A stretch of 64,000 bases of DNA, taken from positions 17,003 to 81,002 of the forward strand of contig LNEJ01000027.1 of the NCBI GenBank assembly GCA_001464965.1. Reading direction: 5' to 3'. This document shows positions 1 to 64,000 of this stretch, one piece after another. The number at the start of each line of letters is the position of its first letter. Position 1 is the stretch's first letter. The DNA is from Gammaproteobacteria bacterium Ga0074134 (GTDB lineage: Bacteria > Pseudomonadota > Gammaproteobacteria > Ga0077554 > Ga007554). The notes under the pieces are model-generated. The model searched no databases and had not been told where the DNA came from. It saw nothing but the letters and a program-made list of their open reading frames with translations. The position numbers and the translations under genes were made by a program.

Positions 1-431
1 CTCGCGCCATAATGGGCGGACAAGAAGAGTCCAGTGCTTTGATGGATCTTTTCGCTGTGTTCCGCGAACTGCTGCAACCACGCATGGGCACGCCGGTCTT
101 GCCAGCTGATGACGGGCGAGAGCGCGGCGCCGCTATGCTTGTCCCAGCACACCACGCTGGAGCGTTGCGTGGCCAAACCTGCCGCGATCACAGTGCTGGC
201 GCGGTCGCCCAGACGGTGCATGGTATTGCTAATGGCGGTGTGTAGAGAGGTAATCAGTTGTGCTGGGTCATGCTCCGCCCAGCCGTCGTGAGGATGAGTA
301 ACGCCGATGGGTTGGAAGTCGCTGGCGACTATCCTTCCCTGGCTGTCAAATACCAGTGCGCGGCTCGCATGGCCGCCCTGGTCAATGGCGAGATAGAGCG
401 GGTCGTCAGGCGGCGCTGGCGTTGGGTTCAT
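1..431 (-). CDS. FGGY-family carbohydrate kinase (glycerol-kinase-like); N-terminal part only, the gene continues past the window start
   Basis: Manual minus-strand translation from the ATG at 431 gives [59 protein letters not shown]...VVCWDKHSGAALSPVISWQDRRA. This matches the FGGY/GlpK N-terminal motifs (AIDQGTTSSRAV..GWVEHDP..NQRET.V.W). There is no stop before position 1, so it is absent from the ORF track. It overlaps the NUDIX stop by 26 nt. Confidence 0.55.
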   Translation of the reverse strand, partial: MNPTPAPPDDPLYLAIDQGGHASRALVFDSQGRIVASDFQPIGVTHPHDGWAEHDPAQLITSLHTAISNTMHRLGDRASTVIAAGLATQRSSVVCWDKHSGAALSPVISWQDRRAHAWLQQFAEHSEKIHQSTGLFLSAHYGA

Positions 432-879
432 CGAAATGGAGGTCACCGATGATCTCTAGCGGGTAGCGCTTTCCGGCCAGGTAATCATCAATGCAGCGCA
501 TTACCATTGGGCTGCGCAGGCGCGCGGTGTTTTCGCACAGTTCGGCGCGCGTCATCCATACCGCGCGCAGGATGCCGGTATCAAGTGTGCGGGACGGTTC
601 ATGGCTGTGGCAGGAGCCGCTAAAGCATGCGCGCAGGTAGGTGGCGCCGCTGCCTGGGTGTTGCCAGCGGTAGAAGCCGACCAGCGCGGCGGGCCGGAAA
701 TGCCAGGCGGTTTCTTCCAGAGTCTCACGAATGGCGGCCATGATCAGGCCTTCGCCTTCATCCAGGTGTCCCGCGGGCTGGTTGTAAACAATCTTTCCGT
801 CGCTTTTTTCCTCAACCATAAGAAATTGCCCCTCGCGTTCGATCACGGCGGCAACGGTTACGTGGGGTTTCCAGGTCAT
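406..879 (-). CDS. NUDIX hydrolase
   Basis: 157 aa with a Nudix box-like [22 protein letters not shown]. Confidence 0.8.
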
Positions 880-1463
880 GTATGTACTTTTTCCATAGTT
901 GGTTTTTTCACTTTACTCATTAACGGCGTGTGAGCCTCTTTCCATGAGCCGGGCGCAAGCCCTTCCAGTGTCCATTCGCCGATGGCATACCGGATCAGTC
1001 GCAGCGTCGGATAGCCAACGGCGGCGGTCATGCGCCGCACCTGGCGGTTGCGCCCTTCGCGGATCTTCAGTTCGAGCCATGCAGTAGGAATGGCCGCCCG
1101 GTAGCGGATGGGCGGGCTGCGCGGCCAGATTTCGGGCGCATCCATCAGCCGCGCCTTGGCAGGTGCGGTCATGCCATCATTCAGTCGCACACCTCGCTCG
1201 AGTTCAGTCAGTGCGCTGGCATCTGGAATGCCTTCCACCTGTACCCAATAGGTCTTTTCCATTTTATGGCGCGGGTCTGAGATGCGGTGCTGCAACTCGC
1301 CATCATTTGTCAGGATCAGCAGGCCCTCGCTGTCACGGTCCAGCCGCCCGGCGGGATAAACGCCCGGCACGTCGATATAGTCGGCCAGTGTCTTGCGTCC
1401 TTCCTGGTCGGTGAACTGCGTCAGGACGTCATAGGGTTTATTAAACAGGATGACTTTTACCAT
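876..1463 (-). CDS. rluE: 23S rRNA pseudouridine synthase RluE
   Basis: [22 protein letters not shown]...[23 protein letters not shown] matches RluE closely. There is a 4-nt overlap with the downstream NUDIX gene. Confidence 0.8.
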
Positions 1464-1565
1464 TTTGTGAATATACCCGATTTACCCGTGCGGTGTGGGC
1501 GTGGAATTGTTAAAATGCTTCAAATTTAAGCTGACCTGCCATGTTTGTTTTCTGATGGAGCGCGT

Positions 1566-2822
1566 ATGACCTACGAAAAGATAACCGTCCCCGCCAATGG
1601 AGAACGGATTGCCGTTAATCCGGATTTTTCGCTTAATGTCCCGTCTTGCCCGATTATCCCATTCATCGAAGGGGACGGCATCGGCGTGGATGTCACGCCG
1701 GTCATGCGCACAGTGGTCAATGCGGCGGTAGCGAAGGCGTACGGCGGCGCCAAATCCATCGCCTGGATGGAGGTGTATGCCGGGGACAAGGCGACGCAGG
1801 TCTACGGTCGGGATGTTTATCTACCGGAGGAAACCATGCAGGCGCTACGTGAGTATCCCGTCTCCATCAAGGGGCCGCTGGCGACGCCGGTGGGTGGTGG
1901 AATCCGCTCCTTGAATGTCGCTCTGCGCCAGGAGCTGGACCTTTATATCTGTCTGCGCCCGGTGTGTTATTTCACCGGCACCCCCAGTCCTGTGAAGGCG
2001 CCGGAGAAGGTGGATATGGTGATCTTCCGCGAAAACTCCGAGGATATCTACGCCGGCATCGAGTGGGCGGCGGGTACGCCGGAGGCGCAGAAGGTGATCG
2101 ATTTTCTGCGCAACGAAATGGGCGTGAAAAAGATCCGTTTCCCCGGCAGCTCCGCCATCGGCATCAAGCCGGTGTCGCGCGAGGGCACCGAGCGTCTGGT
2201 GCGCAAGGCGTTACAGTATGCCATCGACAATGGACGTGACTCCGTGACGCTGGTTCACAAGGGCAATATCATGAAATTCACCGAGGGTGGATTCAAGAAT
2301 TGGGGTTATGAACTGGCCAAGGCTGAATTCGGCGCACAGGAGGTCGGTAGCGGGCCATGGTGCCGCATGAAAAACCCCAGGACAGGCGCTGAGATTCTCA
2401 TTAAAGACGTTATCGCCGACGCCTTTCTCCAGGAGATTCTGTTGCGTCCCGAGGATTTCAGCGTGATCGCCACGCTTAACCTCAATGGCGATTACATCTC
2501 CGATGCGCTGGCCGCGCAGGTGGGCGGTATCGGCATCGCCCCCGGCGCCAATCTGTCCGATTCCGTTGCCATGTTCGAGGCGACGCACGGCACTGCACCC
2601 AAACATGCCGGCAAGAATGATGTCAATCCCAGCTCCGTAATCCTCTCCGCGGAGATGATGCTGCGTCACATGGGCTGGTTTGAGGCGGCGGATCTGGTCA
2701 CCAAGGGCGTTGCAGGGGCCATTGCCAGCCATACCGTCACCCACGATCTGGCGCGATTGATGCCAGAAGCAACGCAGGTGAGCTGCTCCGGGTTTGGCGA
2801 GGCGGTTATTGCGAATATGTGA
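1566..2822 (+). CDS. icd: NADP-dependent isocitrate dehydrogenase
   Basis: Icd-type N-terminus [15 protein letters not shown]...[15 protein letters not shown]. The start is placed at ATG 1566 inside the longer ORF. Confidence 0.9.
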
Positions 2823-2861
2823 ACTGGCAAGGGGGGCAGATAATCTGCCAGCCCTTCGAGT

Positions 2862-3077
2862 TTAGCTATTGTTTAGCACCGCCTGTATGTTCTGGGCATG
2901 CCGTCCCTTGGGGCCGTCGGTAATCTCGAACTCGACCTTTTGGCCTTCGCGCAAGGTCTTGTAGCCGTCCATGGAGATTGCCGAGAAGTGGGCGAAGATG
3001 TCATCGCCACCACCCTCTGGGGAGATAAAGCCATATCCTTTGGCATTGCTGAACCATTTGACAGTGCCAGTCGCCAT
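2862..3077 (-). CDS. cold-shock protein (CspA family)
   Basis: [34 protein letters not shown] carries the RNP1/RNP2 motifs of the cold-shock domain. Confidence 0.9.
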
Positions 3078-3228
3078 ACTATATTACCTCTTGAATCGTG
3101 ACGGGGTTTGCCGCGGTTGTACTATCGTGAGATACCCGATGACGGGTTGACTTCTGAACTTTTATTGTGGTTGAAAATACTTTTATAACGATTTTTTGCG
3201 GATAGTCAAGCCTTCTTTGAGAAAATCA

Positions 3229-3382
3229 GGGAACCTCTGATGTGTCAGGAGTTTCTCGGTACATGGGCGTGCCGGCATTTTCCATGCACGTCAAGTGATT
3301 GAAAAATGAAGAAAAGCAAAAATCACATATTTTGCTTTTCGTGCGCTGAGAATCCCAGTGTGGAATTATTCAGAGCTTTCGG
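3229..3382. repeat. intergenic structured repeat, family 1, copy A (hairpin ggaacctctga...tcaggag plus aatgaagaaaagcaaaaatcacat...ctgagaatcccag..ggaattattcagagc)
   Basis: Highly similar to 21626-21775 and 54223-54372; its second module matches 22913-22988; a shortened version is at 16546-16640. Confidence 0.6.
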
Positions 3383-3475
3383 TTAGATAAAGGGCTTGTT
3401 CCGTTATGGTGACGTCCCAATTATGAGACAGCGTACTGGAAAAAATTTTCTGATTTTGAGTACAATCGGGTCGCT

Positions 3476-3796
3476 ATGAAAGAAGGACAACAGGATAATC
3501 ATGACGATGGAGTGGCGCTGGAGGAGGCGAAGCCGAAGCTCAAGCGCCCGCCCATGTACAAGGTGCTGCTGCTGAACGATGACTACACGCCTATGGAGTT
3601 TGTCGTTCACGTATTAGAGGTCTTTTTTGCCATGAGCCTTGATCAAGCCACACAGGTCATGCTGCATGTGCATACACGAGGGGTGGGGGTATGCGGTCTT
3701 TTTACGCGCGATATTGCCGAGACCAAGGTGGCCCAGGTGACACAATTCGCACAGGAAAACCAGCACCCGTTGAAATGCACCATGGAAGAAGCATAG
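3476..3796 (+). CDS. clpS: ATP-dependent Clp protease adaptor ClpS
   Basis: [27 protein letters not shown] is the ClpS core. Confidence 0.9.
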
Positions 3797-3892
3797 ACTC
3801 ATTGCTCGACTGCATGGATGGACGAGGTAGGGCAACGCAGAGAGCAGTTGCCGGGAATTTTTTATTAAGTCTTCGGACAAGAGGTTAATCCC

Positions 3893-6160
3893 ATGTTAAG
3901 CAAGGACCTCGAATTCACGCTGAATATCGCCTTCAGAGAGGCGCGTGAGAAGTTGCACGAATTCATGACGGTCGAGCACTTGTTGCTCGCCTTGCTTGAT
4001 AATCCCGGGGCGGCTGCGGTATTGCGCGCTTGCGGCGCGGATCTCGACAGGCTGAAGAAAGATCTCGCCGCTTTTGTGGACGAGAGCACCCCGTTACTGC
4101 CCCCGCAGGATAAACGCGACACCCAGCCCACGCTGGGCTTTCAGCGGGTTCTGCAGCGCGCGGTGTTTCATGTGCAGTCCTCCGGAAAAAATGAAGTGCA
4201 GGCCGCCAACGTACTGGTCGCTATTTTCGGCGAGCAGGATTCACAGGCCGTCTACTTCCTCAACCGGCAGAACATCACGCGCCTGGACGTTGTGAATTAT
4301 ATCTCCCATGGCATCTCCAAGGTGCATGGCGAGGGCGAGGGGGCGCCGCACACGCCCTCCAGCGAGGACGAAGCGGGGGCAGAGGCGCCCGCCAAAAGCC
4401 CGCTTGAGCTCTATGCGGCCAATCTCAATCAGCTGGCCAGGCAGGGCAAGATCGACCCGCTGATCGGCCGCAAGCACGAAATCCAGCGCACCATCCAGAT
4501 CCTGTGCCGTCGCCGCAAGAATAACCCGCTGTTCGTCGGCGAGGCCGGCGTGGGCAAAACTGCGCTGGCCGAAGGGCTGGCGAAGATGATCATTGATGGC
4601 GAGGTGCCGGAGGTGCTGGCACATAGCACGGTGTATTCGCTGGATCTGGGCGCGCTGCTGGCGGGTACCAAGTATCGCGGTGATTTTGAAAAGCGCCTGA
4701 AAGGCGTGGTCAATCAGTTGCAGAAAGAAGCGGGCGCGATCCTGTTCATCGATGAGATTCATACCATCATCGGTGCGGGCGCAGCCTCCGGCGGGGTGAT
4801 GGACGCCTCTAACCTGATCAAGCCGGTGCTCGCCTCCGGTGCATTGAAGTGCATCGGTTCCACTACCTATCAGGAGTACCGCGGTGTTTTTGAGAAGGAC
4901 CGGGCCTTGGCGCGGCGTTTTCAAAAGATCGATGTGGCCGAACCCACGGTTGATGAGACGGTGCAGATTCTGGAAGGCCTGAAATCACGCTTTGAAGAGC
5001 ATCATCATGTCAAATACTCCAAGCAGGCGCTGCGTGTGGCGGCGGAACTGGCGGCGCGCTACATCAACGACCGTTATTTGCCCGACAAGGCGATTGACGT
5101 GATCGACGAGGTGGGGGCGAATCAGCACTTGCTGCCTGTCTCCAAACGCAAAAAAGTGATCGGCGCCAAGGAGATAGAGGACATCATCGCCAAGATTGCA
5201 CGTATTCCGCCCAAGAGCGTTTCCAGCTCCGACAAAGACGTGCTGCGCAATCTGGAGCGTGACCTGAAGATGCTGGTGTTTGGCCAGAACGATGCCATCG
5301 AGGCATTGGCATCTGCAATTAAGATGTCGCGGGCCGGCTTGGGCAATGCGCAAAAACCCATAGGCTCTTTCCTGCTCGCTGGCCCCACCGGCGTGGGCAA
5401 GACCGAAGTGACGCGCCAGCTTGCCAAGGTTATGGGGATCGAACTGATCCGCTTCGATATGTCCGAATACATGGAGCGCCATACCGTGTCGCGCCTGATC
5501 GGTGCGCCGCCGGGCTACGTGGGCTTTGACCAGGGCGGCCTATTGACCGAGGCGGTTACCAAGCACCCTCATGCGGTGCTGCTGCTGGATGAGATCGAGA
5601 AGGCGCATCCGGATGTTTTCAACATTCTATTGCAAGTGATGGATCATGGCACACTCACGGACAATAACGGGCGCAAGGCCGATTTCCGCAATGTGATCCT
5701 GATCATGACCACCAATGCCGGTGCGGATCAGATGAGCCGCAGTTCCATCGGTTTTGTACATCAGGATCATGCCAGCGACGGCACGGAGGCGATCAAGCGC
5801 TTGTTCAGCCCTGAATTCCGCAACCGCCTGGACGCCATTATCCAGTTCAAGCCGCTGGACAGCGCTACCATCGCCTTCGTGGTGGACAAGTTCATCATTG
5901 AGCTGGAGGCCCAGCTGGAAGATAAGAACGTGACACTCGAAGTCGACAATACCGCCCGGCAGTGGCTGGCCGAGCATGGTTATGACGAGAAAATGGGTGC
6001 GCGCCCGATGGCACGGATCATCCAGGAGCACATCAAGCGCCCCCTGGCCGAAGAACTGCTGTTTGGCAAGCTCGCGCGCGGCGGGCATATCCGCATCAGC
6101 GTAAGTGATGGCAAGCTGGCATTCGCGCTGGAAGGCGCGGAACAACTGCAGGAAAGTTAG
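3893..6160 (+). CDS. clpA: ATP-dependent Clp protease ATP-binding subunit ClpA
   Basis: 755 aa with two AAA+ modules (GEAGVGKT and GPTGVGKT) and the ClpA N-domain MLSKDLEFTLNIAFREAREKLHEFMTVEHLLLALL. Confidence 0.9.
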   Translation: MLSKDLEFTLNIAFREAREKLHEFMTVEHLLLALLDNPGAAAVLRACGADLDRLKKDLAAFVDESTPLLPPQDKRDTQPTLGFQRVLQRAVFHVQSSGKNEVQAANVLVAIFGEQDSQAVYFLNRQNITRLDVVNYISHGISKVHGEGEGAPHTPSSEDEAGAEAPAKSPLELYAANLNQLARQGKIDPLIGRKHEIQRTIQILCRRRKNNPLFVGEAGVGKTALAEGLAKMIIDGEVPEVLAHSTVYSLDLGALLAGTKYRGDFEKRLKGVVNQLQKEAGAILFIDEIHTIIGAGAASGGVMDASNLIKPVLASGALKCIGSTTYQEYRGVFEKDRALARRFQKIDVAEPTVDETVQILEGLKSRFEEHHHVKYSKQALRVAAELAARYINDRYLPDKAIDVIDEVGANQHLLPVSKRKKVIGAKEIEDIIAKIARIPPKSVSSSDKDVLRNLERDLKMLVFGQNDAIEALASAIKMSRAGLGNAQKPIGSFLLAGPTGVGKTEVTRQLAKVMGIELIRFDMSEYMERHTVSRLIGAPPGYVGFDQGGLLTEAVTKHPHAVLLLDEIEKAHPDVFNILLQVMDHGTLTDNNGRKADFRNVILIMTTNAGADQMSRSSIGFVHQDHASDGTEAIKRLFSPEFRNRLDAIIQFKPLDSATIAFVVDKFIIELEAQLEDKNVTLEVDNTARQWLAEHGYDEKMGARPMARIIQEHIKRPLAEELLFGKLARGGHIRISVSDGKLAFALEGAEQLQES

Positions 6161-6167
6161 TGTTGTG

Positions 6168-6190
6168 GGGGGAAGCCTTACCCCCTGCGC
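6168..6190. terminator. hairpin between the convergent clpA and infA genes (possible bidirectional terminator)
   Basis: A G6...C5 inverted repeat (gtggggggaagccttaccccctgc) lies between the two stop codons. There is no clear U-tract. Confidence 0.3.
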
Positions 6191-6209
6191 AACCGGCGGC
6201 TACGCGGAC

Positions 6210-6428
6210 TCAGCGGGCGCGGAAGGTGATGCGCGCCTTGCTCAGGTCATAAGGAGTCATTTCCACCGTAACCTTATCGCCGGTCAGAATGCGGATGTAG
6301 TTCTTGCGCATTTTTCCCGAGATGTGAGCCGTTACAATGTGGCCGTTATCAAGCTGTACCCGGAACATGGTATTGGGCAGGGTTTCCAATATCGTTCCTT
6401 CCATTTCAATATGATCTTCTTTTGCCAT
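6210..6428 (-). CDS. infA: translation initiation factor IF-1
   Basis: [53 protein letters not shown] is near-identical to bacterial IF-1. Confidence 0.95.
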
Positions 6429-6563
6429 GCAAATAATAGTGCTCTTGATGAATAATCATGGATGCCGAGCCAGGTTCACCCTGGCTTAATGAACCATTTT
6501 GCCTGAATCCAGTATGATTGGCAAAGTTTGTGTTATAAATTTGAGGTGCAATGTTTCTAAGCG

Positions 6564-8423
6564 GTGGCTGACAAACAAGATAAAGCAGAGGGCTATGGAA
6601 TGGTTCGTTGCATGGGCAGTAGTGGAGGCGGAAAAATCCTGAGGGTGATGTTTGCCTTGTTCGCCGTGGCGTCAGGGTTGCTGCTTGCGGGGTGCGGTTC
6701 CAGCGGAGGCGGTCCAAGTGGCGGGGGTGACACCACCAAGCCTTCCGTCATGCTCACCAGTCCTGCCAAGGATGCCACTGGCGTACCCGTCGCCGCCGTG
6801 CTTGCGGCTTCATTCTCCGAGGCCATGAAGGTTTCGACCATCTCCGATGTCACGTTCATCGTGAACGCGGGGAGTGACCAGGTTGCCGGAAAAGTCGCTT
6901 TCAGCGCGCTCTCCAATGCCGCGACTTTCACGCCCGATGCCCCCCTTAAGTACGATACAACCTATACCGTGACGATCAAGGCGGCGTCTGTAACGGATAT
7001 GTCAAACAATTCGTTGAATGCCAACTCGCCGGCGGGAGATTATGTCTGGAGCTTTACCACTACCCGGTCTGGCGCGGTGGATACCAGCTTTGGTGACGGT
7101 GGAACAGGTATAGGTACAGGTACAGGTAATGCCTCTGCCGCGATCACCCCATTTTCACCTCACGGCTCAAGTGAGGCTAGGTCCGTCGCCATCCAGCCGG
7201 ATGGTATGATCGTCGTCGCAGGTTCGGCGTGGAATGGCCGCGACTGGGATTTTGCGCTGGCTCGCTATAACCCGGAGGGCATCCTGGATACGACTTTTGG
7301 CCCGAATCGTACCGGTATAATGGTGCTTGATCTCGGCGGTGGTAAGCATGACATTGCGCAATCTCTGAAGATCGACACCAACGGCAAGATTGTGGTGGCG
7401 GGATTTGTTGCCAAAGGCCCCAACGACAACGACAACGACTTCGCCCTTGTGCGATTGAACCCGAATGGCACGCTTGATACCAATTTTGGAACGGACGGTA
7501 TCGTCACTACCGATTTCAACGGGCAGAATGATGTGGTTTATGCGCTTGCGATTCAGCCGGATGGGAAAATTGTTGTGGCGGGTTTTAGCAGTACGCGAGG
7601 TACGGCTACGTCTACCATCTTTGTTGATGCATACCAGGCCAATCCCATTATATTTGGAAGCGGTTTGACCGTATTCGATTTTGCGTTGGCCCGCTACGAC
7701 CAATCCGGCAAGCTTGATACCAGCTTCGGTAACGGGGGCATGGTCACCACGGCTGTTGGCGATAATGCCAGCGTTGCTCGTGCCATTGCTCTTCAAGCGG
7801 ACGGCAAGATTGTTGTGGCGGGGTATGCTGATCAGAACGCCCAAGCCAACTTCGCGTTGGCCCGCTTTGATGAGAACGGTAACCTGGATGCTGAGTTTGG
7901 CATTGGCGTCCGCGCTGGCAAGGTTATTACACCTATCGCGTCAGGCAAGGATAATGGAGCTCTGTCCGTGGCTATTCAGCCGGACGGCAAAATCGTCGCG
8001 GCCGGTACCGTTGAGAATGTTTTCGGCGGTACGGATTTCGGCCTTGCCCGCTATAACCGTGACGGTACTTTGGATAGCGATTTTGCGGGTGATGGCACAG
8101 TGATCACAGCCGTTGGCCCAAATGGCGGTGCCGTAGCTTTCGCTGTCACCGTTCAGGGGGATGGCAAGATCCTCACGGCGGGAGTGGCCTCAAATGGCAA
8201 GGACGATGATTTTGTCATGGTTCGCTATGGTGTGAATGGCTCTCTGGATAGCGGTTTTGGATTGGGTGGAAGGGTGACTACACCTGTGCGTTCCGGGGCG
8301 GATGTGGCATTTGCGGTAGCGATTCAGCCAGCGCTAGACAACAAGATCATCATGGCAGGAAGAAGCCTGCGCCCCAGCAATAATAGTATCTATGATTTCG
8401 CCCTGGTCCGTTATTGGCCATAA
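6564..8423 (+). CDS. lipoprotein with an N-terminal Ig-like (SbsA/Big_5-type) domain followed by about 8 delta-60-type beta-propeller repeats
   Basis: Lipobox LLLAGCGSSGG. The Ig-like segment is TTKPSVMLTSPAKDATGVP...YTVTIKAASVTDMSNNSL. The unit D(T/S)xFGxxG...A(I/L)AIQPDGKIVVAG...DFALARY recurs about every 55-60 aa. The true start may be M at 6600 or 6648. Confidence 0.6.
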   Translation: MADKQDKAEGYGMVRCMGSSGGGKILRVMFALFAVASGLLLAGCGSSGGGPSGGGDTTKPSVMLTSPAKDATGVPVAAVLAASFSEAMKVSTISDVTFIVNAGSDQVAGKVAFSALSNAATFTPDAPLKYDTTYTVTIKAASVTDMSNNSLNANSPAGDYVWSFTTTRSGAVDTSFGDGGTGIGTGTGNASAAITPFSPHGSSEARSVAIQPDGMIVVAGSAWNGRDWDFALARYNPEGILDTTFGPNRTGIMVLDLGGGKHDIAQSLKIDTNGKIVVAGFVAKGPNDNDNDFALVRLNPNGTLDTNFGTDGIVTTDFNGQNDVVYALAIQPDGKIVVAGFSSTRGTATSTIFVDAYQANPIIFGSGLTVFDFALARYDQSGKLDTSFGNGGMVTTAVGDNASVARAIALQADGKIVVAGYADQNAQANFALARFDENGNLDAEFGIGVRAGKVITPIASGKDNGALSVAIQPDGKIVAAGTVENVFGGTDFGLARYNRDGTLDSDFAGDGTVITAVGPNGGAVAFAVTVQGDGKILTAGVASNGKDDDFVMVRYGVNGSLDSGFGLGGRVTTPVRSGADVAFAVAIQPALDNKIIMAGRSLRPSNNSIYDFALVRYWP

Positions 8424-9142
8424 ATGGTGTGGAAAGCCGGATCAATAATATTCCAGCGCCCACCCCTGTAAGCCTCCAGCGGACGGTACTGGCTTTTATA
8501 GCGCATCTTGGGCGATGCTTCTATCCAGTAGCCGAGATAGACCCACGGTAAGCCGAGGCGGCTGGCTTCCTCGATCTGCCACAGCACGGCATACACCCCC
8601 AGGCTGCGCGCATGGTGGTCCGGGTCGAAGAAGGTGTATACCGCCGACAGCCCCTGCTCGAGATGATCGACTATGGCCACAGCCAGCAACTGGCCGCGCA
8701 GCCGGAATTCATAAAAGGCGGTGTCGATCCGGGGATGTGTGAAAAAAGACAGATAATGCTCCGGATCGGGGTCGTCCATGCCGCCGCCGGGGTGGCGGGT
8801 GGCGAGATAACGCCGGTAGAGCGCGAAGTGCTCTTCGTTGCGTACGGCCGCCACACGGCTAACTTGCAGGTCTGCATTGCGGCGCCAGGTGCGTTTCTGC
8901 ACGCGGTTGGGTTGGAATGCGGCAACGGGAATCCGCACCGGGATGCAGGCGTTGCAATCTTGGCAGTGGGGACGGTAGATGTGCTCGCCGCTGCGCCGGA
9001 AGCCATGATCAATAAGCCGGCTGTAGAGGTGTGTATCAACAGGCACGCGCGGATCGGGGAACAGGGTCGTTGCCGTGTGCCCCGGCAGGTAGCCGCAGGG
9101 GTGTGGCGTGCCGCTGTATAGGGCCAGGGTGCGGGTGGTCAT
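8411..9142 (-). CDS. bpt: arginyl/leucyl-tRNA--protein transferase Bpt (Ate1-like, acts on N-terminal Asp/Glu)
   Basis: MTTRTLALYSGTPHPCGYLPGH...HLYSRLIDHGFRRSG...CQDCNACIPVR is the Bpt/Ate1 N-terminal signature. The start is placed at the Met directly after the aat stop. Confidence 0.8.
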   Translation of the reverse strand: MTTRTLALYSGTPHPCGYLPGHTATTLFPDPRVPVDTHLYSRLIDHGFRRSGEHIYRPHCQDCNACIPVRIPVAAFQPNRVQKRTWRRNADLQVSRVAAVRNEEHFALYRRYLATRHPGGGMDDPDPEHYLSFFTHPRIDTAFYEFRLRGQLLAVAIVDHLEQGLSAVYTFFDPDHHARSLGVYAVLWQIEEASRLGLPWVYLGYWIEASPKMRYKSQYRPLEAYRGGRWNIIDPAFHTIYGQ

Positions 9143-9855
9143 ATGTCGCAAGGCTCGCATTCAATCCGCCACGGCGCGGGGTGGCCTGGTATGTCACGCC
9201 ATTGTTCCAATAACTTCTTGAAGCCGGCGCGGCTGATATCCTCGGCTCCCAGGCTCTGCAAGTGGCCGGAGCCTACCTGGCAATCAATCACGGCATAGCC
9301 CCAGCGCTCAAGTTGGCGCACCAGGTGGACAAAGGCCACCTTGGAGGCATCCGTAACGCGGCTGAACATGGATTCACCGAAAAACACCCTGCCGATTGCG
9401 ATACCATAAAGTCCGCCCGCCAGCTCATCTCCGCGCCAGGCCTCTACGGAGTGGGCAATGCCCATCTCATGCAGGCGGCAATAGGCATCGAGCATCTCGC
9501 TGGTGATCCATGTGCCCGCGCCATCAGTGCGCGGCGCGGCGCAGCCCTGCATCACCTGACGGAAGGCGGTATCCAGTGTTACCTTGAATTCTCCCTTTTT
9601 GAGCGTCTTGCGCAGGCTGCGCGATACTTTCAGGCGTGATGGAAACAGAACGGCACGGGGGTCGGGGGACCACCAGAGTATGGGTTGCCCGTCACTGTAC
9701 CAAGGGAAAATGCCGCAGCGATAGGCATTGATCAGACGTGCGGGCGCGAGATCGCCACCCGCCGCCAGCAGGCCGTTCGGTTCGCGGAAGGCGTATTCAA
9801 CGGGGGGGAATGAATGCGCGCCGTTAGCGGGGTTTATCCAAAATAACGTGCTCAT
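9139..9855 (-). CDS. aat: leucyl/phenylalanyl-tRNA--protein transferase
   Basis: LLAAGGDLAPARLINAYRCGIFPWYSDGQPILWWSPDPRAVL is the Aat signature. Confidence 0.9.
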   Translation of the reverse strand: MSTLFWINPANGAHSFPPVEYAFREPNGLLAAGGDLAPARLINAYRCGIFPWYSDGQPILWWSPDPRAVLFPSRLKVSRSLRKTLKKGEFKVTLDTAFRQVMQGCAAPRTDGAGTWITSEMLDAYCRLHEMGIAHSVEAWRGDELAGGLYGIAIGRVFFGESMFSRVTDASKVAFVHLVRQLERWGYAVIDCQVGSGHLQSLGAEDISRAGFKKLLEQWRDIPGHPAPWRIECEPCDI

Positions 9856-9966
9856 GTCAGAACGCCGGTTCCAGGGAAACGAGGCCGCATTTCCAACTCC
9901 ATGAAATAAATGAAATTATTCCAATTGTCTGGATTTGATGCCGATATCTTGAGACAATTATAAAAG

Positions 9967-12342
9967 ATGTCATCCCAATCCTCTCAAAAAGATTCACCTT
10001 CCCCTCTTGGTCGTAACTGGTTTGCTCGCGGCTGGGGCAGCCCTGCTGTCAGGTATGTGCTGCTCATGGTGCTGCTGGCGGTGGTGGCTTATATCGCCTA
10101 TCTTGATCATACCGTGCGCAGCCAGTTCGAGGGTAACCGCTGGGCGCTGCCGGCGCAGGTTTATGCGCGCCCGCTCGAGCTTGTCCCTGATGCCCGCCTG
10201 AGTAGCGCGCAATTCGCGGAAGAGTTGCACATGCTGGGATATCGCCAGACCAAGGGCGAAAGGCTCACGGGCAGCTATGTGCGTAATGGGGACGAATTCC
10301 GGGTGGTGACGCGCCCCTTTACCTTTGGCGACGGCAGGGAAAATTCAGTTGCCTTGCGGGCGGTATTTTCCGCTGACCACCTGGTGAGTTTGCAGCACCT
10401 GGACAGTGGCAAGCCTCTGCCGCTGGTGCGTTTCGATCCTGTGCTGATCGGCAAAATCTACCCGGCGCACAATGAGGATCGGGTTTTTGTGCGCCTTAAA
10501 GAGGTGCCAGCTCCCCTCGTCAAGGGTTTGCTTGCCGTGGAAGACCGTAATTTCCGTGAACATCACGGCATAGACCCCATCGCCGTGGTGCGCGCCCTAT
10601 GGGCCGATGTGCGGGCGCGGGAGATGGTGCAGGGCGGCAGCACCTTGACCCAGCAGCTGGTGAAGAACTTTTTCCTCAGTAATGAACGCACCATGACGCG
10701 CAAGCTCAAGGAGGCCATCATGTCATGGCAGCTTGAGTGGCATTATGAGAAAGACGAGATATTTGAAGCCTATTGCAATGAAATCTACTTGGGGCAGTCC
10801 GGCAAGCACGCCATACACGGTTTTGGGCGCGCTAGCTGGTTCTATTTCCGCCGCCCGCTGAGCGATCTGCAGCTGCCCGAGTTGGCCCTGCTGGTGGGAT
10901 TGGTGCGCGGGCCGTCCTATTATGATCCGCGCCGTCATCCCGGACGTGCTCTTGCCCGCCGTAACCAGGTGCTGCAAATAATGGCGGAGCAGGGCGGCAT
11001 TACCGAAGCACAGGCACGCACCGCACAGGCCGCGCCGCTGGGTGTGACGGCCAAAGCGGCAAGCAGCGCAGCGCTTTCTCCCGCCTTCATAGATCTGGTG
11101 CGCCGCCAGTTGCGGCGCGATTATCAGGAACAAGACCTGAATTCGGCCGGTTTGCAAATCCTTACCACGCTCGACCCGCTGGTGCAAAACGCTGTGGCAG
11201 GCGCGATTAAAGGCCGTGTTGAAAGCCTGGAAAAACAGCAGCGCTTGCCTGCGGGCAGCCTGGAAGGGGCTGCGATTGTCACCAGCAGCGACGGTGGCGA
11301 AGTGCTGGCGGTGGCGGGTGGACGTGATGCCGACTCCACCGGTTTTAACCGTGTGCTGGATGCCAGGCGTCCCATCGGATCGTTGGTAAAGCCGGCCGTG
11401 TACCTCACTGCGCTGGCTAATCCCAAGAAATACACGTTGATCAGTCTGCTCGACGATGGTCCGCTGACACTCAAGAATCCCGGTGGGCAGCCCTGGAGGC
11501 CCTACAACTACGACCGGCAGTTTCATGGCTGGGTGCCTCTCAAAACCGCGCTGGCGCGCTCCTATAACCTCGCCACCGTGCGGCTGGGCATGGGCGTTGG
11601 CGTAAAGAATGTGCTGCATACGATGGAAAGCCTCGGAGTCAAGGAAAAGCTCAAGCCTTACCCTTCGGTGCTGCTTGGGGCCGCCGAACTGACGCCTTTC
11701 GAAGTCACTCAGATGTACCAGACGCTAGCCAGCGGCGGCTTCAACACCCCGTTGCGCGCCATTCGCGAGGTATTGAGCGTCGAGGGCAAACCGTTGCGGA
11801 GCTATGACATGACTGTCAAGCAGGCCTTTGATCCCGCCCCGGTCTATTTGCTCAATCGCGCGCTGCAGGATGTCATGCATAGCGGCACTGGGGTATCCCT
11901 GTACTCACGCGTGCCATGGTCATGGTCAGTGGCGGGAAAAACAGGTACTACCGATGATTTACGCGATAGCTGGTTTGCGGGATTCACCGGAGACCGGCTG
12001 GCGGTGGTGTGGATGGGCCGCGATGATAATCGCCCGACGGGGCTGAGCGGCGCGACCGGCGCATTACAGGCTTGGGGTGATGTTATGATGCGCATTGGCG
12101 CACAACCGTTGCGCCTGGAAGCGCCAAAAGGTATTGAGTGGGTCTGGATTGATCAACAGACACGCTTGCGCAGCATGGAGGGATGCGCGGGAGCCGCGCA
12201 GATGCCGTTTATGCGCGGCTCGGCCCCTGTGGAGATGGCGCCTTGCCTTGAGGGACCCGCCACTCCTGCCGATGCTGTTAGCGATACACTGAACAATGCA
12301 GTAGACAAAGCCGTTAACTGGCTCGACGAGGTATTGCGATGA
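9967..12342 (+). CDS. mrcB: penicillin-binding protein 1B (bifunctional glycosyltransferase/transpeptidase)
   Basis: 791 aa with an N-terminal TM helix, a UB2H-like segment, GT51 motifs (EDRNFREHHGID, GGSTLTQQL), and the transpeptidase SxxK/KTG motif (KTGTTDD). Confidence 0.9.
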   Translation: MSSQSSQKDSPSPLGRNWFARGWGSPAVRYVLLMVLLAVVAYIAYLDHTVRSQFEGNRWALPAQVYARPLELVPDARLSSAQFAEELHMLGYRQTKGERLTGSYVRNGDEFRVVTRPFTFGDGRENSVALRAVFSADHLVSLQHLDSGKPLPLVRFDPVLIGKIYPAHNEDRVFVRLKEVPAPLVKGLLAVEDRNFREHHGIDPIAVVRALWADVRAREMVQGGSTLTQQLVKNFFLSNERTMTRKLKEAIMSWQLEWHYEKDEIFEAYCNEIYLGQSGKHAIHGFGRASWFYFRRPLSDLQLPELALLVGLVRGPSYYDPRRHPGRALARRNQVLQIMAEQGGITEAQARTAQAAPLGVTAKAASSAALSPAFIDLVRRQLRRDYQEQDLNSAGLQILTTLDPLVQNAVAGAIKGRVESLEKQQRLPAGSLEGAAIVTSSDGGEVLAVAGGRDADSTGFNRVLDARRPIGSLVKPAVYLTALANPKKYTLISLLDDGPLTLKNPGGQPWRPYNYDRQFHGWVPLKTALARSYNLATVRLGMGVGVKNVLHTMESLGVKEKLKPYPSVLLGAAELTPFEVTQMYQTLASGGFNTPLRAIREVLSVEGKPLRSYDMTVKQAFDPAPVYLLNRALQDVMHSGTGVSLYSRVPWSWSVAGKTGTTDDLRDSWFAGFTGDRLAVVWMGRDDNRPTGLSGATGALQAWGDVMMRIGAQPLRLEAPKGIEWVWIDQQTRLRSMEGCAGAAQMPFMRGSAPVEMAPCLEGPATPADAVSDTLNNAVDKAVNWLDEVLR

Positions 12343-12845
12343 ATATGAATAATCAGATCAAGTCTGTCATTGCTGGGGTGACTACCGCGCTGTTGCTGGC
12401 TGGTTGTGCCTCGCACATGGGCAAGGATAAGCCCGCCGCCGCTCCCAAAGAATCGTCCCCCGTTGCCAGGGAGCAGAAAGTCACCCCCACGCCTAAAGAA
12501 GAAAACGCTAGCCCACCTCCTGCCGCGTCGCCCTCTCCGGCACCACCGGCGGCTGTGCCGGGACCCTCTCAAGCGACCAGTCCGGCTGTCGCCGATATGC
12601 TCAAGAAGGCGGAGCGGCTAGTAAAAACAAATAAATTGGGCGGGGCCGTCGCCATGCTGGAAAGGGCGCTACGCCTGGAACCCAAAAACCCTGTGATCTG
12701 GCATCGTCTGGCATTAATCCGCCAGCAGCAGGGACGCTTGGCGCAAGCCGCAGACCTGGCCGCCAAGTCCAATGCCTTGCTGGCGGAAAACGACCCTCTG
12801 CGCACCCAAAACGATAGCCTTATCGCCAAGGCGGGCAAGAAATAG
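12339..12845 (+). CDS. TPR-containing outer-membrane lipoprotein, LpoP-like candidate PBP1B activator
   Basis: Its ATG overlaps the mrcB stop (ATGA). Lipobox LLLAGCAS. A Pro/Ala-rich linker is followed by a C-terminal TPR-like segment ALRLEPKNPVIWHRLALIRQQQGRLAQA. Confidence 0.5.
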   Translation: MNMNNQIKSVIAGVTTALLLAGCASHMGKDKPAAAPKESSPVAREQKVTPTPKEENASPPPAASPSPAPPAAVPGPSQATSPAVADMLKKAERLVKTNKLGGAVAMLERALRLEPKNPVIWHRLALIRQQQGRLAQAADLAAKSNALLAENDPLRTQNDSLIAKAGKK

Positions 12846-13046
12846 TCTCACAGATCAGGCGCGCGTAGTGCGTCCTGATCTGCCGCTGTAATCCTTCCCC
12901 TCCCCGCAGTGGCTTTTTGATTTCTTATTGATTTCTCAGTGCCACGCCAACAGGTTATAATGTTCCGCTTTGTACCCGTGAATCCCCGTAAAAGGGAACA
13001 ATGGGGCACAATGCCTTGTTTTCATAATAACCGAAAGAAATCATCC

Positions 13047-15842
13047 ATGAGTGACAAAGAACTGCGGGAGCGCGTCAGGCTTTTTGGCAATCTGTTGGGC
13101 AATATTCTTAATGCCCAGGCCGGAGAGCGGGTGTTTGTCGCTGTAGAAACCTTGCGCAAAGGTTATCTTACCCTGCATGGCAAGGAAAATGTCCGGAAAA
13201 GACAACAGCTTGCCGAATTTATCAGCGAGTTGGATCCGGAGACGCTGACGCACGTGGTGCGCGCCTTCAGCACCTATTTCAGCCTGGTGAATATCGCCGA
13301 AGAGGCGTATCAGCATCGTCAGCGCCGTCTTCAGGTGCGCGCGGGCGGGCCGTTGTGGACAGGGTCGTTTGATGCGACGCTGCGCGAGTTTCACGACCAG
13401 GACATCACGGCGCAGCAGTTGCAGACGGTGCTCGAACGGTTGTCCTATATCCCCGTGATTACCGCGCATCCCACTGAATCGAAGCGCCGCACCATCATGG
13501 AGGCATTGCGGCGCATCTTCGTCACCAGCGAGCGTCTGGATGACCCGCGCGTGGGTCCCAATGAACGCGACGAAATCATTGAGTTGCTGGAGGGCCAGAT
13601 CCAGATCCTGTGGAAGACCGATGAGGTGCGCATCCATCGGCCTACGGTGCCTGACGAAATCAAAAACGGTATTTATTATTTTCAGGAGTGCCTGTTCCAG
13701 GCGGTACCGGTTACTTATCGTTACCTGGAAAAGGCCATCAAGAAGACTTATGGCGCCGATCCGTCCAATGGCAGGGCGATTGCCGCGCCGAGCTTGCTGC
13801 GCTTTGGGTCGTGGATCGGCGGTGACCGGGACGGTAATCCCAACGTCACCCCGGAGACCACGGTGCTTGCGCTGCGCCTTCAGGCGCGCGCCATACTGCT
13901 GGAATATATCAGCCGGGTGACACAGCTTAGCTATGTTCTGACGCACTCCGTGCTGTTGTGTAAGCCGTCCCTGGCGTTTCTGGCCAGCCTGAAGCGGGAT
14001 GATCACTTCCTGGACAAGGCCTTGCGCGACGCGCCCGCCCGGTTCGCCAATGAGCCATACCGGCGCAAGCTGTACGTGATGCGTTATCGCTTGGAGGCCA
14101 ACCTCTTGCTGGTCAAAAAGCGTATCGAAAATAAAGAGGTGGATGACCCGGGGATGGGTTACGGCTCCGAGGAGGAATTGCTCACTGATCTTTATTTGAT
14201 GCACGATTCTTTGATAAGCCACGGTGATGCCAGTGTCGCCGAAGGCGATTTGAAGGACCTGATACGTTTGGTCGAGACCTTCGGCTTTTTCCTGATGCAT
14301 CTGGATGTGCGTCAGGAATCATCACGCCATACCGCGGCCGTGGCGGAGTTGCTGGCTCAGCAGCCGGAAGCTGTTAATTATTTTGGGTTGTCCGAAGTGG
14401 AGCGCATGGCGCTGCTCTCCGCGGTTATTGCTGAAGACCGCCCGCTGATGGCCGATGCGAAGGTGTTGAGCCCCGCCACACTTGAAACCCTGGAGGTGTT
14501 CGCGGTAATGGCGCGGATGCGCCGCGAAATCAGCCCTAAGGCCTTCGGCAGTTACGTCATTTCAATGACGCACGCCGCCAGTCACATTATGGAGGTGATG
14601 CTGCTGGCGCGCCAGGCGGGGCTGGCCGGTTGCAAGGACGAAGGGTGGTTTTGCAATATACATATCGCGCCGCTGTTTGAAACCATCAACGATCTGGCGC
14701 ATATCGAACAGGTGTTGACGGCGCTTTTCGATAACCCCACCTACGCCGCACTGCTCAAGGTATCGGGCAACAAGCAAGAGGTGATGCTGGGATACTCCGA
14801 TTCCTGCAAGGACGGCGGCATCTTAACCTCTTCGTGGTACCTCTACGAGGCGCAGAAAAAAATCACCGCCATTACTACATCGCGCGATATCGAGTGCCGC
14901 CTCTTCCACGGGCGCGGTGGTACAGTTGGGCGTGGCGGCGGCCCTACGCACGAGTCCATCCTTTCCCAGCCCGCGGGCACGGTGTTTGGACAGATCAAAT
15001 TCACCGAACAGGGGGAGATGATCTCGTACAAGTACAGCAACACGGAAACGGCGGTCTATGAGCTTTCCATGGGTATCACTGGTCTGCTCAAGGCGAGCCG
15101 CGGCTTGATCCAGGCGCCTGCCGCAGAACAGCGTGAGCATCTTGATACCATGGCCCAGCTGTCGCAGGCCGGAGAGGCGGCCTACCGCAACTTGACGGAT
15201 CAAACCGCCGGTTTTCTCGATTATTTCTATGAGGCTACACCCGTCAGCGAGATCGGCTTGCTCAACATCGGTTCTCGTCCGTCACACCGTAACAAGGCGG
15301 ACCGCTCGAAGAATTCGGTGCGTGCGATTGCCTGGGTATTTGGCTGGGGCCAGTCGCGCCACACATTGCCCGCCTGGTATGGCATCGGCACTGCACTGGC
15401 GAGCTGGCGGAAAAATACGCCGGAGCGCTTTTCCCAGCTCCAGGCCATGTACAAGGAATGGCCGTTTTTCCGCGCCATGCTGAGCAATACCCAGATGGCG
15501 TTGTTCAAGGCGGACATGTCGATCGCACAGGAATATGCGGAACTGTGCAATGATGCAGATGCGCGGCAGTGTGTCTATAACCTGATTCTTGATGAGTATG
15601 AACGGACGGTGAGCCAGATTCTGGATGTGGCCGGGATAGAATCGCTGGTCGAGGAAAATCCGCTGCTGGCACTCTCCATGCGCCGCCGCAATCCTTACCT
15701 GGATCCCCTGAATCATATTCAGGTAACCCTCCTCAAACGCTACCGCGACACCTCCCTAAGCGATGCGGAACGCGCCGCCTGGCTGGACCCGCTATTGCGA
15801 TCCATCAACGCGATTGCTGCAGGGATGAGGAATACCGGGTAA
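13047..15842 (+). CDS. ppc: phosphoenolpyruvate carboxylase
   Basis: Carries the VITAHPTESKRRT and GRGGTVGRGGGP catalytic motifs. The start is placed at MSDKELRE inside the longer ORF. Confidence 0.9.
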   Translation: MSDKELRERVRLFGNLLGNILNAQAGERVFVAVETLRKGYLTLHGKENVRKRQQLAEFISELDPETLTHVVRAFSTYFSLVNIAEEAYQHRQRRLQVRAGGPLWTGSFDATLREFHDQDITAQQLQTVLERLSYIPVITAHPTESKRRTIMEALRRIFVTSERLDDPRVGPNERDEIIELLEGQIQILWKTDEVRIHRPTVPDEIKNGIYYFQECLFQAVPVTYRYLEKAIKKTYGADPSNGRAIAAPSLLRFGSWIGGDRDGNPNVTPETTVLALRLQARAILLEYISRVTQLSYVLTHSVLLCKPSLAFLASLKRDDHFLDKALRDAPARFANEPYRRKLYVMRYRLEANLLLVKKRIENKEVDDPGMGYGSEEELLTDLYLMHDSLISHGDASVAEGDLKDLIRLVETFGFFLMHLDVRQESSRHTAAVAELLAQQPEAVNYFGLSEVERMALLSAVIAEDRPLMADAKVLSPATLETLEVFAVMARMRREISPKAFGSYVISMTHAASHIMEVMLLARQAGLAGCKDEGWFCNIHIAPLFETINDLAHIEQVLTALFDNPTYAALLKVSGNKQEVMLGYSDSCKDGGILTSSWYLYEAQKKITAITTSRDIECRLFHGRGGTVGRGGGPTHESILSQPAGTVFGQIKFTEQGEMISYKYSNTETAVYELSMGITGLLKASRGLIQAPAAEQREHLDTMAQLSQAGEAAYRNLTDQTAGFLDYFYEATPVSEIGLLNIGSRPSHRNKADRSKNSVRAIAWVFGWGQSRHTLPAWYGIGTALASWRKNTPERFSQLQAMYKEWPFFRAMLSNTQMALFKADMSIAQEYAELCNDADARQCVYNLILDEYERTVSQILDVAGIESLVEENPLLALSMRRRNPYLDPLNHIQVTLLKRYRDTSLSDAERAAWLDPLLRSINAIAAGMRNTG

Positions 15843-15888
15843 GAGCTTGCCCTGAAGAGGATGCGTGTAAAGAACAGAAACGCAAAAA

Positions 15889-16248
15889 TCAATGGACGGT
15901 AAAGCGATGATCAGGGATAGGATGGGTAACCGCGCATATGTAGAAGACGTGAGTCGCATAATGGTGGGGTGTCCCATCCCATAGATAGGCATTTAAGATA
16001 ATAGAAAGGAGTTCTTTGGAATATTTGTTTCCCATGACGGAAGAGGCAGGATGGAATAATGTAATCTCCATGGCATGTTCGACAGGAACATTGAGCCGTG
16101 CATTGATCACGGAATCAAACCCAATCATGGCTTCGGCAAAGCAGTGCTCCTCTATCGTCTGAACCATGGGCACTTCGTCAGCACGTGATGGAGTGGCAAC
16201 ATACAGCAGCAATGCGGCCAAACCAAGTATAGCGATTCGCGATTTCAT
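15889..16248 (-). CDS. hypothetical exported protein (signal peptide, about 96 aa mature)
   Basis: MKSRIAILGLAALLLYVATPSRA is a Sec signal. No family was recognised. The gene is visibly AT-richer than the flanking ppc and lpxH. Confidence 0.4.
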   Translation of the reverse strand: MKSRIAILGLAALLLYVATPSRADEVPMVQTIEEHCFAEAMIGFDSVINARLNVPVEHAMEITLFHPASSVMGNKYSKELLSIILNAYLWDGTPHHYATHVFYICAVTHPIPDHRFTVH

Positions 16249-16545
16249 GACTCGCTCCTTTCGCGCCGTTGTGCGCGAGGTTCGCGGTTTAGCTATCCCT
16301 CAGTTCTTTTCTCTGAAATGTTGTTGTGTCCGCACGCATTTTCACGATCTTCGAAATCGCTTTTATCTTGTGATTAATAAACCATATTCAGAACATTATT
16401 TCTGTGACAAAGTTACATAAGATTGGCGGCGGATTGCGGTGCTTAATAAGCTTGTCATCAAGCAGTGATTAAGGTGATATAGGGCCGAAGTATGCTCTGG
16501 GGTGGCTTGCTTCCTGGCAGGGCGGTAGAGAATGGTTCTAAATTA

Positions 16546-16640
16546 AAGGAACCCATGATTAATCATGGGTTCCGCGACACAAGGAGGTACTCTGAGAATT
16601 CCAGGGTGAAATTACTCAGAGCTTCCTTAATAGGCTGTCA
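16546..16640. repeat. family 1 repeat, shortened copy B
   Basis: A perfect palindrome ggaacccatgattaatcatgggttcc is followed by ctctgagaattccagggtgaaattactcagagcttccttaat, which is shared with copy C. Confidence 0.45.
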
Positions 16641-17343
16641 AGTGGCAGCCCGTCTCGTTGCAAATCAGCACACTTCCTTGATGATACCAGTCGCCAAGCA
16701 CGATGCGGCGCGCGGTTTTGCCGTCTATTGTAACTTCATGCGTGGCGGGGCGGTGGGTATGGCCGTGGATCAAGCGGTTCACCCTGTGTTCGCGCATGGT
16801 GTTTTCCACGGCCTGCGGATTTACATCCATAATTTCCTGTGGCTTCTGGCTGGATTTCTCGCGGCTCTGGGTACGATAATCCATGGCGATGGCGGCACGC
16901 TGTTCCGGCGGTAATGAGAGGAATTGCTGTTGCCGCGCTGGATCGCGCACTTGGGCGCGGAAGCGCTGGTATTCGATGTCATCGGTGCACAGCGTATCAC
17001 CGTGCATGAGCAGGGTTGGTACGCCGTGCAGATCAATGATGATGGGGTCGGGAATGATGCGGCAGCCGCTGGCCTCTTCAAAACCCTTTGCCATCAAGAA
17101 GTCCCGGTTGCCGTGCATCACATAGACAGGGGTGCCGCTGTCTGCCAGGTGCCGCAGACCTTCGATGACTGTGCGATGCTCCGGCACGGAGGCGTCATCG
17201 CCTATCCACACTTCGAATAAATCGCCGAGGATATACAGCGCATCAGCCTCGGCAGCCTGATTGCGCAGGAATTCTAAAAAAAGATGGGTAATCCCGGGCC
17301 GCTCCGCGCTCAGATGCAGGTCGGAAATGAATAGCGTGCTCAT
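16627..17343 (-). CDS. lpxH: UDP-2,3-diacylglucosamine diphosphatase
   Basis: MSTLFISDLHLS...ALYILGDLFEVWIGDD...GNRDFL...GHTHRP are calcineurin-like LpxH motifs. Confidence 0.85.
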   Translation of the reverse strand: MSTLFISDLHLSAERPGITHLFLEFLRNQAAEADALYILGDLFEVWIGDDASVPEHRTVIEGLRHLADSGTPVYVMHGNRDFLMAKGFEEASGCRIIPDPIIIDLHGVPTLLMHGDTLCTDDIEYQRFRAQVRDPARQQQFLSLPPEQRAAIAMDYRTQSREKSSQKPQEIMDVNPQAVENTMREHRVNRLIHGHTHRPATHEVTIDGKTARRIVLGDWYHQGSVLICNETGCHLTAY

Positions 17344-17384
17344 GAAATTGAAGGGGCCTTTTCAGCTACGCAGATAAAGGGATC

Positions 17385-17414
17385 GCAGGGGCGGGGTTTT
17401 AGGCCCGCCCCTGC
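17385..17414. terminator. GC-rich perfect hairpin between ppiA and lpxH (possible terminator or attenuator)
   Basis: gcaggggcgggg tttt aggcccgcccctgc. Confidence 0.3.
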
Positions 17415-17449
17415 GCAGTCTGACCAGCAACGGCAGTTCCGGCAGGTGA

Positions 17450-18055
17450 TTATTTTGCTTTAACCGTAGCGCCAGCCAGCGAGACCTTTTTGATCACTAC
17501 GGCAACTTTGGGGACATCGGTAGGGAAGGGGCCGCCCGAGCCGGTGGAAACGGCGCGGATCTTGTCTACCACATCCATGCCCTCGACCACTTTGCCGAAT
17601 ACCGCGTAACCCCAGCCGCGCGGGTTGGGCGCGCTGTGGTTCAGGAAGTCATTGTCGACGGTGTTGATGAAAAACTGTGCAGTGGCTGAGTGGGGATCGC
17701 CAGTGCGCGCCATGGCAATGGTGCCACGCATGTTCTGGAGGCCATTGTCGGCTTCATTGTTGATAGGTGCGCGGGTTGGTTTTTGTGTGTAGTCCGAGGT
17801 GAATCCGCCGCCCTGGATCATGAAGTTGCTGATGACGCGGTGAAAGATGGTGCCGTCGTAAAAGCCATCCTGCACATATTTGATGAAGTTCTCTACCGAT
17901 TTTGGCGCCTTTGTACGGTCCAGTTCCAGCACGATGTTGCCCAGGCTGGTTTCCATGAGTACACGCGGATGGGCATCGGCAACCGGAGCGGCGGGAGTTT
18001 GCGCGCTAACCACCATAAGGGTGCCAAGGGTCAGGGATTTCAGCAGGTATTTCAT
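17450..18055 (-). CDS. ppiA: periplasmic peptidyl-prolyl cis-trans isomerase (cyclophilin type)
   Basis: Signal peptide plus the cyclophilin core [15 protein letters not shown]...[21 protein letters not shown]. Confidence 0.85.
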
Positions 18056-18141
18056 TGTGATATTGCTTCCATTGTTGGTTGTGAACAGTGTGTTGCAAGT
18101 GTAAATGAGGCGCGCGGCAAAACCAAGCCATCAATGCTTAC

Positions 18142-18975
18142 TCAGCGATGGTTTCTATGCCCCTTGTTTTTGATCGTGTCTTCGTAAAGCGGCATAACGA
18201 TCGGCATCAGCGCTTCCATGTCCTGAATCCGCGATTCAGGGGCGGGATGGGTGCTCAGGAACTGGGGCGGACCGGAGCCGTCCGCCGCCAGCATCTTGTT
18301 CCACACGCTGATCCCAGCGCGCGGGTTGAAGCCGGCACGGGCAGCCAGTTCAAGGCCGATACGGTCGGCTTCCCGTTCATCTTTTCGTGAATGAGGCAAG
18401 GTTAACCCGACGGTCGCGGCTTGTTGCAAAACATCGAGCTGTGTGGCATTCATTCCGGTGAGAATGGATAATCCTGCGAATATGGCTTGCTGCCCGAGCG
18501 CCTGGGACATCTGTTCGCGCGAGTGTTCACGCAGCGCATGGGCGATTTCATGCCCCATTACGACGGCAATTTCATCGTCGGTGAGTTTGAGTTTGTTGAT
18601 CAGGCCGCTATAAACCCCAATTTTCCCGCCCGGCATGCAAAAGGCATTGATCTCATCGCTATTGAACAGGCTGATTTCCCATTTCCAGCTTAGCGCATCG
18701 GAACGGAATACGGCAGTTTGAGGTATGATGTTGTTGGCTATTGCAACCAGGCGGTCATACTGTTTTTTATCGCTGTTGAGCGCGCCGCGTGCCGCAGCCT
18801 GTTGTTTTAACTGTGCGTATTGGGCGCTTCCGGCACGCTGCGCATCCTCTTCCGAAACGATCATGAACTGTTTGCGGTCAGCGCCCACCGCACCGGACTG
18901 TGTCGTGCTTTCCGTGGCGCAGCCGGTCATCATGGCGGCGCTCATGCAGGCGATCAGTAATGTCTTCATGCGCAT
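18142..18975 (-). CDS. M48-family zinc metalloprotease lipoprotein
   Basis: HEIAHALREH (HExxH) followed downstream by a glutamate motif. Lipobox LLIACMSAAMMTGCAT. Confidence 0.75.
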   Translation of the reverse strand: MRMKTLLIACMSAAMMTGCATESTTQSGAVGADRKQFMIVSEEDAQRAGSAQYAQLKQQAAARGALNSDKKQYDRLVAIANNIIPQTAVFRSDALSWKWEISLFNSDEINAFCMPGGKIGVYSGLINKLKLTDDEIAVVMGHEIAHALREHSREQMSQALGQQAIFAGLSILTGMNATQLDVLQQAATVGLTLPHSRKDEREADRIGLELAARAGFNPRAGISVWNKMLAADGSGPPQFLSTHPAPESRIQDMEALMPIVMPLYEDTIKNKGHRNHR

Positions 18976-19136
18976 GGTTTGTTTTGTCGTCACTGTATGA
19001 AATTCCTTCATATCTATATACCGCATATGCCATGGTGGTTACGATTATAATGGCAATTATAACTTAGAACCTGTTCTTAATATGCGCTGCCTGCCCAGAC
19101 TCAGCGTTGAATCCACGGCAACATTAAAAGTGACCT

Positions 19137-19694
19137 ATGGCCCTTAAAGCAACTATTTTTAAAGCCGAACTGCAAATCGTCGACATGGATCGTAACTACT
19201 ACCACGATCATATCCTCACCATTGCCCAGCATTCATCGGAAACCGACGAGCGCATGATGGTGCGCTTATTGGCCTTTGTGCGGCACGCTCATGAGGCATT
19301 AGTGTTTGGCAAGGGACTGAGCGCCGATGATGAGCCAGACCTCTGGCAAAAGGATTTAACCGGCGCCATCGAAACCTGGATAGATGTGGGCTTGCCCGAC
19401 GAAAAACGGATTCGCAAAGCCTGTGGTCGCGCCCGGCATGTATTCATTTATAATTATGGCGGCCGTAGTGCTGATATCTGGTGGGATCAAAACAGCGGCA
19501 ATCTTGAACGGCTGAAAAATCTCACAGTGATAAACCTGCCAATGGCTGTAAGTCAATCCCTGGGGAAGCTGGCGCAGCGCAATATGCAGTTGCTATGTAC
19601 CGTGCAGGATGGGCAGATTTGGCTAGCCGACAAGAGCGACACGGTACAGGTAGACGTGGTGATGTTAAAAACCCCGTCGCCCCATTTACGTTGA
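19137..19694 (+). CDS. yaeQ: YaeQ-family protein
   Basis: MALKATIFKAELQIVDMDRNYYHDHILTIAQHSSETDERMMVRLLAF is the YaeQ N-terminal signature. Confidence 0.8.
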   Translation: MALKATIFKAELQIVDMDRNYYHDHILTIAQHSSETDERMMVRLLAFVRHAHEALVFGKGLSADDEPDLWQKDLTGAIETWIDVGLPDEKRIRKACGRARHVFIYNYGGRSADIWWDQNSGNLERLKNLTVINLPMAVSQSLGKLAQRNMQLLCTVQDGQIWLADKSDTVQVDVVMLKTPSPHLR

Positions 19695-19707
19695 TAAACT
19701 GAAAAAG

Positions 19708-19877
19708 CCATGACAAATATTATTGTTGCTGCCTTATACAAATTTGCAAACGCTGTGAAAAGGCCACATCCTTCATGCTGGAGCAGGGATTCGAAGAGGT
19801 CTACCACCTGCAAGGCAGTATTCTAAAATATCTGGAAAAGATCCCCGCTGAAAAAAGCCTGTGGTAAGGCGGATGTT
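19708..19877 (+). pseudogene. internally deleted remnant of trhO (first 13 codons fused to about 115 nt of the 3' end)
   Basis: 19708-19748 matches 21984-22024 and 19749-19877 matches 22530-22655 of the intact trhO. About 500 bp are missing and the frame is broken. Confidence 0.6.
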
Positions 19878-20070
19878 TTTTGAAATTTGCCGGGAAAGCG
19901 CAATGTACCTGGAAAAGGACTCTGTTTTTGAGGCCGCTACGAATATAAACTCTAACAATCGCATGTGCGCGGATGGTAAAAAGCACCGCTCGTTCTTCAC
20001 TCTGCTTTTTGCTGGCGGTGATGCGAAACGTTAGCCAACACGCGACATCTACCACCAAAGGAGATATACC

Positions 20071-21528
20071 ATGAGTGACAAAAAGAAGCTGACCACCAAT
20101 GCTGGCTGTCCAGTAGCTCATAATCAGAACGTAATGACAGCCGGGCCACGTGGCCCGCAATTGCTGCAGGATGTCTGGTTCCTGGAAAAACTCGCCCATT
20201 TTGATCGCGAAGTGATCCCCGAACGACGCATGCACGCCAAGGGATCCGGTGCCTATGGCACGTTTACCGTTACGCACGACATTACGCAGTACACGCGGGC
20301 TAAAATCTTTTCCCAGATTGGCAAGAAAACTGAGCTATTCGCGCGTTTCACCACGGTGGCCGGTGAGCGTGGCGCGGCCGATGCCGAGCGCGACATTCGC
20401 GGTTTTGCCGTCAAGTTTTACACCGAGGAAGGCAACTGGGATATGGTCGGTAACAATACCCCGGTATTCTTCCTGCGTGATCCGCTCAAGTTCCCCGACC
20501 TGAACCACGCAGTCAAGCGCGACCCGCGCACCAATATGCGCAGCGCGAAGAACAACTGGGATTTCTGGACGTCCCTGCCGGAAGCCCTGCACCAGATCAC
20601 CATTGTCATGAGTGACCGTGGCATTCCGGCGACTTACCGGCACATGCACGGCTTCGGCAGCCACACTTTCAGCTTCATCAACGCAAAGAACGAGCGGTAC
20701 TGGGTCAAATTCCACTTCAAGTCGCAACAGGGCATCAGGAACTTGACCGATGCGGAAGCCGAGGCGATCATCGGCAAGGACCGCGAGAGCCATCAGCGCG
20801 ACCTCTACGAGAGCATCGAAAAGGGTGACTGCCCGAAATGGACGCTGATGGTGCAGATCATGCCTGAAGCCGACGCCGCGAAGGTGCCCTATAACCCCTT
20901 CGACCTCACTAAGATCTGGCCACACAAAGACTATCCGCTGATCGAGGTGGGCGTAATGGCGCTGAACCGCAATCCTGAAAACTTCTTCGCCGAAGTCGAA
21001 CAGTCGGCTTTCAATCCCGCCAACATTATACCGGGCATTGGTTTCTCGCCGGACAAGATGTTGCAGGGGCGGCTCTTCGCCTACGGTGATGCGCAGCGCT
21101 ATCGGCTAGGCGTGAATCACCACCTCATCCCCGTCAATGCTGCGCGCTGCCCCGTGCACAACTACCACCGCGACGGCACGATGCGCACCGATGGCAACTT
21201 TGGCAGCACGCTCGGCTACGAGCCCAACGACCAAGGCGAATGGGCTGAACAGCCGGACTACAGCGAACCACCGCTGGCGCTCTCGGGTGCCGCCAACCAC
21301 TGGAACCACCGTGAAGACAGCGACTATTACTCACAACCCGGCGCGCTGTTCCGTTTGATGAGTCCTGCACAGCAGCAGGTGTTGTTTGACAATACCGCGC
21401 GTTCCATTGGTGGAGCGCCTCACGGCATCCAGATTCGGCATGTTGGCAACTGCCTCAAGGCCGATCCTGCTTATGGCGAAGGCGTAGCCAAAGCACTGGG
21501 TATTTTGTTGAGTGAAATTCCGAGATAA
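20071..21528 (+). CDS. katA: monofunctional haem catalase (small-subunit, clade 3 type)
   Basis: 485 aa with [18 protein letters not shown]-type motifs ([24 protein letters not shown]) and the distal His/Asn and proximal Tyr regions. Confidence 0.9.
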
Positions 21529-21544
21529 ACAGTGCCGGTTAATT

Positions 21545-21650
21545 TCACGGTTATGCACCGTTCAGCATGGGCAGATTTGGCTGGCCGATAAGGACTGTGC
21601 GGTGCAGGTAGACTTGATGATGTTAAGGAACCTCTGAATAATGCAGAGGT
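21545..21650 (+). pseudogene. duplicated fragment of the yaeQ 3' end
   Basis: Translates to ...CTVQDGQIWLADK..VQVD.MML, about 80% nt identity to 19598-19665. The remainder of the yaeQ tail (cccatttacg) resumes at about 21927 after the inserted repeats. Confidence 0.5.
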
Positions 21651-21775
21651 TCCTCGGTACATGGAGGTGCTGGCATTTTTCGATCACGGAAAGTGATTTT
21701 AAAATGAAGAAAAGAAAAAACACACTATGCTTTTCGTGCTCTGAGAATTCCAGGATGGAATGATTCAGAGCTTCC
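21626..21775. repeat. family 1 repeat, copy C (full)
   Basis: Perfect hairpin ggaacctctgaataatgcagaggttcc plus the aatgaagaaaag...ctctgagaattccaggatggaatgattcagagcttccttaat module. Confidence 0.6.
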
Positions 21776-21926
21776 TTAATCCTACTGTGTCACAAAGCTA
21801 TCAAGGGATTGCAGCGCAAGGCAAAGTCGGGCGAAAAAGCGGAGTTTACATGGAGTAAATGAGCACAAGAGTCCGATTTTAACGCCGTAATGCGCCCTTC
21901 AGCGCTTTGTGACACAGTAGGATTAA
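21776..21926. repeat. 151-bp MITE-like element with perfect 23-bp terminal inverted repeats (ttaatcctactgtgtcacaaagc / gctttgtgacacagtaggattaa)
   Basis: The TIRs were read directly. The element abuts family 1 copy C and splits the duplicated yaeQ tail. Confidence 0.55.
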
Positions 21927-21983
21927 AAAACCCGTGGTCCCATTTACGGCCCCCTTGCTTTGTTTGATAGACTTAAAAAATCC

Positions 21984-22913
21984 ATGACAAATATTATCGT
22001 TGCTGCCTTGTACAAATTTGCAAAACTGCCTGACTACCGGGACATGCAGCCGGGTATGCTCGATTTTTGCGTCGCACAAGGGCTGAAGGGAACCCTGCTG
22101 CTTGCTGCCGAAGGCATTAACGGCACCGTCGCAGGCACCCGTGCCGGGATTGATGCCCTGATTGCATTTCTGCGCGCGGATGCGCGGCTTGCGGACTTGG
22201 AGCACAAGGAATCTTATGCCGCTGAAATGCCTTTTTACAGGATGAAGGTTCGCCTGAAAAAGGAAATCGTCACGCTGGGTGTGCCGGGCGTCGATCCAAA
22301 CGAGAAGGTCGGTATCCGGGTGGCCCCGGAAGATTGGAATGCCCTGATCTCTGACCCTGATGTGGTACTGATTGATACACGAAATGGCTATGAATACGAT
22401 ATTGGCACTTTTCGCGGTGCGGTTGATCCCGATACTGATACATTCCGCGAATTTCCGGACTATGTCAGCAAAAACCTCGACCCCGTAAAACATAAAAAGG
22501 TCGCCATGTTTTGCACCGGCGGCATTCGCTGTGAAAAAGCCACATCCTTCATGCTGGAGCAGGGATTCGAAGAGGTCTATCACCTGCAAGGTGGTATTCT
22601 AAAATATCTGGAAAAGATCCCCGCTGAAAAAAGCCTGTGGGAAGGCGAATGTTTTGTGTTTGACCAGCGTGTGGCTGTCGGGCATGGTCTGGCATTGGGT
22701 GAATATGACCAATGCCATGCCTGCCGTTACCCCGTGTCTCCACAAGAAAAAGCCTCGCCAAAATACCAGGAGGGCATATCCTGTCCACACTGTTTCGACT
22801 CTCTGACGGAAGAGAAGCGCGTCAGCTCGGCGGAGCGGCAAAAACAAGTCGAGTTGGCGCTCAAGCGGGGCACGGCACACCTCGGTGCGCCGCAGAAAAA
22901 GCGAGGCGCTTAA
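21984..22913 (+). CDS. trhO: rhodanese-domain tRNA U34 hydroxylase TrhO (YceA family)
   Basis: [18 protein letters not shown]... with the rhodanese active-site CTGGIRCEK and a C-terminal Cys cluster. Confidence 0.8.
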
Positions 22914-22988
22914 TGAGGAAAAGCAAAAATCATATTTTTTGCTTTTCGTGCTCTGAGAATTCCAGGATGGAATTATTCAGAGCTTTCT
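22913..22988. repeat. family 1 repeat, copy D (module 2 only)
   Basis: aatgaggaaaagcaaaaatcatattttttgcttttcgtgctctgagaattccaggatggaattattcagagc begins at the trhO stop codon. Confidence 0.5.
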
Positions 22989-22991
22989 ATA

Positions 22992-24461
22992 TCAAGATGA
23001 GCAACTCACTGTAATGTGACGAGCCCATTCCGGCGGCGTTGCAGCATAATCCTCCATCCCCGGCTGTTCGCTAAAAGGATCTTGGAGCAATTTCAACAGT
23101 CGGTCTACTTCTGAAAAATCGCGCCCCTGTTCGGCCTTGTTGATGGCGGTCTGCGCCAAATGATTGCGTAGAATGTACTTTGGATTGACTTTGTCCATGC
23201 GTATTTTGCGTTCCTCATCCGAACCTTGTTCCCGTTGCAAGCGGGCGCGGTAAGATTCACTCCAGGCATCGAACGCTGTGCGGTCTATGAATTGGTCGCG
23301 CAACGCAGTGTTTTTCTCGCCGGGTGCCGAGTTGAAATTTCCTAAGCCGCGGAACAGGTTGGTGTAGTCGGCCTGGCTGGTGTGCATCATCTCCAAAAGC
23401 GTATTAATCAGTGTATCGTCTTCCTTGCTTGCGTGAGCCAAGCCCAGCTTCTGCCCCATCAATTCCGTATAATGTTTGGCGTATGCCGGGCCATAGTTTT
23501 GAAGTGCTGCTTCCGCATCTTCCATCGCAATGACCGGCGTCAATGCCTGTGCCAGGCAGGCGAGATTCCATAGGCCGATTTGTGGCTGTTGATTATAGGC
23601 GTAGCGCCCGGCAGGGTCGGAATGGTTACAGATATAACCGGGATCGTAATTTTCCATGAAGCCGAACGGGCCATAATCAAAGGTGAGCCCCAGGATAGAC
23701 ATGTTGTCGGTGTTCATGACGCCGTGGGAGAATCCCACGGCTTGCCATCGGGCCATCAGGGTTGCGGTGCGCGTTACGACTTCATCGAGAAAGCGCGAGT
23801 ATTTGTCCGGTGCGTCCATCAAGGGTGGGAAATGCTTGGCGATCACGTAATCGGCAAGCATCGCAAGGAGCTGGTTCTGTCCACGATAAAAAAATACTTC
23901 AAATGAACCAAAGCGTACGTGCGAAGGCGCGATGCGCGTAACCACCGCAGCAGTTTCAGCGGTCTCGCGGTAAACCCTGTGATCGCTGCCCACGATACAC
24001 AGGGCGCGTGTGGTAGGGATGCCCAGGCCATGCATGGCCTCCGAGCACAAATACTCACGGATGCTGGAGCGAAGCACGGCGCGGCCATCGCCATTTCGCG
24101 AGTACGGGGTACGCCCGGCGCCTTTGAGCTGGATATCCCAGTATTCCCCCGCGCTATTCTTTATTTCACCGAGCAATACGGCGCGCCCATCTCCCAGTTG
24201 CGGCACATAGTGGCCAAACTGATGTCCCGCATAGAGCATCGCCAGCGGCTCGCAACCGGGCAGCAAACGGTTGCCGCTGAAATATTCAGCGAAGTCAGCG
24301 CGCTGGGTTTCGGCGCTGTCCAGGTCAATCAACGGGGCGGCGTTCGTGTTGAAGCTAACCAGATAGGGATCAGGCAACGGGGTGGGGTGGAGGCGGCTGT
24401 GGAATATGTCCGGCAGGCGGGCAAACGTATTATCAAATCCAAGCTGTTCAAGTTTTCGCAT
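22992..24461 (-). CDS. selO: protein adenylyltransferase SelO (YdiU/UPF0061)
   Basis: 489 aa. N-terminus ...FARLPDIF..; AGHQFGHYVPQLGDGRAVLLGE; the kinase-like fold motifs of SelO. Confidence 0.85.
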   Translation of the reverse strand: MRKLEQLGFDNTFARLPDIFHSRLHPTPLPDPYLVSFNTNAAPLIDLDSAETQRADFAEYFSGNRLLPGCEPLAMLYAGHQFGHYVPQLGDGRAVLLGEIKNSAGEYWDIQLKGAGRTPYSRNGDGRAVLRSSIREYLCSEAMHGLGIPTTRALCIVGSDHRVYRETAETAAVVTRIAPSHVRFGSFEVFFYRGQNQLLAMLADYVIAKHFPPLMDAPDKYSRFLDEVVTRTATLMARWQAVGFSHGVMNTDNMSILGLTFDYGPFGFMENYDPGYICNHSDPAGRYAYNQQPQIGLWNLACLAQALTPVIAMEDAEAALQNYGPAYAKHYTELMGQKLGLAHASKEDDTLINTLLEMMHTSQADYTNLFRGLGNFNSAPGEKNTALRDQFIDRTAFDAWSESYRARLQREQGSDEERKIRMDKVNPKYILRNHLAQTAINKAEQGRDFSEVDRLLKLLQDPFSEQPGMEDYAATPPEWARHITVSCSS

Positions 24462-24548
24462 TGCGTAATTGTAACAGGAGAATTATTGGGTGTTTGCGGT
24501 GCTGATATATAATGCCCGGTAATCTTTAGATGAACTCGAATCGAGGAT

Positions 24549-24938
24549 ATGAATATGCCGACGAAGAAATCACAACCCAATAACGACAAGCTGGACCGGA
24601 TCGTAGCCGAGGCCCAGCGCAACAAGGCGCAGCGGGAGTTGGGCTATCGGGAACAATCACTCAAGCTCTACCCCTGGATATGCGGACGGTGCATGCGCGA
24701 GTTCACCCGGGAAAATCTTCGGGAGCTCACCGTCCATCACCGGGACCACAATCACGACAATAATCCGTCCGATGGGAGCAACTGGGAGTTGCTATGTATT
24801 TATTGCCATGACAATGAGCACTCACGGTACCTGGATGCCGCTGGGCAGGGCGCTGTGACGCCGGGCAGCCAGCAAGAGAGCTCGGCCCAATTCAAACCGT
24901 TTGCCGATCTCAAGGCGCTGTTGAAGGGTAAAGAGTAG
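24549..24938 (+). CDS. yajD: HNH nuclease YajD family
   Basis: LKLYPWICGRCMREF...LRELTVHHRDHNHDNNPSDGSNWELLCIYCHDNEHS matches E. coli YajD closely. Confidence 0.75.
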   Translation: MNMPTKKSQPNNDKLDRIVAEAQRNKAQRELGYREQSLKLYPWICGRCMREFTRENLRELTVHHRDHNHDNNPSDGSNWELLCIYCHDNEHSRYLDAAGQGAVTPGSQQESSAQFKPFADLKALLKGKE

Positions 24939-24967
24939 CTGTTTTAGAGTCTGTTTAAGAGTGTCAA

Positions 24968-25492
24968 TTATGCCACTCTGCCGTAGGGCAGGGAGGATGA
25001 CTGATCGCGGCCTGCAACCCTTTCTGTTTGGATCATCCGCAACATCTGCAAGGCTTCCCGTGCGCTGTGCGACACATTCATTGGGCTTCCGGAAACACCG
25101 GCAACATGACCGCTTGGGTCGATAATGAAGGTGGCATACTCGGCCATACCCTCTTCCCCGGAGAGCACCCCAAAGCAGCTGGCGAGCTGGCGCGTGGCAT
25201 CGCCGATGAGGGGGAAGCCGATTTTGCCTAGACCGTTGGTGGTCCAGGCACGATGCGCATAAACGCTGTCCACGCTTGCACCGAGCAATATCGCGCCACT
25301 TTCCGTGAATTGCCTGGCCAGGTCGTGGTAGGCGCGGATGTTCATAAGGCAGGTAAAGGTGAAATCCCACTGCCAGAAGAACAGCACCTTCCATCGGCTG
25401 CGATGTTCACCCAGATTGATTATGCGGTAGTCGCCATGAGGGGTAAGGGCTTCGACGTTGATGGCAGGGATGGTTTGTCCGATGGTTAGCAT
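24968..25492 (-). CDS. AhpC/TSA-family peroxiredoxin-like protein with an atypical active-site context
   Basis: Thioredoxin-fold pattern KVLFFWQWDFTFTC. The Cys is followed by LMN, not the canonical PTE. Confidence 0.55.
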   Translation of the reverse strand: MLTIGQTIPAINVEALTPHGDYRIINLGEHRSRWKVLFFWQWDFTFTCLMNIRAYHDLARQFTESGAILLGASVDSVYAHRAWTTNGLGKIGFPLIGDATRQLASCFGVLSGEEGMAEYATFIIDPSGHVAGVSGSPMNVSHSAREALQMLRMIQTERVAGRDQSSSLPYGRVA

Positions 25493-25563
25493 AGCCGTGT
25501 CTCCTTCGTGGCGGTTGGGGTTTGATTATTTTCAGCCATAAAAAATATTCTACCCGTTCAATT

Positions 25564-25582
25564 GATAATGATTATCATTTAC
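25564..25582. promoter_or_regulatory. Fur box candidate
   Basis: GATAATGATTATCATTTAC matches the consensus GATAATGATAATCATTATC at 16 of 19 positions. It lies in an AT-rich stretch upstream of the peroxiredoxin-like gene. Confidence 0.45.
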
Positions 25583-25769
25583 ATTTACGGGTATTGTCAA
25601 GCCGCCTGGATGGATTTTTCCGCTTTTGTCTCTCCGGATGGGGTGAATTAGCCGCGCAAACCCTGCTCGAATTTCTGTGCCCTCTGTCCTTGATCGGCCG
25701 AATTTGGCCTGACAGTCATCACCAGAAAACCCGCTAACTGTCAGATCAGATCTGAACTTCTACAAACTC

Positions 25770-26267
25770 TCAGCCCTTGGCCGCCGCCAGCAACTGCTCG
25801 CGGCTAAGTGTATAGGCGCGGGCAAACCCGCCGACATAGCGCGCCTCGTGCGGCACGAGGCGAAACAGTGTGAAATCGTCGAAGCTGAACAGAGGCTCGG
25901 CGCACGGCAGATGATCGAGATAAAGGGCACGACCGGCCTGATAGTCAGCGCTGCCGCGTGGCAGTTGGACGACCTTGCCCTGGATGCTCACTCGCGCCAG
26001 GGTCTGCGGGTCAGCTTGTCCGGTATCTGGTTCACCGATCACCAGTGACGCCTGCGGATCAGTCAATAAATTGCGTGTGTGCGGCGCCAGCCGGCTGAGG
26101 TGCAGCAAAAAACCGCTGAAACCGGGCTCGCTTGCATAGGCGACCATCGATGCAAAGGGTGCACTGGCATCCAGCGTGGCGAGCGCTGCCCAGCGCTGGC
26201 TACGGATCAGTTGTGTCAAGCGTATCTGTTCTTCATGTTTCATGGTGGTTCGCTCTGAAAACGTCAA
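25770..26267 (-). CDS. pyridoxamine-5'-phosphate-oxidase-like FMN-binding family protein (HugZ/HutZ-like, possible haem utilisation)
   Basis: RWAALATLDASAPFASMVAYA...LAPHTRNLLTDPQASLVIGEP is a PNPOx-like split-barrel signature. The start may be M at 26243. Confidence 0.5.
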   Translation of the reverse strand: MTFSERTTMKHEEQIRLTQLIRSQRWAALATLDASAPFASMVAYASEPGFSGFLLHLSRLAPHTRNLLTDPQASLVIGEPDTGQADPQTLARVSIQGKVVQLPRGSADYQAGRALYLDHLPCAEPLFSFDDFTLFRLVPHEARYVGGFARAYTLSREQLLAAAKG

Positions 26268-26477
26268 AATGGAAGGCGGTACACGCCGCTATACAAAACG
26301 AAATGGTGATACCGCTATTTTGAATGTTAAATGTCGACTCTGCCATGGTCAGAATGACATGGGTGGTAATGGCGGCCATAGCGGGTTCCATTGCCTGGGT
26401 ATTGCTTGCCATCTCTTCGCGATAGAGGGTGGCGCCCCGCATTGATGGTTTTTGCCTTTCCATGGACGCTGGATTAG

Positions 26478-27314
<837 letters not shown>

Positions 27315-27343
27315 TTGATGGCTCTAAGGCGGAAAGGTACGCG

Positions 27344-28825
27344 ATGAAGCAGGAAGGCGGCAATCAGCAGGATCTCGAACAGTGGCGCCAGAAGTATTAT
27401 GACTCTCTGGAAAAAATGGAGCAAAAGCAGCAACAGTGGGAAGATTTGGAAAAAACCCTGCGCCGCTGCATTTCCCGTCTGGCACTGGCGGCGGACGGCA
27501 TCCACCCCGAGATTGACATCCAGCTAGAGAGTCTACGCAAGGCGATCCGGGACGGTGTGGGTGCCGCGGGATTACAGGATCGTATCGAGGGGATATCGCA
27601 AGCGCTGCTCAAGCTGGATCAGCAGCCTGCGCCAAGGCCAGCACCCACGGAAACTGTGGCTGTGGAAGGCCGTACTGAAGCGGCGGCGCCGGGCTTTTTG
27701 GGTAAATTGCTGGGCGGGTTGTCCCCGAAGGGGGGCCGCGAGACGCCGGTGGTTATGGAAGCCGCTCAGCCACGAGGCATTCCTTCCGAAGTTCACGAAG
27801 CCCTCGCCCAGCTATTGGAGCGCCTGGCGCTACAGCCCGAGATGACCGAGCAGGTGGAGATGCTCAAACAGCAGCTTGGAGAGGATATTGAGCCGGGCGC
27901 GCTTTCATCGTCATTGCAGTCCATTGCGGCATTGGTGGCTGATGCCCTGGGAAAGATCCGTAGCGAAAAAAGCGATCTTGAAGCATTCCTGCTTCAGCTC
28001 ACCGAGCGTTTGCAGGAGATCGATCAGCGCTTGTCCGATAATGCGGTAACGCAGCAGGCATCGCAGCAAAGCCAGCACCGGCTGGATGTTGCGGTGCATG
28101 CCCAGGTCGATGGTATCGAGACTACCATGAAGGAGGTCTCCGATATTGGCCAGTTAAAGCAGGCGATTCAGCGGCGTCTGGATGGAATACGCGAGCACAT
28201 GGATTCCTTCCGCCAGGATGAAACGCAGCGGCAGATTGATTCAAAGCATCAAATTGACGTGTTGACCTCCCGTTTGCGCGGCATGGAGAAAGAGATCAGC
28301 CAACTGCACAGCCGGGTGCGCAAGGAGCAGCAAAATGCCTTGGAAGATGCCTTGACGGGCATTCCCAACCGGATGGCCTATGAGAAACGGGTCGCGGAAG
28401 AATATGCGCGCTGGAGGCGCTTCCATGCGCCGCTGTCGATGATCGTTATCGATATCGATCACTTCAAGCGTGTTAACGACCAGTACGGGCACCAGGCAGG
28501 GGACAAGGTGATCAGGGTCATTGCCCAGGAGTTACGCAAGCAACTGCGTGATGTGGATTTCATGGCTCGCTATGGCGGGGAGGAATTCGTTATTCTGTTG
28601 CCGGAGACCAATATTCAAAATGCCGGAATCGTGGCGGATAAACTTTGCGCCGGTGTGCGTGGCTGTGAATTCCAGCACGGCGGGTCACGTGTGCCCATTA
28701 CTGTGAGCGGTGGGGTCGCCCAGTTTGGAGGAGTCGACACGGTGGCCCAGGTATTCGAGCGCGCCGATGTGGCACTGTATCGCAGCAAACATAAGGGGAG
28801 AGATCAGTGGAGCGTCGAGGAGTAG
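27344..28825 (+). CDS. diguanylate cyclase (GGDEF) with a long N-terminal coiled-coil region
   Basis: The C-terminal GGDEF domain has RYGGEEF and an RxxD I-site-like motif. The about 320-aa N-terminus is Gln/Glu/Leu-rich with no TM segment. Confidence 0.8.
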   Translation: MKQEGGNQQDLEQWRQKYYDSLEKMEQKQQQWEDLEKTLRRCISRLALAADGIHPEIDIQLESLRKAIRDGVGAAGLQDRIEGISQALLKLDQQPAPRPAPTETVAVEGRTEAAAPGFLGKLLGGLSPKGGRETPVVMEAAQPRGIPSEVHEALAQLLERLALQPEMTEQVEMLKQQLGEDIEPGALSSSLQSIAALVADALGKIRSEKSDLEAFLLQLTERLQEIDQRLSDNAVTQQASQQSQHRLDVAVHAQVDGIETTMKEVSDIGQLKQAIQRRLDGIREHMDSFRQDETQRQIDSKHQIDVLTSRLRGMEKEISQLHSRVRKEQQNALEDALTGIPNRMAYEKRVAEEYARWRRFHAPLSMIVIDIDHFKRVNDQYGHQAGDKVIRVIAQELRKQLRDVDFMARYGGEEFVILLPETNIQNAGIVADKLCAGVRGCEFQHGGSRVPITVSGGVAQFGGVDTVAQVFERADVALYRSKHKGRDQWSVEE

Positions 28826-29238
28826 GGCGTGCCATCGTGCTGTGGTTATTTTCGGCTGTATTGTTGCTGGCCGGAGGACTGCACTCTGCGGTGGCCAGTG
28901 CGGATGGTCAGCACCCCTTCGCTTTTGCCTTTTTTGGCGATAACGCGGCCAAACCACAAGGCCTGGGTGTTGTTTCCGTCAACGATCTTCCTCCTGAAGC
29001 GCGCGAGACGCTGAATCTCATCCATCGGGGCGGGCCGTTCCCCTATGGCAAGGACGGCTCGATCTTCGGTAACCGGGAAAAACGCCTACCCTTGCGTGAG
29101 CGCGGTTACTACAAGGAGTATACCGTCAAGACGCCCGGCTCCCGCGACCGCGGCGCCCGGCGGATTATCGGTGGGATGGGCGGAGAACTCTATTATACTG
29201 ATGATCACTACAACACTTTCAGGCGGATCAAGGAGTAG
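28807..29238 (+). CDS. secreted guanyl-specific ribonuclease, RNase Sa / barnase (N1/T1) family
   Basis: Signal peptide, then LPPEARETLNLIHRGGPFPYGKDGSIFGNREKRLP...GYYKEYTVKTPGSRDRGARRII, which aligns almost residue-for-residue with RNase Sa. The start overlaps the GGDEF gene end by 19 nt. Confidence 0.8.
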   Translation: MERRGVGRAIVLWLFSAVLLLAGGLHSAVASADGQHPFAFAFFGDNAAKPQGLGVVSVNDLPPEARETLNLIHRGGPFPYGKDGSIFGNREKRLPLRERGYYKEYTVKTPGSRDRGARRIIGGMGGELYYTDDHYNTFRRIKE

Positions 29239-29241
29239 CGT

Positions 29242-29685
29242 ATGGATAGCCTGCCCTCATTTTTGCGTGATAGCGAAGCCGCCGGGATGTATTTGCTTGA
29301 TACGGCGATTACCGCGATGGAGTTTGAAAGCGAGGCCAGGAAGTGTGGCTTCGCTTTTTTTTATCTGGAAGGAGGGAGCATCCTCAGTAAGGAGCAATTT
29401 TTGGAGCAGATCGCCCGCGCCATGGATTTTCCCGGCTATTTCGGTGGCAACTGGGACGCACTGGAAGACTGTCTCACGGATCTATCCTGGCGTGAAGCAC
29501 CAGGTTATGTGATTCTATACGACCATTTTGATGTTTTTGCCGAGCAGTTTCCGGATCAGTTCGAGACCGCGCTGGAAATTCTGGATGCGTCCATAGAGTT
29601 CTGGCGCGCGCAAGGTAAGCCGCTGTTTGTCATGTTGCGCGGAAAGGGTGGGCCGGAGTGGGGGTTGAAGCTGCTTACCTTCTAA
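29242..29685 (+). CDS. barstar-family ribonuclease inhibitor
   Basis: Barstar motifs ...FGGNWDALEDCLTDL... The start codon is 3 nt after the RNase stop. Confidence 0.75.
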   Translation: MDSLPSFLRDSEAAGMYLLDTAITAMEFESEARKCGFAFFYLEGGSILSKEQFLEQIARAMDFPGYFGGNWDALEDCLTDLSWREAPGYVILYDHFDVFAEQFPDQFETALEILDASIEFWRAQGKPLFVMLRGKGGPEWGLKLLTF

Positions 29686-29687
29686 GA

Positions 29688-29800
29688 ACCCTGTTCACGA
29701 TCTCGCTGAAGGGTGCATCGCGGCGTTAAAAATAGCCTCAAAATGCTCACATACTCCGTGTATGCTGCGCTTTTTCGGCTATTTTTGCCTTAACGGAGTG
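29688..29800. repeat. family 2 repeat (left half: gaaccctgttcacgatctcgctgaagggtgcatcgcggcgttaaaa...ctcaaaatgctcacatactc...)
   Basis: Matches the left TIR and core of the full copy at 36866-37008. The right TIR is absent. Confidence 0.45.
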
Positions 29801-29915
29801 AATGCCATAGACAGCAAGGGGCTTGGTAAAGTAGAATTCTGCTGATTAATCATAGCAATTATTGCAGCGGTGGGAGGGGTTTTATCCCGGTCTCCTGCCG
29901 CTTCGCACGTCTGAT

Positions 29916-31049
29916 GTGGAGGTAGTTTTGCGGCATCAAGCCCTGTTAGCCCTGGAAGATGGCAGCCTCTTTTGGGGTGAGTCCATCGGTATTGAGGGGC
30001 AGTCGACGGGGGAAGTGGTATTCAATACCGCTATCACCGGCTATCAGGAAATTCTCACCGATCCCTCCTATTGCAAGCAAATCGTTACCCTCACCTATCC
30101 GCACATTGGCAATACCGGCGTCAACAGTGAGGATGAAGAGTCCTCAAAAGTGATGGCCGGCGGCCTGGTAATACGCGATTTGCCGCTGCTGGCGAGCAGT
30201 TGGCGTTCTAAAGAGACTTTGGATGCCTACCTGCGCAGGCAGCAGGTGGTTGGCATCGCGGGCATCGACACTCGGCGTTTGACGCGCTTGCTGCGTGAAA
30301 AGGGCGCGCTGAGCGGCTGCATCATGGCGGGGAATGCCGACGAGGCGGCAGCGCTCGATGCCGCGCGCGCATTTCCGGGATTGAACGGCATGGATCTGGC
30401 CAAGGTGGTTACCACCGAGGCACCTTATCGCTGGGAACATGGAAGCTGGACACTGGGCGGCGCATCCGCTATTCCCGAGGCGCGTTTCCATGTGGTGGCC
30501 TACGATTATGGCGTCAAGCACAACATATTGCGCATGCTGGTGGATCGTGGCTGCCGTGTCACGGTAGTGCCGGCACAGACTCCGGCGTTTGAAGTGCTGG
30601 CCATGAAGCCAGACGGTGTATTTCTCTCCAACGGGCCGGGTGACCCGGCGCCGTGCGATTATGCCATTGCTGCGATCCACGTGATTGTCGAAACAGGTGT
30701 GCCGGTGTTCGGTATCTGTCTCGGCCATCAGCTGCTGGCCCTGGCCTGCGGCGCAAAAACCCTGAAAATGAAGTTTGGCCATCATGGCGCCAACCACCCG
30801 GTGCAGGATCTGGATACCGGGCGGGTGATGATAACCAGCCAGAATCACGGTTTTGCAGTGGATGATGCCAGCCTTCCCCCCACGCTGCGCGCGACACACC
30901 GCTCGCTGTTCGATGGCTCGCTACAGGGCATTCATCATACCGGCAGACCCGTCTTTAGTTTTCAGGGGCACCCCGAGGCGAGTCCTGGCCCGCACGATGC
31001 CGCGCCGCTGTTCGACCACTTCATTGATCTCATGAGAGGTAACAAGTGA
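29916..31049 (+). CDS. carA: carbamoyl-phosphate synthase small (glutaminase) subunit
   Basis: [17 protein letters not shown]...[19 protein letters not shown] and the GATase triad region GICLGHQLL. The start is probably GTG 29916 or TTG 29928, as judged from N-terminal homology. Confidence 0.85.
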
Positions 31050-31133
31050 CAAGCTGCATGTTGCAAGTTACAGATAAAACCCCTCATCGTTTTTCTCTCG
31101 CCACTTGTTGCCTGGGCTTGTAACTGATTCTTT

Positions 31134-34100
31134 ATGCCAAAACGTACCGACATCAAGACTATTTTAATCATCGGCGCTGGCCCCATTGTGATTGGCCAGG
31201 CCTGTGAGTTCGATTATTCCGGCGCGCAGGCCTGCAAGGCATTGCGCGAGGAAGGCTACCGCGTGGTGTTGATCAACTCCAACCCCGCCACCATCATGAC
31301 TGACCCGGAGACGGCCGACGCCACCTATATCGAGCCCATCACCTGGCAGGTGGTTGCCCGTATTATTGAAAAAGAACGCCCCGACGCGCTATTACCCACC
31401 ATGGGCGGGCAGACCGCGCTCAACTGCGCACTCGACCTGGTGCGTGAGGGTGTGCTGGAGAAATACGGTGTGGAGATGATCGGCGCCACGCGCGACGCCA
31501 TCGACATGGCCGAAGACCGCGACCGCTTCCGTCGCGCAATGCGCGACATTGGCCTTGGCAGCGCGCGCGCGGCGATTGCACACAGCATGGAAGAGGCGTT
31601 GCAGGTGCAGGTGCAGATCGGCTTCCCCACCATTATCCGTCCCTCGTTCACAATGGGCGGCAGCGGCGGCGGCATCGCCTATAACCGCGAGGAATTTGTT
31701 GAGATCTGTGAGCGCGGGCTGGATCTTTCACCGACCAAGGAGCTGCTGATCGAGGAATCGCTGCTCGGCTGGAAGGAATTCGAGATGGAGGTGGTGCGTG
31801 ACCGCAAGGACAACTGCATCATCATTTGTTCCATCGAGAACTTCGACCCGATGGGTGTGCACACGGGTGATTCCATCACCGTTGCACCCGCCCAGACGCT
31901 GACTGACAAAGAATATCAGCTGCTGCGCGATGCCTCCATCGCGGTGTTGCGCAAGATCGGCGTCGATACCGGCGGTTCCAATGTGCAGTTCGCCATCAAT
32001 CCCCACGACGGGCGCATGATCGTCATCGAGATGAATCCGCGCGTATCGCGCTCCTCGGCGCTGGCCTCCAAGGCTACCGGTTTCCCCATCGCCAAGGTGG
32101 CGGCCAAGCTCGCGGTAGGTTATACCCTGGACGAGCTGCGCAACGAGATCACCGGTGGCGCCACCCCGGCGTCGTTCGAGCCATCTATAGATTATGTAGT
32201 AACCAAGGTGCCACGCTTCACCTTTGAAAAATTCCCTAAGGCCGACCAGCGTCTCACCACTCAGATGAAGTCAGTGGGCGAGGTGATGGCAATAGGCCGC
32301 ACCTTCCAGGAATCGCTGCAAAAGGCATTGCGCGGGCTGGAGACCGGGGCGGACGGGCTGAACGAAAAGCTTGATCTTACCTTGCCGGAGTCCATTGATC
32401 GCATCCGTAACGAGTTGCGCACGCCGGGGCCGGATCGCGTCTGGTTTGTGGGTGACGCCTTCCGTGCCGGCTTGTCCTCCGGGGAAATTCACGAACTGAG
32501 CCAGATTGATCCCTGGTTTCTGGCGCAGATCGAGGACCTTATCAAGAGCGAGGCGGAGGTGCGTGCCTCGGGGCAGTCAAGGCTTGATAAGGCGCGTGTC
32601 TTCGCGCTCAAGCGCAAGGGCTTTTCCGACCGCCGCCTCGCAACTCTGCTGGGTGTTAGCGAGAACGAGTTCCGCGCGCGGCGCCATGCGCTGGGTGTGC
32701 GCCCGGTATACAAGCGTGTGGATTCCTGCGCCGCTGAATTCGCTTCGGCCACGGCGTACATGTATTCCACATATGAAGAAGAGTGCGAGGCCGCACCCAC
32801 TTCCCGTGACAAGATCATGGTGCTCGGTGGCGGACCCAACCGCATCGGGCAGGGCATCGAATTTGACTATTGCTGCGTCCATGCCGCGTTCGCCCTGCGC
32901 GAGGATGGCTATGAAACCATCATGGTCAATTGCAATCCCGAGACCGTCTCTACCGACTACGACACCTCGGACCGCCTTTACTTCGAGCCGCTTACCCTGG
33001 AAGATGTGCTTGAAATCATCGCCGTGGAAAAACCCAAGGGCGTGATCGTGCAATACGGCGGGCAGACGCCGCTCAAGCTGGCGCGCGCCCTGGAGGCGGC
33101 TGGCGCCCCGATCATCGGCACCACACCGGATTGCATCGACATCGCCGAGGATCGTGAGCGCTTCCAGCAGATGATCAACACACTGGGGCTGCGCCAGCCG
33201 CCGAACCGCACTGCGCGCCACCCCGAGGCAGCGGTGGAGCTGGCGAAGCAGATCGGCTATCCGCTGGTGGTGCGGCCTTCCTATGTGCTGGGTGGGCGCG
33301 CCATGGAGATTGTCTACAACGAGGATGACCTGCGCCGCTACATGCGTGACGCCGTACAGGTCTCCAACGATTCCCCGGTGCTGCTCGACCGCTTCCTGGA
33401 TGACGCCACCGAGGTGGATGTGGATGCCATCAGCGATGGCGTGGACGTGTTGATCGGCGGTATCATGGAGCATATTGAACAGGCCGGCGTGCATTCCGGT
33501 GACTCGGCGTGTTCGCTGCCGCCCTACAGCTTGAGCGCCGGAATTCAGGATGAATTGCGCGAGCAGATCCGCCAGATGGCCTCCGCCCTGGGTGTGGTGG
33601 GACTGATGAACGTTCAATTCGCCATTCAGGGTGACAAGGTTTTCGTCCTTGAGGTCAATCCACGTGCTTCCCGCACCGTCCCTTATGTCTCCAAGGCGAC
33701 GGGGCGGCCCCTGGCCAAAATCGCCGCGCGCTGTATGGTAGGGCGCAGCCTGGTCAGCCAAGGGGTTACACAAGAAGTGATTCCAGATTACTATTCCGTC
33801 AAAGAGGCGGTGTTCCCCTTCATCAAATTCCCTGGCGTCGATCCGATCCTGGGGCCTGAGATGAAATCCACCGGTGAGGTGATGGGCGTGGGGCGCAGCT
33901 TCGCCGAGGCGTTTGCCAAGTCGCAGGAGGCCGCGGGCATTACCCTGCCGCGTGGCGGCCGTGCTTTTATCAGCGTGCGTGAGGCAGACAAGCCTCGCGT
34001 GGCGGCAGTGGCGCGCGACCTTGTGGCGCTTGGCTTCAAGGTTCTCGCTACCCGCGGTACGGCGAAGATTCTGGAAGGCGAGGGTGTGCCTTGCATTAAA

Positions 34101-34370
34101 GTAAACAAGGTTGCCGAGGGCCGCCCCCACATTGTCGATATGATTAAAAACGACGAAATCAGTCTGATTATCAACACTACGGAAGGCAAGCAGGCGATTG
34201 CGGATTCCTATGAAATCCGGCGTGCCGCATTGCAGCACAAAGTCACCCACAGCACTACACTGGCTGGCGCCAGGGCGACGTGCCTGGCCCTGCGGCAACC
34301 GGATGACCGCGCGGTGAATCGTTTGCAGGATCTGCATCAGGAATTACTCGGGAGAAAGATAACAGCATGA
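31134..34370 (+). CDS. carB: carbamoyl-phosphate synthase large subunit
   Basis: 1078 aa with duplicated ATP-grasp halves and a C-terminal MGS-like domain. Confidence 0.95.
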
Positions 34371-34843
34371 GCAAAGTGCCGATGACAGCGAAGGGCGCGC
34401 AGCAGTTGCGCGAAGAGCTGCAGGAATTAAAGAGCGTTGCAAGGCCGCGCGTTATCCAGGCTATCGCAGAGGCCCGCGCGCATGGCGACCTGAAGGAAAA
34501 TGCCGAATATGCCGCCGCCAAGGAACAACAAAGTTTTATTGAAGGGCGCATCTCGGAAATCGAGGGGCAACTCTCCAACGCCCAGATCATTGATGTTGCG
34601 ACAGTGAATGCCAATGGCAGGATCGTCTTTGGCACCACGGTGGATCTGGTGAACGTCAAGACCAGCGAGGAAGTAACCTATCAGATCGTAGGTGATCTGG
34701 AGGCCGACATCAAGCAAGGCAAAATCTCGATCAGCTCTCCCATCGCCCGCGCCCTGATCGGCAAGGAAGAGGGCGACATCGCCGTGGTGCGTGCGCCGGG
34801 TGGTGAAATCGAGTATGAGATTGCGGCTGTAAAATATATATGA
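34367..34843 (+). CDS. greA: transcription elongation factor GreA
   Basis: [20 protein letters not shown]...[20 protein letters not shown]. Confidence 0.9.
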
Positions 34844-34848
34844 GCCAG

Positions 34849-35112
34849 AGCCTATCCGTAAATAAATCACCCCTGCGTTGCCGCCCCAAAACGCGCCAGG
34901 CAAGGCGCGAGGAGAGAAATTTGGTGATTCCAAATGAACGACGAGCAACGCCGCCTGGCGTGTTTTGGGGCGCAACCCGAAGGGACGGGGCCGGTTTTGA
35001 GCAGTGCGGCGTCACGCTTCGCTCATGTGCAACAAGCACACTACGCTCAGCCTTCCTTGCCCTGCTCAAAACCGGTCTCCGTCGCAGGGATGATTTATTT
35101 ACGGATAGGCTC
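34849..35112. mobile_element. 264-bp MITE-like element with about 30-bp terminal inverted repeats, copy 1
   Basis: gagcctatccgtaaataaatcacccctgcg ... cgcagggatgatttatttacggataggctc. The interior is the reverse complement of the interior of the 46461-46726 copy. Confidence 0.65.
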
Positions 35113-35116
35113 TAAC

Positions 35117-35584
35117 ATGCGTTTCGCGCTCGTCAGTGAACGGATTTTGTTGACCCTGTGGGTCGGTGGCCTGTGGGGTATCGGTTACCTCGCCGTGCCG
35201 GTGCTGTTTAATATGCTCAATGACCGGCAGTTGGCAGGGGAGCTTGCCGGGAAAATGTTCAGCATCACCAGCATCATAGGTTTGGTGTTCGGCGTTTTGC
35301 TGTTGATAGGCGCGATTTACCGGGCGGGCGACAAATGGACCCGTGCCTGGCGGGTGTGGACGCTGTTCGCCATGCTGGCGTTTGTTGCCGTCAGTTTCTT
35401 TGTTTTGCAGCCGATGATGCAGGACCTCAAAGCCCATGGTCTGGTTGAAGGCAGCGCCCAGGCGGCGAGCTTTGGACGGCTGCACGGAATTTCGTCGATA
35501 CTGTATCTGGCGACCAGCCTGCTGGGGGTGGGGCTGGTGATTGCAGGTCCAGGCGGGAAACGGCCTTCCAGGTATACGCTTTAG
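35117..35584 (+). CDS. DUF4149-family integral membrane protein
   Basis: Four predicted TM helices, MRFALVSERILLTLWVGGLWGIGYLAVPVLF... The start lies immediately after the MITE, and the ORF-track 5' extension is MITE sequence. Confidence 0.6.
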   Translation: MRFALVSERILLTLWVGGLWGIGYLAVPVLFNMLNDRQLAGELAGKMFSITSIIGLVFGVLLLIGAIYRAGDKWTRAWRVWTLFAMLAFVAVSFFVLQPMMQDLKAHGLVEGSAQAASFGRLHGISSILYLATSLLGVGLVIAGPGGKRPSRYTL

Positions 35585-35618
35585 AGCCGGTTCACGATCT
35601 CGCTGAAGGGCGCCCCGC
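35584..35618. repeat. family 2 repeat, short fragment (ggttcacgatctcgctgaagggcgc)
   Basis: Matches the left TIR region of 36866-37008. Confidence 0.3.
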
Positions 35619-35653
35619 CAAGCTTTGCGCCGCAACCCAATACATTGTCCCTC

Positions 35654-35947
35654 TCAGGTGACCGTGATACGCGGTTTGTCCTGATTGCGCAGATAAATCA
35701 GTGCGATATGGCCGATACGTTGCACCAGCGTGGCGCGTGTGCTGTTGCAAATTTCATCTATCATATGGTCACGCGCGGCGCGGTCGGCGGCGTTTACCCG
35801 GATCTTGATCAGCTCATGATGGTTCAGGGCCAACCCTGTTTCGTTGAGCACAGCCTCCGTCAGGCCAGCATTTCCAATGATGATCACCGGCTTTAATTTA
35901 TGGCCGAGCGTCCGCAAATAACGTTTGTTTTTCTCAGTAAGTGACAT
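35654..35947 (-). CDS. yhbY: ribosome assembly RNA-binding protein YhbY (CRS1/YhbY domain)
   Basis: LTEKNKRYLRTLGHKLKPVIIIGNAGLTEAVLNE...HELIKIRV. It is divergent from rlmE, as in enterobacteria. Confidence 0.75.
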   Translation of the reverse strand: MSLTEKNKRYLRTLGHKLKPVIIIGNAGLTEAVLNETGLALNHHELIKIRVNAADRAARDHMIDEICNSTRATLVQRIGHIALIYLRNQDKPRITVT

Positions 35948-36235
35948 ATAAAGTATCGATGGCCAAAGATAATGGTAAGCGGGAAAGTATAGCACAACGC
36001 AGGCGCGGCTTCATGGTGGCGGCCAGCCCGATGAATGCCGTAAAGCTTGAGCTGGCTGTCATATGCTGCGCTGGTGTGCTGCTATGGCTGGTGCAGGGGC
36101 GCGTTACGGATAACCAGATGGTCCAGCTCCTTCTGCTGGGCGGGTATGGGTGCGCAGGGATGTTGTGGATCGTTTTCCGCGCGCGGCGTGTGCTGACCAG
36201 GGCACAATCCAGTCAATATGATGAACGCCGGAATT

Positions 36236-36856
36236 ATGGCCAGGAGTAAAAGCAGCAGCCGCTGGCTGAAAGAGCATTTTGTTGACGCCTACGTCAAAAA
36301 GTCGTGGCAGGATGGCTATCGTTCCCGCGCGGCTTATAAGCTGCTCGAAATCAACGAGCGCGACCACATACTGCGGCCAGGCATGACGATAGTGGACCTG
36401 GGTGCGGCGCCGGGTGGCTGGTCGCAGATAGCCGCAAATATAGTGGGGGATAAGGGCAAGGTGATCGCCACGGATATCCTGCTGATGGAACCCCTGGCTG
36501 GCGTTGATTTCCTGCAAGGTGATTTTCGGGAGCAGGAAGTATTTGACAAGCTGCTCGAAATGGTCGCAGGCCGTAACGTGGGGCTTGTAATTTCCGATAT
36601 GGCGCCTAATATAACTGGTATGGCCTCGGTTGATCAGCCGCGCGCGATGTATCTTGCCGAGCTGGCGTTGGATATGGCGCGTAAGATTCTGGTCCCAGGC
36701 GGGGATTTTTTGGTGAAGGTGTTTCAGGGCAGCGGTTTTGATGCCTTCCACAAGGAGATTCAGCCCTTGTTTCAGAAGGTGCTGATCCGCAAACCCAAGG
36801 CGTCGCGGCCCGGCAGCCGCGAAGTCTATGTGCTGGCGAGGAACTTTCTTGGCTGA
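36236..36856 (+). CDS. rlmE: 23S rRNA U2552 2'-O-methyltransferase RlmE (FtsJ)
   Basis: [33 protein letters not shown]...[11 protein letters not shown]. Confidence 0.85.
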
Positions 36857-36865
36857 AATAGTCCT

Positions 36866-37008
36866 TAGAACCTGTTCACGATCTCGCTGAAGGGCGCATC
36901 GCGGCGTTAAAAGTGGCCTCAAAATGCTCACATACTCGTGTATGCTCCGCTTTTTCGGCCACTTTTGCCTTGCGCTGCATCCCTTGATCGAGATCGTGAA
37001 CAGGTTCT
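36866..37008. repeat. family 2 repeat, full copy with 19-bp terminal inverted repeats (gaacctgttcacgatctcg / cgagatcgtgaacaggttc) and nested internal hairpins
   Basis: The inverted ends were read directly. Inner stem gtggcc...ggccac. Confidence 0.55.
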
Positions 37009-37126
37009 TATAAAAAAGCATGACGAAACGCCGGATTAGTGGCGAAAAACGCATGGTCTGATAAATGCATTATGGCCAGTGTTGGGTTGATATATACTGT
37101 ATTTCTCTTAAAGCTGAGGCGCACAC

Positions 37127-39058
37127 GTGAGTGATATGGCAAAGAATATAATCTTATGGGTGGTGATTGCCGTCATCCTGGTGTCGGTGTTTAATAATTT
37201 TGGCCCGCCTCAGGTTGCCTCGGCGCAACTTCCCTATTCGCAATTTATCGCGGATGTAAAGCAGGGTAATGTCCAGAAGGTTGTGATCGAAGGGCGCACT
37301 ATCCAGGGCATATACCAGAGTGGCGAAAAATTCGTCACCTATAGCCCCGGCGACCCCGGTCTGGTTGGCGATTTGCTTAACAAGGGCGTAGTCATCCAGG
37401 CTCGTCCGCAAGAGCAGCAGGGCGTGCTCATGCAGATGTTCATCTCCTGGTTCCCGATGCTGCTGCTGATTGGTGTGTGGATTTTCTTTATGCGCCAGAT
37501 GCAGGGCGGTGGCGGTGGCGGCCGTGGCGCAATGTCTTTTGGGCGCAGCCGTGCCCGGATGATGGGTGAGGATCAGGTCAAGGTAACTTTCGCGGATGTC
37601 GCAGGTGTGGAAGAGGCCAAGGAAGAAGTGGCTGAACTGGTCGAGTTTTTGCGCGACCCCAGCAAGTTCCAAAAGCTTGGTGGAAAAATCCCGCGCGGCG
37701 TGTTGATGGTAGGTTCGCCCGGTACCGGTAAGACGCTGCTGGCCAAGGCCATCGCAGGCGAGGCCAAGGTGCCGTTTTTCTCGATTTCCGGTTCGGATTT
37801 CGTGGAGATGTTCGTCGGCGTCGGCGCGGCGCGCGTGCGCGATATGTTCGAACAGGGCAAGAAACATGCGCCGTGCATCATCTTCATCGACGAAATTGAC
37901 GCCGTGGGCCGTCATCGTGGCGCCGGTTTGGGTGGCGGACATGACGAGCGCGAGCAGACCCTTAATCAGTTGCTGGTTGAAATGGATGGCTTTGAGGGCA
38001 GCGAGGGCGTGATCGTGATCGCGGCCACCAACCGTCCCGACGTGCTGGATCCCGCTTTGCTGCGTCCCGGCCGTTTCGATCGCCAGGTGGTGGTGCCGTT
38101 GCCCGATGTGCGTGGCCGTGAGCAGGTGCTCAAGGTGCATATGCGTAAAGTACCGATTGATGATGATGTCAAACCAGCGATTATTGCGCGTGGCACGCCG
38201 GGCTTTTCCGGTGCCGATCTCGCCAATCTGGTGAATGAGGCCGCTCTGTTTGCGGCGCGTGCCAACCGCCGCACCGTCGGCATGAACGACTTTGAAAAGG
38301 CCAAAGACAAGATCATGATGGGTGCGGAACGCCGCTCCATGGTGATGAACGACGAAGAGAAAAAACTTACTGCCTATCATGAGGCCGGCCATGCCATCGT
38401 GGGCTTGAGTGTGCCTGCTCATGACCCCGTGCATAAGGTGAGCATCATCCCGCGCGGTCGTGCTTTGGGTGTGACCATGTTCCTGCCGACAGAGGATCGT
38501 TACAGCTATAGCAAGCAACGCCTCGAAAGCCAGATTTCCAGCATGTTCGGCGGGCGGGTTGCCGAGGAGCTGATCTTCGGGCCGGAGGCTGTTACCACCG
38601 GCGCCAGCAATGATATCCAGCGCACAACCGAACTTGCCCGCAGCATGGTGACCAAGTGGGGCCTGTCCGAGAAACTTGGTCCATTGACGTATGCGGAGGA
38701 AGAGGGTGAGGTGTTCCTGGGCCGCTCCGTGACGCAGCACAAAGGGGTGTCGGATGAAACCGCGCATACCATCGACGGGGAAATCCGCACGATAGTCGAC
38801 CGCAACTACGAGCGTGCCAGGCAGATACTTACCGATAACATAGACAAGCTGCATGCCATGGCTGCCGCGCTGATCAAGTACGAGACCATCGATGCCGAGC
38901 AGATTGGCGATATCATGGCAGGCAAAGAGCCGCGTGCGCCGAAGGACTGGGGTGAAGATTCCGGGTCCAGTTCCGGGCGCGGTGCCAGCGCGGAGGCGTC
39001 CAGCGAGGGTGGCAAGCCTGCGGATGGCACGATAGGCGGGCCGGCAGGCCAACATTAG
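37127..39058 (+). CDS. ftsH: ATP-dependent zinc metalloprotease FtsH
   Basis: TM regions, AAA motif [11 protein letters not shown] region, and HEAGHA zinc site. Confidence 0.95.
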
Positions 39059-39122
39059 CCAGAGCGAGGGGCGGGTTGACCCGCCCCTATGTTAATACCT
39101 GCCCTTCAGTATCGTTTAAACA

Positions 39123-39944
39123 ATGGATTTTGCCGGGAAGCTGCTCGACCTCAATCAGCCCCAGGTAATGGGAATACTCAATGTCACCCCCGACTCCTTC
39201 TCGGACGGGGGTGTTTTTTTGTCCGCGCAAGCTGCATTTGCCGGGGCGCGGCGGATGGTCGAAGAGGGCGCGGCGATTATCGATGTGGGCGGTGAATCGA
39301 CACGTCCTGGTGCCGCTCCCGTTTCTGTTCAGGAAGAGCTGGATCGGGTCATCCCTGTTATTGAAATTCTTTCACGCGAACTCCCCATCATTGTTTCCAT
39401 AGATACCAGCAAGCCCGAAGTGATGCGTGCCGCGGTGGCCGCAGGGGCTGGTTTGATCAACGATGTCCGGGCGCTTAGTGAAGAAGGTGCGCTACAGGCC
39501 GCAGCGCAAGCTCGCGTGCCGGTATGCCTGATGCACATGCAGGGCGAGCCGCGCATCATGCAACACAGTCCGCACTATAATGATGTGGCCGCAGAGGTGG
39601 GATCCTTTCTGCTCGAACGGATCCATGCCTGTGTGGCGGCGGGGATTCCCCGTGCGCGGCTTTTGATCGATCCGGGTTTTGGGTTTGGCAAGGCTTTGGG
39701 GCATAATCTGCGCCTGTTTAAATATCTGGATTCTTTTTGTGGTCTGGCGCTGCCCCTGGTTGTGGGTGTATCGAGAAAATCCATGATTGGCGCAGTGCTG
39801 GAAAAGCCGGTGGATCAACGCCTCTATGGCAGTGTTGCCCTGGCGGCGCTTGCGGTTTGGCAGGGGGCCTCCATTATCCGCACGCATGATGTGCAGGCCA
39901 CCGCGGATGCAATAAAAATGGCGTGGGCTGTCAAGCAGGCATAG
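39123..39944 (+). CDS. folP: dihydropteroate synthase
   Basis: MGILNVTPDSFSDGG...IIDVGGESTRPGA. Confidence 0.9.
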   Translation: MDFAGKLLDLNQPQVMGILNVTPDSFSDGGVFLSAQAAFAGARRMVEEGAAIIDVGGESTRPGAAPVSVQEELDRVIPVIEILSRELPIIVSIDTSKPEVMRAAVAAGAGLINDVRALSEEGALQAAAQARVPVCLMHMQGEPRIMQHSPHYNDVAAEVGSFLLERIHACVAAGIPRARLLIDPGFGFGKALGHNLRLFKYLDSFCGLALPLVVGVSRKSMIGAVLEKPVDQRLYGSVALAALAVWQGASIIRTHDVQATADAIKMAWAVKQA

Positions 39945-40244
39945 GCGTGTGTTCAGCATAGAATAAACCTAAAAAGCAGCTAGCCACGGAGGACACAGAG
40001 TTCACAGAGAAAAAACCATTTCCCCATGATCACCATGAATCCCCTTGAAGGGGGGCAATGGGTGACAATGAGGGGGCAATGGGTTACCGTGAATATTACC
40101 CTCACCCGTCCGGTGATCAGGAATAAATACGATAACCCGTATCACCTCTGTGTTCTCTGTAGCTTGCATCTGCTGTTTTTAGGATAAATGGCCGGGTCAC
40201 GCTGCCCTGCTATCGGAAGAAACATAGATTTGAGGGGGTGAATA

Positions 40245-41603
40245 ATGAGCAAGGGCCAGCAAAGAAAGTATTTCGGCACGGACGGTATTCGCGGGTTGGT
40301 TGGAGAAACACCGATTACCGCGGAATTTGTGCTCAAGCTGGGCTGGGCAGCGGGACGTGTGCTGACCAAGGGCGGGCGCGGCAAAGTGCTGATCGGTAAA
40401 GATACCCGCATCTCTGGCTATATGCTTGAATCCGCGCTCCAGGCAGGATTGTCTTCCGCAGGCGTCGATATTCGCCTGCTGGGTCCCATGCCGACACCTG
40501 CCATCGCTTATTTGACCCGTACGCTGCATGCACAGGCGGGCATTGTCATCAGCGCGTCACACAATCCTTATCAGGATAACGGCATCAAGTTTTTTTCCGC
40601 GCGCGGGGAGAAACTTCCTGACGAGGTCGAGCTGGCCATAGAGGCGGAGCTGGATGAACCTATGCACACAGTGGATTCCTCACTGCTGGGCAAGGCCGAG
40701 CGTGTGGGCGATGCTGCGGGGCGGTACATTGAGTTTTGCAAAAGCACCATACCGGGCAATGTCGAGTTGCGCGGTATGAAGCTGGTGGTGGATTGCGCGC
40801 ATGGCGCGACATATCACGTGGCCCCGCACGTGTTCGAGGAACTGGGCGCCGAAGTTATCCGGCTGGGGGTGCAGCCCAACGGTCTTAACATCAACAAGGG
40901 CTGCGGCTCCACGCATCCTGAAGCCATGCAGGCCGCCGTGCTTGAGCACAAGGCGGATTTGGGTGTTGCGCTGGACGGTGATGGTGACCGGCTAATTATG
41001 GTGGATCACAAAGGCGAACTGGTGGACGGCGATGAACTGCTGTTTATCATCGCCCAATCGCGGCGCGAAGCCGGCAACCTCAAGGGTGCGGTAATTGGCA
41101 CGGTTATGAGCAACCTGGGTCTGGAACATGCCTTGTGCGCGCTTGGGGTGGACTTCCAGCGTGCGGCGGTGGGTGACCGTTACGTGATGGACCTGCTCCG
41201 TAAGGAAGGTGGGACGTTGGGCGGAGAATCGTCTGGCCATATCATCTGCCTGGATTGCACTACCACCGGTGATGGTATTGTGTCGGCATTGCAGGTGTTG
41301 GCGGCGCTTGTGCAATCCGGTCGTACGTTGCATGAGTTAAAGTCACGCATGGCAAAATACCCGCAGTGTCTGGTTAATGTGCGCACCGAGAAAAAATTCG
41401 ATTTTGCGGCATCCAGCCATGTGCAGGATGCATTGCGCGCGGTGGAGGCGCAGTTGGCGAGTAAAGGCCGTGTGCTGCTGCGTGCTTCCGGCACCGAGCC
41501 GTTAATACGTGTGATGGTGGAAGGTGTTGATCTACAGCAAGTTGAGACGCTGGCAAATTATTTGGCGGCGGCGGTTCGTCAGGCTTACGAAGCTGCAAAC
41601 TGA
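40245..41603 (+). CDS. glmM: phosphoglucosamine mutase
   Basis: YFGTDGIRG and the active-site serine loop [16 protein letters not shown]. Confidence 0.9.
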
Positions 41604-41638
41604 TTTTTTTCCACAGAACTAAATAATACGCGAAACCG

Positions 41639-43045
41639 ATGACGCTACACATCCATAATAGCCTGACCGGCAAAAAAGAACTTTTTATCCCCATCGAGCC
41701 CGGCAAAATCCGCATGTACGTGTGCGGCATGACCGTCTACGACTATTGTCACCTTGGCCATGCGCGAGTGATGGTGGTGTTTGATGCGGTGGTGCGTTAT
41801 CTGCGCGCGCTGGGCTATCAGGTCACCTATGTGCGCAATATTACCGATATCGACGACAAGATCATCAAACGCGCCGCCGAGAACCACGAAGACATTGATG
41901 CGCTCACCGGGCGTTTTATCGGCGCCATGCACGAGGATGAGCGGGCGCTGGGTGCGTTACCGCCGGATATCGAGCCGCGTGCGACAGAGTTCATCCCTGG
42001 GATTATCAGTCTGACACAGACGCTGATTGACAAGGGTTATGCCTATGTTGCCGCGAATGGTGATGTCTATTATGACGTGAGCCGCTTTGAACATTATGGC
42101 GAGCTTTCCGGCAAACGTTTGGAGGATTTGCGCGCCGGAAGCCGTGTGGAGGTGGACGAGGCCAAGGATGATCCATTGGATTTCGTGCTGTGGAAGGCCG
42201 CCAAGCCTGGCGAGCCGCGCTGGGACTCTCCGTGGGGGCCGGGCCGTCCCGGCTGGCACATCGAATGCTCCGCGATGTCCGGCCACTGCCTGGGGGATCA
42301 TTTTGATATCCATGGCGGTGGCATGGACCTGAAATTTCCGCACCATGAAAATGAGATCGCCCAGTCCGAAGGCGCCACAGGCCACAAATTCGTCAATGTA
42401 TGGATGCATAATGGTTTCGTGCAGGTGAACGAAGAGAAAATGTCCAAATCGCTGGGCAATTTTTTCACGGTACGCGAGGTGTTGAAGCACTATGCGCCGG
42501 AAATCGTGCGCTATTTCATTCTGGGCAGCCACTACCGTGGCCCGCTCACTTATTCCACGGAAAACCTGGACAATGCCAAGGCCGCGCTGGAGCGGTTTTA
42601 CATGGCATTACGCGGCTTGCCGGTCGTCAAAGAAGGGGGGGCGGAGACCGGAGGGCATGAGACAGAGTATGAGCAACGCTTCAGCGCCGCGATGGACGAT
42701 GACTTCAATACGCCGGGAGCGCTGGCGGTGATGTTCGAGCTGGTGCGCGATATCAATCGCGTGCGTAGCGAAAACATGCAAGAAGCCGCGCGGCTGGGAG
42801 CCGTGTTACGGCGGCTGGGTGGCGTGCTGGGGTTGCTGCAGGCCGATCCGGAGGGGTTTCTTAAAGATCCTACTAAAACCACGGCTGGTTTGTCATCCGA
42901 GGAAGTCGAACACCTCATTGCGCGGCGTGATTCAGCGAGACAGAGTAAAGATTGGGCCGAATCAGACCGCATCCGTGACTGGCTCAAGGCTCAGGGTGTC
43001 ATTCTGGAAGACAACGCTGGCAAAACCGCTTGGCGCAGGGAATAA
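41639..43045 (+). CDS. cysS: cysteine--tRNA ligase
   Basis: HIGH motif CHLGHARV and KMSKS motif KMSKSLGN. Confidence 0.9.
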
Positions 43046-43077
43046 TCCCGGATGGGTCGTCACCGTTGGAAGTTTTA

Positions 43078-43629
43078 TTAGCGATGACGGTCCCGCTGCC
43101 ACAGCACCTCCTGCCCGCCTTCAGCGCGTGCCAGCACGCGCGCGATGACAAACAACAGATCCGATAGGCGGTTAAGATAGGCGAGAGCTTCCCCGTTGAT
43201 TGTTTCGTTGCGTGCCAAGCTCACCACATGGCGTTCGGCACGTCGGCACACCGTGCGCGCCAAGTGGCATGTGGCTGCGGCAAGGCCGCCAGCGGGCAGG
43301 ATAAACTCTTTTAGGTAAGGCAGGCTGGCGTTGAATGCGTCCAGCGTGGTTTCCAGCCGCGCCACATCATCCGCCGTTATGGCACGATGCCCTGGAATGC
43401 AAAGTTCCCCGCCTAAATTGAATAAATCATGCTGAATGTCCGACAGGCAGGCATGCACCGCCTCGGGCGGGTTATGGGCCAGCACCATGCCGATCACGCT
43501 GTTAAGCTCATCCACTGTGCCATAAGCCTCTACACGCAGACTATCCTTCGCTACGCGTGAGCCGTCGCCCAGACCCGTGTCGCCCTGGTCGCCGGTGCGG
43601 GTGTAGATTTTTGAAAGTCGGTGTCCCAT
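43078..43629 (-). CDS. PduO-type ATP:cob(I)alamin adenosyltransferase
   Basis: IYTRTGDQGDTGLGDGSRVAKDSLRVEAYGTVDELNS. Confidence 0.75.
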   Translation of the reverse strand: MGHRLSKIYTRTGDQGDTGLGDGSRVAKDSLRVEAYGTVDELNSVIGMVLAHNPPEAVHACLSDIQHDLFNLGGELCIPGHRAITADDVARLETTLDAFNASLPYLKEFILPAGGLAAATCHLARTVCRRAERHVVSLARNETINGEALAYLNRLSDLLFVIARVLARAEGGQEVLWQRDRHR

Positions 43630-43681
43630 GTTGCCTGGCCTTTGCACGGTTTGTGTGTTGATAGCTGTGCCGAATGATGGT

Positions 43682-43758
43682 TGGTGCCCCGGATACGATT
43701 TGAACGTACGACCTTCCCCTTAGGAGGGGGATGCTCTATCCAGCTGAGCTACCGGGGC
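43682..43758 (-). tRNA. tRNA-Arg (anticodon CCT)
   Basis: The reverse complement folds as a cloverleaf GCCCCGG TA GCTC AGCTGGATA GAGC A TCCCC CTCCTAA GGGGA AGGTC GTACG TTCAAAT CGTAT CCGGGGC ACCA. Confidence 0.8.
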
Positions 43759-43798
43759 GTGGAGAAAGGAGTCAATGATGCCCCGGCTTGGGCGGGAT

Positions 43799-43874
<76 letters not shown>

Positions 43875-43955
43875 AAAAGTGGATTTAAGTTTTAAATGAT
43901 AAAAAGCCGGACATCTAAAATTACGCGGCATTGTACCATCGGGATGCGTTGGAGG

Positions 43956-44660
43956 CTATCCACCCTTGGGCATTTTTTTGATCTGCTCCCGTTCCAGGGC
44001 GATGATGTGGCGCTGGATGATTTTCTGTTGTGGCGTCGACATATTGATGAAGCGGCAACCGAGGCGGACAGGGGTGCTATTGTCCTTGTGGCGGATGGAA
44101 CGGATTTCCAGCATGCATCTTATCTCTTCATCCTGTGTTAAGCGAAAGCAGCAGGGCAGGGTATCGGTTGTTTTGAGCGTGACGGGCAGTTGCTTGTGCG
44201 CGACCCTGATGGAAAGGCCGCCTATTGAAAGGTCTTGCAGTTCCCCTTTTATTGTCTGGTCTTCCGCATGGATAAGAGTTACTGGGATGGGTTGTGCTAC
44301 CCCTGTTTTAACGCGGTAAGAAGCGCGTTGTTGCAGGTAATCGATTTCTGTGGGCAGTGCCAAGTTGTAATAGGCAATGCCGGATTCTCGGCCGGCGTCG
44401 ATCAGTGTGGTGGAAAAACTGATTCTGGCGCCTTCCACACGCGTCCGTGCGCGCAACTCTTTGATATCCAGAAGCAAGGGGTGGCCGCTTTCAGGACTAA
44501 GTTCATCTATGGCGAGATACGCTTGTTCTTCGTTAATTTCAAGTATGGCGCTGTTGTAGTTCTTGTCTGAGCCGGGCAGAGTGACAGTGAGTATTGCGCG
44601 CTGATTTTGGATGCGTTTTAAAAGGCCCAGGATGAAGGGGGCAAGAGTGATTCTGTCCAT
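43956..44660 (-). CDS. ycgR: YcgR-like flagellar brake protein (PilZ domain with an N-terminal YcgR-type domain)
   Basis: PilZ motifs QQRASYRV (RxxxR) and DLSIGGLSI (D/NxSxGG). Confidence 0.65.
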   Translation of the reverse strand: MDRITLAPFILGLLKRIQNQRAILTVTLPGSDKNYNSAILEINEEQAYLAIDELSPESGHPLLLDIKELRARTRVEGARISFSTTLIDAGRESGIAYYNLALPTEIDYLQQRASYRVKTGVAQPIPVTLIHAEDQTIKGELQDLSIGGLSIRVAHKQLPVTLKTTDTLPCCFRLTQDEEIRCMLEIRSIRHKDNSTPVRLGCRFINMSTPQQKIIQRHIIALEREQIKKMPKGG

Positions 44661-44738
44661 GATTATTTTTCTTCCGCCAATAACATAAGTAACGGATATT
44701 ACCCTGTAGATGTGTGATGTTTCGCTGTGTTTTTAGGG

Positions 44739-45230
44739 TTATGCCCGTCCCAGTGATTGTGCGCGGGATTTTGGTTGTGTAGCGCCAGTGGCGCTGTAGC
44801 AGCTCTCGCTTTCAGGAGGGTGGCCGCGCAAGATGGAGAGCGCCCGCTGGAGGTTGAGGCGGCTGATGGCGATGACTGCGCCATTGACCTGATTCTGTTG
44901 CTGGCATGCGGCGCTTAGCGCACGAAGCTTCCCCCAGGTGGGGCTAAGGTGGTGGATGCCATATGGGTCTTGGTCACGAATATAGCTTTCGATGCCTGCC
45001 GGGTTGGTGGAGTAACCTGCTGCACGCAGTATCTCTTCATGCTGTTTGATCAGCATGTCCAGCCGGGAGGCCAAGGGTTGTTTGCCGGCAACCGCCTGCT
45101 CGATGGCAGGTATATCGTTGCCGGCAAGGGCGGCATGTTCTTGCCGCAGGATGTCAAGCAGGGACGAGGCGGTGTTGATTTCATGCTCGAACAACGCACT
45201 GATTAACTGTTGATGTTCCGCTTCGGCCAT
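44739..45230 (-). CDS. flgN: flagellar export chaperone FlgN
   Basis: Position directly downstream of flgM. Helical FlgN-like sequence LLDILRQEHAALAGNDIPAIEQAV. Confidence 0.7.
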   Translation of the reverse strand: MAEAEHQQLISALFEHEINTASSLLDILRQEHAALAGNDIPAIEQAVAGKQPLASRLDMLIKQHEEILRAAGYSTNPAGIESYIRDQDPYGIHHLSPTWGKLRALSAACQQQNQVNGAVIAISRLNLQRALSILRGHPPESESCYSATGATQPKSRAQSLGRA

Positions 45231-45245
45231 TTACATATCCTTGAT

Positions 45246-45566
45246 TTATGCGGCGCGCCGGAGGTGCAGTGAGCTTTCGAAGCTCAAAAGTTTATCGGCC
45301 ACGCGCATTGGGTTAATCTCAAATGTGCCGCTGGCGACAGCTTGCTTGACGCCTTCGACACGGTGAATATCGACTACGGGCAAAGCGGACAGGGTCTTTT
45401 CCAGGCCGCGCAACCGTGCGGCGGTATCCGTGAAGCTGACAGTATCCACCGCGGAGGATTTACCGGTCTCCCGCTGCGCCGCATTGGGCTGGCGGACTGC
45501 AGACGTGTCGGCAGTGGTGGATGGGGCGGCATTTACGGGTGTTTTTCCGGTGATTTCAATGGGCAT
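45246..45566 (-). CDS. flgM: anti-sigma-28 factor FlgM
   Basis: C-terminal ...DIHRVEGVKQAVASGTFEINPMRVADKLL FlgM signature. Confidence 0.8.
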   Translation of the reverse strand: MPIEITGKTPVNAAPSTTADTSAVRQPNAAQRETGKSSAVDTVSFTDTAARLRGLEKTLSALPVVDIHRVEGVKQAVASGTFEINPMRVADKLLSFESSLHLRRAA

Positions 45567-45664
45567 GTTCTATACCTCTTCAGATGCTGTGCATAGGATA
45601 GCGGCTGATTCGGCCATTACTTTAAATCAAAAAGTACATGCACAGCAAATTATGGGACAATTCG

Positions 45665-46378
45665 TCAATTCCCTGTCACTTTAACTATTCCCTCGGCCAT
45701 TACCGTTCCCTCAACGACCCGTTGGGATGTGAGATTGCGAACCTGGATTAATGCCCCGGCGGCGCCGTCCATGAGCGCCTTTCCGGCCATGCGCACCTCA
45801 ATTCCAGCAATTTCCGCGAGAAGGGTGACTTGTGCTCCCCGCCGAACCACGCTCGGGGCCTCAAGCATGGCGGGAGTGTATACGGCACCGGGGTCTATTG
45901 AGCGTTTCAGAGTCATACCGAGGATTTGTTCGGGTGTGCTCAGGTAGCCGCCGGATAGGGAGGCGATGTTCAGTTCGGCGGTCTGGAAATCCTGGGCGGT
46001 TATCTGGCTGCCGCGGTTCAGTGCGTGGCTGGCGATCAAGGCGGGCGCAAAAATTTTGACGGTGACTGGCACATACAATGACCAGGGTTTAGGGCTGTGG
46101 CAACGTATCCCAATGTTAGATAAACCGAGGATGCGGCTGCCGGGCGGCAGGAAAGCCTCCGGTTTGTCCGCACAAACCGGAAGGCGCAGGCGGGTGTCCA
46201 GGACACCAACCTCTATATGCGGCGTTGCTGGCGCGTTTTGAATTTGTTGCTGCACGAAAGTTCTGGCGGTTTCGCGCAGCGAATCGTGGGATTGATACGT
46301 TTCGGCACGAACTTGCTGTGGCAGTAATGTGAATGCCGTAAAAAAAATTACTGCCCAAAAAATTGTATGGTATGGCAT
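45665..46378 (-). CDS. flgA: flagellar P-ring assembly chaperone FlgA
   Basis: Signal peptide and SAF domain. Heads the flgA-flgM-flgN operon. Confidence 0.8.
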   Translation of the reverse strand: MPYHTIFWAVIFFTAFTLLPQQVRAETYQSHDSLRETARTFVQQQIQNAPATPHIEVGVLDTRLRLPVCADKPEAFLPPGSRILGLSNIGIRCHSPKPWSLYVPVTVKIFAPALIASHALNRGSQITAQDFQTAELNIASLSGGYLSTPEQILGMTLKRSIDPGAVYTPAMLEAPSVVRRGAQVTLLAEIAGIEVRMAGKALMDGAAGALIQVRNLTSQRVVEGTVMAEGIVKVTGN

Positions 46379-46460
46379 GCCTTTGAGTAAGCAAAATATG
46401 AGCCAATCGGAATGTGAAAGCGCAGTTAAGGAGCTTGTGAAAAGCCGAGCCTATTTCTGA

Positions 46461-46726
46461 GAGCCTGTCTGTGAATAAATCATCCCTGCGACGGAGGCTG
46501 GTTTTGCGCAGGGCAAGGAACGCTGAGCGTAGTGTGCTTGTTGCACATGAGCGAAGCGTGACGCCGCACCGCGCAAAACCGGCCCCGTCCCTTCGGGTTG
46601 CTCCCCAAAACACGCCATGCGGCGTTGCTCGTCGTTTATTTGGAATCACCAAACTTCTCTCCTCGCGCCTTGCCTGGCGTGTTTTGGGGAGCAACGCAGG
46701 GATGATTTATTCACAGACAGGCTCTC
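46461..46726. mobile_element. 264-bp MITE-like element, copy 2 (inverted relative to copy 1)
   Basis: TIRs gagcctgtctgtgaataaatcatccctgcg / cgcagggatgatttattcacagacaggctc. Sits in the divergent flgA / cheV promoter region. Confidence 0.65.
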
Positions 46727-46735
46727 AGATATTGC

Positions 46736-46762
46736 TTAAGTATCGGGTTGCCGTGCCGATAT
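46736..46762 (+). promoter_or_regulatory. candidate sigma28 (FliA) promoter for cheV-cheR
   Basis: TTAAGTAT, 11-nt spacer, GCCGATAT, compared with the consensus TAAAGTTT-N11-GCCGATAA. It lies 38 nt upstream of the cheV ATG. Confidence 0.4.
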
Positions 46763-46800
46763 TTCGCATATCGATAAATGACGTTCTTAAGGAGAATGGC

Positions 46801-47748
46801 ATGGCAAGCGTATTGGATGATGTGGACAAGCGAACCAAGATGGTGGGGCAGAATCGGCTGGAGCTGTTGTTGTTTCGGTTGAATGACACGCAGTACTTTG
46901 GCATCAATGTTTTTAAGGTGCGTGAAGTTATTCAATGCCCCCCGCTGGCACATCTACCCAAAGCCCATCCTTCAATCTGCGGTGTTGCCACTATACGCGG
47001 CAAAACCATCCCTGTGATTGATCTGTCCATGGCTATAGGCCAGACGCCCATGGCAGATCCGGCGCGTGGTTATGTTATTGTCACAGAATATAACCGATCG
47101 GTTCAGGGATTGCTGGTGAATGGCATGGATCGTATCGTCAATATGAACTGGGAGTCAGTGCTGGCGCCACCCAAAGGTACGGGTTCCTGCAGCTATCTGA
47201 CGGCGGTGACGCGGCTCAATGACCAATTGATCGAGATCCTTGATGTGGAGAAGGTGTTTGCCGAGATTATCCATTGTTCTCTCACGGTTTCCGAGGATTT
47301 GGTTGAAGAGGGTGTTGCGCAACACGACATACAACCGCATGTGTTGGTTGTGGATGATTCCAGTGTGGCGCGCAATCAGATCAAACGCACTCTTGAGCAG
47401 ATGAAAATTTCGTATACCTTGGCGCCGGATGGTCGTGAGGCGCTGGAGTTGCTGAAAAAATGGGCGGACACTCAAGACCCTCTCTTGCAGCGTCTGAGTC
47501 TGGTGATTTCCGATATTGAAATGCCTGAAATGGACGGCTATACGTTGACGACCGAGATCCGCAAGGATGAACGCTTACGTAGCCTCTATGTCATGCTGCA
47601 TTCATCATTAAGCGGCGTATTCAACGATGCCATGGTGAAGAAAGTCGGCGCGGATGAGTTTATCGCAAAATTCAGTGCGGATGACCTTGCGGCGGCGGCC
47701 ATGAAGAGGATTAAAATGTACAGCGTAGGGAAAATTCAGGCCGCTTGA
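46801..47748 (+). CDS. cheV: chemotaxis protein CheV (CheW-like plus receiver domain)
   Basis: CheW-like LLLFRLNDTQYFGINVFKVREV plus REC HVLVVDDSSVARN...DIEMPEMDG. The start is placed after the MITE. Confidence 0.8.
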   Translation: MASVLDDVDKRTKMVGQNRLELLLFRLNDTQYFGINVFKVREVIQCPPLAHLPKAHPSICGVATIRGKTIPVIDLSMAIGQTPMADPARGYVIVTEYNRSVQGLLVNGMDRIVNMNWESVLAPPKGTGSCSYLTAVTRLNDQLIEILDVEKVFAEIIHCSLTVSEDLVEEGVAQHDIQPHVLVVDDSSVARNQIKRTLEQMKISYTLAPDGREALELLKKWADTQDPLLQRLSLVISDIEMPEMDGYTLTTEIRKDERLRSLYVMLHSSLSGVFNDAMVKKVGADEFIAKFSADDLAAAAMKRIKMYSVGKIQAA

Positions 47749-47803
47749 AATCTGTTGAATGCCGTATGCAGATTGCCGGCCCAATACCATGCCAGGGACT
47801 CCT

Positions 47804-48643
47804 ATGCCAAATCAAACCATCCCTCATCAAGAATATGCAGACTTTTGCAGTTTTCTTGAGTCCGCCTGCGGTATTACGCTTGGTGACAACAAACATTATT
47901 TGGTGGTCAGCCGCCTTAACCGCTTATTGGAGGAGGTGGGCATCCCGTCAATCGGAGAACTCGTGGCGCGTCTCGAGTGTGATGTAAAATCCGGTTTACG
48001 CGAACGTATTGTGGACGCCATGACGACTAACGAAACCCTCTGGTTTCGTGATCAGGCACCTTTCGAAATTCTCAAGGCACACATTCTTCCGGAATTGGCT
48101 GGAAAGTCCGCGCGCCCGGTACGGATCTGGTCGGCGGCCTGTTCGTCGGGGCAAGAACCTTATTCCATCAGTATCGTGGCTCAGGAGTACTTGAGCGGTA
48201 AGCCGGGCAGTTTTCCCACAGGGGTGCAGATATCCGCCACTGATATCTCACCCACCATGCTCAAGGACGCCAAGGCGGGTCTGTACGATTCCATGTCATT
48301 GGCACGCGGTATGTCTGATGAACGCAGGAAGCGATTTTTTGACCCAAAAGGTTCCCTGTGGGAGGTCAAAAATGAGATACGCAAACGTGTCACTTTCGCG
48401 GAATTAAACCTGATGAAAAAGGATTATTCCGCGCTGGGTAAATTTGACGTGATTTTTTGCCGTAACGTGTTGATCTATTTTTCAAACGATTTAAAGCGCG
48501 ACATCATCGCGCGTTTTGCCCAGGTACTGGCGCCAGAAGGTTATCTGTTTCTTGGGGCATCCGAATCCATGTCAAGTTATTCGGATGCTTTTGACACTGT
48601 TCGCTACCAGGGTGGCATAGCGTATCGCCTCAAAAAGAAGTGA
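47804..48643 (+). CDS. cheR: chemotaxis protein methyltransferase CheR
   Basis: SAM-binding RIWSAACSSGQEPYSI and CRNVLIYF. Confidence 0.8.
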   Translation: MPNQTIPHQEYADFCSFLESACGITLGDNKHYLVVSRLNRLLEEVGIPSIGELVARLECDVKSGLRERIVDAMTTNETLWFRDQAPFEILKAHILPELAGKSARPVRIWSAACSSGQEPYSISIVAQEYLSGKPGSFPTGVQISATDISPTMLKDAKAGLYDSMSLARGMSDERRKRFFDPKGSLWEVKNEIRKRVTFAELNLMKKDYSALGKFDVIFCRNVLIYFSNDLKRDIIARFAQVLAPEGYLFLGASESMSSYSDAFDTVRYQGGIAYRLKKK

Positions 48644-48771
48644 ACACCCCGGCAGGCATGGAAGCCTGCCGCCGCAAGGTTTGCCGCAAGGCGGAAATAT
48701 ATTGCCGCAGGATGTGAATTCTCCCCCCTCTTTGTAATGTAACCCATTGTTTTAATATCTCATCTAAATTT

Positions 48772-48787
48772 TGGCACAGACTCTGCA
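48772..48787 (+). promoter_or_regulatory. sigma54 (RpoN) promoter upstream of flgB
   Basis: TGGCAC agact cTGCA has the -24 GG and -12 GC elements at correct spacing. It lies about 40 nt upstream of the flgB ATG. Confidence 0.5.
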
Positions 48788-48825
48788 TTGATCCTTGGCA
48801 GGTACAGTAAGGATGGAGTCAGACG

Positions 48826-49230
48826 ATGCCAATCAATCTCGACAAAGCATTAGGAATATATCCGCAGGCGCTTGCCTTGCGCGCACGCCGCGCGGAAGTT
48901 CTGGCGGCCAATATGGCCAATGCGGATACGCCGAATTACAAGGCCAAGGATATCGACTTCAAAGCGGTGCTGAATCAGGCCAGGGATCAATCAAGCAGTA
49001 ATGCTTCCGTTTTGGTGCGTACCCATGCGACCCACCTGCCTTCTGGTTTGGATCTGACGTCGGGGTCGGTGAAGTACCGCGTTCCAGAACAGTCGTCACT
49101 GGATGGCAATACGGTGGATACGGAGACAGAGCAGGCTGAATTTACCCGTAATGCGATTCAGTATCAGGCCACACTCACTTTTCTCAATGGTCGCATCAGG
49201 GGTTTGATGACGGCTATCAGGGGAGATTAA
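48826..49230 (+). CDS. flgB: flagellar basal-body rod protein FlgB
   Basis: N-terminal rod motif and operon position. Confidence 0.85.
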   Translation: MPINLDKALGIYPQALALRARRAEVLAANMANADTPNYKAKDIDFKAVLNQARDQSSSNASVLVRTHATHLPSGLDLTSGSVKYRVPEQSSLDGNTVDTETEQAEFTRNAIQYQATLTFLNGRIRGLMTAIRGD

Positions 49231-49233
49231 TCC

Positions 49234-49644
49234 ATGTCTTCTTTCAAAATATTTGATATTGCAGGTTCAGGAATGAGCGCGCAGTCGCTGCGCCTCAACG
49301 TGACGGCCAGCAATCTTGCCAATGCCGATAGTATCAGCGGCAATGTGGCGGGTGTGTATAAAGCACGTGAGCCGGTCTTTTCGGCAGTGATGGATAAACT
49401 TGCCGGGGATGATGCGGCGAGTGTGCGTGTTTTGGGTGTGGTTGAAAATGACGCGCCGGTGCAAAGCCGTTATGAGCCTGGCCACCCTCTGGCGGATGCG
49501 CAGGGCTATATCTATCTGCCGAATGTGAATGTGGTTGAGCAAATGGCCAATATGATTTCCGCCTCACGCTCTTATCAGAACAACGTGGAGGTGATGAATG
49601 CCTCCAAACAGCTTTTGCTGGCCACGCTGAGGCTGGGTCAGTAA
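49234..49644 (+). CDS. flgC: flagellar basal-body rod protein FlgC
   Basis: MSSFKIFDIAGSGMSAQSLRLNVTASNLANA... Confidence 0.9.
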   Translation: MSSFKIFDIAGSGMSAQSLRLNVTASNLANADSISGNVAGVYKAREPVFSAVMDKLAGDDAASVRVLGVVENDAPVQSRYEPGHPLADAQGYIYLPNVNVVEQMANMISASRSYQNNVEVMNASKQLLLATLRLGQ

Positions 49645-49668
49645 GCAAGTCGTCCAAGGAGAAAATTT

Positions 49669-50343
49669 ATGAGTACAAAAATTGATACCGGCGCACTGGA
49701 AAGTCTGGGTCTGACGAAGAAACCGGAGCAGAAAGTTAGTCAGGATCGTCTGGGACAGGATGAGTTTCTGAAGCTGATGGTTACCCAATTAAAGAACCAG
49801 GATCCCATGAAGCCCATGCAAAACGGTGAATTCATGGGGCAGATGGCACAGTTTAGTGCTGTGACGGGTATTAAAGAATTACAAACCTCATTCAGCCAGT
49901 TTGCAACTGCAATGCAATCCAGTCAGGCTCTACAGGCTTCGGCGTTGGTGGGGCGATCGGTACTGGTGCCGGGCGATGCCGGCGTGCTGGCGCAAGGCGG
50001 CACTCTGGGTGGGGCGGTGGATCTGCCTGCCAGCACCTCCGGTGTTTCGCTGGCGGTATATAACCAGTCGGGCCAGGTTGTGAGGCGTCTGGAGATGGGG
50101 CCGCAGTCCAGTGGTCTGGCCAGCTTCACGTGGGATGGCAAGACCGATGCCGGTGATACCGCTCCGGCAGGAAAATACAAGGTTGCTGCTGGCGCGATGA
50201 TGGATGGTAAGACGATGGCCGTTGACACGCTGGTGGCTGCGACGGTTGAGAGTGTCACGCTCGGACGGGGAGCTCAGGGACCGACGTTGAATGTAACTGG
50301 ATTGGGTCCGCTGGAGTTGTCCAACGTCCGGCAGATTATGTGA
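49669..50343 (+). CDS. flgD: flagellar hook assembly (capping) protein FlgD
   Basis: FlgD N-domain DEFLKLMVTQLKNQDP and operon position. Confidence 0.85.
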   Translation: MSTKIDTGALESLGLTKKPEQKVSQDRLGQDEFLKLMVTQLKNQDPMKPMQNGEFMGQMAQFSAVTGIKELQTSFSQFATAMQSSQALQASALVGRSVLVPGDAGVLAQGGTLGGAVDLPASTSGVSLAVYNQSGQVVRRLEMGPQSSGLASFTWDGKTDAGDTAPAGKYKVAAGAMMDGKTMAVDTLVAATVESVTLGRGAQGPTLNVTGLGPLELSNVRQIM

Positions 50344-50370
50344 TTAGGTTTTTACAAGAGGATAAACGAT

Positions 50371-51648
50371 ATGACATTTCGTATTGCTTTAAGCGGTATT
50401 AACGCAGCATCATCCGAACTGCAAGTCATAGGCAACAACATTGCCAATGCCAGTACGACCGGATTCAAAAAATCACGCGCCGAATTTGCAGACGTTTATG
50501 CAACAAGCAACCTGGGCATTTCCCAGAACGCTATAGGCAGCGGTGCGCGCGTGGCGGCGGTGGCGCAGCAGTTTACCCAGGGAAATATTGGTTTTACCAA
50601 CAACAATCTTGATCTGGCCATTAACGGGCAGGGATTCTTTGTGTTGAACGACAACGGTGTGCCGGCTTACACACGCTCCGGTGCGTTTCAAATGGATCGC
50701 GATGGCTATATAGTCAATAGCCAGAATCAGCGTTTAACGGCGTATCAGGCCGATGTGAATGGTAATATCACCGGCTCCCGTGGCGACTTGCAGTTAAGTA
50801 CATCGGATATTTCGCCGCGTGCATCGACGGCTGTCACTGTAGCCGCCAATCTCAATGCCAATGCCACACCGTTTGCACCGTATCCTGCCTTGCCGGCATT
50901 TGATCGCACCGATCCGACTAGCTATACCAATTCAACCGCGGTAACCCTCTACGATTCATTGGGTAACGCGAATCTCGGCACGATGTATTACCGCAAGACA
51001 AGCAACCCCAATGAATGGGAGTCACATTTGTGGATAACCAATGGTGCGGGCACACCGATTGAAGTTATTCCGAACGGCAATGTGGCAGGGCAACCTGCTA
51101 ACTTGACCTTTTCGTCTGCCGGTGGAATCACATCGGTCACACCTTCTCTGGCGGGTGCACTAACGGTGGATTACGCCCCGGTTAATCCGCAGACCGGCGC
51201 GGCGAACATGTCATTCGATGTGAATTATTCCAAAACGACACAGTATGGCAGTCCTTTTGGTGTCAACGCCCTTACGCAAGATGGCTTTGCCACGGGCCGC
51301 TTGAGCGGGATTGATATCAGCGACACAGGTATTGTGCAGTCACGTTATACCAATGGCCAGTCGCGTGCGCTGGGTCAAGTTGCCCTGGCCAATTTTAGCA
51401 ATCCTCAGGGGTTGCGCCAGTTGGGCGACACCGCGTGGGCGGAAACCTTTGATTCGGGTGCGGCTCTGGTTGGTCAACCAGGGGGGGGGAGCCTGGGTTT
51501 GGTGCAATCGGGCGCGCTGGAAGGATCTAATGTGGATCTCACTGAGCAATTGGTCACCATGATTACGGCACAACGTAATTTCCAGGCCAATGCACAGGTG
51601 ATCACTACCGCGGATGCGATTACCCAAACCATTATCAATATCCGTTAA
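50371..51648 (+). CDS. flgE: flagellar hook protein FlgE
   Basis: Conserved N-terminus ALSGINAASSELQVIGNNIAN and C-terminus TEQLVTMITAQRNFQANAQVITTAD. Confidence 0.9.
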   Translation: MTFRIALSGINAASSELQVIGNNIANASTTGFKKSRAEFADVYATSNLGISQNAIGSGARVAAVAQQFTQGNIGFTNNNLDLAINGQGFFVLNDNGVPAYTRSGAFQMDRDGYIVNSQNQRLTAYQADVNGNITGSRGDLQLSTSDISPRASTAVTVAANLNANATPFAPYPALPAFDRTDPTSYTNSTAVTLYDSLGNANLGTMYYRKTSNPNEWESHLWITNGAGTPIEVIPNGNVAGQPANLTFSSAGGITSVTPSLAGALTVDYAPVNPQTGAANMSFDVNYSKTTQYGSPFGVNALTQDGFATGRLSGIDISDTGIVQSRYTNGQSRALGQVALANFSNPQGLRQLGDTAWAETFDSGAALVGQPGGGSLGLVQSGALEGSNVDLTEQLVTMITAQRNFQANAQVITTADAITQTIINIR

Positions 51649-51673
51649 TGATAGATAATCGCGAGCGATAACC

Positions 51674-52414
51674 ATGGACCGCATGCTTTATGTCGCAATG
51701 TCCGGTGCCAAGCAGACCATGCTGGCACAGGCGGTGAACACCAATAATATGGCGAATGTGAACACCACTGGATTCCGCGCTGATCTAGAAGCGTTTCGCA
51801 GCCTCCCGGTGTATGGCCCAGGATACCCCAGCCGGGTGTATGCGCAGACGGAAAGGCCGGGAACGGATTTTCTTGCCGGGACATTTTCCACCACCGGACG
51901 TGAACTTGATGTTGCGGTTAATGGTGATGGATGGATCGCTGTGCAGGCCGCGGATGGCAGCGAAGCATATACCCGTGCCGGTGATTTGCGCGTGACGGTC
52001 AACGGCCAACTGGAAACTGGAGCGGGACGTCCGGTGATTGGCAACGGCGGACCGATCGCCGTCTCTCCATTCGAAAAACTGGAGATCGGTGCCGATGGCA
52101 CAATCTCGATTCGACCCGTGGGGCAAGCGCCTAACGCATTGGCAGTGGTGGATAGAATCAAGCTGGTAAATCCGCCGCCGGGTCAGATGGAGAAAGGCAC
52201 GGATGGTCTGATGCGTGTCAAAGACGGGAAGAACGCTGTGGCGGATGCAGCAGTGCAGTTGTCTAGCGGTGTGCTCGAGTCGAGCAATGTCAATGCCGTG
52301 GAGGCGATGGTGAGAATGATCGAGCTGGGGCGCCAGTTCGAAACGCAGATCAAAATGATGCGCACCGCACAGGAAAACGACGCCGCTTCGTCGCAATTGA
52401 TGCGAATGGGTTAG
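51674..52414 (+). CDS. flgF: flagellar basal-body rod protein FlgF
   Basis: [35 protein letters not shown]. Confidence 0.9.
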   Translation: MDRMLYVAMSGAKQTMLAQAVNTNNMANVNTTGFRADLEAFRSLPVYGPGYPSRVYAQTERPGTDFLAGTFSTTGRELDVAVNGDGWIAVQAADGSEAYTRAGDLRVTVNGQLETGAGRPVIGNGGPIAVSPFEKLEIGADGTISIRPVGQAPNALAVVDRIKLVNPPPGQMEKGTDGLMRVKDGKNAVADAAVQLSSGVLESSNVNAVEAMVRMIELGRQFETQIKMMRTAQENDAASSQLMRMG

Positions 52415-52654
52415 TAACCTTTCACGGTTTCTCTTTCAACATGAGAAGGCGTGATCAACAAAAGACACGAAAGGTACTAAAAAATGGATGGTGGGATTTT
52501 TTATGGAAATGAGCCTGGATTTGTCAGGCATATTCGAAAGAAATAGTTGAAAGCATTGCGCCATGAGGATTTTTCGTACTTTTCGTGTCTTTCGTGGACG
52601 GATTTGTAACATCAATATCTGAACCAGAATTTTTTATTTAAAAAGGAGCACTCA

Positions 52655-53440
52655 ATGAATCCCGCACTATGGATTGCCAAGACTGGTCTTGACTCACAGC
52701 AGACGCGCATGGCGGTTATCTCCAACAACCTGGCCAACGTCAACACCACCGGATTTAAGCGCGGCAGGGCGGTGTTCGAGGATCTGCTCTATCAGAATGT
52801 ACGACAAGTGGGAGCACAGAGTACGCAAGAGACAACATTGCCATCCGGCTTGTTGCTCGGTACTGGTGTGCGCACGGTGGCCACGCAAAAGCTATTTACG
52901 CAAGGCAATATCGTACAAACCGGTAATCCCCTGGATATGGGGATTCAGGGGCGTGGTTTTTTCCAGGTGTTGACGCCGGATGGTGCGCTGGGGTACACGC
53001 GCGATGGTTCATTTCAAGTGAATGCACAAGGGCAGCTTGTCACCGCCAGTGGCTACGTGGTGCAACCCGCAATCAGCATTCCTGAGAATGCACAGAGCAT
53101 CACCGTGGGTTCCGATGGCACAGTGGGAGTGCTGTTGCCGGGTTCAACCGCACCGACGCAGGTGGGCTCAATACAGTTGGCGGATTTCATCAATCCCGTG
53201 GGCTTGCAGCCGATTGGCCAGAATGTATACCGCGAGTCTGCCGCCAGCGGTTCCCCGCAAACCGGTGCGCCGGGTGTGACAGGCTTGGGCACCTTGGCGC
53301 AGGGATCAGTGGAAAGTTCCAATGTCAATGTTGTGGAAGAGCTGGTCAATATGATTGAAACCCAGCGTGCATACGAGATGAATTCTAAAGCCATTGCTTC
53401 CGCTGATCAGATGTTGCGGTTCGTGACAAATAATTTGTAA
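52655..53440 (+). CDS. flgG: flagellar basal-body distal rod protein FlgG
   Basis: [35 protein letters not shown]. Confidence 0.9.
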
Positions 53441-53507
53441 TAACAGTAATCGGCGGCAAGGATGTTGCATATTTCTAAGTGTTGACGGGATTCAGTGAGC
53501 AGAGAGA

Positions 53508-54224
53508 TTGGAAATGAAACAGATCAAGAAGTATTTGTCTGTCCTGTTGGGGTTGCTGATGCTGGCGGGTTGTACCACCACTCCGCCGCAGAGTGATCCC
53601 GCCTATGCACCGGCGCGCCCCGCCACGCCGCCGCCCACCACACGAAGCAATGGCGCCATTTATCAGGCAGGGTATGGTCTTGCGCTGTTCGAGGACAACA
53701 AGGCGCGCCGTGTCGGCGACATACTTACCGTGATACTGGTAGAAAAGACCGATGCCAGCAAGACAGCGGGCACGAATTCCAAGAAGAAGACCGGAGTGGA
53801 TGTTTCCGCGCCCGTCATTCTAGGGTCCGCGCTGACATTCGGCGCGCCGGGGCTGATCCCGTTGGCTAGCAATGTTAATAATGATTTGAGTGCCAAGCTG
53901 AATTCTAACCAGACTTTTTCGGGGCAGGGTGATAGCAATCAAAGCAACAGCCTGAATGGACGCATCAGTGTCACGGTGTCCGAGGTCTTGCCGAACGGCA
54001 ATCTGGTGGTGCGCGGCGAAAAGCTGCTGGCCATCAATCAGGGTAATGAATATGTGCGGTTTTCCGGGATTGTCCGCCCGGTCGATATTCAACGTGATAA
54101 CACCTTGCTGTCGAGTCTGGTGGCGGATGCCAAGATCACCTATGCCGGTGACGGCGTGATTGCCGATTCCAATACCTCGGGATGGCTGGCGAGATTCTTT
54201 AACAGTGGTTGGTGGCCTTTTTAA
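53508..54224 (+). CDS. flgH: flagellar L-ring lipoprotein FlgH
   Basis: Lipobox LMLAGCTT and the FlgH core. Confidence 0.9.
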   Translation: MEMKQIKKYLSVLLGLLMLAGCTTTPPQSDPAYAPARPATPPPTTRSNGAIYQAGYGLALFEDNKARRVGDILTVILVEKTDASKTAGTNSKKKTGVDVSAPVILGSALTFGAPGLIPLASNVNNDLSAKLNSNQTFSGQGDSNQSNSLNGRISVTVSEVLPNGNLVVRGEKLLAINQGNEYVRFSGIVRPVDIQRDNTLLSSLVADAKITYAGDGVIADSNTSGWLARFFNSGWWPF

Positions 54225-54372
54225 GGAACCTCTGATTTATTAGAGGTTCTGTGTGGTGCATGGACGCACCGCCATTTCTCGAACACGTACGTGTTCGAGA
54301 AATGAAGAAAAACAAAAATCACATTTTTCGTCTCTGAAAAATCCAGGGATGGATTTTTCAGAGTTCCCTTAA
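54223..54372. repeat. family 1 repeat, copy E (between flgH and flgI)
   Basis: Hairpin ggaacctctgatttattagaggttc plus aatgaagaaaaacaaaaatcacat...ctctgaaaaatccagggatggatttttcagag. Confidence 0.55.
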
Positions 54373-54387
54373 TAACAGGTTGGGTGC

Positions 54388-55497
54388 ATGAATAGATTTG
54401 CCCTGAAATTACTGCTGCTGTCCTGGCTGGTCTCATTGACTGGTTTCGCCCATGCCGAGCGCATCAAGGATGTCGCAGCCGTGGATGGCGTGCGCGTCAA
54501 CCAGCTGGTGGGTTATGGTCTCGTGGTGGGGTTGGACGGCAGCGGCGATCAGACCACTCAAGCGCCATTCACTGTGCAAAGCATGAAAAGCATGTTATCG
54601 CAATTTGGTATTGTGTTGCCGCCCACCGTGAATCCCCAGCTCAAGAATGTCGCGGCAGTTTCCATCCACGCCGATTTGCCGCCGTTTGCCAAGCCGGGAC
54701 AGACTGTGGATATCACCGTCTCGTCACTGGGTAATGCCAAAAGCCTGCGCGGCGGTAGCCTGCTTATGACGCCGCTGAAGGGCGCGGATGGGCAGGTGTA
54801 TGCCATCGCACAAGGCAATCTGGCGGTGGGTGGTCTGGGCGTGTCGGGCAGCGATGGATCGAAGATCACAGTGAATGTTCCCAGCGTGGGGCGCATTCCC
54901 AATGGCGCTACCGTGGAGCGTCCAGCGCCCACCTCGTTTGGCGAAGCTGATGCGTTGATTTTTAACCTGCATACTCCGGATTTTACTACCGCCAAACGCT
55001 TGGCGGAATCCATCAACACCGCCATCGGCGCGGGCACGGCTCAACCGCTGGATGGATCATCGATCAAGGTTGCCGCTCCTCAGGATCAGGCGCAGCGCGT
55101 GGCGTTTATATCCGTGCTGGAAAATCTGACGCTGGAGCCCGGTGAAGGTGCGGCTAAAGTTATTATCAACTCCCGCACTGGAACCGTGGTGATCGGCAGT
55201 CATGTGCGCGTCACGCCTGCCGCCGTGTCGCACGGCAATCTGGTGGTCACTATCTCGGAAAAGCCGCGCATCAGCCAGCCTGGAGCGTTTTCAGGCGGCT
55301 CCACAGTGGTCGTGCCCACCTCGGAGATTCAGGTTAAAGAGGAAAGCCGCCGCATGTTTTTGTTTGATCCTGGCGTGTCGCTGGGTGATATCGTGCGCGC
55401 CGTCAACCAGGTGGGCGCAGCGCCAGGCGATCTGGTGGCGATACTCCAGGCGCTGAAAGAAGCGGGCGCGTTGCGCGCGGAACTGATTGTAATTTGA
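54388..55497 (+). CDS. flgI: flagellar P-ring protein FlgI
   Basis: Signal peptide and the conserved [31 protein letters not shown]. Confidence 0.9.
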
Positions 55498-55510
55498 AAC
55501 ACGAAAAAAA

Positions 55511-56395
55511 ATGATACCCAGCCCAGACATTTACACCGATTTTCAAAGTCTCACGCGCCTTCGTGCCCAGGCGCGCGAAAATTCCCCCGAGGCATTACGT
55601 GCCGTGGCCAAGCAGTTTGAGGGGATTTTTTTGCAGATGATGCTGAAAGGGATGCGTGAGGCCAATCTGGGTGACGGTATCATGGACAGCGATCAGACCG
55701 AGTTTTATCAGGGTATGTTCGACCAGCAATTATCCGCGACCCTCAGCCAGGGGCGTGGCCTGGGGCTGGCGGATATGCTGGTGAAACAGCTTGGTGGTAA
55801 TCTTGCCGCGACAGCGAAGAATAACGATAAAAATATTTCCGGATTGCCCACGCCACACGATCTTCCGGAGGCAGCGATGGCCCCATCACCGTCCTCATTT
55901 GGTTCTCCCGAGGAATTCGTGAAATCACTTTTGCCCCACGCGCAACAGGCTGGCAAGGAACTCGGCGTTGCGCCCGCAGCGCTACTGGCGCAGGCAGCGC
56001 TGGAGAGCGGGTGGGGGCAGTCTGTCATGCGCCATCCCGATGGCCGCAGCAGCCACAACCTTTTTGGCATCAAGGCCGATGGCCGCTGGCAGGGAGAGCG
56101 TCTCGTCATGCCAACGTTGGAGTATGCCGATGGCAAGGCGGGCAGGCGCAATGAGGCATTCCGCTCTTACGATTCGTTTTCCGCCAGTTTCAGCGATTAT
56201 GCCAATTTCCTGCGCGCTAATCCGCGTTACGGCCAGGCATTGGCTGTGGCGGGCGATCCACAGGCATTTGCCGAGGCTTTACAGAATGCAGGATATGCCA
56301 CTGATCCGGCCTATGCACGCAAGATCGGCGCGATTCTGAACGGCGACACCCTGAAGGGCGCGCTTAAGATGTTCAGCCGCGATCCGATAACATGA
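55511..56395 (+). CDS. flgJ: flagellar rod assembly protein / peptidoglycan hydrolase FlgJ
   Basis: N-terminal rod-binding domain plus C-terminal glucosaminidase (LLAQAALESGWGQS...NLFGIK). Confidence 0.85.
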   Translation: MIPSPDIYTDFQSLTRLRAQARENSPEALRAVAKQFEGIFLQMMLKGMREANLGDGIMDSDQTEFYQGMFDQQLSATLSQGRGLGLADMLVKQLGGNLAATAKNNDKNISGLPTPHDLPEAAMAPSPSSFGSPEEFVKSLLPHAQQAGKELGVAPAALLAQAALESGWGQSVMRHPDGRSSHNLFGIKADGRWQGERLVMPTLEYADGKAGRRNEAFRSYDSFSASFSDYANFLRANPRYGQALAVAGDPQAFAEALQNAGYATDPAYARKIGAILNGDTLKGALKMFSRDPIT

Positions 56396-56449
56396 ACAGT
56401 AGGAACAGGTTCCAAACCCGCCCTCTGGGAAACTTAGTGAGGTTTTGCC

Positions 56450-58369
56450 ATGCCCGCCGGTGATTCACTTTCCATAGGTATTTCCGGGCTGTTGACATCG
56501 CAGCGCTCATTGTCAACAGTGAGCCAGAACATCACTAACGTCAACACTGAAGGCTATAGCCGTCAGCGTGTGGATGTTGTTACCAACACGCCGCAATTTT
56601 CCGGTGATGGTTATATTGGCACGGGTGTGGCAGTCGGTGGCGTGCGTCGCCTGTACGATGACTTCCTCACCGCCCAAGTGCAAACGAACACGGCTTCCTA
56701 TAATCAGACGGAAAATTTTTACACGCTCACCAGCCGCATCGACAACCTGCTGGCTGACCCCCAGGCAGGCCTCACGCCTAGCCTGCAAAGTTTTTTCAAC
56801 GCCGTTCAGGGTGTCGCAAATGATCCAAGCTCGGGCGCGGCGCGTCAGGTTTTACTGAGCGAGTCCGGAACGCTGGTTGATCGATTCCATTATATAGACC
56901 AGCGCTTTGGCGAATTGCGTAACGGTGTGAATGCCGAGATACAAAATCGTGTCACCGAAATTAACGGCCTTGCCCAGTCGCTTGCCAGTGTAAACCGCGA
57001 TATTTCTGTCGCCCCCGGCAGGGCATCGGGAAACCTGCCGAATGATCTGCTTGATAAACGTGATACGCTGATTGCGCAATTGTCGGAACGTGTCGCTGTG
57101 ACCACTGTGCCGCAGGACGATGGTTCTCTTAATGTGTTTATCGGCAATGGACAGGCGCTGGTCGCCGGTTTCCGCGCGCAATCCCTGAGCGTGATGAGCA
57201 ACCAGTTCGATGCGACGCGCCTGGAAGTCGGTTACCAAATGGGCACGGATACGATCAATATTTCGAATCAATTAAGCGGCGGAAAGTTGGGCGGCCTGCT
57301 GGATTTCCGCAACCGCGTGCTGGATGTGGCTCAAAATACCCTAGGGCGCGTAGCTATTGGCCTGGCAGATAATTTTAATGATCAGCATAAACTCGGCCAG
57401 GATTTGAACGGCGCGCTGGGCGGTGACTTTTTTAAGGCGCCCAGTCTCCAGGTTCAGGCAAGATCGCTTAATACCGGCACGAGTGCGGTAACAGCCTCAC
57501 TGGCGGATGCCAATGGATTGACCACCAGCGATTACCGCTTGACCTATACGGGCAGCAACAATTACACGCTCACCAGGCTTTCCGATAATCAAACATCCAC
57601 CATCAATACCGGCGGCAGCTATCCCTATACCAGCGCGGTGATTGACGGGTTTTCGCTGAATATCACTGCGGGTGCGGCAGTCAACGACAGCTTTTTGATC
57701 CAGCCCACGCGTCAGGGTGCGCAGACCATCGGCATGGTGATTAACGATGCCAAAGGCATCGCCGCCGCCGCGCCGATACGCACGTCCGCCGCGCTGGCTA
57801 ACATAAGTGCCGCCACCATTAGCCCGGGTGTGGCGAATGCGCAAGACCCTAATCTGCGCAACACGGTAAGCATCACGTTCACCTCGCCCGGCCTGTTTGA
57901 TGTCGTTGACGCAACCAACGGTACACTTGCGACGAATGTCCCCTATGTCTCTGGTCAATCCATCAGCTATAACGGCTGGACGGCAAAGATCAGTGGTTCC
58001 GCCGCAACGGGCGATGTATTTTCTGTCGGCGCAAATACCAGCGGCGTGAGTGATAATCGCAATGCATTGCTGCTTGGTCAACTGCAAAAGCAACAAACGC
58101 TGGGGGGCGGCACTGCCACATATCAGGATGCCTATGGTGAATTGGTGGCCAACGTCGGAACACAAGCCCATCAAGCGGATATTACCCGCAATGCGCAAGA
58201 TACCTTGCGCAAGCAGTCGATAGAGGCGCGCGATGCCGTATCAGGCGTCAACCTTGACGAAGAGGCTGCCAACATGGTGCGCCTGCAACAGGCTTATCAG
58301 GCCTCTGCACAGGTGATTTCGGCCACCAACACGCTCTTTCAAGCCCTTATTTTCGCCATTAGGAGATAA
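56450..58369 (+). CDS. flgK: flagellar hook-associated protein 1 FlgK
   Basis: N-terminus ISGLLTSQRSLSTVSQNITNVNTEGYSRQRV and the conserved C-terminus. Confidence 0.9.
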   Translation: MPAGDSLSIGISGLLTSQRSLSTVSQNITNVNTEGYSRQRVDVVTNTPQFSGDGYIGTGVAVGGVRRLYDDFLTAQVQTNTASYNQTENFYTLTSRIDNLLADPQAGLTPSLQSFFNAVQGVANDPSSGAARQVLLSESGTLVDRFHYIDQRFGELRNGVNAEIQNRVTEINGLAQSLASVNRDISVAPGRASGNLPNDLLDKRDTLIAQLSERVAVTTVPQDDGSLNVFIGNGQALVAGFRAQSLSVMSNQFDATRLEVGYQMGTDTINISNQLSGGKLGGLLDFRNRVLDVAQNTLGRVAIGLADNFNDQHKLGQDLNGALGGDFFKAPSLQVQARSLNTGTSAVTASLADANGLTTSDYRLTYTGSNNYTLTRLSDNQTSTINTGGSYPYTSAVIDGFSLNITAGAAVNDSFLIQPTRQGAQTIGMVINDAKGIAAAAPIRTSAALANISAATISPGVANAQDPNLRNTVSITFTSPGLFDVVDATNGTLATNVPYVSGQSISYNGWTAKISGSAATGDVFSVGANTSGVSDNRNALLLGQLQKQQTLGGGTATYQDAYGELVANVGTQAHQADITRNAQDTLRKQSIEARDAVSGVNLDEEAANMVRLQQAYQASAQVISATNTLFQALIFAIRR

Positions 58370-58372
58370 TCT

Positions 58373-59581
58373 ATGCGCATCTCCACCAATCAAATGCAGC
58401 AGCAAGGTGTAAATTCCATGCTGGAGCAGCAGGCCCTGCTCAGCAAAACGCAATTACAGGTTTCCACCGGCAAGCGCATCCTTACACCGGCGGATGATCC
58501 CGCCGCCGCCGCACAAGTGCTGAGCTTGATGCAGGAAAAGGAAGTCACTGGACAGTATCAGTCAAATGCGGAAGCGGCAAATTCGCGGCTCTCTCTGGAA
58601 GAGCAGACCTTAAGTGGCGTGGGTGATCTCCTGCAACGGGTGCGGGAGCTGGCCGTACAGGCCAATAACGCACATTTGAGCAACGAAAACCGTCTTTCCA
58701 TCGCTCAAGAGGTACGCCAACGCCTGGATGACTTGTTGGGTCTGGCGAATACAAAGGATGCCAATAACGAATATTTGTTTTCGGGTTACCAGGGAAGTAC
58801 GCAACCCTTTAGCCAGAATGCGGCGGGAGGTTTTACTTACAGCGGCGATGAGGGGCAGCGCTATTTGCAGATCGGCCCTGCAAGGCAAGTGGCGGTGGGC
58901 GATTCGGGAACAGATGTGTTTCGCGCCATCCGTAATGGCAATGGTGTTTTCACAACACAGGAGAGCCCACTCAATACTGGCAGTGGAGTGATTGATCCAG
59001 GCACCGCAACCAGCGGATTTGTTCAAGACACCTATACTCTCGCTTTTGCCCAGGTATCTCCCACTGCGCCGATCACTTACACGGTAACGGGTGCAGTGAG
59101 TGGTGTGGTAACCTCCGGCACCTATGGCAGCGGTAACAGCATTGCCTTCAATGGGGCGCAAACCAAGGTCACTGGTACGCCTGCCAATGGCGACAGTTTT
59201 ACGGTTACACCCAGCGCCAACCAGGATATTTTTACCACGCTGCAAAGTTTCGCTAAAGCCTTGGAGACACCGGTAAACGGCGCGGCATCCCAGGCGCATT
59301 TTAACAATGCTATCAATCGTACCCTTGTCGATCTGGATAATGGCTTAGGAAATATTCTTGATGTTCGCACAAAAATTGGTGCCAGGATCAATTCTATTGA
59401 TGCTCAGAAAGATATCAACGATGGCTTTAAGCTTCAGGTTCAAACAACCCTTTCCACGCTACAGGACCTCAATTATGTAGAAGCTGTCAGCCGCCTCAAC
59501 TTGCAATTGACAGGCCTGCAGGCGGCACAGCAATCTTTTATCAAAATACAGGGATTATCGTTGTTTAATTTTATCAGGTAA
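58373..59581 (+). CDS. flgL: flagellar hook-associated protein 3 FlgL
   Basis: MRISTNQMQQQGVNSML...; flagellin-like ends. Confidence 0.85.
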   Translation: MRISTNQMQQQGVNSMLEQQALLSKTQLQVSTGKRILTPADDPAAAAQVLSLMQEKEVTGQYQSNAEAANSRLSLEEQTLSGVGDLLQRVRELAVQANNAHLSNENRLSIAQEVRQRLDDLLGLANTKDANNEYLFSGYQGSTQPFSQNAAGGFTYSGDEGQRYLQIGPARQVAVGDSGTDVFRAIRNGNGVFTTQESPLNTGSGVIDPGTATSGFVQDTYTLAFAQVSPTAPITYTVTGAVSGVVTSGTYGSGNSIAFNGAQTKVTGTPANGDSFTVTPSANQDIFTTLQSFAKALETPVNGAASQAHFNNAINRTLVDLDNGLGNILDVRTKIGARINSIDAQKDINDGFKLQVQTTLSTLQDLNYVEAVSRLNLQLTGLQAAQQSFIKIQGLSLFNFIR

Positions 59582-59685
59582 CTATTTTGATAAGAGTTTT
59601 TTAAACCACCTCCTACATGTCAAGGAATGGCATAATGGCAGAGGTATGTTTCAACAACACCCCAGCAAACAGCACGAGCATTCCC

Positions 59686-59713
59686 TAAAGTTTCATCCCC
59701 TTCAGGCCGATAA
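59686..59713 (+). promoter_or_regulatory. sigma28 (FliA) promoter, copy 1
   Basis: TAAAGTTT, 12-nt spacer, GCCGATAA. It is followed by a 5' leader that is about 75% identical to the fliC leader and has a conserved hairpin. Confidence 0.5.
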
Positions 59714-59820
59714 CCAAATCGGGCGCGGTACATATTTCACATGAGAAATATGTCCGTTAAATATTAACCCATCCGCAAGTGGGTATGTCTTGTCCACTTT
59801 TGGGACGAAGAGAAAATGCC

Positions 59821-60096
59821 ATGCCCCAAGTTAACAATACCAATATTGCTTGGCGCAATGCACATATTAATCTCACCACGGCCAAACTTTCGCTCAAACC
59901 CTCTTTGCAATGCCTGTCTTTAAGGTTGCTCATCAATGGCGTCGAGGACGATGCGAAGGCTTTGGTTATTCCTTTCGCCAATACCGTCGCCAGACTGCAG
60001 AGCTATTCAAATAACTTAAGTGCAATGTATAGCCGCAGCCATGAAGCCGGCTTTAGAGCGGAGATGGGGAGCCCAATCAGCAACCAGATCCTGTAG
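59821..60096 (+). CDS. degenerate flagellin N-terminal-domain paralog (91 aa; possible pseudogene remnant or small exported protein)
   Basis: MPQVNNTNIAWRNAHINLTTAKLSLKPSLQCLSLRLLINGVEDDAKALVI aligns with the FliC N-terminus [49 protein letters not shown]. Nucleotide identity is visible (aataccaatRttgctt). The stop falls after about 91 codons. Confidence 0.5.
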   Translation: MPQVNNTNIAWRNAHINLTTAKLSLKPSLQCLSLRLLINGVEDDAKALVIPFANTVARLQSYSNNLSAMYSRSHEAGFRAEMGSPISNQIL

Positions 60097-60233
60097 AAGA
60101 TAGGTGTAGTGATGTTGGCCCAGGCCAATGTGTTATCCAGCGGAGTGTTGCTGGTATTTCGATAAGTTGATGATGAGCTTTCTCGGGTTGGGACGTCCGG
60201 GTGAGTTTTTACGTTGTGATATGAGGCAGATAT

Positions 60234-60623
60234 ATGGTTCCTAGCATTTCTGAAATGGCCACAGTGTCCCAGTCTGTGGAACATGAAACAAATGGTTTGA
60301 GCGCGGGTTCTGAAAATAGATTGCAGGATACTTTATCACAACAAAAACCATTGTCTGTTATGCGCGATGCCCATTTCTGTGGTGAGCAGGACGGACCAGC
60401 CGATGCTTTTTTGCAAGGAGCGGTCCGTAGTTTAAACGAGTTCATTCAAAATTATAGACGCGATATGCAATTCAGCATCGATGAAAGTAATGGCCGGGTC
60501 GTGGTCAAAGTCATTGACATGGAAACCCATGAGGTTATTAGACAGATTCCTTGCAAAGAGGTGATGGCGCTGGCTCGTGGCCTGGAAAAATCCAATGGTG
60601 AGTTACTTCATGCGAATGCATGA
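60234..60623 (+). CDS. flaG: FlaG-family protein, paralog 1
   Basis: C-terminal ...QFSIDESNGRVVVKVIDMETHEVIRQIPCKEVMALARGL is the FlaG signature. It is paralogous to 62740-63087. Confidence 0.7.
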   Translation: MVPSISEMATVSQSVEHETNGLSAGSENRLQDTLSQQKPLSVMRDAHFCGEQDGPADAFLQGAVRSLNEFIQNYRRDMQFSIDESNGRVVVKVIDMETHEVIRQIPCKEVMALARGLEKSNGELLHANA

Positions 60624-60676
60624 GAATTACGGTAGAAGAGTGGGTAATAGCCCACTATTTACGAGGATAAATTGAT

Positions 60677-60886
60677 ATGGCATCCATTACATCGGCGGAC
60701 ATTGGTTCTGACATAAAATCTATAAATAAAAAAAGTAATATGCTGAACAGGTGCATGGACGATATTGAAAATCACTATCGGATACAAATTACCACGCTCG
60801 ATACCGTTTTAGTGAAATTACGTAATACCAGTGACTATTTGTCTAATAGATGGTTGTATTTTAATACAATTTGTGTCGAAAAGTGA
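60677..60886 (+). CDS. hypothetical small protein (69 aa) in an AT-rich island upstream of fliC
   Basis: Good RBS (gagga 9 nt upstream of the ATG). GC is far below the genome average. No family was recognised. Confidence 0.3.
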   Translation: MASITSADIGSDIKSINKKSNMLNRCMDDIENHYRIQITTLDTVLVKLRNTSDYLSNRWLYFNTICVEK

Positions 60887-61002
60887 ACGCAAAAGCTAGT
60901 GTGGTGAGAAAAATTTAACGTGATTTTTTTATTGCTGCTTTCAGTATAGATAATCTTGACTCTCTATAGTATTTTCCTCCCCTCCACCACCAAAAAATTA
61001 CC

Positions 61003-61030
61003 TAAAGTTTGATTGCTAGCCAACCGATAA
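61003..61030 (+). promoter_or_regulatory. sigma28 (FliA) promoter of fliC
   Basis: TAAAGTTT gattgctagcca ACCGATAA lies about 110 nt upstream of the fliC ATG. Confidence 0.6.
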
Positions 61031-61140
61031 CCTAATCGGAAGCGGTAAATGTTTCAACTTAGGAAACATATCCGCTAATTATCAATCTCCGCGGTCAAGC
61101 TATTACATTAAGGCTTGCCCACGGTAAGAGGAGAACTACC

Positions 61141-62652
61141 ATGGCTGTTATCAATACCAATGTTGCTTCCTTAAATGCTCAACGCAATCTCATGACTTCG
61201 TCGTCAGAATTAGCCACTTCGCTGCAACGCCTTTCTTCTGGCTTGCGTATCAACAGCGCCAAAGATGACGCTGCCGGGCTTGCGATCTCTAGCCGGATGA
61301 CCAGCCAGATCAACGGCCTCAACCAGGCATCCCGTAATGCTAACGACGGCATTTCGCTGGCCCAGACCGCTGAAGGCGGTTTGGCCACTACCACTGACCT
61401 GCTGCAACGCATGCGCTCACTGGCCGTGCAGGCTGCCAACGGCACCAATTCCTCATCGGATCGCGCCTCCCTGCAACAGGAAGTTAGCCAAATCCAGCAG
61501 GAAATTAACCGCGTGGCCAATACGACCCAGTTCAATGGCCTGAACACCTTGGATGGTTCGCTTAATAACGCCCAGTTCCAGGTCGGCTCCAACGCCAACC
61601 AAACAATTAATTTCTCTATCAGCAGCGCCCAGGGATCCGCAATCGGCAATAACACGCTTGCAACCGCCAGCGGTGGTACCATGGTTAACGCTGCCGCAAT
61701 CGCAGCCACAATCCCAGCCAACAATGTTGCAGCGGGAACCCTGACGATTCAGGGCAACGGCGCGACCAGCGGAGCTCTCACTATCGCCGTTGGCGCCTCG
61801 GGCAAAGCTATTGCTGATGCAGTGAATGCCGCAGCCGGCTCTACAGGGGTATCCGCCTCTGCCACCACATCGGCAACGCTGGGAGGCTTCGTTGCCGGCA
61901 CCGTTTCTCTGACCTTGCAGGGTGCCCCCACCTCTGCTGGTGCGGCCAACCCGGTAACGATTAGCGCCACGCTCGCCTCTGCCACCGACGTAGGGGCCTT
62001 GACCACGGCAATTAACGCACAAACAGGCTCAACCGGCATCACTGCGGTCGCCGACACGACCACCGGAAGAATCGCGCTGACCCAGGCTCAGGGCTATGAT
62101 ATTGGTGTAAGCAACAACACCGCGCAAACTGCAATCACCGTTACCGGCGCACCTACCACTGACGGTGGAAGCGGAGTTGCAGTCACCTTGGCAGCCAGCG
62201 GCGGTATGGACTCGACTGCCGTAGGTGGCAAGGTTACCTTTAACTCTTCCTCGGCCTTCACGGCCACGGCCAGTGCTGCCGGTATACTTGCAGGTGGTGC
62301 AGTAACCCTGTCCAGCAGCCTGTCTTCAGTGGCATCCATCGACATCACAACGATGACCAGCGGCATCCCCACCGGCGCCAACAACGCATTGCAGGTGATC
62401 GATTCGGCGCTGGCCAACATCAACAATTCACGTGCTTCGCTCGGTGCCTTGCAGAATCGTTTCTCTACCACGGTCAGCAATTTGCAGGCCACCTCGGAAA
62501 ACCTGAGTGCAGCACGTAGCCGGATTCAAGACACCGACTTCGCTGCTGAAACCGCCAAGCTGACCCGCGGCCAGATCCTGCAGCAAGCCGGTACCGCGAT
62601 GTTGGCGCAAGCGAACTCGTTGCCTAATGGCGTATTGGCCCTGTTACGTTAA
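61141..62652 (+). CDS. fliC: flagellin
   Basis: 503 aa with the conserved D0/D1 N- and C-termini ([17 protein letters not shown]... ...[29 protein letters not shown]) and a Thr/Ala/Gly-rich variable middle. Confidence 0.9.
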
Positions 62653-62663
62653 TCAGTAAAAGA

Positions 62664-62692
62664 CGACCTTGCTGGGTCGTTTTAACAGGACG
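62664..62692 (+). terminator. rho-independent terminator after fliC
   Basis: Hairpin acgacc ttgctg ggtcgt followed by tttt. A second hairpin gacggaa...ttccgtc follows. Confidence 0.5.
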
Positions 62693-62739
62693 GAAGGTGG
62701 GAAACCACTTTCCGTCTACCCACTGTGAGGGGATAAATC

Positions 62740-63087
62740 ATGGACATTAATTCGATTTCAAATACAGGGCAGGCGCCCAATGCAACACTGGCTGCTACGC
62801 ATGTTTTATCGAGAAACGTGCAGCGTGTTCCAGAGCCCGGCCCCGTGCAAGCTACCGTTGTCGATGCGACGGAGTTGAAGCAGGCTGTAGAAACGATAAA
62901 TAAATCACTCAAGCCGATTGCCAGCGGCGTTCAATTTAGTACTGACCAAGATACTGGCAGAACCTTGGTCAAGGTCATTGATACGGAGACCCAGGCTGTT
63001 CTACGGCAAATCCCTTCAGAGGAGGTGCTGGCGATCTCTAAAGCGCTGGACAAGCTGCAAGGTATTGTCATCAGAACTCAGGCCTAA
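62740..63087 (+). CDS. flaG: FlaG-family protein, paralog 2
   Basis: ...VQFSTDQDTGRTLVKVIDTETQAVLRQIPSEEVLAISKAL. Confidence 0.75.
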   Translation: MDINSISNTGQAPNATLAATHVLSRNVQRVPEPGPVQATVVDATELKQAVETINKSLKPIASGVQFSTDQDTGRTLVKVIDTETQAVLRQIPSEEVLAISKALDKLQGIVIRTQA

Positions 63088-63108
63088 GCTCACTCGAGGC
63101 ACGTCGTA

Positions 63109-64000
63109 ATGATTTCTTCCCCAGGCATTGGCTCGAACCTTGATGTCAACAGCATCGTCAGCCAGTTGATGAGTGTTGAACAGCAGCCTCTCAGCCAGCT
63201 AAACAAGAAAGAAGCGAACTTTCAAGCGAAACTTTCCGGTTTAGGCACGCTTAAGAGCGCGCTCTCGCAATTCCAAACGGCGGTGCGAGGTCTCTCCGAT
63301 ATCAGCAAGTTTCAAGGGGTGCGCGTTACACCTGCTGACGCGAGCATTGTCTCCGCCAGCGGCAGTGCAGGTGCCACACCCGGTACGTATGGGCTGGAAG
63401 TGACCAAGCTCGCGCAAGCCCAAAAACTGGCTTCCGCAGGACAAGTGAGTGATAGCTCAACAATAGGCACTGGCGCTGCCACTACGCTTAGCTTCGACTT
63501 CGGCACGATTGCCGGCGGTACCTTTAATAGTGCAACCGGACTCTATACCGGTGCCAGCTTCACCACCAATGGCGCGGGCGTCAAGACCGTTACCATAGAC
63601 GCAACCAATAATTCACTCGCCGGCATCCGCGATGCGATTAATAGGGCCAATATCGGAGTGAATGCCACCATTGTGAACGATGGCAGCGCTTCACCTTATC
63701 GCCTGGCATTGACTGTGAATGCCACTGGCCAGGCCCAAAGTATGAAGATATCGGTCGCGGGCGATGCAGCCCTCTCTACCCTGCTCAGCCAAGATCCTGC
63801 CAACAACACAGGCCAAGCATTATCTGAAACGATCAGCGCCCAAAATGCTGCTTTCAAGGTGGATGGCATTGCTATCTCCAAGGCCACCAACACGATCAGT
63901 GATGTGATTCAAGGCGTTACCCTCAATCTGGCAAAGACCAATGCCGGTAGTCCCACCAATATTACGGTGGCGCGCGATACCAGTTCGGTGATAGCTGCCG
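63109..64000 (+). CDS. fliD: flagellar filament capping protein FliD (N-terminal part; continues beyond the window end)
   Basis: MISSPGIGSNLDVNSIVSQLMSVEQQPLSQLNKKEANFQAKLSGLGTLKSAL is the FliD N-terminus. An RBS (gagg) precedes the ATG at 63109. No stop occurs before 64000. Confidence 0.8.
   Translation, partial: MISSPGIGSNLDVNSIVSQLMSVEQQPLSQLNKKEANFQAKLSGLGTLKSALSQFQTAVRGLSDISKFQGVRVTPADASIVSASGSAGATPGTYGLEVTKLAQAQKLASAGQVSDSSTIGTGAATTLSFDFGTIAGGTFNSATGLYTGASFTTNGAGVKTVTIDATNNSLAGIRDAINRANIGVNATIVNDGSASPYRLALTVNATGQAQSMKISVAGDAALSTLLSQDPANNTGQALSETISAQNAAFKVDGIAISKATNTISDVIQGVTLNLAKTNAGSPTNITVARDTSSVIAA

Follow-up and report, generated by a model that had tools for sequence, protein, structure and literature searches.

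A mobile, non-coding MITE with a constrained interior at the greA/DUF4149 and flgA-cheV loci of a gammaproteobacterium

Introduction

A 64,000-nucleotide stretch of the genome of Gammaproteobacteria bacterium Ga0074134 (hereafter the window) contains the same short sequence twice, in opposite orientations, at two gene junctions. What kind of element is it, by what means might it have reached these sites, and which of its parts has been kept in evolution? MITE families are normally defined by their terminal inverted repeats (TIRs), the interior drifting freely. We show here that the repeated sequence belongs to a new MITE family, ordinary in kind, whose interior is unusually constrained.

Results

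Two inverted copies in the window and their relatives elsewhere

The two inverted copies were found almost exactly where the original prediction had placed them: W1 at 34847..35113 on the + strand (267 nt, AGAGCC...GGCTCT) and W2 at 46460..46725 on the − strand (266 nt, the reverse complement of W1). They are identical at 247 of 267 positions (92.5%; BLASTN E ~1e-110). TIRs of about 30 bp had been predicted, and TIRs of 31 nt were measured in both copies, the termini forming inverted repeats on realignment. The left TIR of W1 (34847..34877, +) forms stem P1 with the right TIR (35083..35113, +), which is complementary to it at 30/31 positions (97%), while the TIRs of W2 (46460-46490 and 46695-46725, −) are complementary at 31/31. 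As predicted, the TIRs are closed by AATAAATCA[C/T]CCCTGCG; this terminal 17-mer has four matches without mismatch in the window, where 0.36 would be expected by chance at up to three mismatches. No further copy was detected in the window by nhmmer, and no transposase was found in or near the element or elsewhere in the window.

Eighteen more full copies, together with fragments, were found at different loci of related groundwater and activated-carbon Gammaproteobacteria. The full copies thereby number 20, measure 238-279 nt and occupy 19 distinct sites in at least four assemblies; their sources comprise two GTDB MAGs, the metagenome LNFM01 and a sample from JGI. All have TIRs and none a transposase, and contig-end, truncated, solo-TIR and TIR-TIR remnants were found besides. 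Identity between copies at different loci of one assembly reaches 97.8-98.6%. The greA/DUF4149 junction is devoid of the element in several relatives (L030, L035/36 and L031-34), and the flgA-cheV spacer, 423 nt long in the window, is empty and 137 nt long in L047. In none of these relatives was the element part of a conserved gene. Short, non-coding, bounded by 31-nt TIRs and dispersed over sites that are empty in relatives, the element of W1 and W2 is a mobile, non-coding MITE, as first proposed. Transposition is deduced here from the distribution of the copies rather than observed as an event. Short-read assemblies are broken by the element, as seen in contigs L039-42, which end inside the TIR.

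Effects on the two loci

The gene context given in the original prediction was borne out, with W1 between greA and DUF4149 and W2 between flgA and cheV/cheR. The full order is greA, W1, DUF4149, yhbY, ftsJ, ftsH, folP, glmM, cysS, cobalamin adenosyltransferase, tRNA-Arg, tRNA-Ala, pilZ/ycgR, flgN, flgM, flgA, W2, cheV, cheR. The TGA stop of greA (34367..34843, +) lies 3 nt before W1, and the ATG at 34840 (+) is the ancestral start of DUF4149, which in the relative L030 overlaps greA as ATGA. W1 split this ancestral overlap; it appears to have landed inside it, and the insertion would have removed the first four codons from the DUF4149 gene. DUF4149 (35117..35584, +) must now start at the ATG 3 nt beyond W1, and encodes 155 aa versus 159 aa in L030.

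At the other site, flgA (45665..46378, −) starts 81 nt from the end of W2 that adjoins hairpin arm B (see below). The sigma28-like promoter of cheV that had been claimed beside W2 was located at 46736..46763 (+; TTAA-N15-GCCGATAT), 10 nt from W2; it is conserved in L047 and has cheV (46801-47748, +) downstream. W2 probably landed between the divergent flgA and cheV promoters. Two loci have been rewired by the element, a translationally coupled gene pair and the flgA-cheV control region. It also misleads annotation by producing false ORFs and false N-terminal extensions, again in line with the original prediction; these were found at 34840-35115, 34934-35584 (DUF4149 with a false N-terminal extension) and 46471-47748 (extended CheV).

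The two copies, whose longest exact shared run is 48 nt, had further been proposed as a substrate for inversion of the intervening 11.3-kb segment. Such an inversion is possible in theory but unsupported: two independent assemblies of the same species (L037 and L038) keep the arrangement of the window.

Flanking sequences and IS5-type ends

The right flank reads T-N-A at all 19 independent sites (20/20 copies) and the left flank at 16 of 19. A check for target-site duplications, suggested along with the original prediction, revealed no clean duplication: the middle base N is identical on both sides at 9/19 sites, complementary at 8/19 and neither at 2/19. Since identity at 9 of 19 sites is close to the expectation for independent A/T-rich flanks, a 3-bp duplication is not demonstrated. 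Models of a clean duplication of 1, 2, 3 or 4 bp were tried, each of which accounts for about half of the copies at most. W1 is flanked by TAA on the right (35113..35115, +) and by an aberrant CCA on the left (34845-34847, +), with no clean duplication and no clean empty-site match. W2 is flanked by TGA (46458..46460, +) and TCA (46725-46727, +), and the empty site of L047 aligns best with the TCA. The L035 sequence ATGAGTCTCTAACATG has CTCTAAC in common with the right W1 junction, and the L030 sequence ATGAGCCGCGCGATG has ATGAGCC in common with the left one; L035 was rejected as a precise empty site for W1 because the spacer is too variable for the insertion event to be reconstructed. Insertion would take place at T-N-A sites, which in the present genome of 55% GC would mostly be stop codons and the few A/T-rich bases before start codons.

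The termini of the element (GAGCCTGTCT) match the first 10 nt of the inverted repeat of ISLrh (GAACCTGTCT...) at 9/10 positions. ISLrh is an 857-bp IS of the IS1031 subgroup, for which insertion at 5'-TNA-3' and a direct repeat of 3 bp have been reported (PMC12016507). GAGCC ends and T-N-A flanks are present in our element, and the direct repeat in about half of the copies. The original prediction of a non-autonomous element whose parent IS is elsewhere or lost holds, no parent IS having been found in the window or at any fetched relative locus. No autonomous IS with GAGCCTGTCTGTGAATAAATC termini came to light when the window, some 480 kb of fetched loci, the plasmid collection and IMG/VR were searched. 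For the TIR type of the window, nothing emerged from loose TIR searches of every locus, from BLAST of the TIR against plasmids, from an IMG/VR scan or from tblastn with a transposase of the IS427 type. The transposase that inserted the element would have acted in trans, encoded by an IS that the window does not contain.

A conserved fold within the family

The predicted internal inverted repeats proved to be real, with a minimum free energy of −163 kcal/mol and z = −15 on either strand. When single-stranded (DNA or RNA), the element is modelled as a four-way junction: the TIRs pair as a 31-bp terminal stem, and the other branches are two hairpin arms, each about 100 nt long, and a C-GNA-G mini-hairpin. 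In W1, arm A occupies 34878..34975 (+), with a tip module at 34909-34945 (+; GAGGAGAGAA-TTTGG-TGATT-CCAAA-TGAACGACGAG) that is conserved across the superfamily; the central mini-hairpin lies at 34976..34984 (+; CCC-GAA-GGG, a G-N-A triloop in which N is A, C or G among copies) and arm B at 34985..35082 (+). The corresponding parts of W2 (−) are arm B at 46491-46588, the mini-hairpin at 46589-46597 and arm A at 46598-46694.

Pairing within the family extends to 98.9% of cells. Changes on both sides affect 12 pairs and 25 cells, a result matched by none of 500 shuffles, and include six single-copy double changes. These data suggest that the fold and not the sequence is kept, possibly by selection on transposition-competent lineages or by intramolecular templated correction between the palindrome arms. 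Taken together with the ends and flanks, they lead us to regard the element, with considerable confidence, as a non-autonomous type II MITE with ends of the IS1031 subgroup of the IS5 family, mobilised by a transposase acting in trans, in which fold rather than sequence has been kept in evolution. A MITE in neutral decay would not be expected to show compensatory changes in its arms, and in this respect the changes sit uneasily with that explanation.

Some of the same features would suit a palindrome that is mobilised in single-stranded DNA form, not by a DDE transposase but by a tyrosine/HUH enzyme of the REPIN/RAYT or IS200/IS605 type, namely the extensive hairpin structure maintained by compensatory change, the C-GNA-G mini-hairpin, a motif that forms very stable DNA hairpins, and the flanking N without clean duplication. 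REP and REPIN sequences are GC-rich palindromes of 20-40 nt that bear a GTAG/CGTC tag and are accompanied by a RAYT gene. Our element, at 267 nt, is far larger and carries no such tag, and no RAYT/TnpA gene was seen adjoining any copy in an unsystematic look. Its long TIRs match IS5-family ends (those of ISLrh and, for the sister type described below, of the IS on L063), and T-N-A and TA flanks are those expected of the IS1031 and IS427 groups. Mobilisation by such an enzyme therefore appears highly implausible.

The interior is shared with elements that have other termini

The architecture of about 265 nt recurs, with termini of the IS427 type, on plasmids of Azotobacter, Pseudomonas and Halomonas and on contigs of IMG/VR. 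Cross-family pairing reaches 93.5%, versus 39-41% in slid controls, with 59 of 100 pairs changed on both sides, and the length is steady at 263-267 nt despite differing termini and tips. The tip module, consisting of an SD-like GGAGAG, a small hairpin and ATGAACGACGA, is conserved from the window organism to Azotobacter, Pseudomonas and Halomonas, where it is located on the opposite arm and strand. The termini of the sister MITEs (GGGCCTGTTAACAC) are identical to the ends of an 810-bp IS (L063:6975-7782), with 14-16 terminal nt in common. This IS encodes DUF4096 and DDE_Tnp_1 with an A8 frameshift site, matches NF033580 at 227 bits, and fits the IS427 group in size, two-ORF layout and 2-bp TA flanks (cf. 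PMC3281130).

It is therefore the interior, and not the TIR, that is the deeply conserved part, a point missed by the original prediction; the usual pattern of MITE families is reversed, with fold and length conserved across Gammaproteobacteria, including Pseudomonas, Azotobacter and Halomonas plasmids, while the TIRs differ. Such conservation points either to a structural need in the life cycle of MITEs mobilised by IS427 or IS1031 or to a function at the level of the host. No description of the family was found in the literature by sequence string or by IS1031/IS427 plus MITE.

Discussion

Could the element primarily be an RNA module, either a mobile structured one or a cis-regulatory one, that the TIRs merely move around? 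Its fold in a transcript might serve for processing, stabilisation, attenuation or translational coupling. The very strong cross-family covariation in the arms, which no transposase needs, would agree with this, as would the constant length and the conserved tip module, and bcr1 of Bacillus offers a precedent of a transcribed cruciform-like repeat with compensatory changes (PMC3184786). Moreover, eight copies are followed 2-7 nt past their arm-B end by the start codon of an ORF of 140 aa or more, as opposed to 0-1 copies at the other end, even though both ends have the same sequence.

Other observations argue against an RNA function. Rfam gave no match at its gathering thresholds or by E-value; with E raised to 10, chance miRNA hits alone appeared. 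Both strands fold equally well, and strand assignment by G-U versus A-C mismatches failed, there being no clear asymmetry within the family (13-17 versus 10) or in the outgroups (24 versus 19). Copies occur in both orientations relative to the flanking genes, and the element is inverted between the relatives L001 and L024 at one orthologous site. W2, lying between divergent promoters, may not be transcribed, and the tip module changes arm and strand in the Azotobacter/Pseudomonas/Halomonas type. Searches for an outward promoter or terminator revealed no consensus sigma70 promoter or intrinsic terminator within the element. A small protein gene or N-terminal fusion module, represented by an ORF of about 60 codons that begins at the ATG of the tip module and continues past the right end, was likewise rejected. 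This ORF is interrupted or without start codon in 8/20 copies (ATA or GTA replacing the start in four), its changes are mostly non-synonymous, two of the three frames are open anyway, it spans only four codons in the Pseudomonas and Halomonas relatives, and its intactness is unlinked to start-codon adjacency. We thus hold a primary RNA function to be unlikely.

Somewhat more credible, though still rather unlikely, is the idea that the four-way-junction core of about 265 nt (TIR stem, two arms, C-GNA-G mini-hairpin and the conserved SD-hairpin-ATGAACGACGA tip) is a functional module that ends of different IS5-family types have carried, or have captured on repeated occasions: ends of IS1031 type in our element and of IS427 type in Pseudomonadales, Halomonas and others. 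If so, the fold may serve mobilisation, for example as single-stranded or cruciform DNA presenting a paired TIR duplex, or it may have an orientation-dependent role in transcripts, with genes tolerating insertion 2-7 nt upstream of their start. In that case, the concerted TIR variants and the complementary flank bases would be due to gene conversion between palindrome arms and to flipping in situ, as between L001 and L024. The family is a tractable case for distinguishing MITE hairpins that are selected from palindromes that merely correct themselves.

Among known systems, ISLrh and the IS1031 subgroup share with the window element the terminal GA(A/G)CCTGTCT, at 9/10 nt, and flanks of the 5'-TNA-3' form (PMC12016507). 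In contrast to ISLrh, the element is 267 nt long and devoid of transposase, its TIR measures 31 nt instead of 17 nt, the similarity ends after about 10 nt and the 3-bp direct repeat is inconsistent. The sister MITEs have their autonomous partner type in the IS427 group (the IS on L063, Paracoccus IS1248 etc., PMC3281130). The terminal motif of this type, G-R-G-Y-CTGT, is akin to that of the window element, but the termini depart from each other after the first 9 nt and no such IS was found in the window organism. The Correia elements of Neisseria (CREE/NEMIS) are also small, TIR-bounded, non-coding elements at TA-containing sites next to genes, but they measure 100-155 bp, have an unrelated sequence and form a simple hairpin. 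They are characterised by a Neisseria-specific 26-nt TIR, a TA duplication and an IHF site; the TIR of our element is unrelated, and the resemblance is functional only. In Correia transcripts the long TIR stem is cleaved by RNase III (PMC10969869). By analogy, the perfect 31-bp stem of our MITE, if transcribed, would be a substrate of RNase III type and would sequester the start region downstream. The bcr1 repeat of the Bacillus cereus group is closer in shape, being a MITE-like cruciform with a terminal stem, two independent stem-loops and compensatory changes (PMC3184786), but it is a Firmicutes element of about 155 bp with 5-bp direct repeats and unrelated sequence, and its transcription is known. 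Finally, the enterobacterial MITEs, ERIC/IRU among them, are imperfect palindromes that lie in transcribed intergenic regions and can mask ribosome-binding sites; they differ from the present element in their length of 127 bp, their single hairpin and their unrelated sequence.

Two Inverted Copies of the Element and Their Insertion Sites

A repeat search over the whole window returned an inverted match of 230 nt with 94% identity (I1, 34884-35113 versus 46460-46689), as well as 31-nt inverted repeats at both ends of each copy (I5 in W1, I2 in W2), which correspond to the terminal inverted repeats (TIRs) originally claimed for both. Boundaries drawn from pairwise alignment were 34847-35113 on the plus strand for the first copy (W1, 267 nt) and 46460-46725 on the opposite strand for the second (W2, 266 nt), each reading AGAGCC...GGCTCT; region reading, repeat search, and alignment agreed that the coordinates first proposed were correct within 1-2 nt. 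The two copies are identical at 247 of 267 positions (92.5%), with exact runs of 48 (the longest), 28, 25, and 23 nt. The TIR core AATAAATCAYCCCTGCG occurs four times in the window with 0 mismatches (chance expectation 0.36 at ≤3 mismatches), and no third family member was found when the whole window was searched with a profile of the family.

According to Pfam and neighbour annotation, the gene order is greA (34367-34843), W1, a DUF4149 gene (35117-35584), yhbY, ftsJ, ftsH, folP, glmM, cysS, a cobalamin adenosyltransferase gene, tRNA-Arg, tRNA-Ala, a gene for a PilZ protein, flgN, flgM, flgA (45665-46378, minus strand), W2, cheV (46801-47748), and cheR. As had been predicted, the element gives rise to false entries in the ORF list (34840-35115, 34934-35584, and 46471-47748).

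The greA junctions of relatives were fetched via DUF4149 protein orthologues. In locus L030 (DUF4149 protein 90% identical), greA and the DUF4149 gene overlap by ATGA (1226-1229; ...aaatatatATGAGCCGCGCGATGCGTTT), which suggests translational coupling, and in loci L035/L036 (89%) the junction reads ...aaatatatATGAGTCTCTAACATGCGTTT. The window junction reads ...aaatatatATGAGCC[267 nt]AACATGCGTTT: the ATGA is kept at 34840-34843, and W1 now parts it from the body of the DUF4149 gene. Comparison of these junctions thus places W1 between the ancestral start (34840, overlapping the greA stop) and a second ATG (35117), and the DUF4149 gene has been deprived of its first four codons, together with any coupling to greA. 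At the other site, the flgA-cheV spacer of L047 (FlgA 76% identical) is 137 nt long, its conserved edges match those of the window, and its central ...ATATTTCATAAAT... aligns with the window sequence ATATC-TGA[element]TCA-GAAAT. The filled W2 site is also present in L037, an independent assembly of the same species, and several short-read contigs stop inside the TIR. These sequence comparisons indicate that both window sites are insertions, and the empty sites of L030, L035/L036, and L047 show that the element does not belong to a gene conserved among relatives.

A TTAA-N15-GCCGATAT motif lies before cheV, 10 nt from W2, and its reading as a sigma28 promoter is reasonable given the textbook TAAAGTTT...GCCGATA present in the window at 59686. 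This sigma28-like promoter is itself undamaged by W2, which puts an extra 266 bp between the flgA and cheV promoters and whatever precedes them. Upstream of flgA in ND4_Bin_8 (L043:2085-2500), we found not cheV but a 556-aa ORF without Pfam match and an unrelated 417-nt spacer, so that the flgA-cheV junction is rearranged in this genome. A further sequence, TGGCTCATATTTTGC at 46391-46405 (minus strand), shows sigma54 -24/-12 spacing and is kept in L047 and L043; its role as a promoter is doubtful because the flgA ATG follows at a distance of only 13-27 nt.

The original prediction also described the two copies as a substrate for inversion of the 11.3 kb between them. They are inverted and 92.5% identical, which would suffice for rare RecA-dependent exchange but is strongly disfavoured by mismatch repair. 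No inversion isomer was seen, and the independent contigs L037 and L038 both carry the junction of the window with a pure W2-type interior.

Other repeats were also observed in the window. A family of about 115 nt (29677-29791, 36858-36979, 35574-35618, and inverted at 21810-21926; D6/D9/D12/I3/I4) has one partial copy directly after DUF4149 and a full copy directly after ftsJ, so the segment between the two copies of the element is itself repeat-rich. Another intergenic family, with 4-5 copies (3295-3385, 16587-16631, 21693-21780, 22902-22992, and 54291-54373; D2/D3/D5/I12), has two hairpins in succession, first GAAAAGCAAAAATCA...TTTTGCTTTTC and then GCTCTGAGAATTCC...GGAATTATTCAGAGC. Local duplications of 49-137 nt with 81-94% identity (19594-19882 versus 21552-22658; D4/D8/D11) suggest paralogous genes or a duplicated block at 19.6-22.7 kb, and a 42-nt motif present in six copies at 7181-8182, spaced by 177-240 nt, mostly about 180 (D1), probably encodes a repeat-domain protein.

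A Dispersed Family with IS5-Type Ends

When one genome per species was scanned for the exact TIR pattern, hits came from two MAGs that carry the label Gammaproteobacteria, NC_groundwater_614 (JACPOZ01) and ND4_Bin_8 (JAKFXX01). The latter is related to the window organism, its FlgA being 88% identical. A metagenome scan added 17 further loci, nearly all from LNFM01; the window species itself is present in activated-carbon metagenomes. By BLAST and extraction, we obtained 20 full-length copies (238-279 nt) from 19 distinct sites, between which the flanking DNA is unrelated, together with three partial copies cut by contig ends and one that is 5'-truncated (L022). The family has also left decay products, namely solo TIRs (L006, 6450-6480; L009, 2274-2301; and L019) and a 55-nt TIR-TIR remnant in L020 (3815-3875). 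Copies at different loci of the same assembly are 97.8% (L001/L002) and 98.6% (L017/L023) identical, an identity which indicates that the family spread fairly recently. A sub-lineage (L007, 6374-6652; L012; L022) carries a 12-nt insertion, CCCCTGTATATG, in arm B of the fold and an altered arm A tip. The element is a non-coding, TIR-bounded insertion, dispersed and polymorphic among relatives, whose sites are empty in some of them, and its initial reading as a MITE is therefore supported.

All copies have the termini GAGCCTGTCTGTGAATAAATCA, and the outer triplets are T-N-A on the right side at 19/19 independent sites (20/20 copies) and on the left at 16/19. Members of the IS1031 subgroup of the IS5 family insert at 5'-TNA-3' with a 3-bp direct repeat, and the IR of one element, ISLrh, is GAACCTGTCTAGTATCT (PMC12016507), identical to the first ten bases of our element at nine positions. 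Judged by sequence, the ends are of the IS5-family type and are best placed with the IS1031 subgroup. No IS with these termini (GAGCCTGTCTGTGAATAAATC) was found in the window, in the fetched loci (about 480 kb), in plasmids, or in IMG/VR, and no IS5-type transposase in the window or the fetched loci. An IS1031-group transposase acting in trans at T-N-A may have mobilised the family.

At the 19 sites, the middle flank base N does not follow the pattern of a duplication: it is identical on the left and right in nine cases, complementary in eight, and neither in two, roughly what A/T-rich flanks would give if independent. The few G/C cases (TGA/TCA twice, TCA/TCA once) hint at non-independence. 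The empty site of W2 appears to have been TCA, so that the left copy would have gone from C to G, lengthening the palindrome. A 3-bp duplication may be made and then partly converted to a perfect inverted repeat.

A Four-Way Fold Conserved with Covariation

The folding energy of either strand is about -165 kcal/mol (z = -15), and in the predicted fold four elements meet at a four-way junction: the TIR-TIR stem P1, arm A (34878-34975 in W1), a CCC-GAA-GGG mini-hairpin (34976-34984), and arm B (34985-35082). In the 20-copy alignment, 98.9% of pair cells hold standard pairs, against 37-45% in slid controls, and both sides changed in 12 pairs (25 cells), which was matched by 0/500 shuffles. Six double changes are unique to one copy (L003, L025, L018, L002, L008, and W1), and TIR variants occur in matched pairs (ATCCGT/ACGGAT, GCCTGT/ACAGGC) common to copies at different loci. 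The fold is thus conserved with covariation. Deviations of the G-U type (13-17) and of the A-C type (10) are similar in number, so neither strand is favoured. The mini-hairpin loop differs solely at its middle base (GAA, GCA, GGA), which we take, as a lead, to be the G-N-A pattern of very stable DNA mini-hairpins. Selection acting on lineages still competent to transpose may maintain the palindromes, or each arm may serve as template for correcting the other.

An Interior Shared by Elements with Other Termini

Plasmid BLASTN matches fell in unannotated intergenic DNA of Azotobacter chroococcum, Pseudomonas aeruginosa, Halomonas, and Ca. Magnetococcus, and spanned element positions 32-242 only, that is, the interior without the TIRs. 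These plasmid sister elements are 264-265 nt long, end in CTA|GGGTCTGTTGACG...CGTCAACAGACCC|TAG, and share the four-part layout. IMG/VR, scanned for the junction motif and the new terminus, yielded four further elements (L051, L053, L061, and L064; 263-267 nt) that end in GGGCCTGTTAACAC, together with two 0.8-kb IS (810-817 bp) bearing these same termini (L063:6975-7782 and L057:8444-9260). The former contains orfA (DUF4096) and orfB (DDE_Tnp_1) joined at an A8 run, and its fused product reaches 227 bits against NF033580 (IS5 family transposase). In size, two-ORF layout, and TA flanks, this IS corresponds to the IS427 group (PMC3281130), to which both IS are assigned; the sister MITEs are placed with the same group by their ends.

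Between the families, sequence conservation is concentrated at the junction (GCGTTGC..., GCAACCCG-N-AGGGRCGGG, ...CCGTCGC) and a tip module, GAGGAGAGAA-TTTGG-N5-CCAAA-TGAACGACGA, is likewise highly conserved. The window family and L061/L064 carry this module in arm A; the Azotobacter, Pseudomonas, and Halomonas type carries it, reverse-complemented, in arm B. In a cross-family alignment of ten sequences, 93.5% of cells pair versus 39-41% with slid partners, and both sides changed in 59 of 100 pairs (38 of these lying beyond the TIR stem), with a covariation score of 0.46 versus 0.09. Fold and length were therefore kept while termini, stems, and tips changed, and the interior of the element appears to be older than its ends.

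Orientation and Expected Effects on Neighbouring Genes

Many copies lie in very tight spaces, where upstream ORFs stop at the T-N-A itself, at a junction-spanning TAG, or at a TGA at element nt 13-15. Eight copies (W1, L002, L004, L005, L008, L015, L010, and L022) have an ORF of 140 aa or more whose ATG is 2-7 nt past the arm-B end, and the opposite end offers no more than one doubtful instance (L003, with an ORF of 81 aa). This 8:0-1 split (two-sided binomial about 0.01-0.04) comes from a small sample with gene calls based on ORFs only. Since the two ends are identical in sequence yet divided in this way, it suggests that interior orientation may matter where the element abuts a start codon; when every co-directional gene pair is counted, the ratio is only about 9:4. 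ND4_Bin_8 (L001:1575-1841) and an LNFM01 contig (L024:1970-2236) carry the element in opposite orientations at one orthologous site: the flanks match at 137/150 positions and the interior at 253/267 when flipped versus 168/267 unflipped. This difference could reflect inversion in situ via the TIRs or another insertion into the same site; an assembly choice is a less likely cause.

The DUF4149 start codon lies 3 nt past the W1 stem, and the sole SD-like bases there are an AGG within the TIR. Reasoning from Correia elements, one would expect a transcript shared by greA and W1 to offer RNase III a substrate in the perfect 31-bp stem, which would also occlude the bases immediately before that start codon.

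Comparison with Known Elements

Rfam gave no match to the element, the sister-type terminus string was not found in the papers searched, and papers on MITEs together with IS1031 or IS427 gave no description of the family; within these searches, it was assigned to no named family. Its unusual features are a four-way core of about 265 nt common to elements with different termini across distant Proteobacteria and a possible effect of orientation. A fold and length that are kept while the ends change are the opposite of what defines most MITE families (type II definition). The closest analogue in architecture is bcr1 of Bacillus, and the Correia element would be the closest in its likely effects at the transcript level.

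What the first reader, a model, noticed from the sequence alone, without database searches (positions are those of the whole stretch)
59582..63108. Tandemly duplicated sigma28-promoter/leader/flagellin-N/flaG module with a decayed first flagellin copy
Two sigma28 promoters (59686 and 61003) are followed by leaders that are clearly homologous (ccgataacc.aatcgg.gcggta.at.tttca...gaaa.at.tccg.taa.tat). The first leader drives a 91-codon ORF whose product and DNA align with the first about 50 residues of FliC before diverging and stopping. It is followed by a FlaG paralog. The second leader drives the full fliC and a second FlaG. The first copy retains exactly the flagellin N-terminal segment, which is the type-III export signal and D0 helix. 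It could therefore be a pseudogene relic. It could instead be a small FliA-dependent exported peptide, for example an export-gate competitor or regulatory decoy. I am not aware of a described class of flagellin-N-terminus-only proteins.
Basis: partly seen in the sequence, partly recalled or inferred. Interest (0 to 1): 0.6.

Follow-up and report, generated by a model that had tools for sequence, protein, structure and literature searches.

The report
Decayed duplicate flagellin cassette keeping flaG
Between flgL and the working flagellin gene lies the wreck of a second fliC–flaG–fliD cassette in which only the small flaG gene and its flagellar control signals are still conserved, so the short "flagellin-like" ORF is an ordinary pseudogene, not a new kind of exported peptide.

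Summary
The duplicated module is real. The only two strict sigma28-type promoters in the window sit at 59686 and 61003. Their leaders are homologous, and there are two FlaG genes.

The 91-codon ORF (59821-60096) is not N-terminus-only. It is FliC residues 3-49 joined to FliC residues 442-503, an internal deletion of about 390 codons. An in-frame TAG cuts it 22 codons before the ancestral TAA at 60163-60165. A third relic, a 69-codon mini-fliD, lies at 60677-60886, so the copied unit was fliC-flaG-fliD.

In four related lineages the relic is broken in different ways: a nonsense codon, a frameshift plus a different nonsense codon, a 155-nt out-of-frame deletion, and a 132-nt insertion. Its pN/pS is about 1. 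Exhaustive protein searches find no family of such short proteins.

By contrast, flaG1 is intact in every lineage and under purifying selection (omega 0.24-0.44). The -35 and -10 boxes, a 5' hairpin and a hairpin plus T-run before flaG1 are conserved above the neutral level.

Best reading: fliC' and fliD' are pseudogenes, and the orphaned flagellin promoter and leader are kept to express a second FlaG. This is ordinary and of low interest.

The parts
59686..59713 (+). sigma28 (FliA)-type promoter 1: TAAAGTTT-N12-GCCGATAA
   Evidence: One of only 2 matches in the window, 0 expected by chance. Across 4 lineages, 0 of 15 box positions vary while 5 of 13 spacer positions vary.
59725..59757 (+). 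5' leader hairpin (GCGG-U-ACAUAUUUC / GAAAUAUGU-CCGU), paralogous to 61041-61076
   Evidence: Predicted in every leader folded. Only 2 of 26 core columns vary, against 31% in the relic body. The 7-bp inner stem is paired in 8 of 8 sequences, with one A-U to G-C compensatory change between the paralogues.
59807..59823 (+). degraded Shine-Dalgarno (GAAGAG; GAGGAG in relatives) and ATG of the relic
   Evidence: Alignments.
59821..60096 (+). 91-codon ORF, the open part of the fliC' pseudogene; TAG at 60094-60096 is CAG in all relatives
59821..60165 (+). whole fliC' relic: N part (about 59830-59970) matches FliC 3-49; C part (59977-60162) matches FliC 442-503; ancestral stop TAA at 60163-60165
   Evidence: pN/pS is 0.63-1.13 for the N part and 0.54-1.7 for the C part. 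Lesions differ between lineages.
60182..60211 (+). hairpin plus T5 run (terminator/attenuator-like) between the relic and flaG1, in the position of the fliC-flaG2 hairpins
   Evidence: Found by the pattern scan and in the folds. Only 2 of 30 columns vary, P = 0.0015 against the relic body. Its folding energy is not exceptional against shuffles.
60234..60623 (+). flaG1, an intact FlaG paralogue (129 aa)
   Evidence: Pfam FlaG E = 3.8e-19. Intact in all lineages, omega 0.24-0.44. Fisher P = 1e-5 to 2e-6.
60677..60886 (+). fliD' relic (69 codons: about 15 N-terminal residues plus about 45 C-terminal residues of FliD)
   Evidence: FliD_C E = 0.009. Aligned to FliD. pN/pS = 0.60 between the window and L003. 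Deleted in L001, L002 and L004. GC falls to 0.35.
61003..61030 (+). sigma28-type promoter 2 (fliC)
61041..61076 (+). 5' leader hairpin of fliC
61141..62652 (+). fliC, intact flagellin (503 aa)
   Evidence: Pfam Flagellin_N 3e-44, Flagellin_C 4e-26 and Flagellin_IN. omega 0.08-0.14.
62660..62717 (+). two strong hairpins between fliC and flaG2 (62660-62683 with flanking A/U runs; 62688-62717)
   Evidence: Fold z = -5.3.
62740..63087 (+). flaG2 (115 aa)
   Evidence: Pfam FlaG 1.3e-22. omega 0.18-0.43.
63110..64000 (+). fliD, cut by the window end; full length (673 aa) in L002 and L004

Best explanation
Module 1 (59686-60886) is the degraded remnant of a second fliC-flaG-fliD cassette lying beside the working one.

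Shown:
- The flagellin copy lost about 390 internal codons before the sampled lineages split. It has since drifted neutrally and picked up a different disabling lesion in each lineage, so it is a pseudogene.
- The fliD copy is likewise an internally deleted relic and is dispensable.
- flaG1 is an intact gene under purifying selection.

Inferred:
- The conserved sigma28 boxes, 5' hairpin and downstream hairpin plus T-run persist because they are now the expression signals of flaG1.
- FliA would transcribe a fliC'-flaG1 mRNA late in flagellar assembly, as a class IV transcript, in the way fleL/flaG is co-expressed with fliC in Pseudomonas.
- The relic would serve only as a long 5' leader, and read-through of the hairpin plus T-run would set the FlaG1 dose.
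- By analogy with C. jejuni FlaG, FlaG1 would antagonise FliS-flagellin docking at FlhA and so tune filament length alongside FlaG2.
For: Homology and anatomy:
- The relic matches FliC 3-49 plus 442-503, and Flagellin_C with read-through.
- The order of elements is the same in both modules: promoter, 5' hairpin, SD, flagellin, hairpin, flaG, fliD.

Pseudogene status:
- The lesions are independent. The window has a TAG where relatives have CAG. L001/L004 have a frameshift, indels and another TAG. L003/L002 have a 155-nt out-of-frame deletion. L002 also has a 132-nt insertion. The resulting products are 91, 63, 36 and 12 aa.
- pN/pS is about 1, Fisher P = 0.38-0.82. In the close pair L003/L017 the relic shows 1 synonymous and 4 non-synonymous changes.
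- The relic middle is only 57% identical between lineages.
- GC falls to 0.35-0.48, against 0.53-0.61 in neighbouring genes.
- The SD is weakened in the window.
- There are no short homologues beyond this clade.

flaG1 is functional:
- It is intact in all lineages with omega 0.24-0.44, P about 1e-6. The L003/L017 pair shows 11 synonymous and 8 non-synonymous changes.

Regulatory signals are constrained:
- 0 of 15 promoter-box positions vary, against 5 of 13 spacer positions.
- The 5' hairpin core varies at 2 of 26 positions (P = 0.005).
- The hairpin plus T-run varies at 2 of 30 positions (P = 0.0015).
- No other sigma28, sigma54 or sigma70 consensus lies upstream of flaG1.

Literature:
- fleL/flaG are class IV genes co-expressed with fliC (PMC8036289).
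- FlaG competes with FliS-flagellin for FlhA (PMC11536152).
Against: - No transcription data exist, so promoter use and read-through into flaG1 are inferred.
- The conservation statistics rest on only 4 independent lineages and short segments (P about 0.002-0.005).
- The window lineage's own leader is more diverged (78-80% identity to the others, which are 92-96% identical among themselves) and its SD is weakened. Constraint on the leader may therefore be relaxing here.
- A conserved hairpin plus T-run between promoter and flaG1 could terminate most transcripts, which sits awkwardly with 'promoter kept for flaG1'.
- The first ~31 codons of the relic are slightly better conserved (81-84%) than the C part (70-79%).
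- The pN/pS estimates rest on only about 57 codons.
Confidence: 0.72

Rival explanations
1. The relic transcript itself is functional as RNA. It would be a discrete sigma28-dependent RNA of about 450-490 nt that carries a copy of the fliC 5' leader and ends at the 60182-60211 hairpin. It would act as a decoy or sponge for whatever factor binds the fliC leader hairpin or SD, such as a CsrA/Rsm-type or other post-transcriptional regulator.
For: The 5' hairpin is conserved in both paralogous leaders, with one compensatory pair. The promoter boxes and the downstream hairpin plus T-run are conserved while the coding body is not. The leader motif is specific to this lineage and absent from fliC leaders of more distant taxa.
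Against: Expression of flaG1 explains the same conservation more simply. The relic hairpin loop has no GGA motif, unlike the fliC leader loop. Rfam gives no match. The body between leader and terminator is freely deleted or carries an insertion in some lineages. The terminator-like hairpin is energetically weak.
Confidence: 0.1
2. The 91-aa product would be a FliA-dependent exported or regulatory peptide: a flagellin export signal plus D0 helix acting as a decoy for the export gate or for FliS.
For: A sigma28 promoter, an SD-like sequence and an ATG are present. The N part retains similarity to the flagellin segment that carries the export signal in Salmonella (established knowledge). The window's relic keeps one frame over 114 codons with a single stop.
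Against: Orthologues would encode products of 63, 36 and 12 aa that share only the first few residues. pN/pS is about 1. The TAG removes the last 22 residues, which in flagellins form part of the FliS-binding C-terminus (established knowledge). Pfam Flagellin_N does not recognise the product. No homologous short proteins turned up in two very large searches. The SD is weakened in this very lineage.
Confidence: 0.04
3. All of module 1, flaG1 included, is dead DNA on its way out. On this view the apparent conservation of promoter, hairpins and flaG1 reflects limited divergence time or chance.
For: GC is low across the whole module, flaG1 included at 0.45. The flaG1 N-terminal half carries in-frame indels, and its 3' end is truncated by a deletion in L001, L002 and L004.
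Against: flaG1 has a strong excess of synonymous over non-synonymous change (omega 0.24-0.44, P about 1e-6). Its ORF is intact in all seven loci where it is seen whole (window, L001-L004, L017, L018), while its two neighbours are wrecked. Synonymous divergence of 0.21-0.36 gives ample time for decay.
Confidence: 0.05
4. Module 1 is the original resident cassette, and module 2 (fliC-flaG2-fliD) is a laterally acquired replacement rather than an in-situ tandem duplicate. This concerns origin only and is compatible with the best explanation.
For: FlaG1 and FlaG2 are as different from each other (41%) as each is from FlaG of other taxa (44-51%). FlaG1's closest outgroup, P0006, shares its N-terminus (MVPNI..) and is followed by an intact fliD-fliS-fliT. 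Further fliS' and fliD' relics lie downstream of fliD in L002 and L004.
Against: The two promoter/leader regions share a lineage-specific motif at 74-77% identity that is absent in distant taxa. That favours a common local origin or gene conversion. The relic is equally distant from the resident FliC and from the best foreign flagellins, at about 46-47%.
Confidence: 0.35

Closest known systems
Pseudomonas aeruginosa / P. fluorescens fliC-fleL(flaG)-fliD-fliS(-fliS')-fleP locus
   Same: The gene order is the same: fliC-flaG-fliD-fliS-fliT, downstream of a flgZ-flgN-flgA | cheV-cheR-flgB..L cluster. flaG/fleL is a sigma28 class IV gene co-expressed with flagellin (PMC8036289). The locus tolerates extra partial duplicates, such as fliS' in a-type strains (PMC8036289).
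   Different: Here a whole second cassette is present, but two of its three genes are internally deleted pseudogenes. That leaves a FlaG paralogue behind an orphan flagellin promoter.
FlaG as antagonist of FliS-flagellin docking at FlhA (Campylobacter jejuni; also filament-length phenotypes in V. cholerae and P. aeruginosa), Waller et al. 2024, PMC11536152
   Same: flaG1 and flaG2 both carry the Pfam FlaG domain and sit directly after a flagellin gene or relic.
   Different: Function was not tested here. There are two diverged paralogues (41% identity) rather than one.
Duplicated (non-processed) bacterial pseudogenes / gene remnants
   Same: The relic is homologous to a functional neighbour and carries an internal deletion and a nonsense codon. 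Orthologues carry lineage-specific frameshifts, deletions and an insertion. pN/pS is about 1 and GC has drifted down.
   Different: The upstream promoter and leader are still under constraint, apparently co-opted for the surviving downstream gene.
Engineered or natural short flagellins (D0/D1-only, about 250-290 aa)
   Same: The relic retains the terminal helical segments.
   Different: The 114-codon relic lacks almost all of D1: Flagellin_N gives no hit and Flagellin_C matches only model positions 27-83. The shortest genuine flagellins hit in the exhaustive search are 257-296 aa. From established knowledge of filament structure, it could not polymerise.

Membership tests
Flagellin (functional FliC; Pfam PF00669 + PF00700) | Uninterrupted ORF spanning the N- and C-terminal helical regions | tested here: not met
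   An in-frame TAG at 60094-60096 lies 22 codons before the ancestral stop.
Flagellin (functional FliC; Pfam PF00669 + PF00700) | Recognisable Flagellin_N domain (about 139 positions, D0+D1) | tested here: not met
   No Flagellin_N hit at E <= 1. Only about 47 residues align to FliC 3-49. phmmer hits to flagellin N-termini are weak, E >= 1.8e-8.
Flagellin (functional FliC; Pfam PF00669 + PF00700) | Flagellin_C domain | tested here: inconclusive
   24.1 bits against a cut-off of 23, but only when the TAG is read through, and only model positions 27-83 of 86.
Flagellin (functional FliC; Pfam PF00669 + PF00700) | Purifying selection as in orthologous fliC (omega about 0.1) | tested here: not met
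   Relic pN/pS is 0.54-1.7, against fliC at 0.08-0.14.
Duplicated pseudogene | Homology to a functional parent or paralogue | tested here: met
Duplicated pseudogene | Disabling lesions that differ among orthologous copies | tested here: met
Duplicated pseudogene | Neutral substitution pattern | tested here: met
   pN/pS is about 1 and not different from neutrality (P = 0.38-0.82), though on only about 57 codons.
sigma28 (FliA) class IV promoter | TAAAGTTT-N11/12-GCCGATAA consensus | tested here: met
   8/8 plus 8/8 matches at 59686-59713 with a 12-nt spacer, the same as the fliC promoter. These are the only 2 sites in the window.
sigma28 (FliA) class IV promoter | Boxes conserved in orthologues while the spacer varies | tested here: met
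   0 of 15 box positions vary, against 5 of 13 spacer positions.
sigma28 (FliA) class IV promoter | FliA-dependent transcription start | not testable with these tools
   Needs RNA data or reporter fusions.
FlaG (PF03646) | FlaG domain | tested here: met
   flaG1 E = 3.8e-19; flaG2 E = 1.3e-22.
FlaG (PF03646) | Encoded directly downstream of a flagellin gene in a polar-flagellum cluster | tested here: met
FlaG (PF03646) | Limits filament length / binds FlhA | not testable with these tools
   Known only from experiments in other species (PMC11536152).
FliD (filament cap) | FliD_N and FliD_C domains in one long ORF (about 450-680 aa) | tested here: not met
   The 69-aa ORF matches only FliD residues 2-16 and 620-663. 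FliD_C scores 15.9 bits, below the cut-off of 25.4. It is deleted in three relatives.

The most novel reading that the evidence does not exclude
The orphaned flagellin promoter, leader and relic may be more than a flaG1 promoter. One possibility is that the short sigma28-dependent fliC' RNA, which carries a copy of the fliC 5' hairpin and ends at the conserved hairpin plus T-run, titrates a post-transcriptional regulator of fliC. The other is that the ancestral in-frame 114-aa D0-only mini-flagellin once acted as a FliS/FlhA decoy before decaying in every sampled lineage.
Probability: 0.08. Interest if true: 0.55.

Novelty: new member of a known kind. Interest (0 to 1): 0.15.

Why it matters
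This result mainly guards against over-interpretation. Gene callers annotate the 91-aa ORF as a hypothetical protein, and it is in public databases as P0018. It should be labelled as a flagellin pseudogene. The mildly useful points are two. First, a clade of uncultured Gammaproteobacteria (as labelled in the MAG records), seen here in an activated-carbon metagenome, keeps two diverged FlaG paralogues. That may matter now that FlaG is known to gate flagellin export. Second, the locus shows how a promoter and leader can outlive their original gene by serving the next gene downstream.

Tried and rejected
- A global protein alignment of the relic to FliC first placed everything on the C-terminus. 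Separate local alignments of the two halves resolved the N plus C structure.
- The first pN/pS run on the C part was in the wrong frame, because window-only alignment columns had been dropped. It was redone.
- A metagenome-contig scan with FlaG1 found nothing.
- An Rfam scan of 59400-63300 gave only a chance snoRNA hit at E = 0.9.
- Consensus scans for sigma70 and sigma54 gave no credible separate flaG1 promoter.
- P0088, the one other short hit (104 aa), is a flagellin N-terminal fragment. Its C-terminal half looks by eye like the opposite-strand reading of flagellin N-terminal DNA (compare the minus-strand ORFs), so it is probably an assembly chimera. That was not checked, and it is not a mini-flagellin.
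- The relic as a silent cassette for antigenic variation or gene conversion was rejected. It lacks the variable central domain, and its longest exact match to fliC is 10 nt.
- Stop-codon read-through or recoding of the TAG was rejected. Relatives have CAG there and carry other lesions.
- fliC leaders of more distant taxa (L014-L016) do not share the leader motif, so no wider RNA family could be built.
- Literature searches for 'flagellin pseudogene' and 'truncated flagellin' gave nothing relevant.
- No structure prediction was run, because it could not change the verdict.
Full report
**1. What is in the sequence**

The region follows flgK (56450-58369) and flgL (58373-59581) at the end of a Pseudomonas/Vibrio-type polar flagellar cluster. 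That cluster carries a PilZ/FlgZ-like gene, flgN, flgA, a cheV-like gene, cheR and flgB onward.

The strict pattern TAAAGTTT-N10-13-CCGATAA occurs only twice in the 64 kb, at 59686 and 61003, with none expected by chance. Both sites have a 12-nt spacer. The two upstream regions are homologous: 77% identity over 186 aligned columns, and 74% over the promoter plus the first about 60 nt of leader.

Each leader is predicted to begin with a hairpin, at 59725-59757 and at 61041-61076. The 7-bp inner stem is paired in all eight orthologous and paralogous leaders examined. It shows a single A-U to G-C compensatory change between the two paralogue groups.

**2. The 91-codon ORF is an internally deleted flagellin, not an N-terminal fragment**

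Reading 59821 onward in frame gives 91 codons, then TAG (60094-60096), then 22 more codons, then TAA (60163-60165). Residues 4-50 align with FliC 3-49. Residues 53-114 align with FliC 442-503, including QIL*KIGVVMLAQANVLSSGVLLVFR against [26 protein letters not shown].

With the TAG read as Q, Pfam Flagellin_C matches at E = 4.6e-5, just above its cut-off. Flagellin_N is not detected. The relic is therefore FliC with about residues 50-441 deleted, plus a nonsense codon.

- Downstream lies a hairpin plus T5 run at 60182-60211.
- flaG1 follows at 60234-60623. It matches Pfam FlaG at 3.8e-19 and shares 41% identity with FlaG2.
- A 69-codon ORF at 60677-60886 follows.
- Module 2 then repeats the same order with intact genes: promoter, leader hairpin, fliC (61141-62652), two strong hairpins (62660-62717, z = -5.3), flaG2 (62740-63087) and fliD (63110 onward).

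The duplicated unit was therefore fliC-flaG-fliD.

**3. Relatives**

The window's own sequence recurs at 100% identity in several independent assemblies of an activated-carbon metagenome project and in an NCBI WGS record, so it is not an assembly artefact.

FlaG1 orthologues are rare. They led to four further lineages:
- L001/L004, two MAGs of one species;
- L002, a MAG;
- L003;
- the close L003 relatives L017-L019.

Synonymous divergence among lineages is substantial. pS is 0.21-0.31 in flgK, flgL and fliC, and 0.18-0.36 in flaG1 for pairs of different lineages.

**4. The relic is broken differently in each lineage** (alignments; C-terminal frames)

- Window: CAG to TAG at codon 92. All the relatives have CAG there.
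- L001/L004: a 1-nt insertion near codon 34 gives a stop after 36 codons. There are further indels and a different TAG (..ILA*ANV..).
- L003, L017 and L002: a shared 155-nt out-of-frame deletion of the middle, giving a 63-aa ORF whose tail is out of the flagellin frame.
- L002 in addition: a 132-nt, highly structured insertion at codon 4, flanked by a short direct repeat. This leaves a 12-aa ORF.

The predicted products of 91, 63, 36 and 12 aa share only their first residues.

pN/pS is 0.63-1.13 for the first 31 codons and 0.54-1.7 for the last 26 codons. Neither differs from neutrality (Fisher P = 0.38-0.82). The comparison values are 0.08-0.14 for fliC, 0.17 for flgL and 0.08 for flgK. In the close pair L003/L017 the relic has 1 synonymous and 4 non-synonymous changes.

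The relic middle is only 57% identical between the window and L001. GC falls to 0.35-0.48 across module 1, against 0.53-0.61 in the flanking genes.

A word-indexed search of 5.8 billion proteins with the read-through product found only the ORF itself. An exhaustive HMMER search of 1.84 billion representatives found the following:
- full-length flagellins of 257-1060 aa, at weak E-values (>= 1.8e-8);
- the L003-type 63-aa ORF;
- one 104-aa hit that is a flagellin N-terminal fragment. Its C-terminal half looks like opposite-strand sequence, so it is probably an assembly chimera, though this was not checked.

There is no family of short flagellin-terminus proteins here.

**5. What is conserved**

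flaG1 is intact in every lineage, with omega 0.24-0.44. Non-synonymous change is depleted at P = 2e-6 and 1e-5. The L003/L017 pair shows 11 synonymous and 8 non-synonymous differences.

The fraction of variable columns across four independent lineages was compared with the relic body, which varies at 31%.

| Segment | Variable columns | P against relic body |
|---|---|---|
| -35 and -10 boxes | 0 of 15 | about 0.004 (calculated here as 0.69^15 from the counts) |
| Promoter spacer | 5 of 13 | not constrained |
| 5' hairpin core | 2 of 26 | 0.005 |
| Hairpin plus T-run before flaG1 | 2 of 30 | 0.0015 |

The relic-flaG1 intergenic region is 87-97% identical between lineages. No sigma70, sigma54 or further sigma28 consensus lies between the promoter and flaG1.

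The fliD' relic has pN/pS of 0.60. A shared roughly 355-nt deletion removes it in L001, L002 and L004, together with the last codons of flaG1.

**6. Interpretation**

Shown:
- fliC' and fliD' are pseudogene remnants of a second cassette.
- flaG1 is a maintained gene.

Inferred:
- The flagellin promoter and leader survive because they now express flaG1 as a FliA-dependent late gene.
- The relic acts as a long leader, and the hairpin plus T-run acts as an attenuator.
- This mirrors module 2 and the Pseudomonas arrangement, in which fleL/flaG is a class IV gene co-expressed with fliC (PMC8036289).
- FlaG is known from C. jejuni to compete with FliS-flagellin complexes for FlhA and so limit filament length. 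Deleting flaG lengthens filaments in V. cholerae and P. aeruginosa too (PMC11536152).

Caveats:
- There are no expression data.
- The statistics rest on few lineages.
- The window lineage's leader is the most diverged (78-80% identity), with a weakened SD (GAAGAG against GAGGAG).
- The hairpin plus T-run is energetically unremarkable.

**7. Origin**

FlaG1 and FlaG2 are as far from each other (41%) as each is from FlaG of other taxa (44-51%). FlaG1's nearest outgroup, P0006, shares its N-terminus and is followed by an intact fliD-fliS-fliT. The relic is about equally distant from the resident FliC and from foreign flagellins.

The two leaders, however, share a motif that is absent from fliC leaders of more distant taxa. 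An old in-situ duplication cannot be told apart from cassette acquisition or replacement followed by concerted evolution of the leader.

Additional fliS' and fliD' relics lie downstream of fliD in L002 and L004. The sharing of deletions is also inconsistent: L002 groups with L003 for one deletion and with L004 for the other. Both observations point to a recombination-prone locus.

**8. Verdict**

The pseudogene reading is supported and the exported-peptide reading is not. This is a further instance of a known phenomenon, with the small twist of an orphan flagellin promoter and leader apparently retained for a second FlaG paralogue. Interest is low.

Noticed in passing
L002:5624-5755: A roughly 132-nt insertion in codon 4 of the fliC' relic. 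It folds into several stable hairpins (MFE -50.6 kcal/mol) and is flanked by a short direct repeat (TGCCTAGT / TGCTAGT). This looks like a miniature mobile element with a target-site duplication. No second copy occurs in the loci held.
   Followed up: partly
L002:10551-10942; L004:5566-5784: Further relics lie between the intact fliD and fliS: a 62-aa FliS-like N-terminal ORF and a 72-aa FliD C-terminal ORF (Pfam FliD_C). The window's mini-FliD (60677-60886) is closer to this second relic (score 124) than to the C-terminus of the intact L002 FliD (score 65). More than one round of cassette duplication or replacement seems to have occurred. The window ends before this position.
   Followed up: partly
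window 59917-60069 and 60590-60950, compared with L001-L004: The sharing of deletions is phylogenetically inconsistent. L002 and L003 share the 155-nt relic deletion. L002 and L001/L004 share the roughly 355-nt deletion that removes the flaG1 3' end and fliD'. This suggests recombination between lineages or parallel deletion.
   Followed up: no
window 62650-62745: The fliC-flaG2 intergenic region carries two strong hairpins (62660-62683, flanked by A and U runs; 62688-62717, 13 bp). The fold has z = -5.3. They are probably a terminator/attenuator pair that sets flaG2-fliD read-through.
   Followed up: partly
window 59200-61200: GC drops from about 0.55-0.60 in flgL and fliC to 0.35-0.48 across module 1. 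The minimum is over the fliD' relic and the region upstream of the fliC promoter.
   Followed up: no
L017:3417-3577: A roughly 160-nt segment lies between the fliD' relic and the fliC promoter and is absent from the otherwise 96%-identical L003. It was not characterised.
   Followed up: no
window 61024-61039: The -10 region of the fliC promoter lies in an inverted repeat, CCGAT-AACCTA-ATCGG. The repeat is kept in three of the four fliC leaders aligned (L004 has AGCGG). It is imperfect in the relic promoters of the relatives (CCGAT..ACCGG).
   Followed up: no
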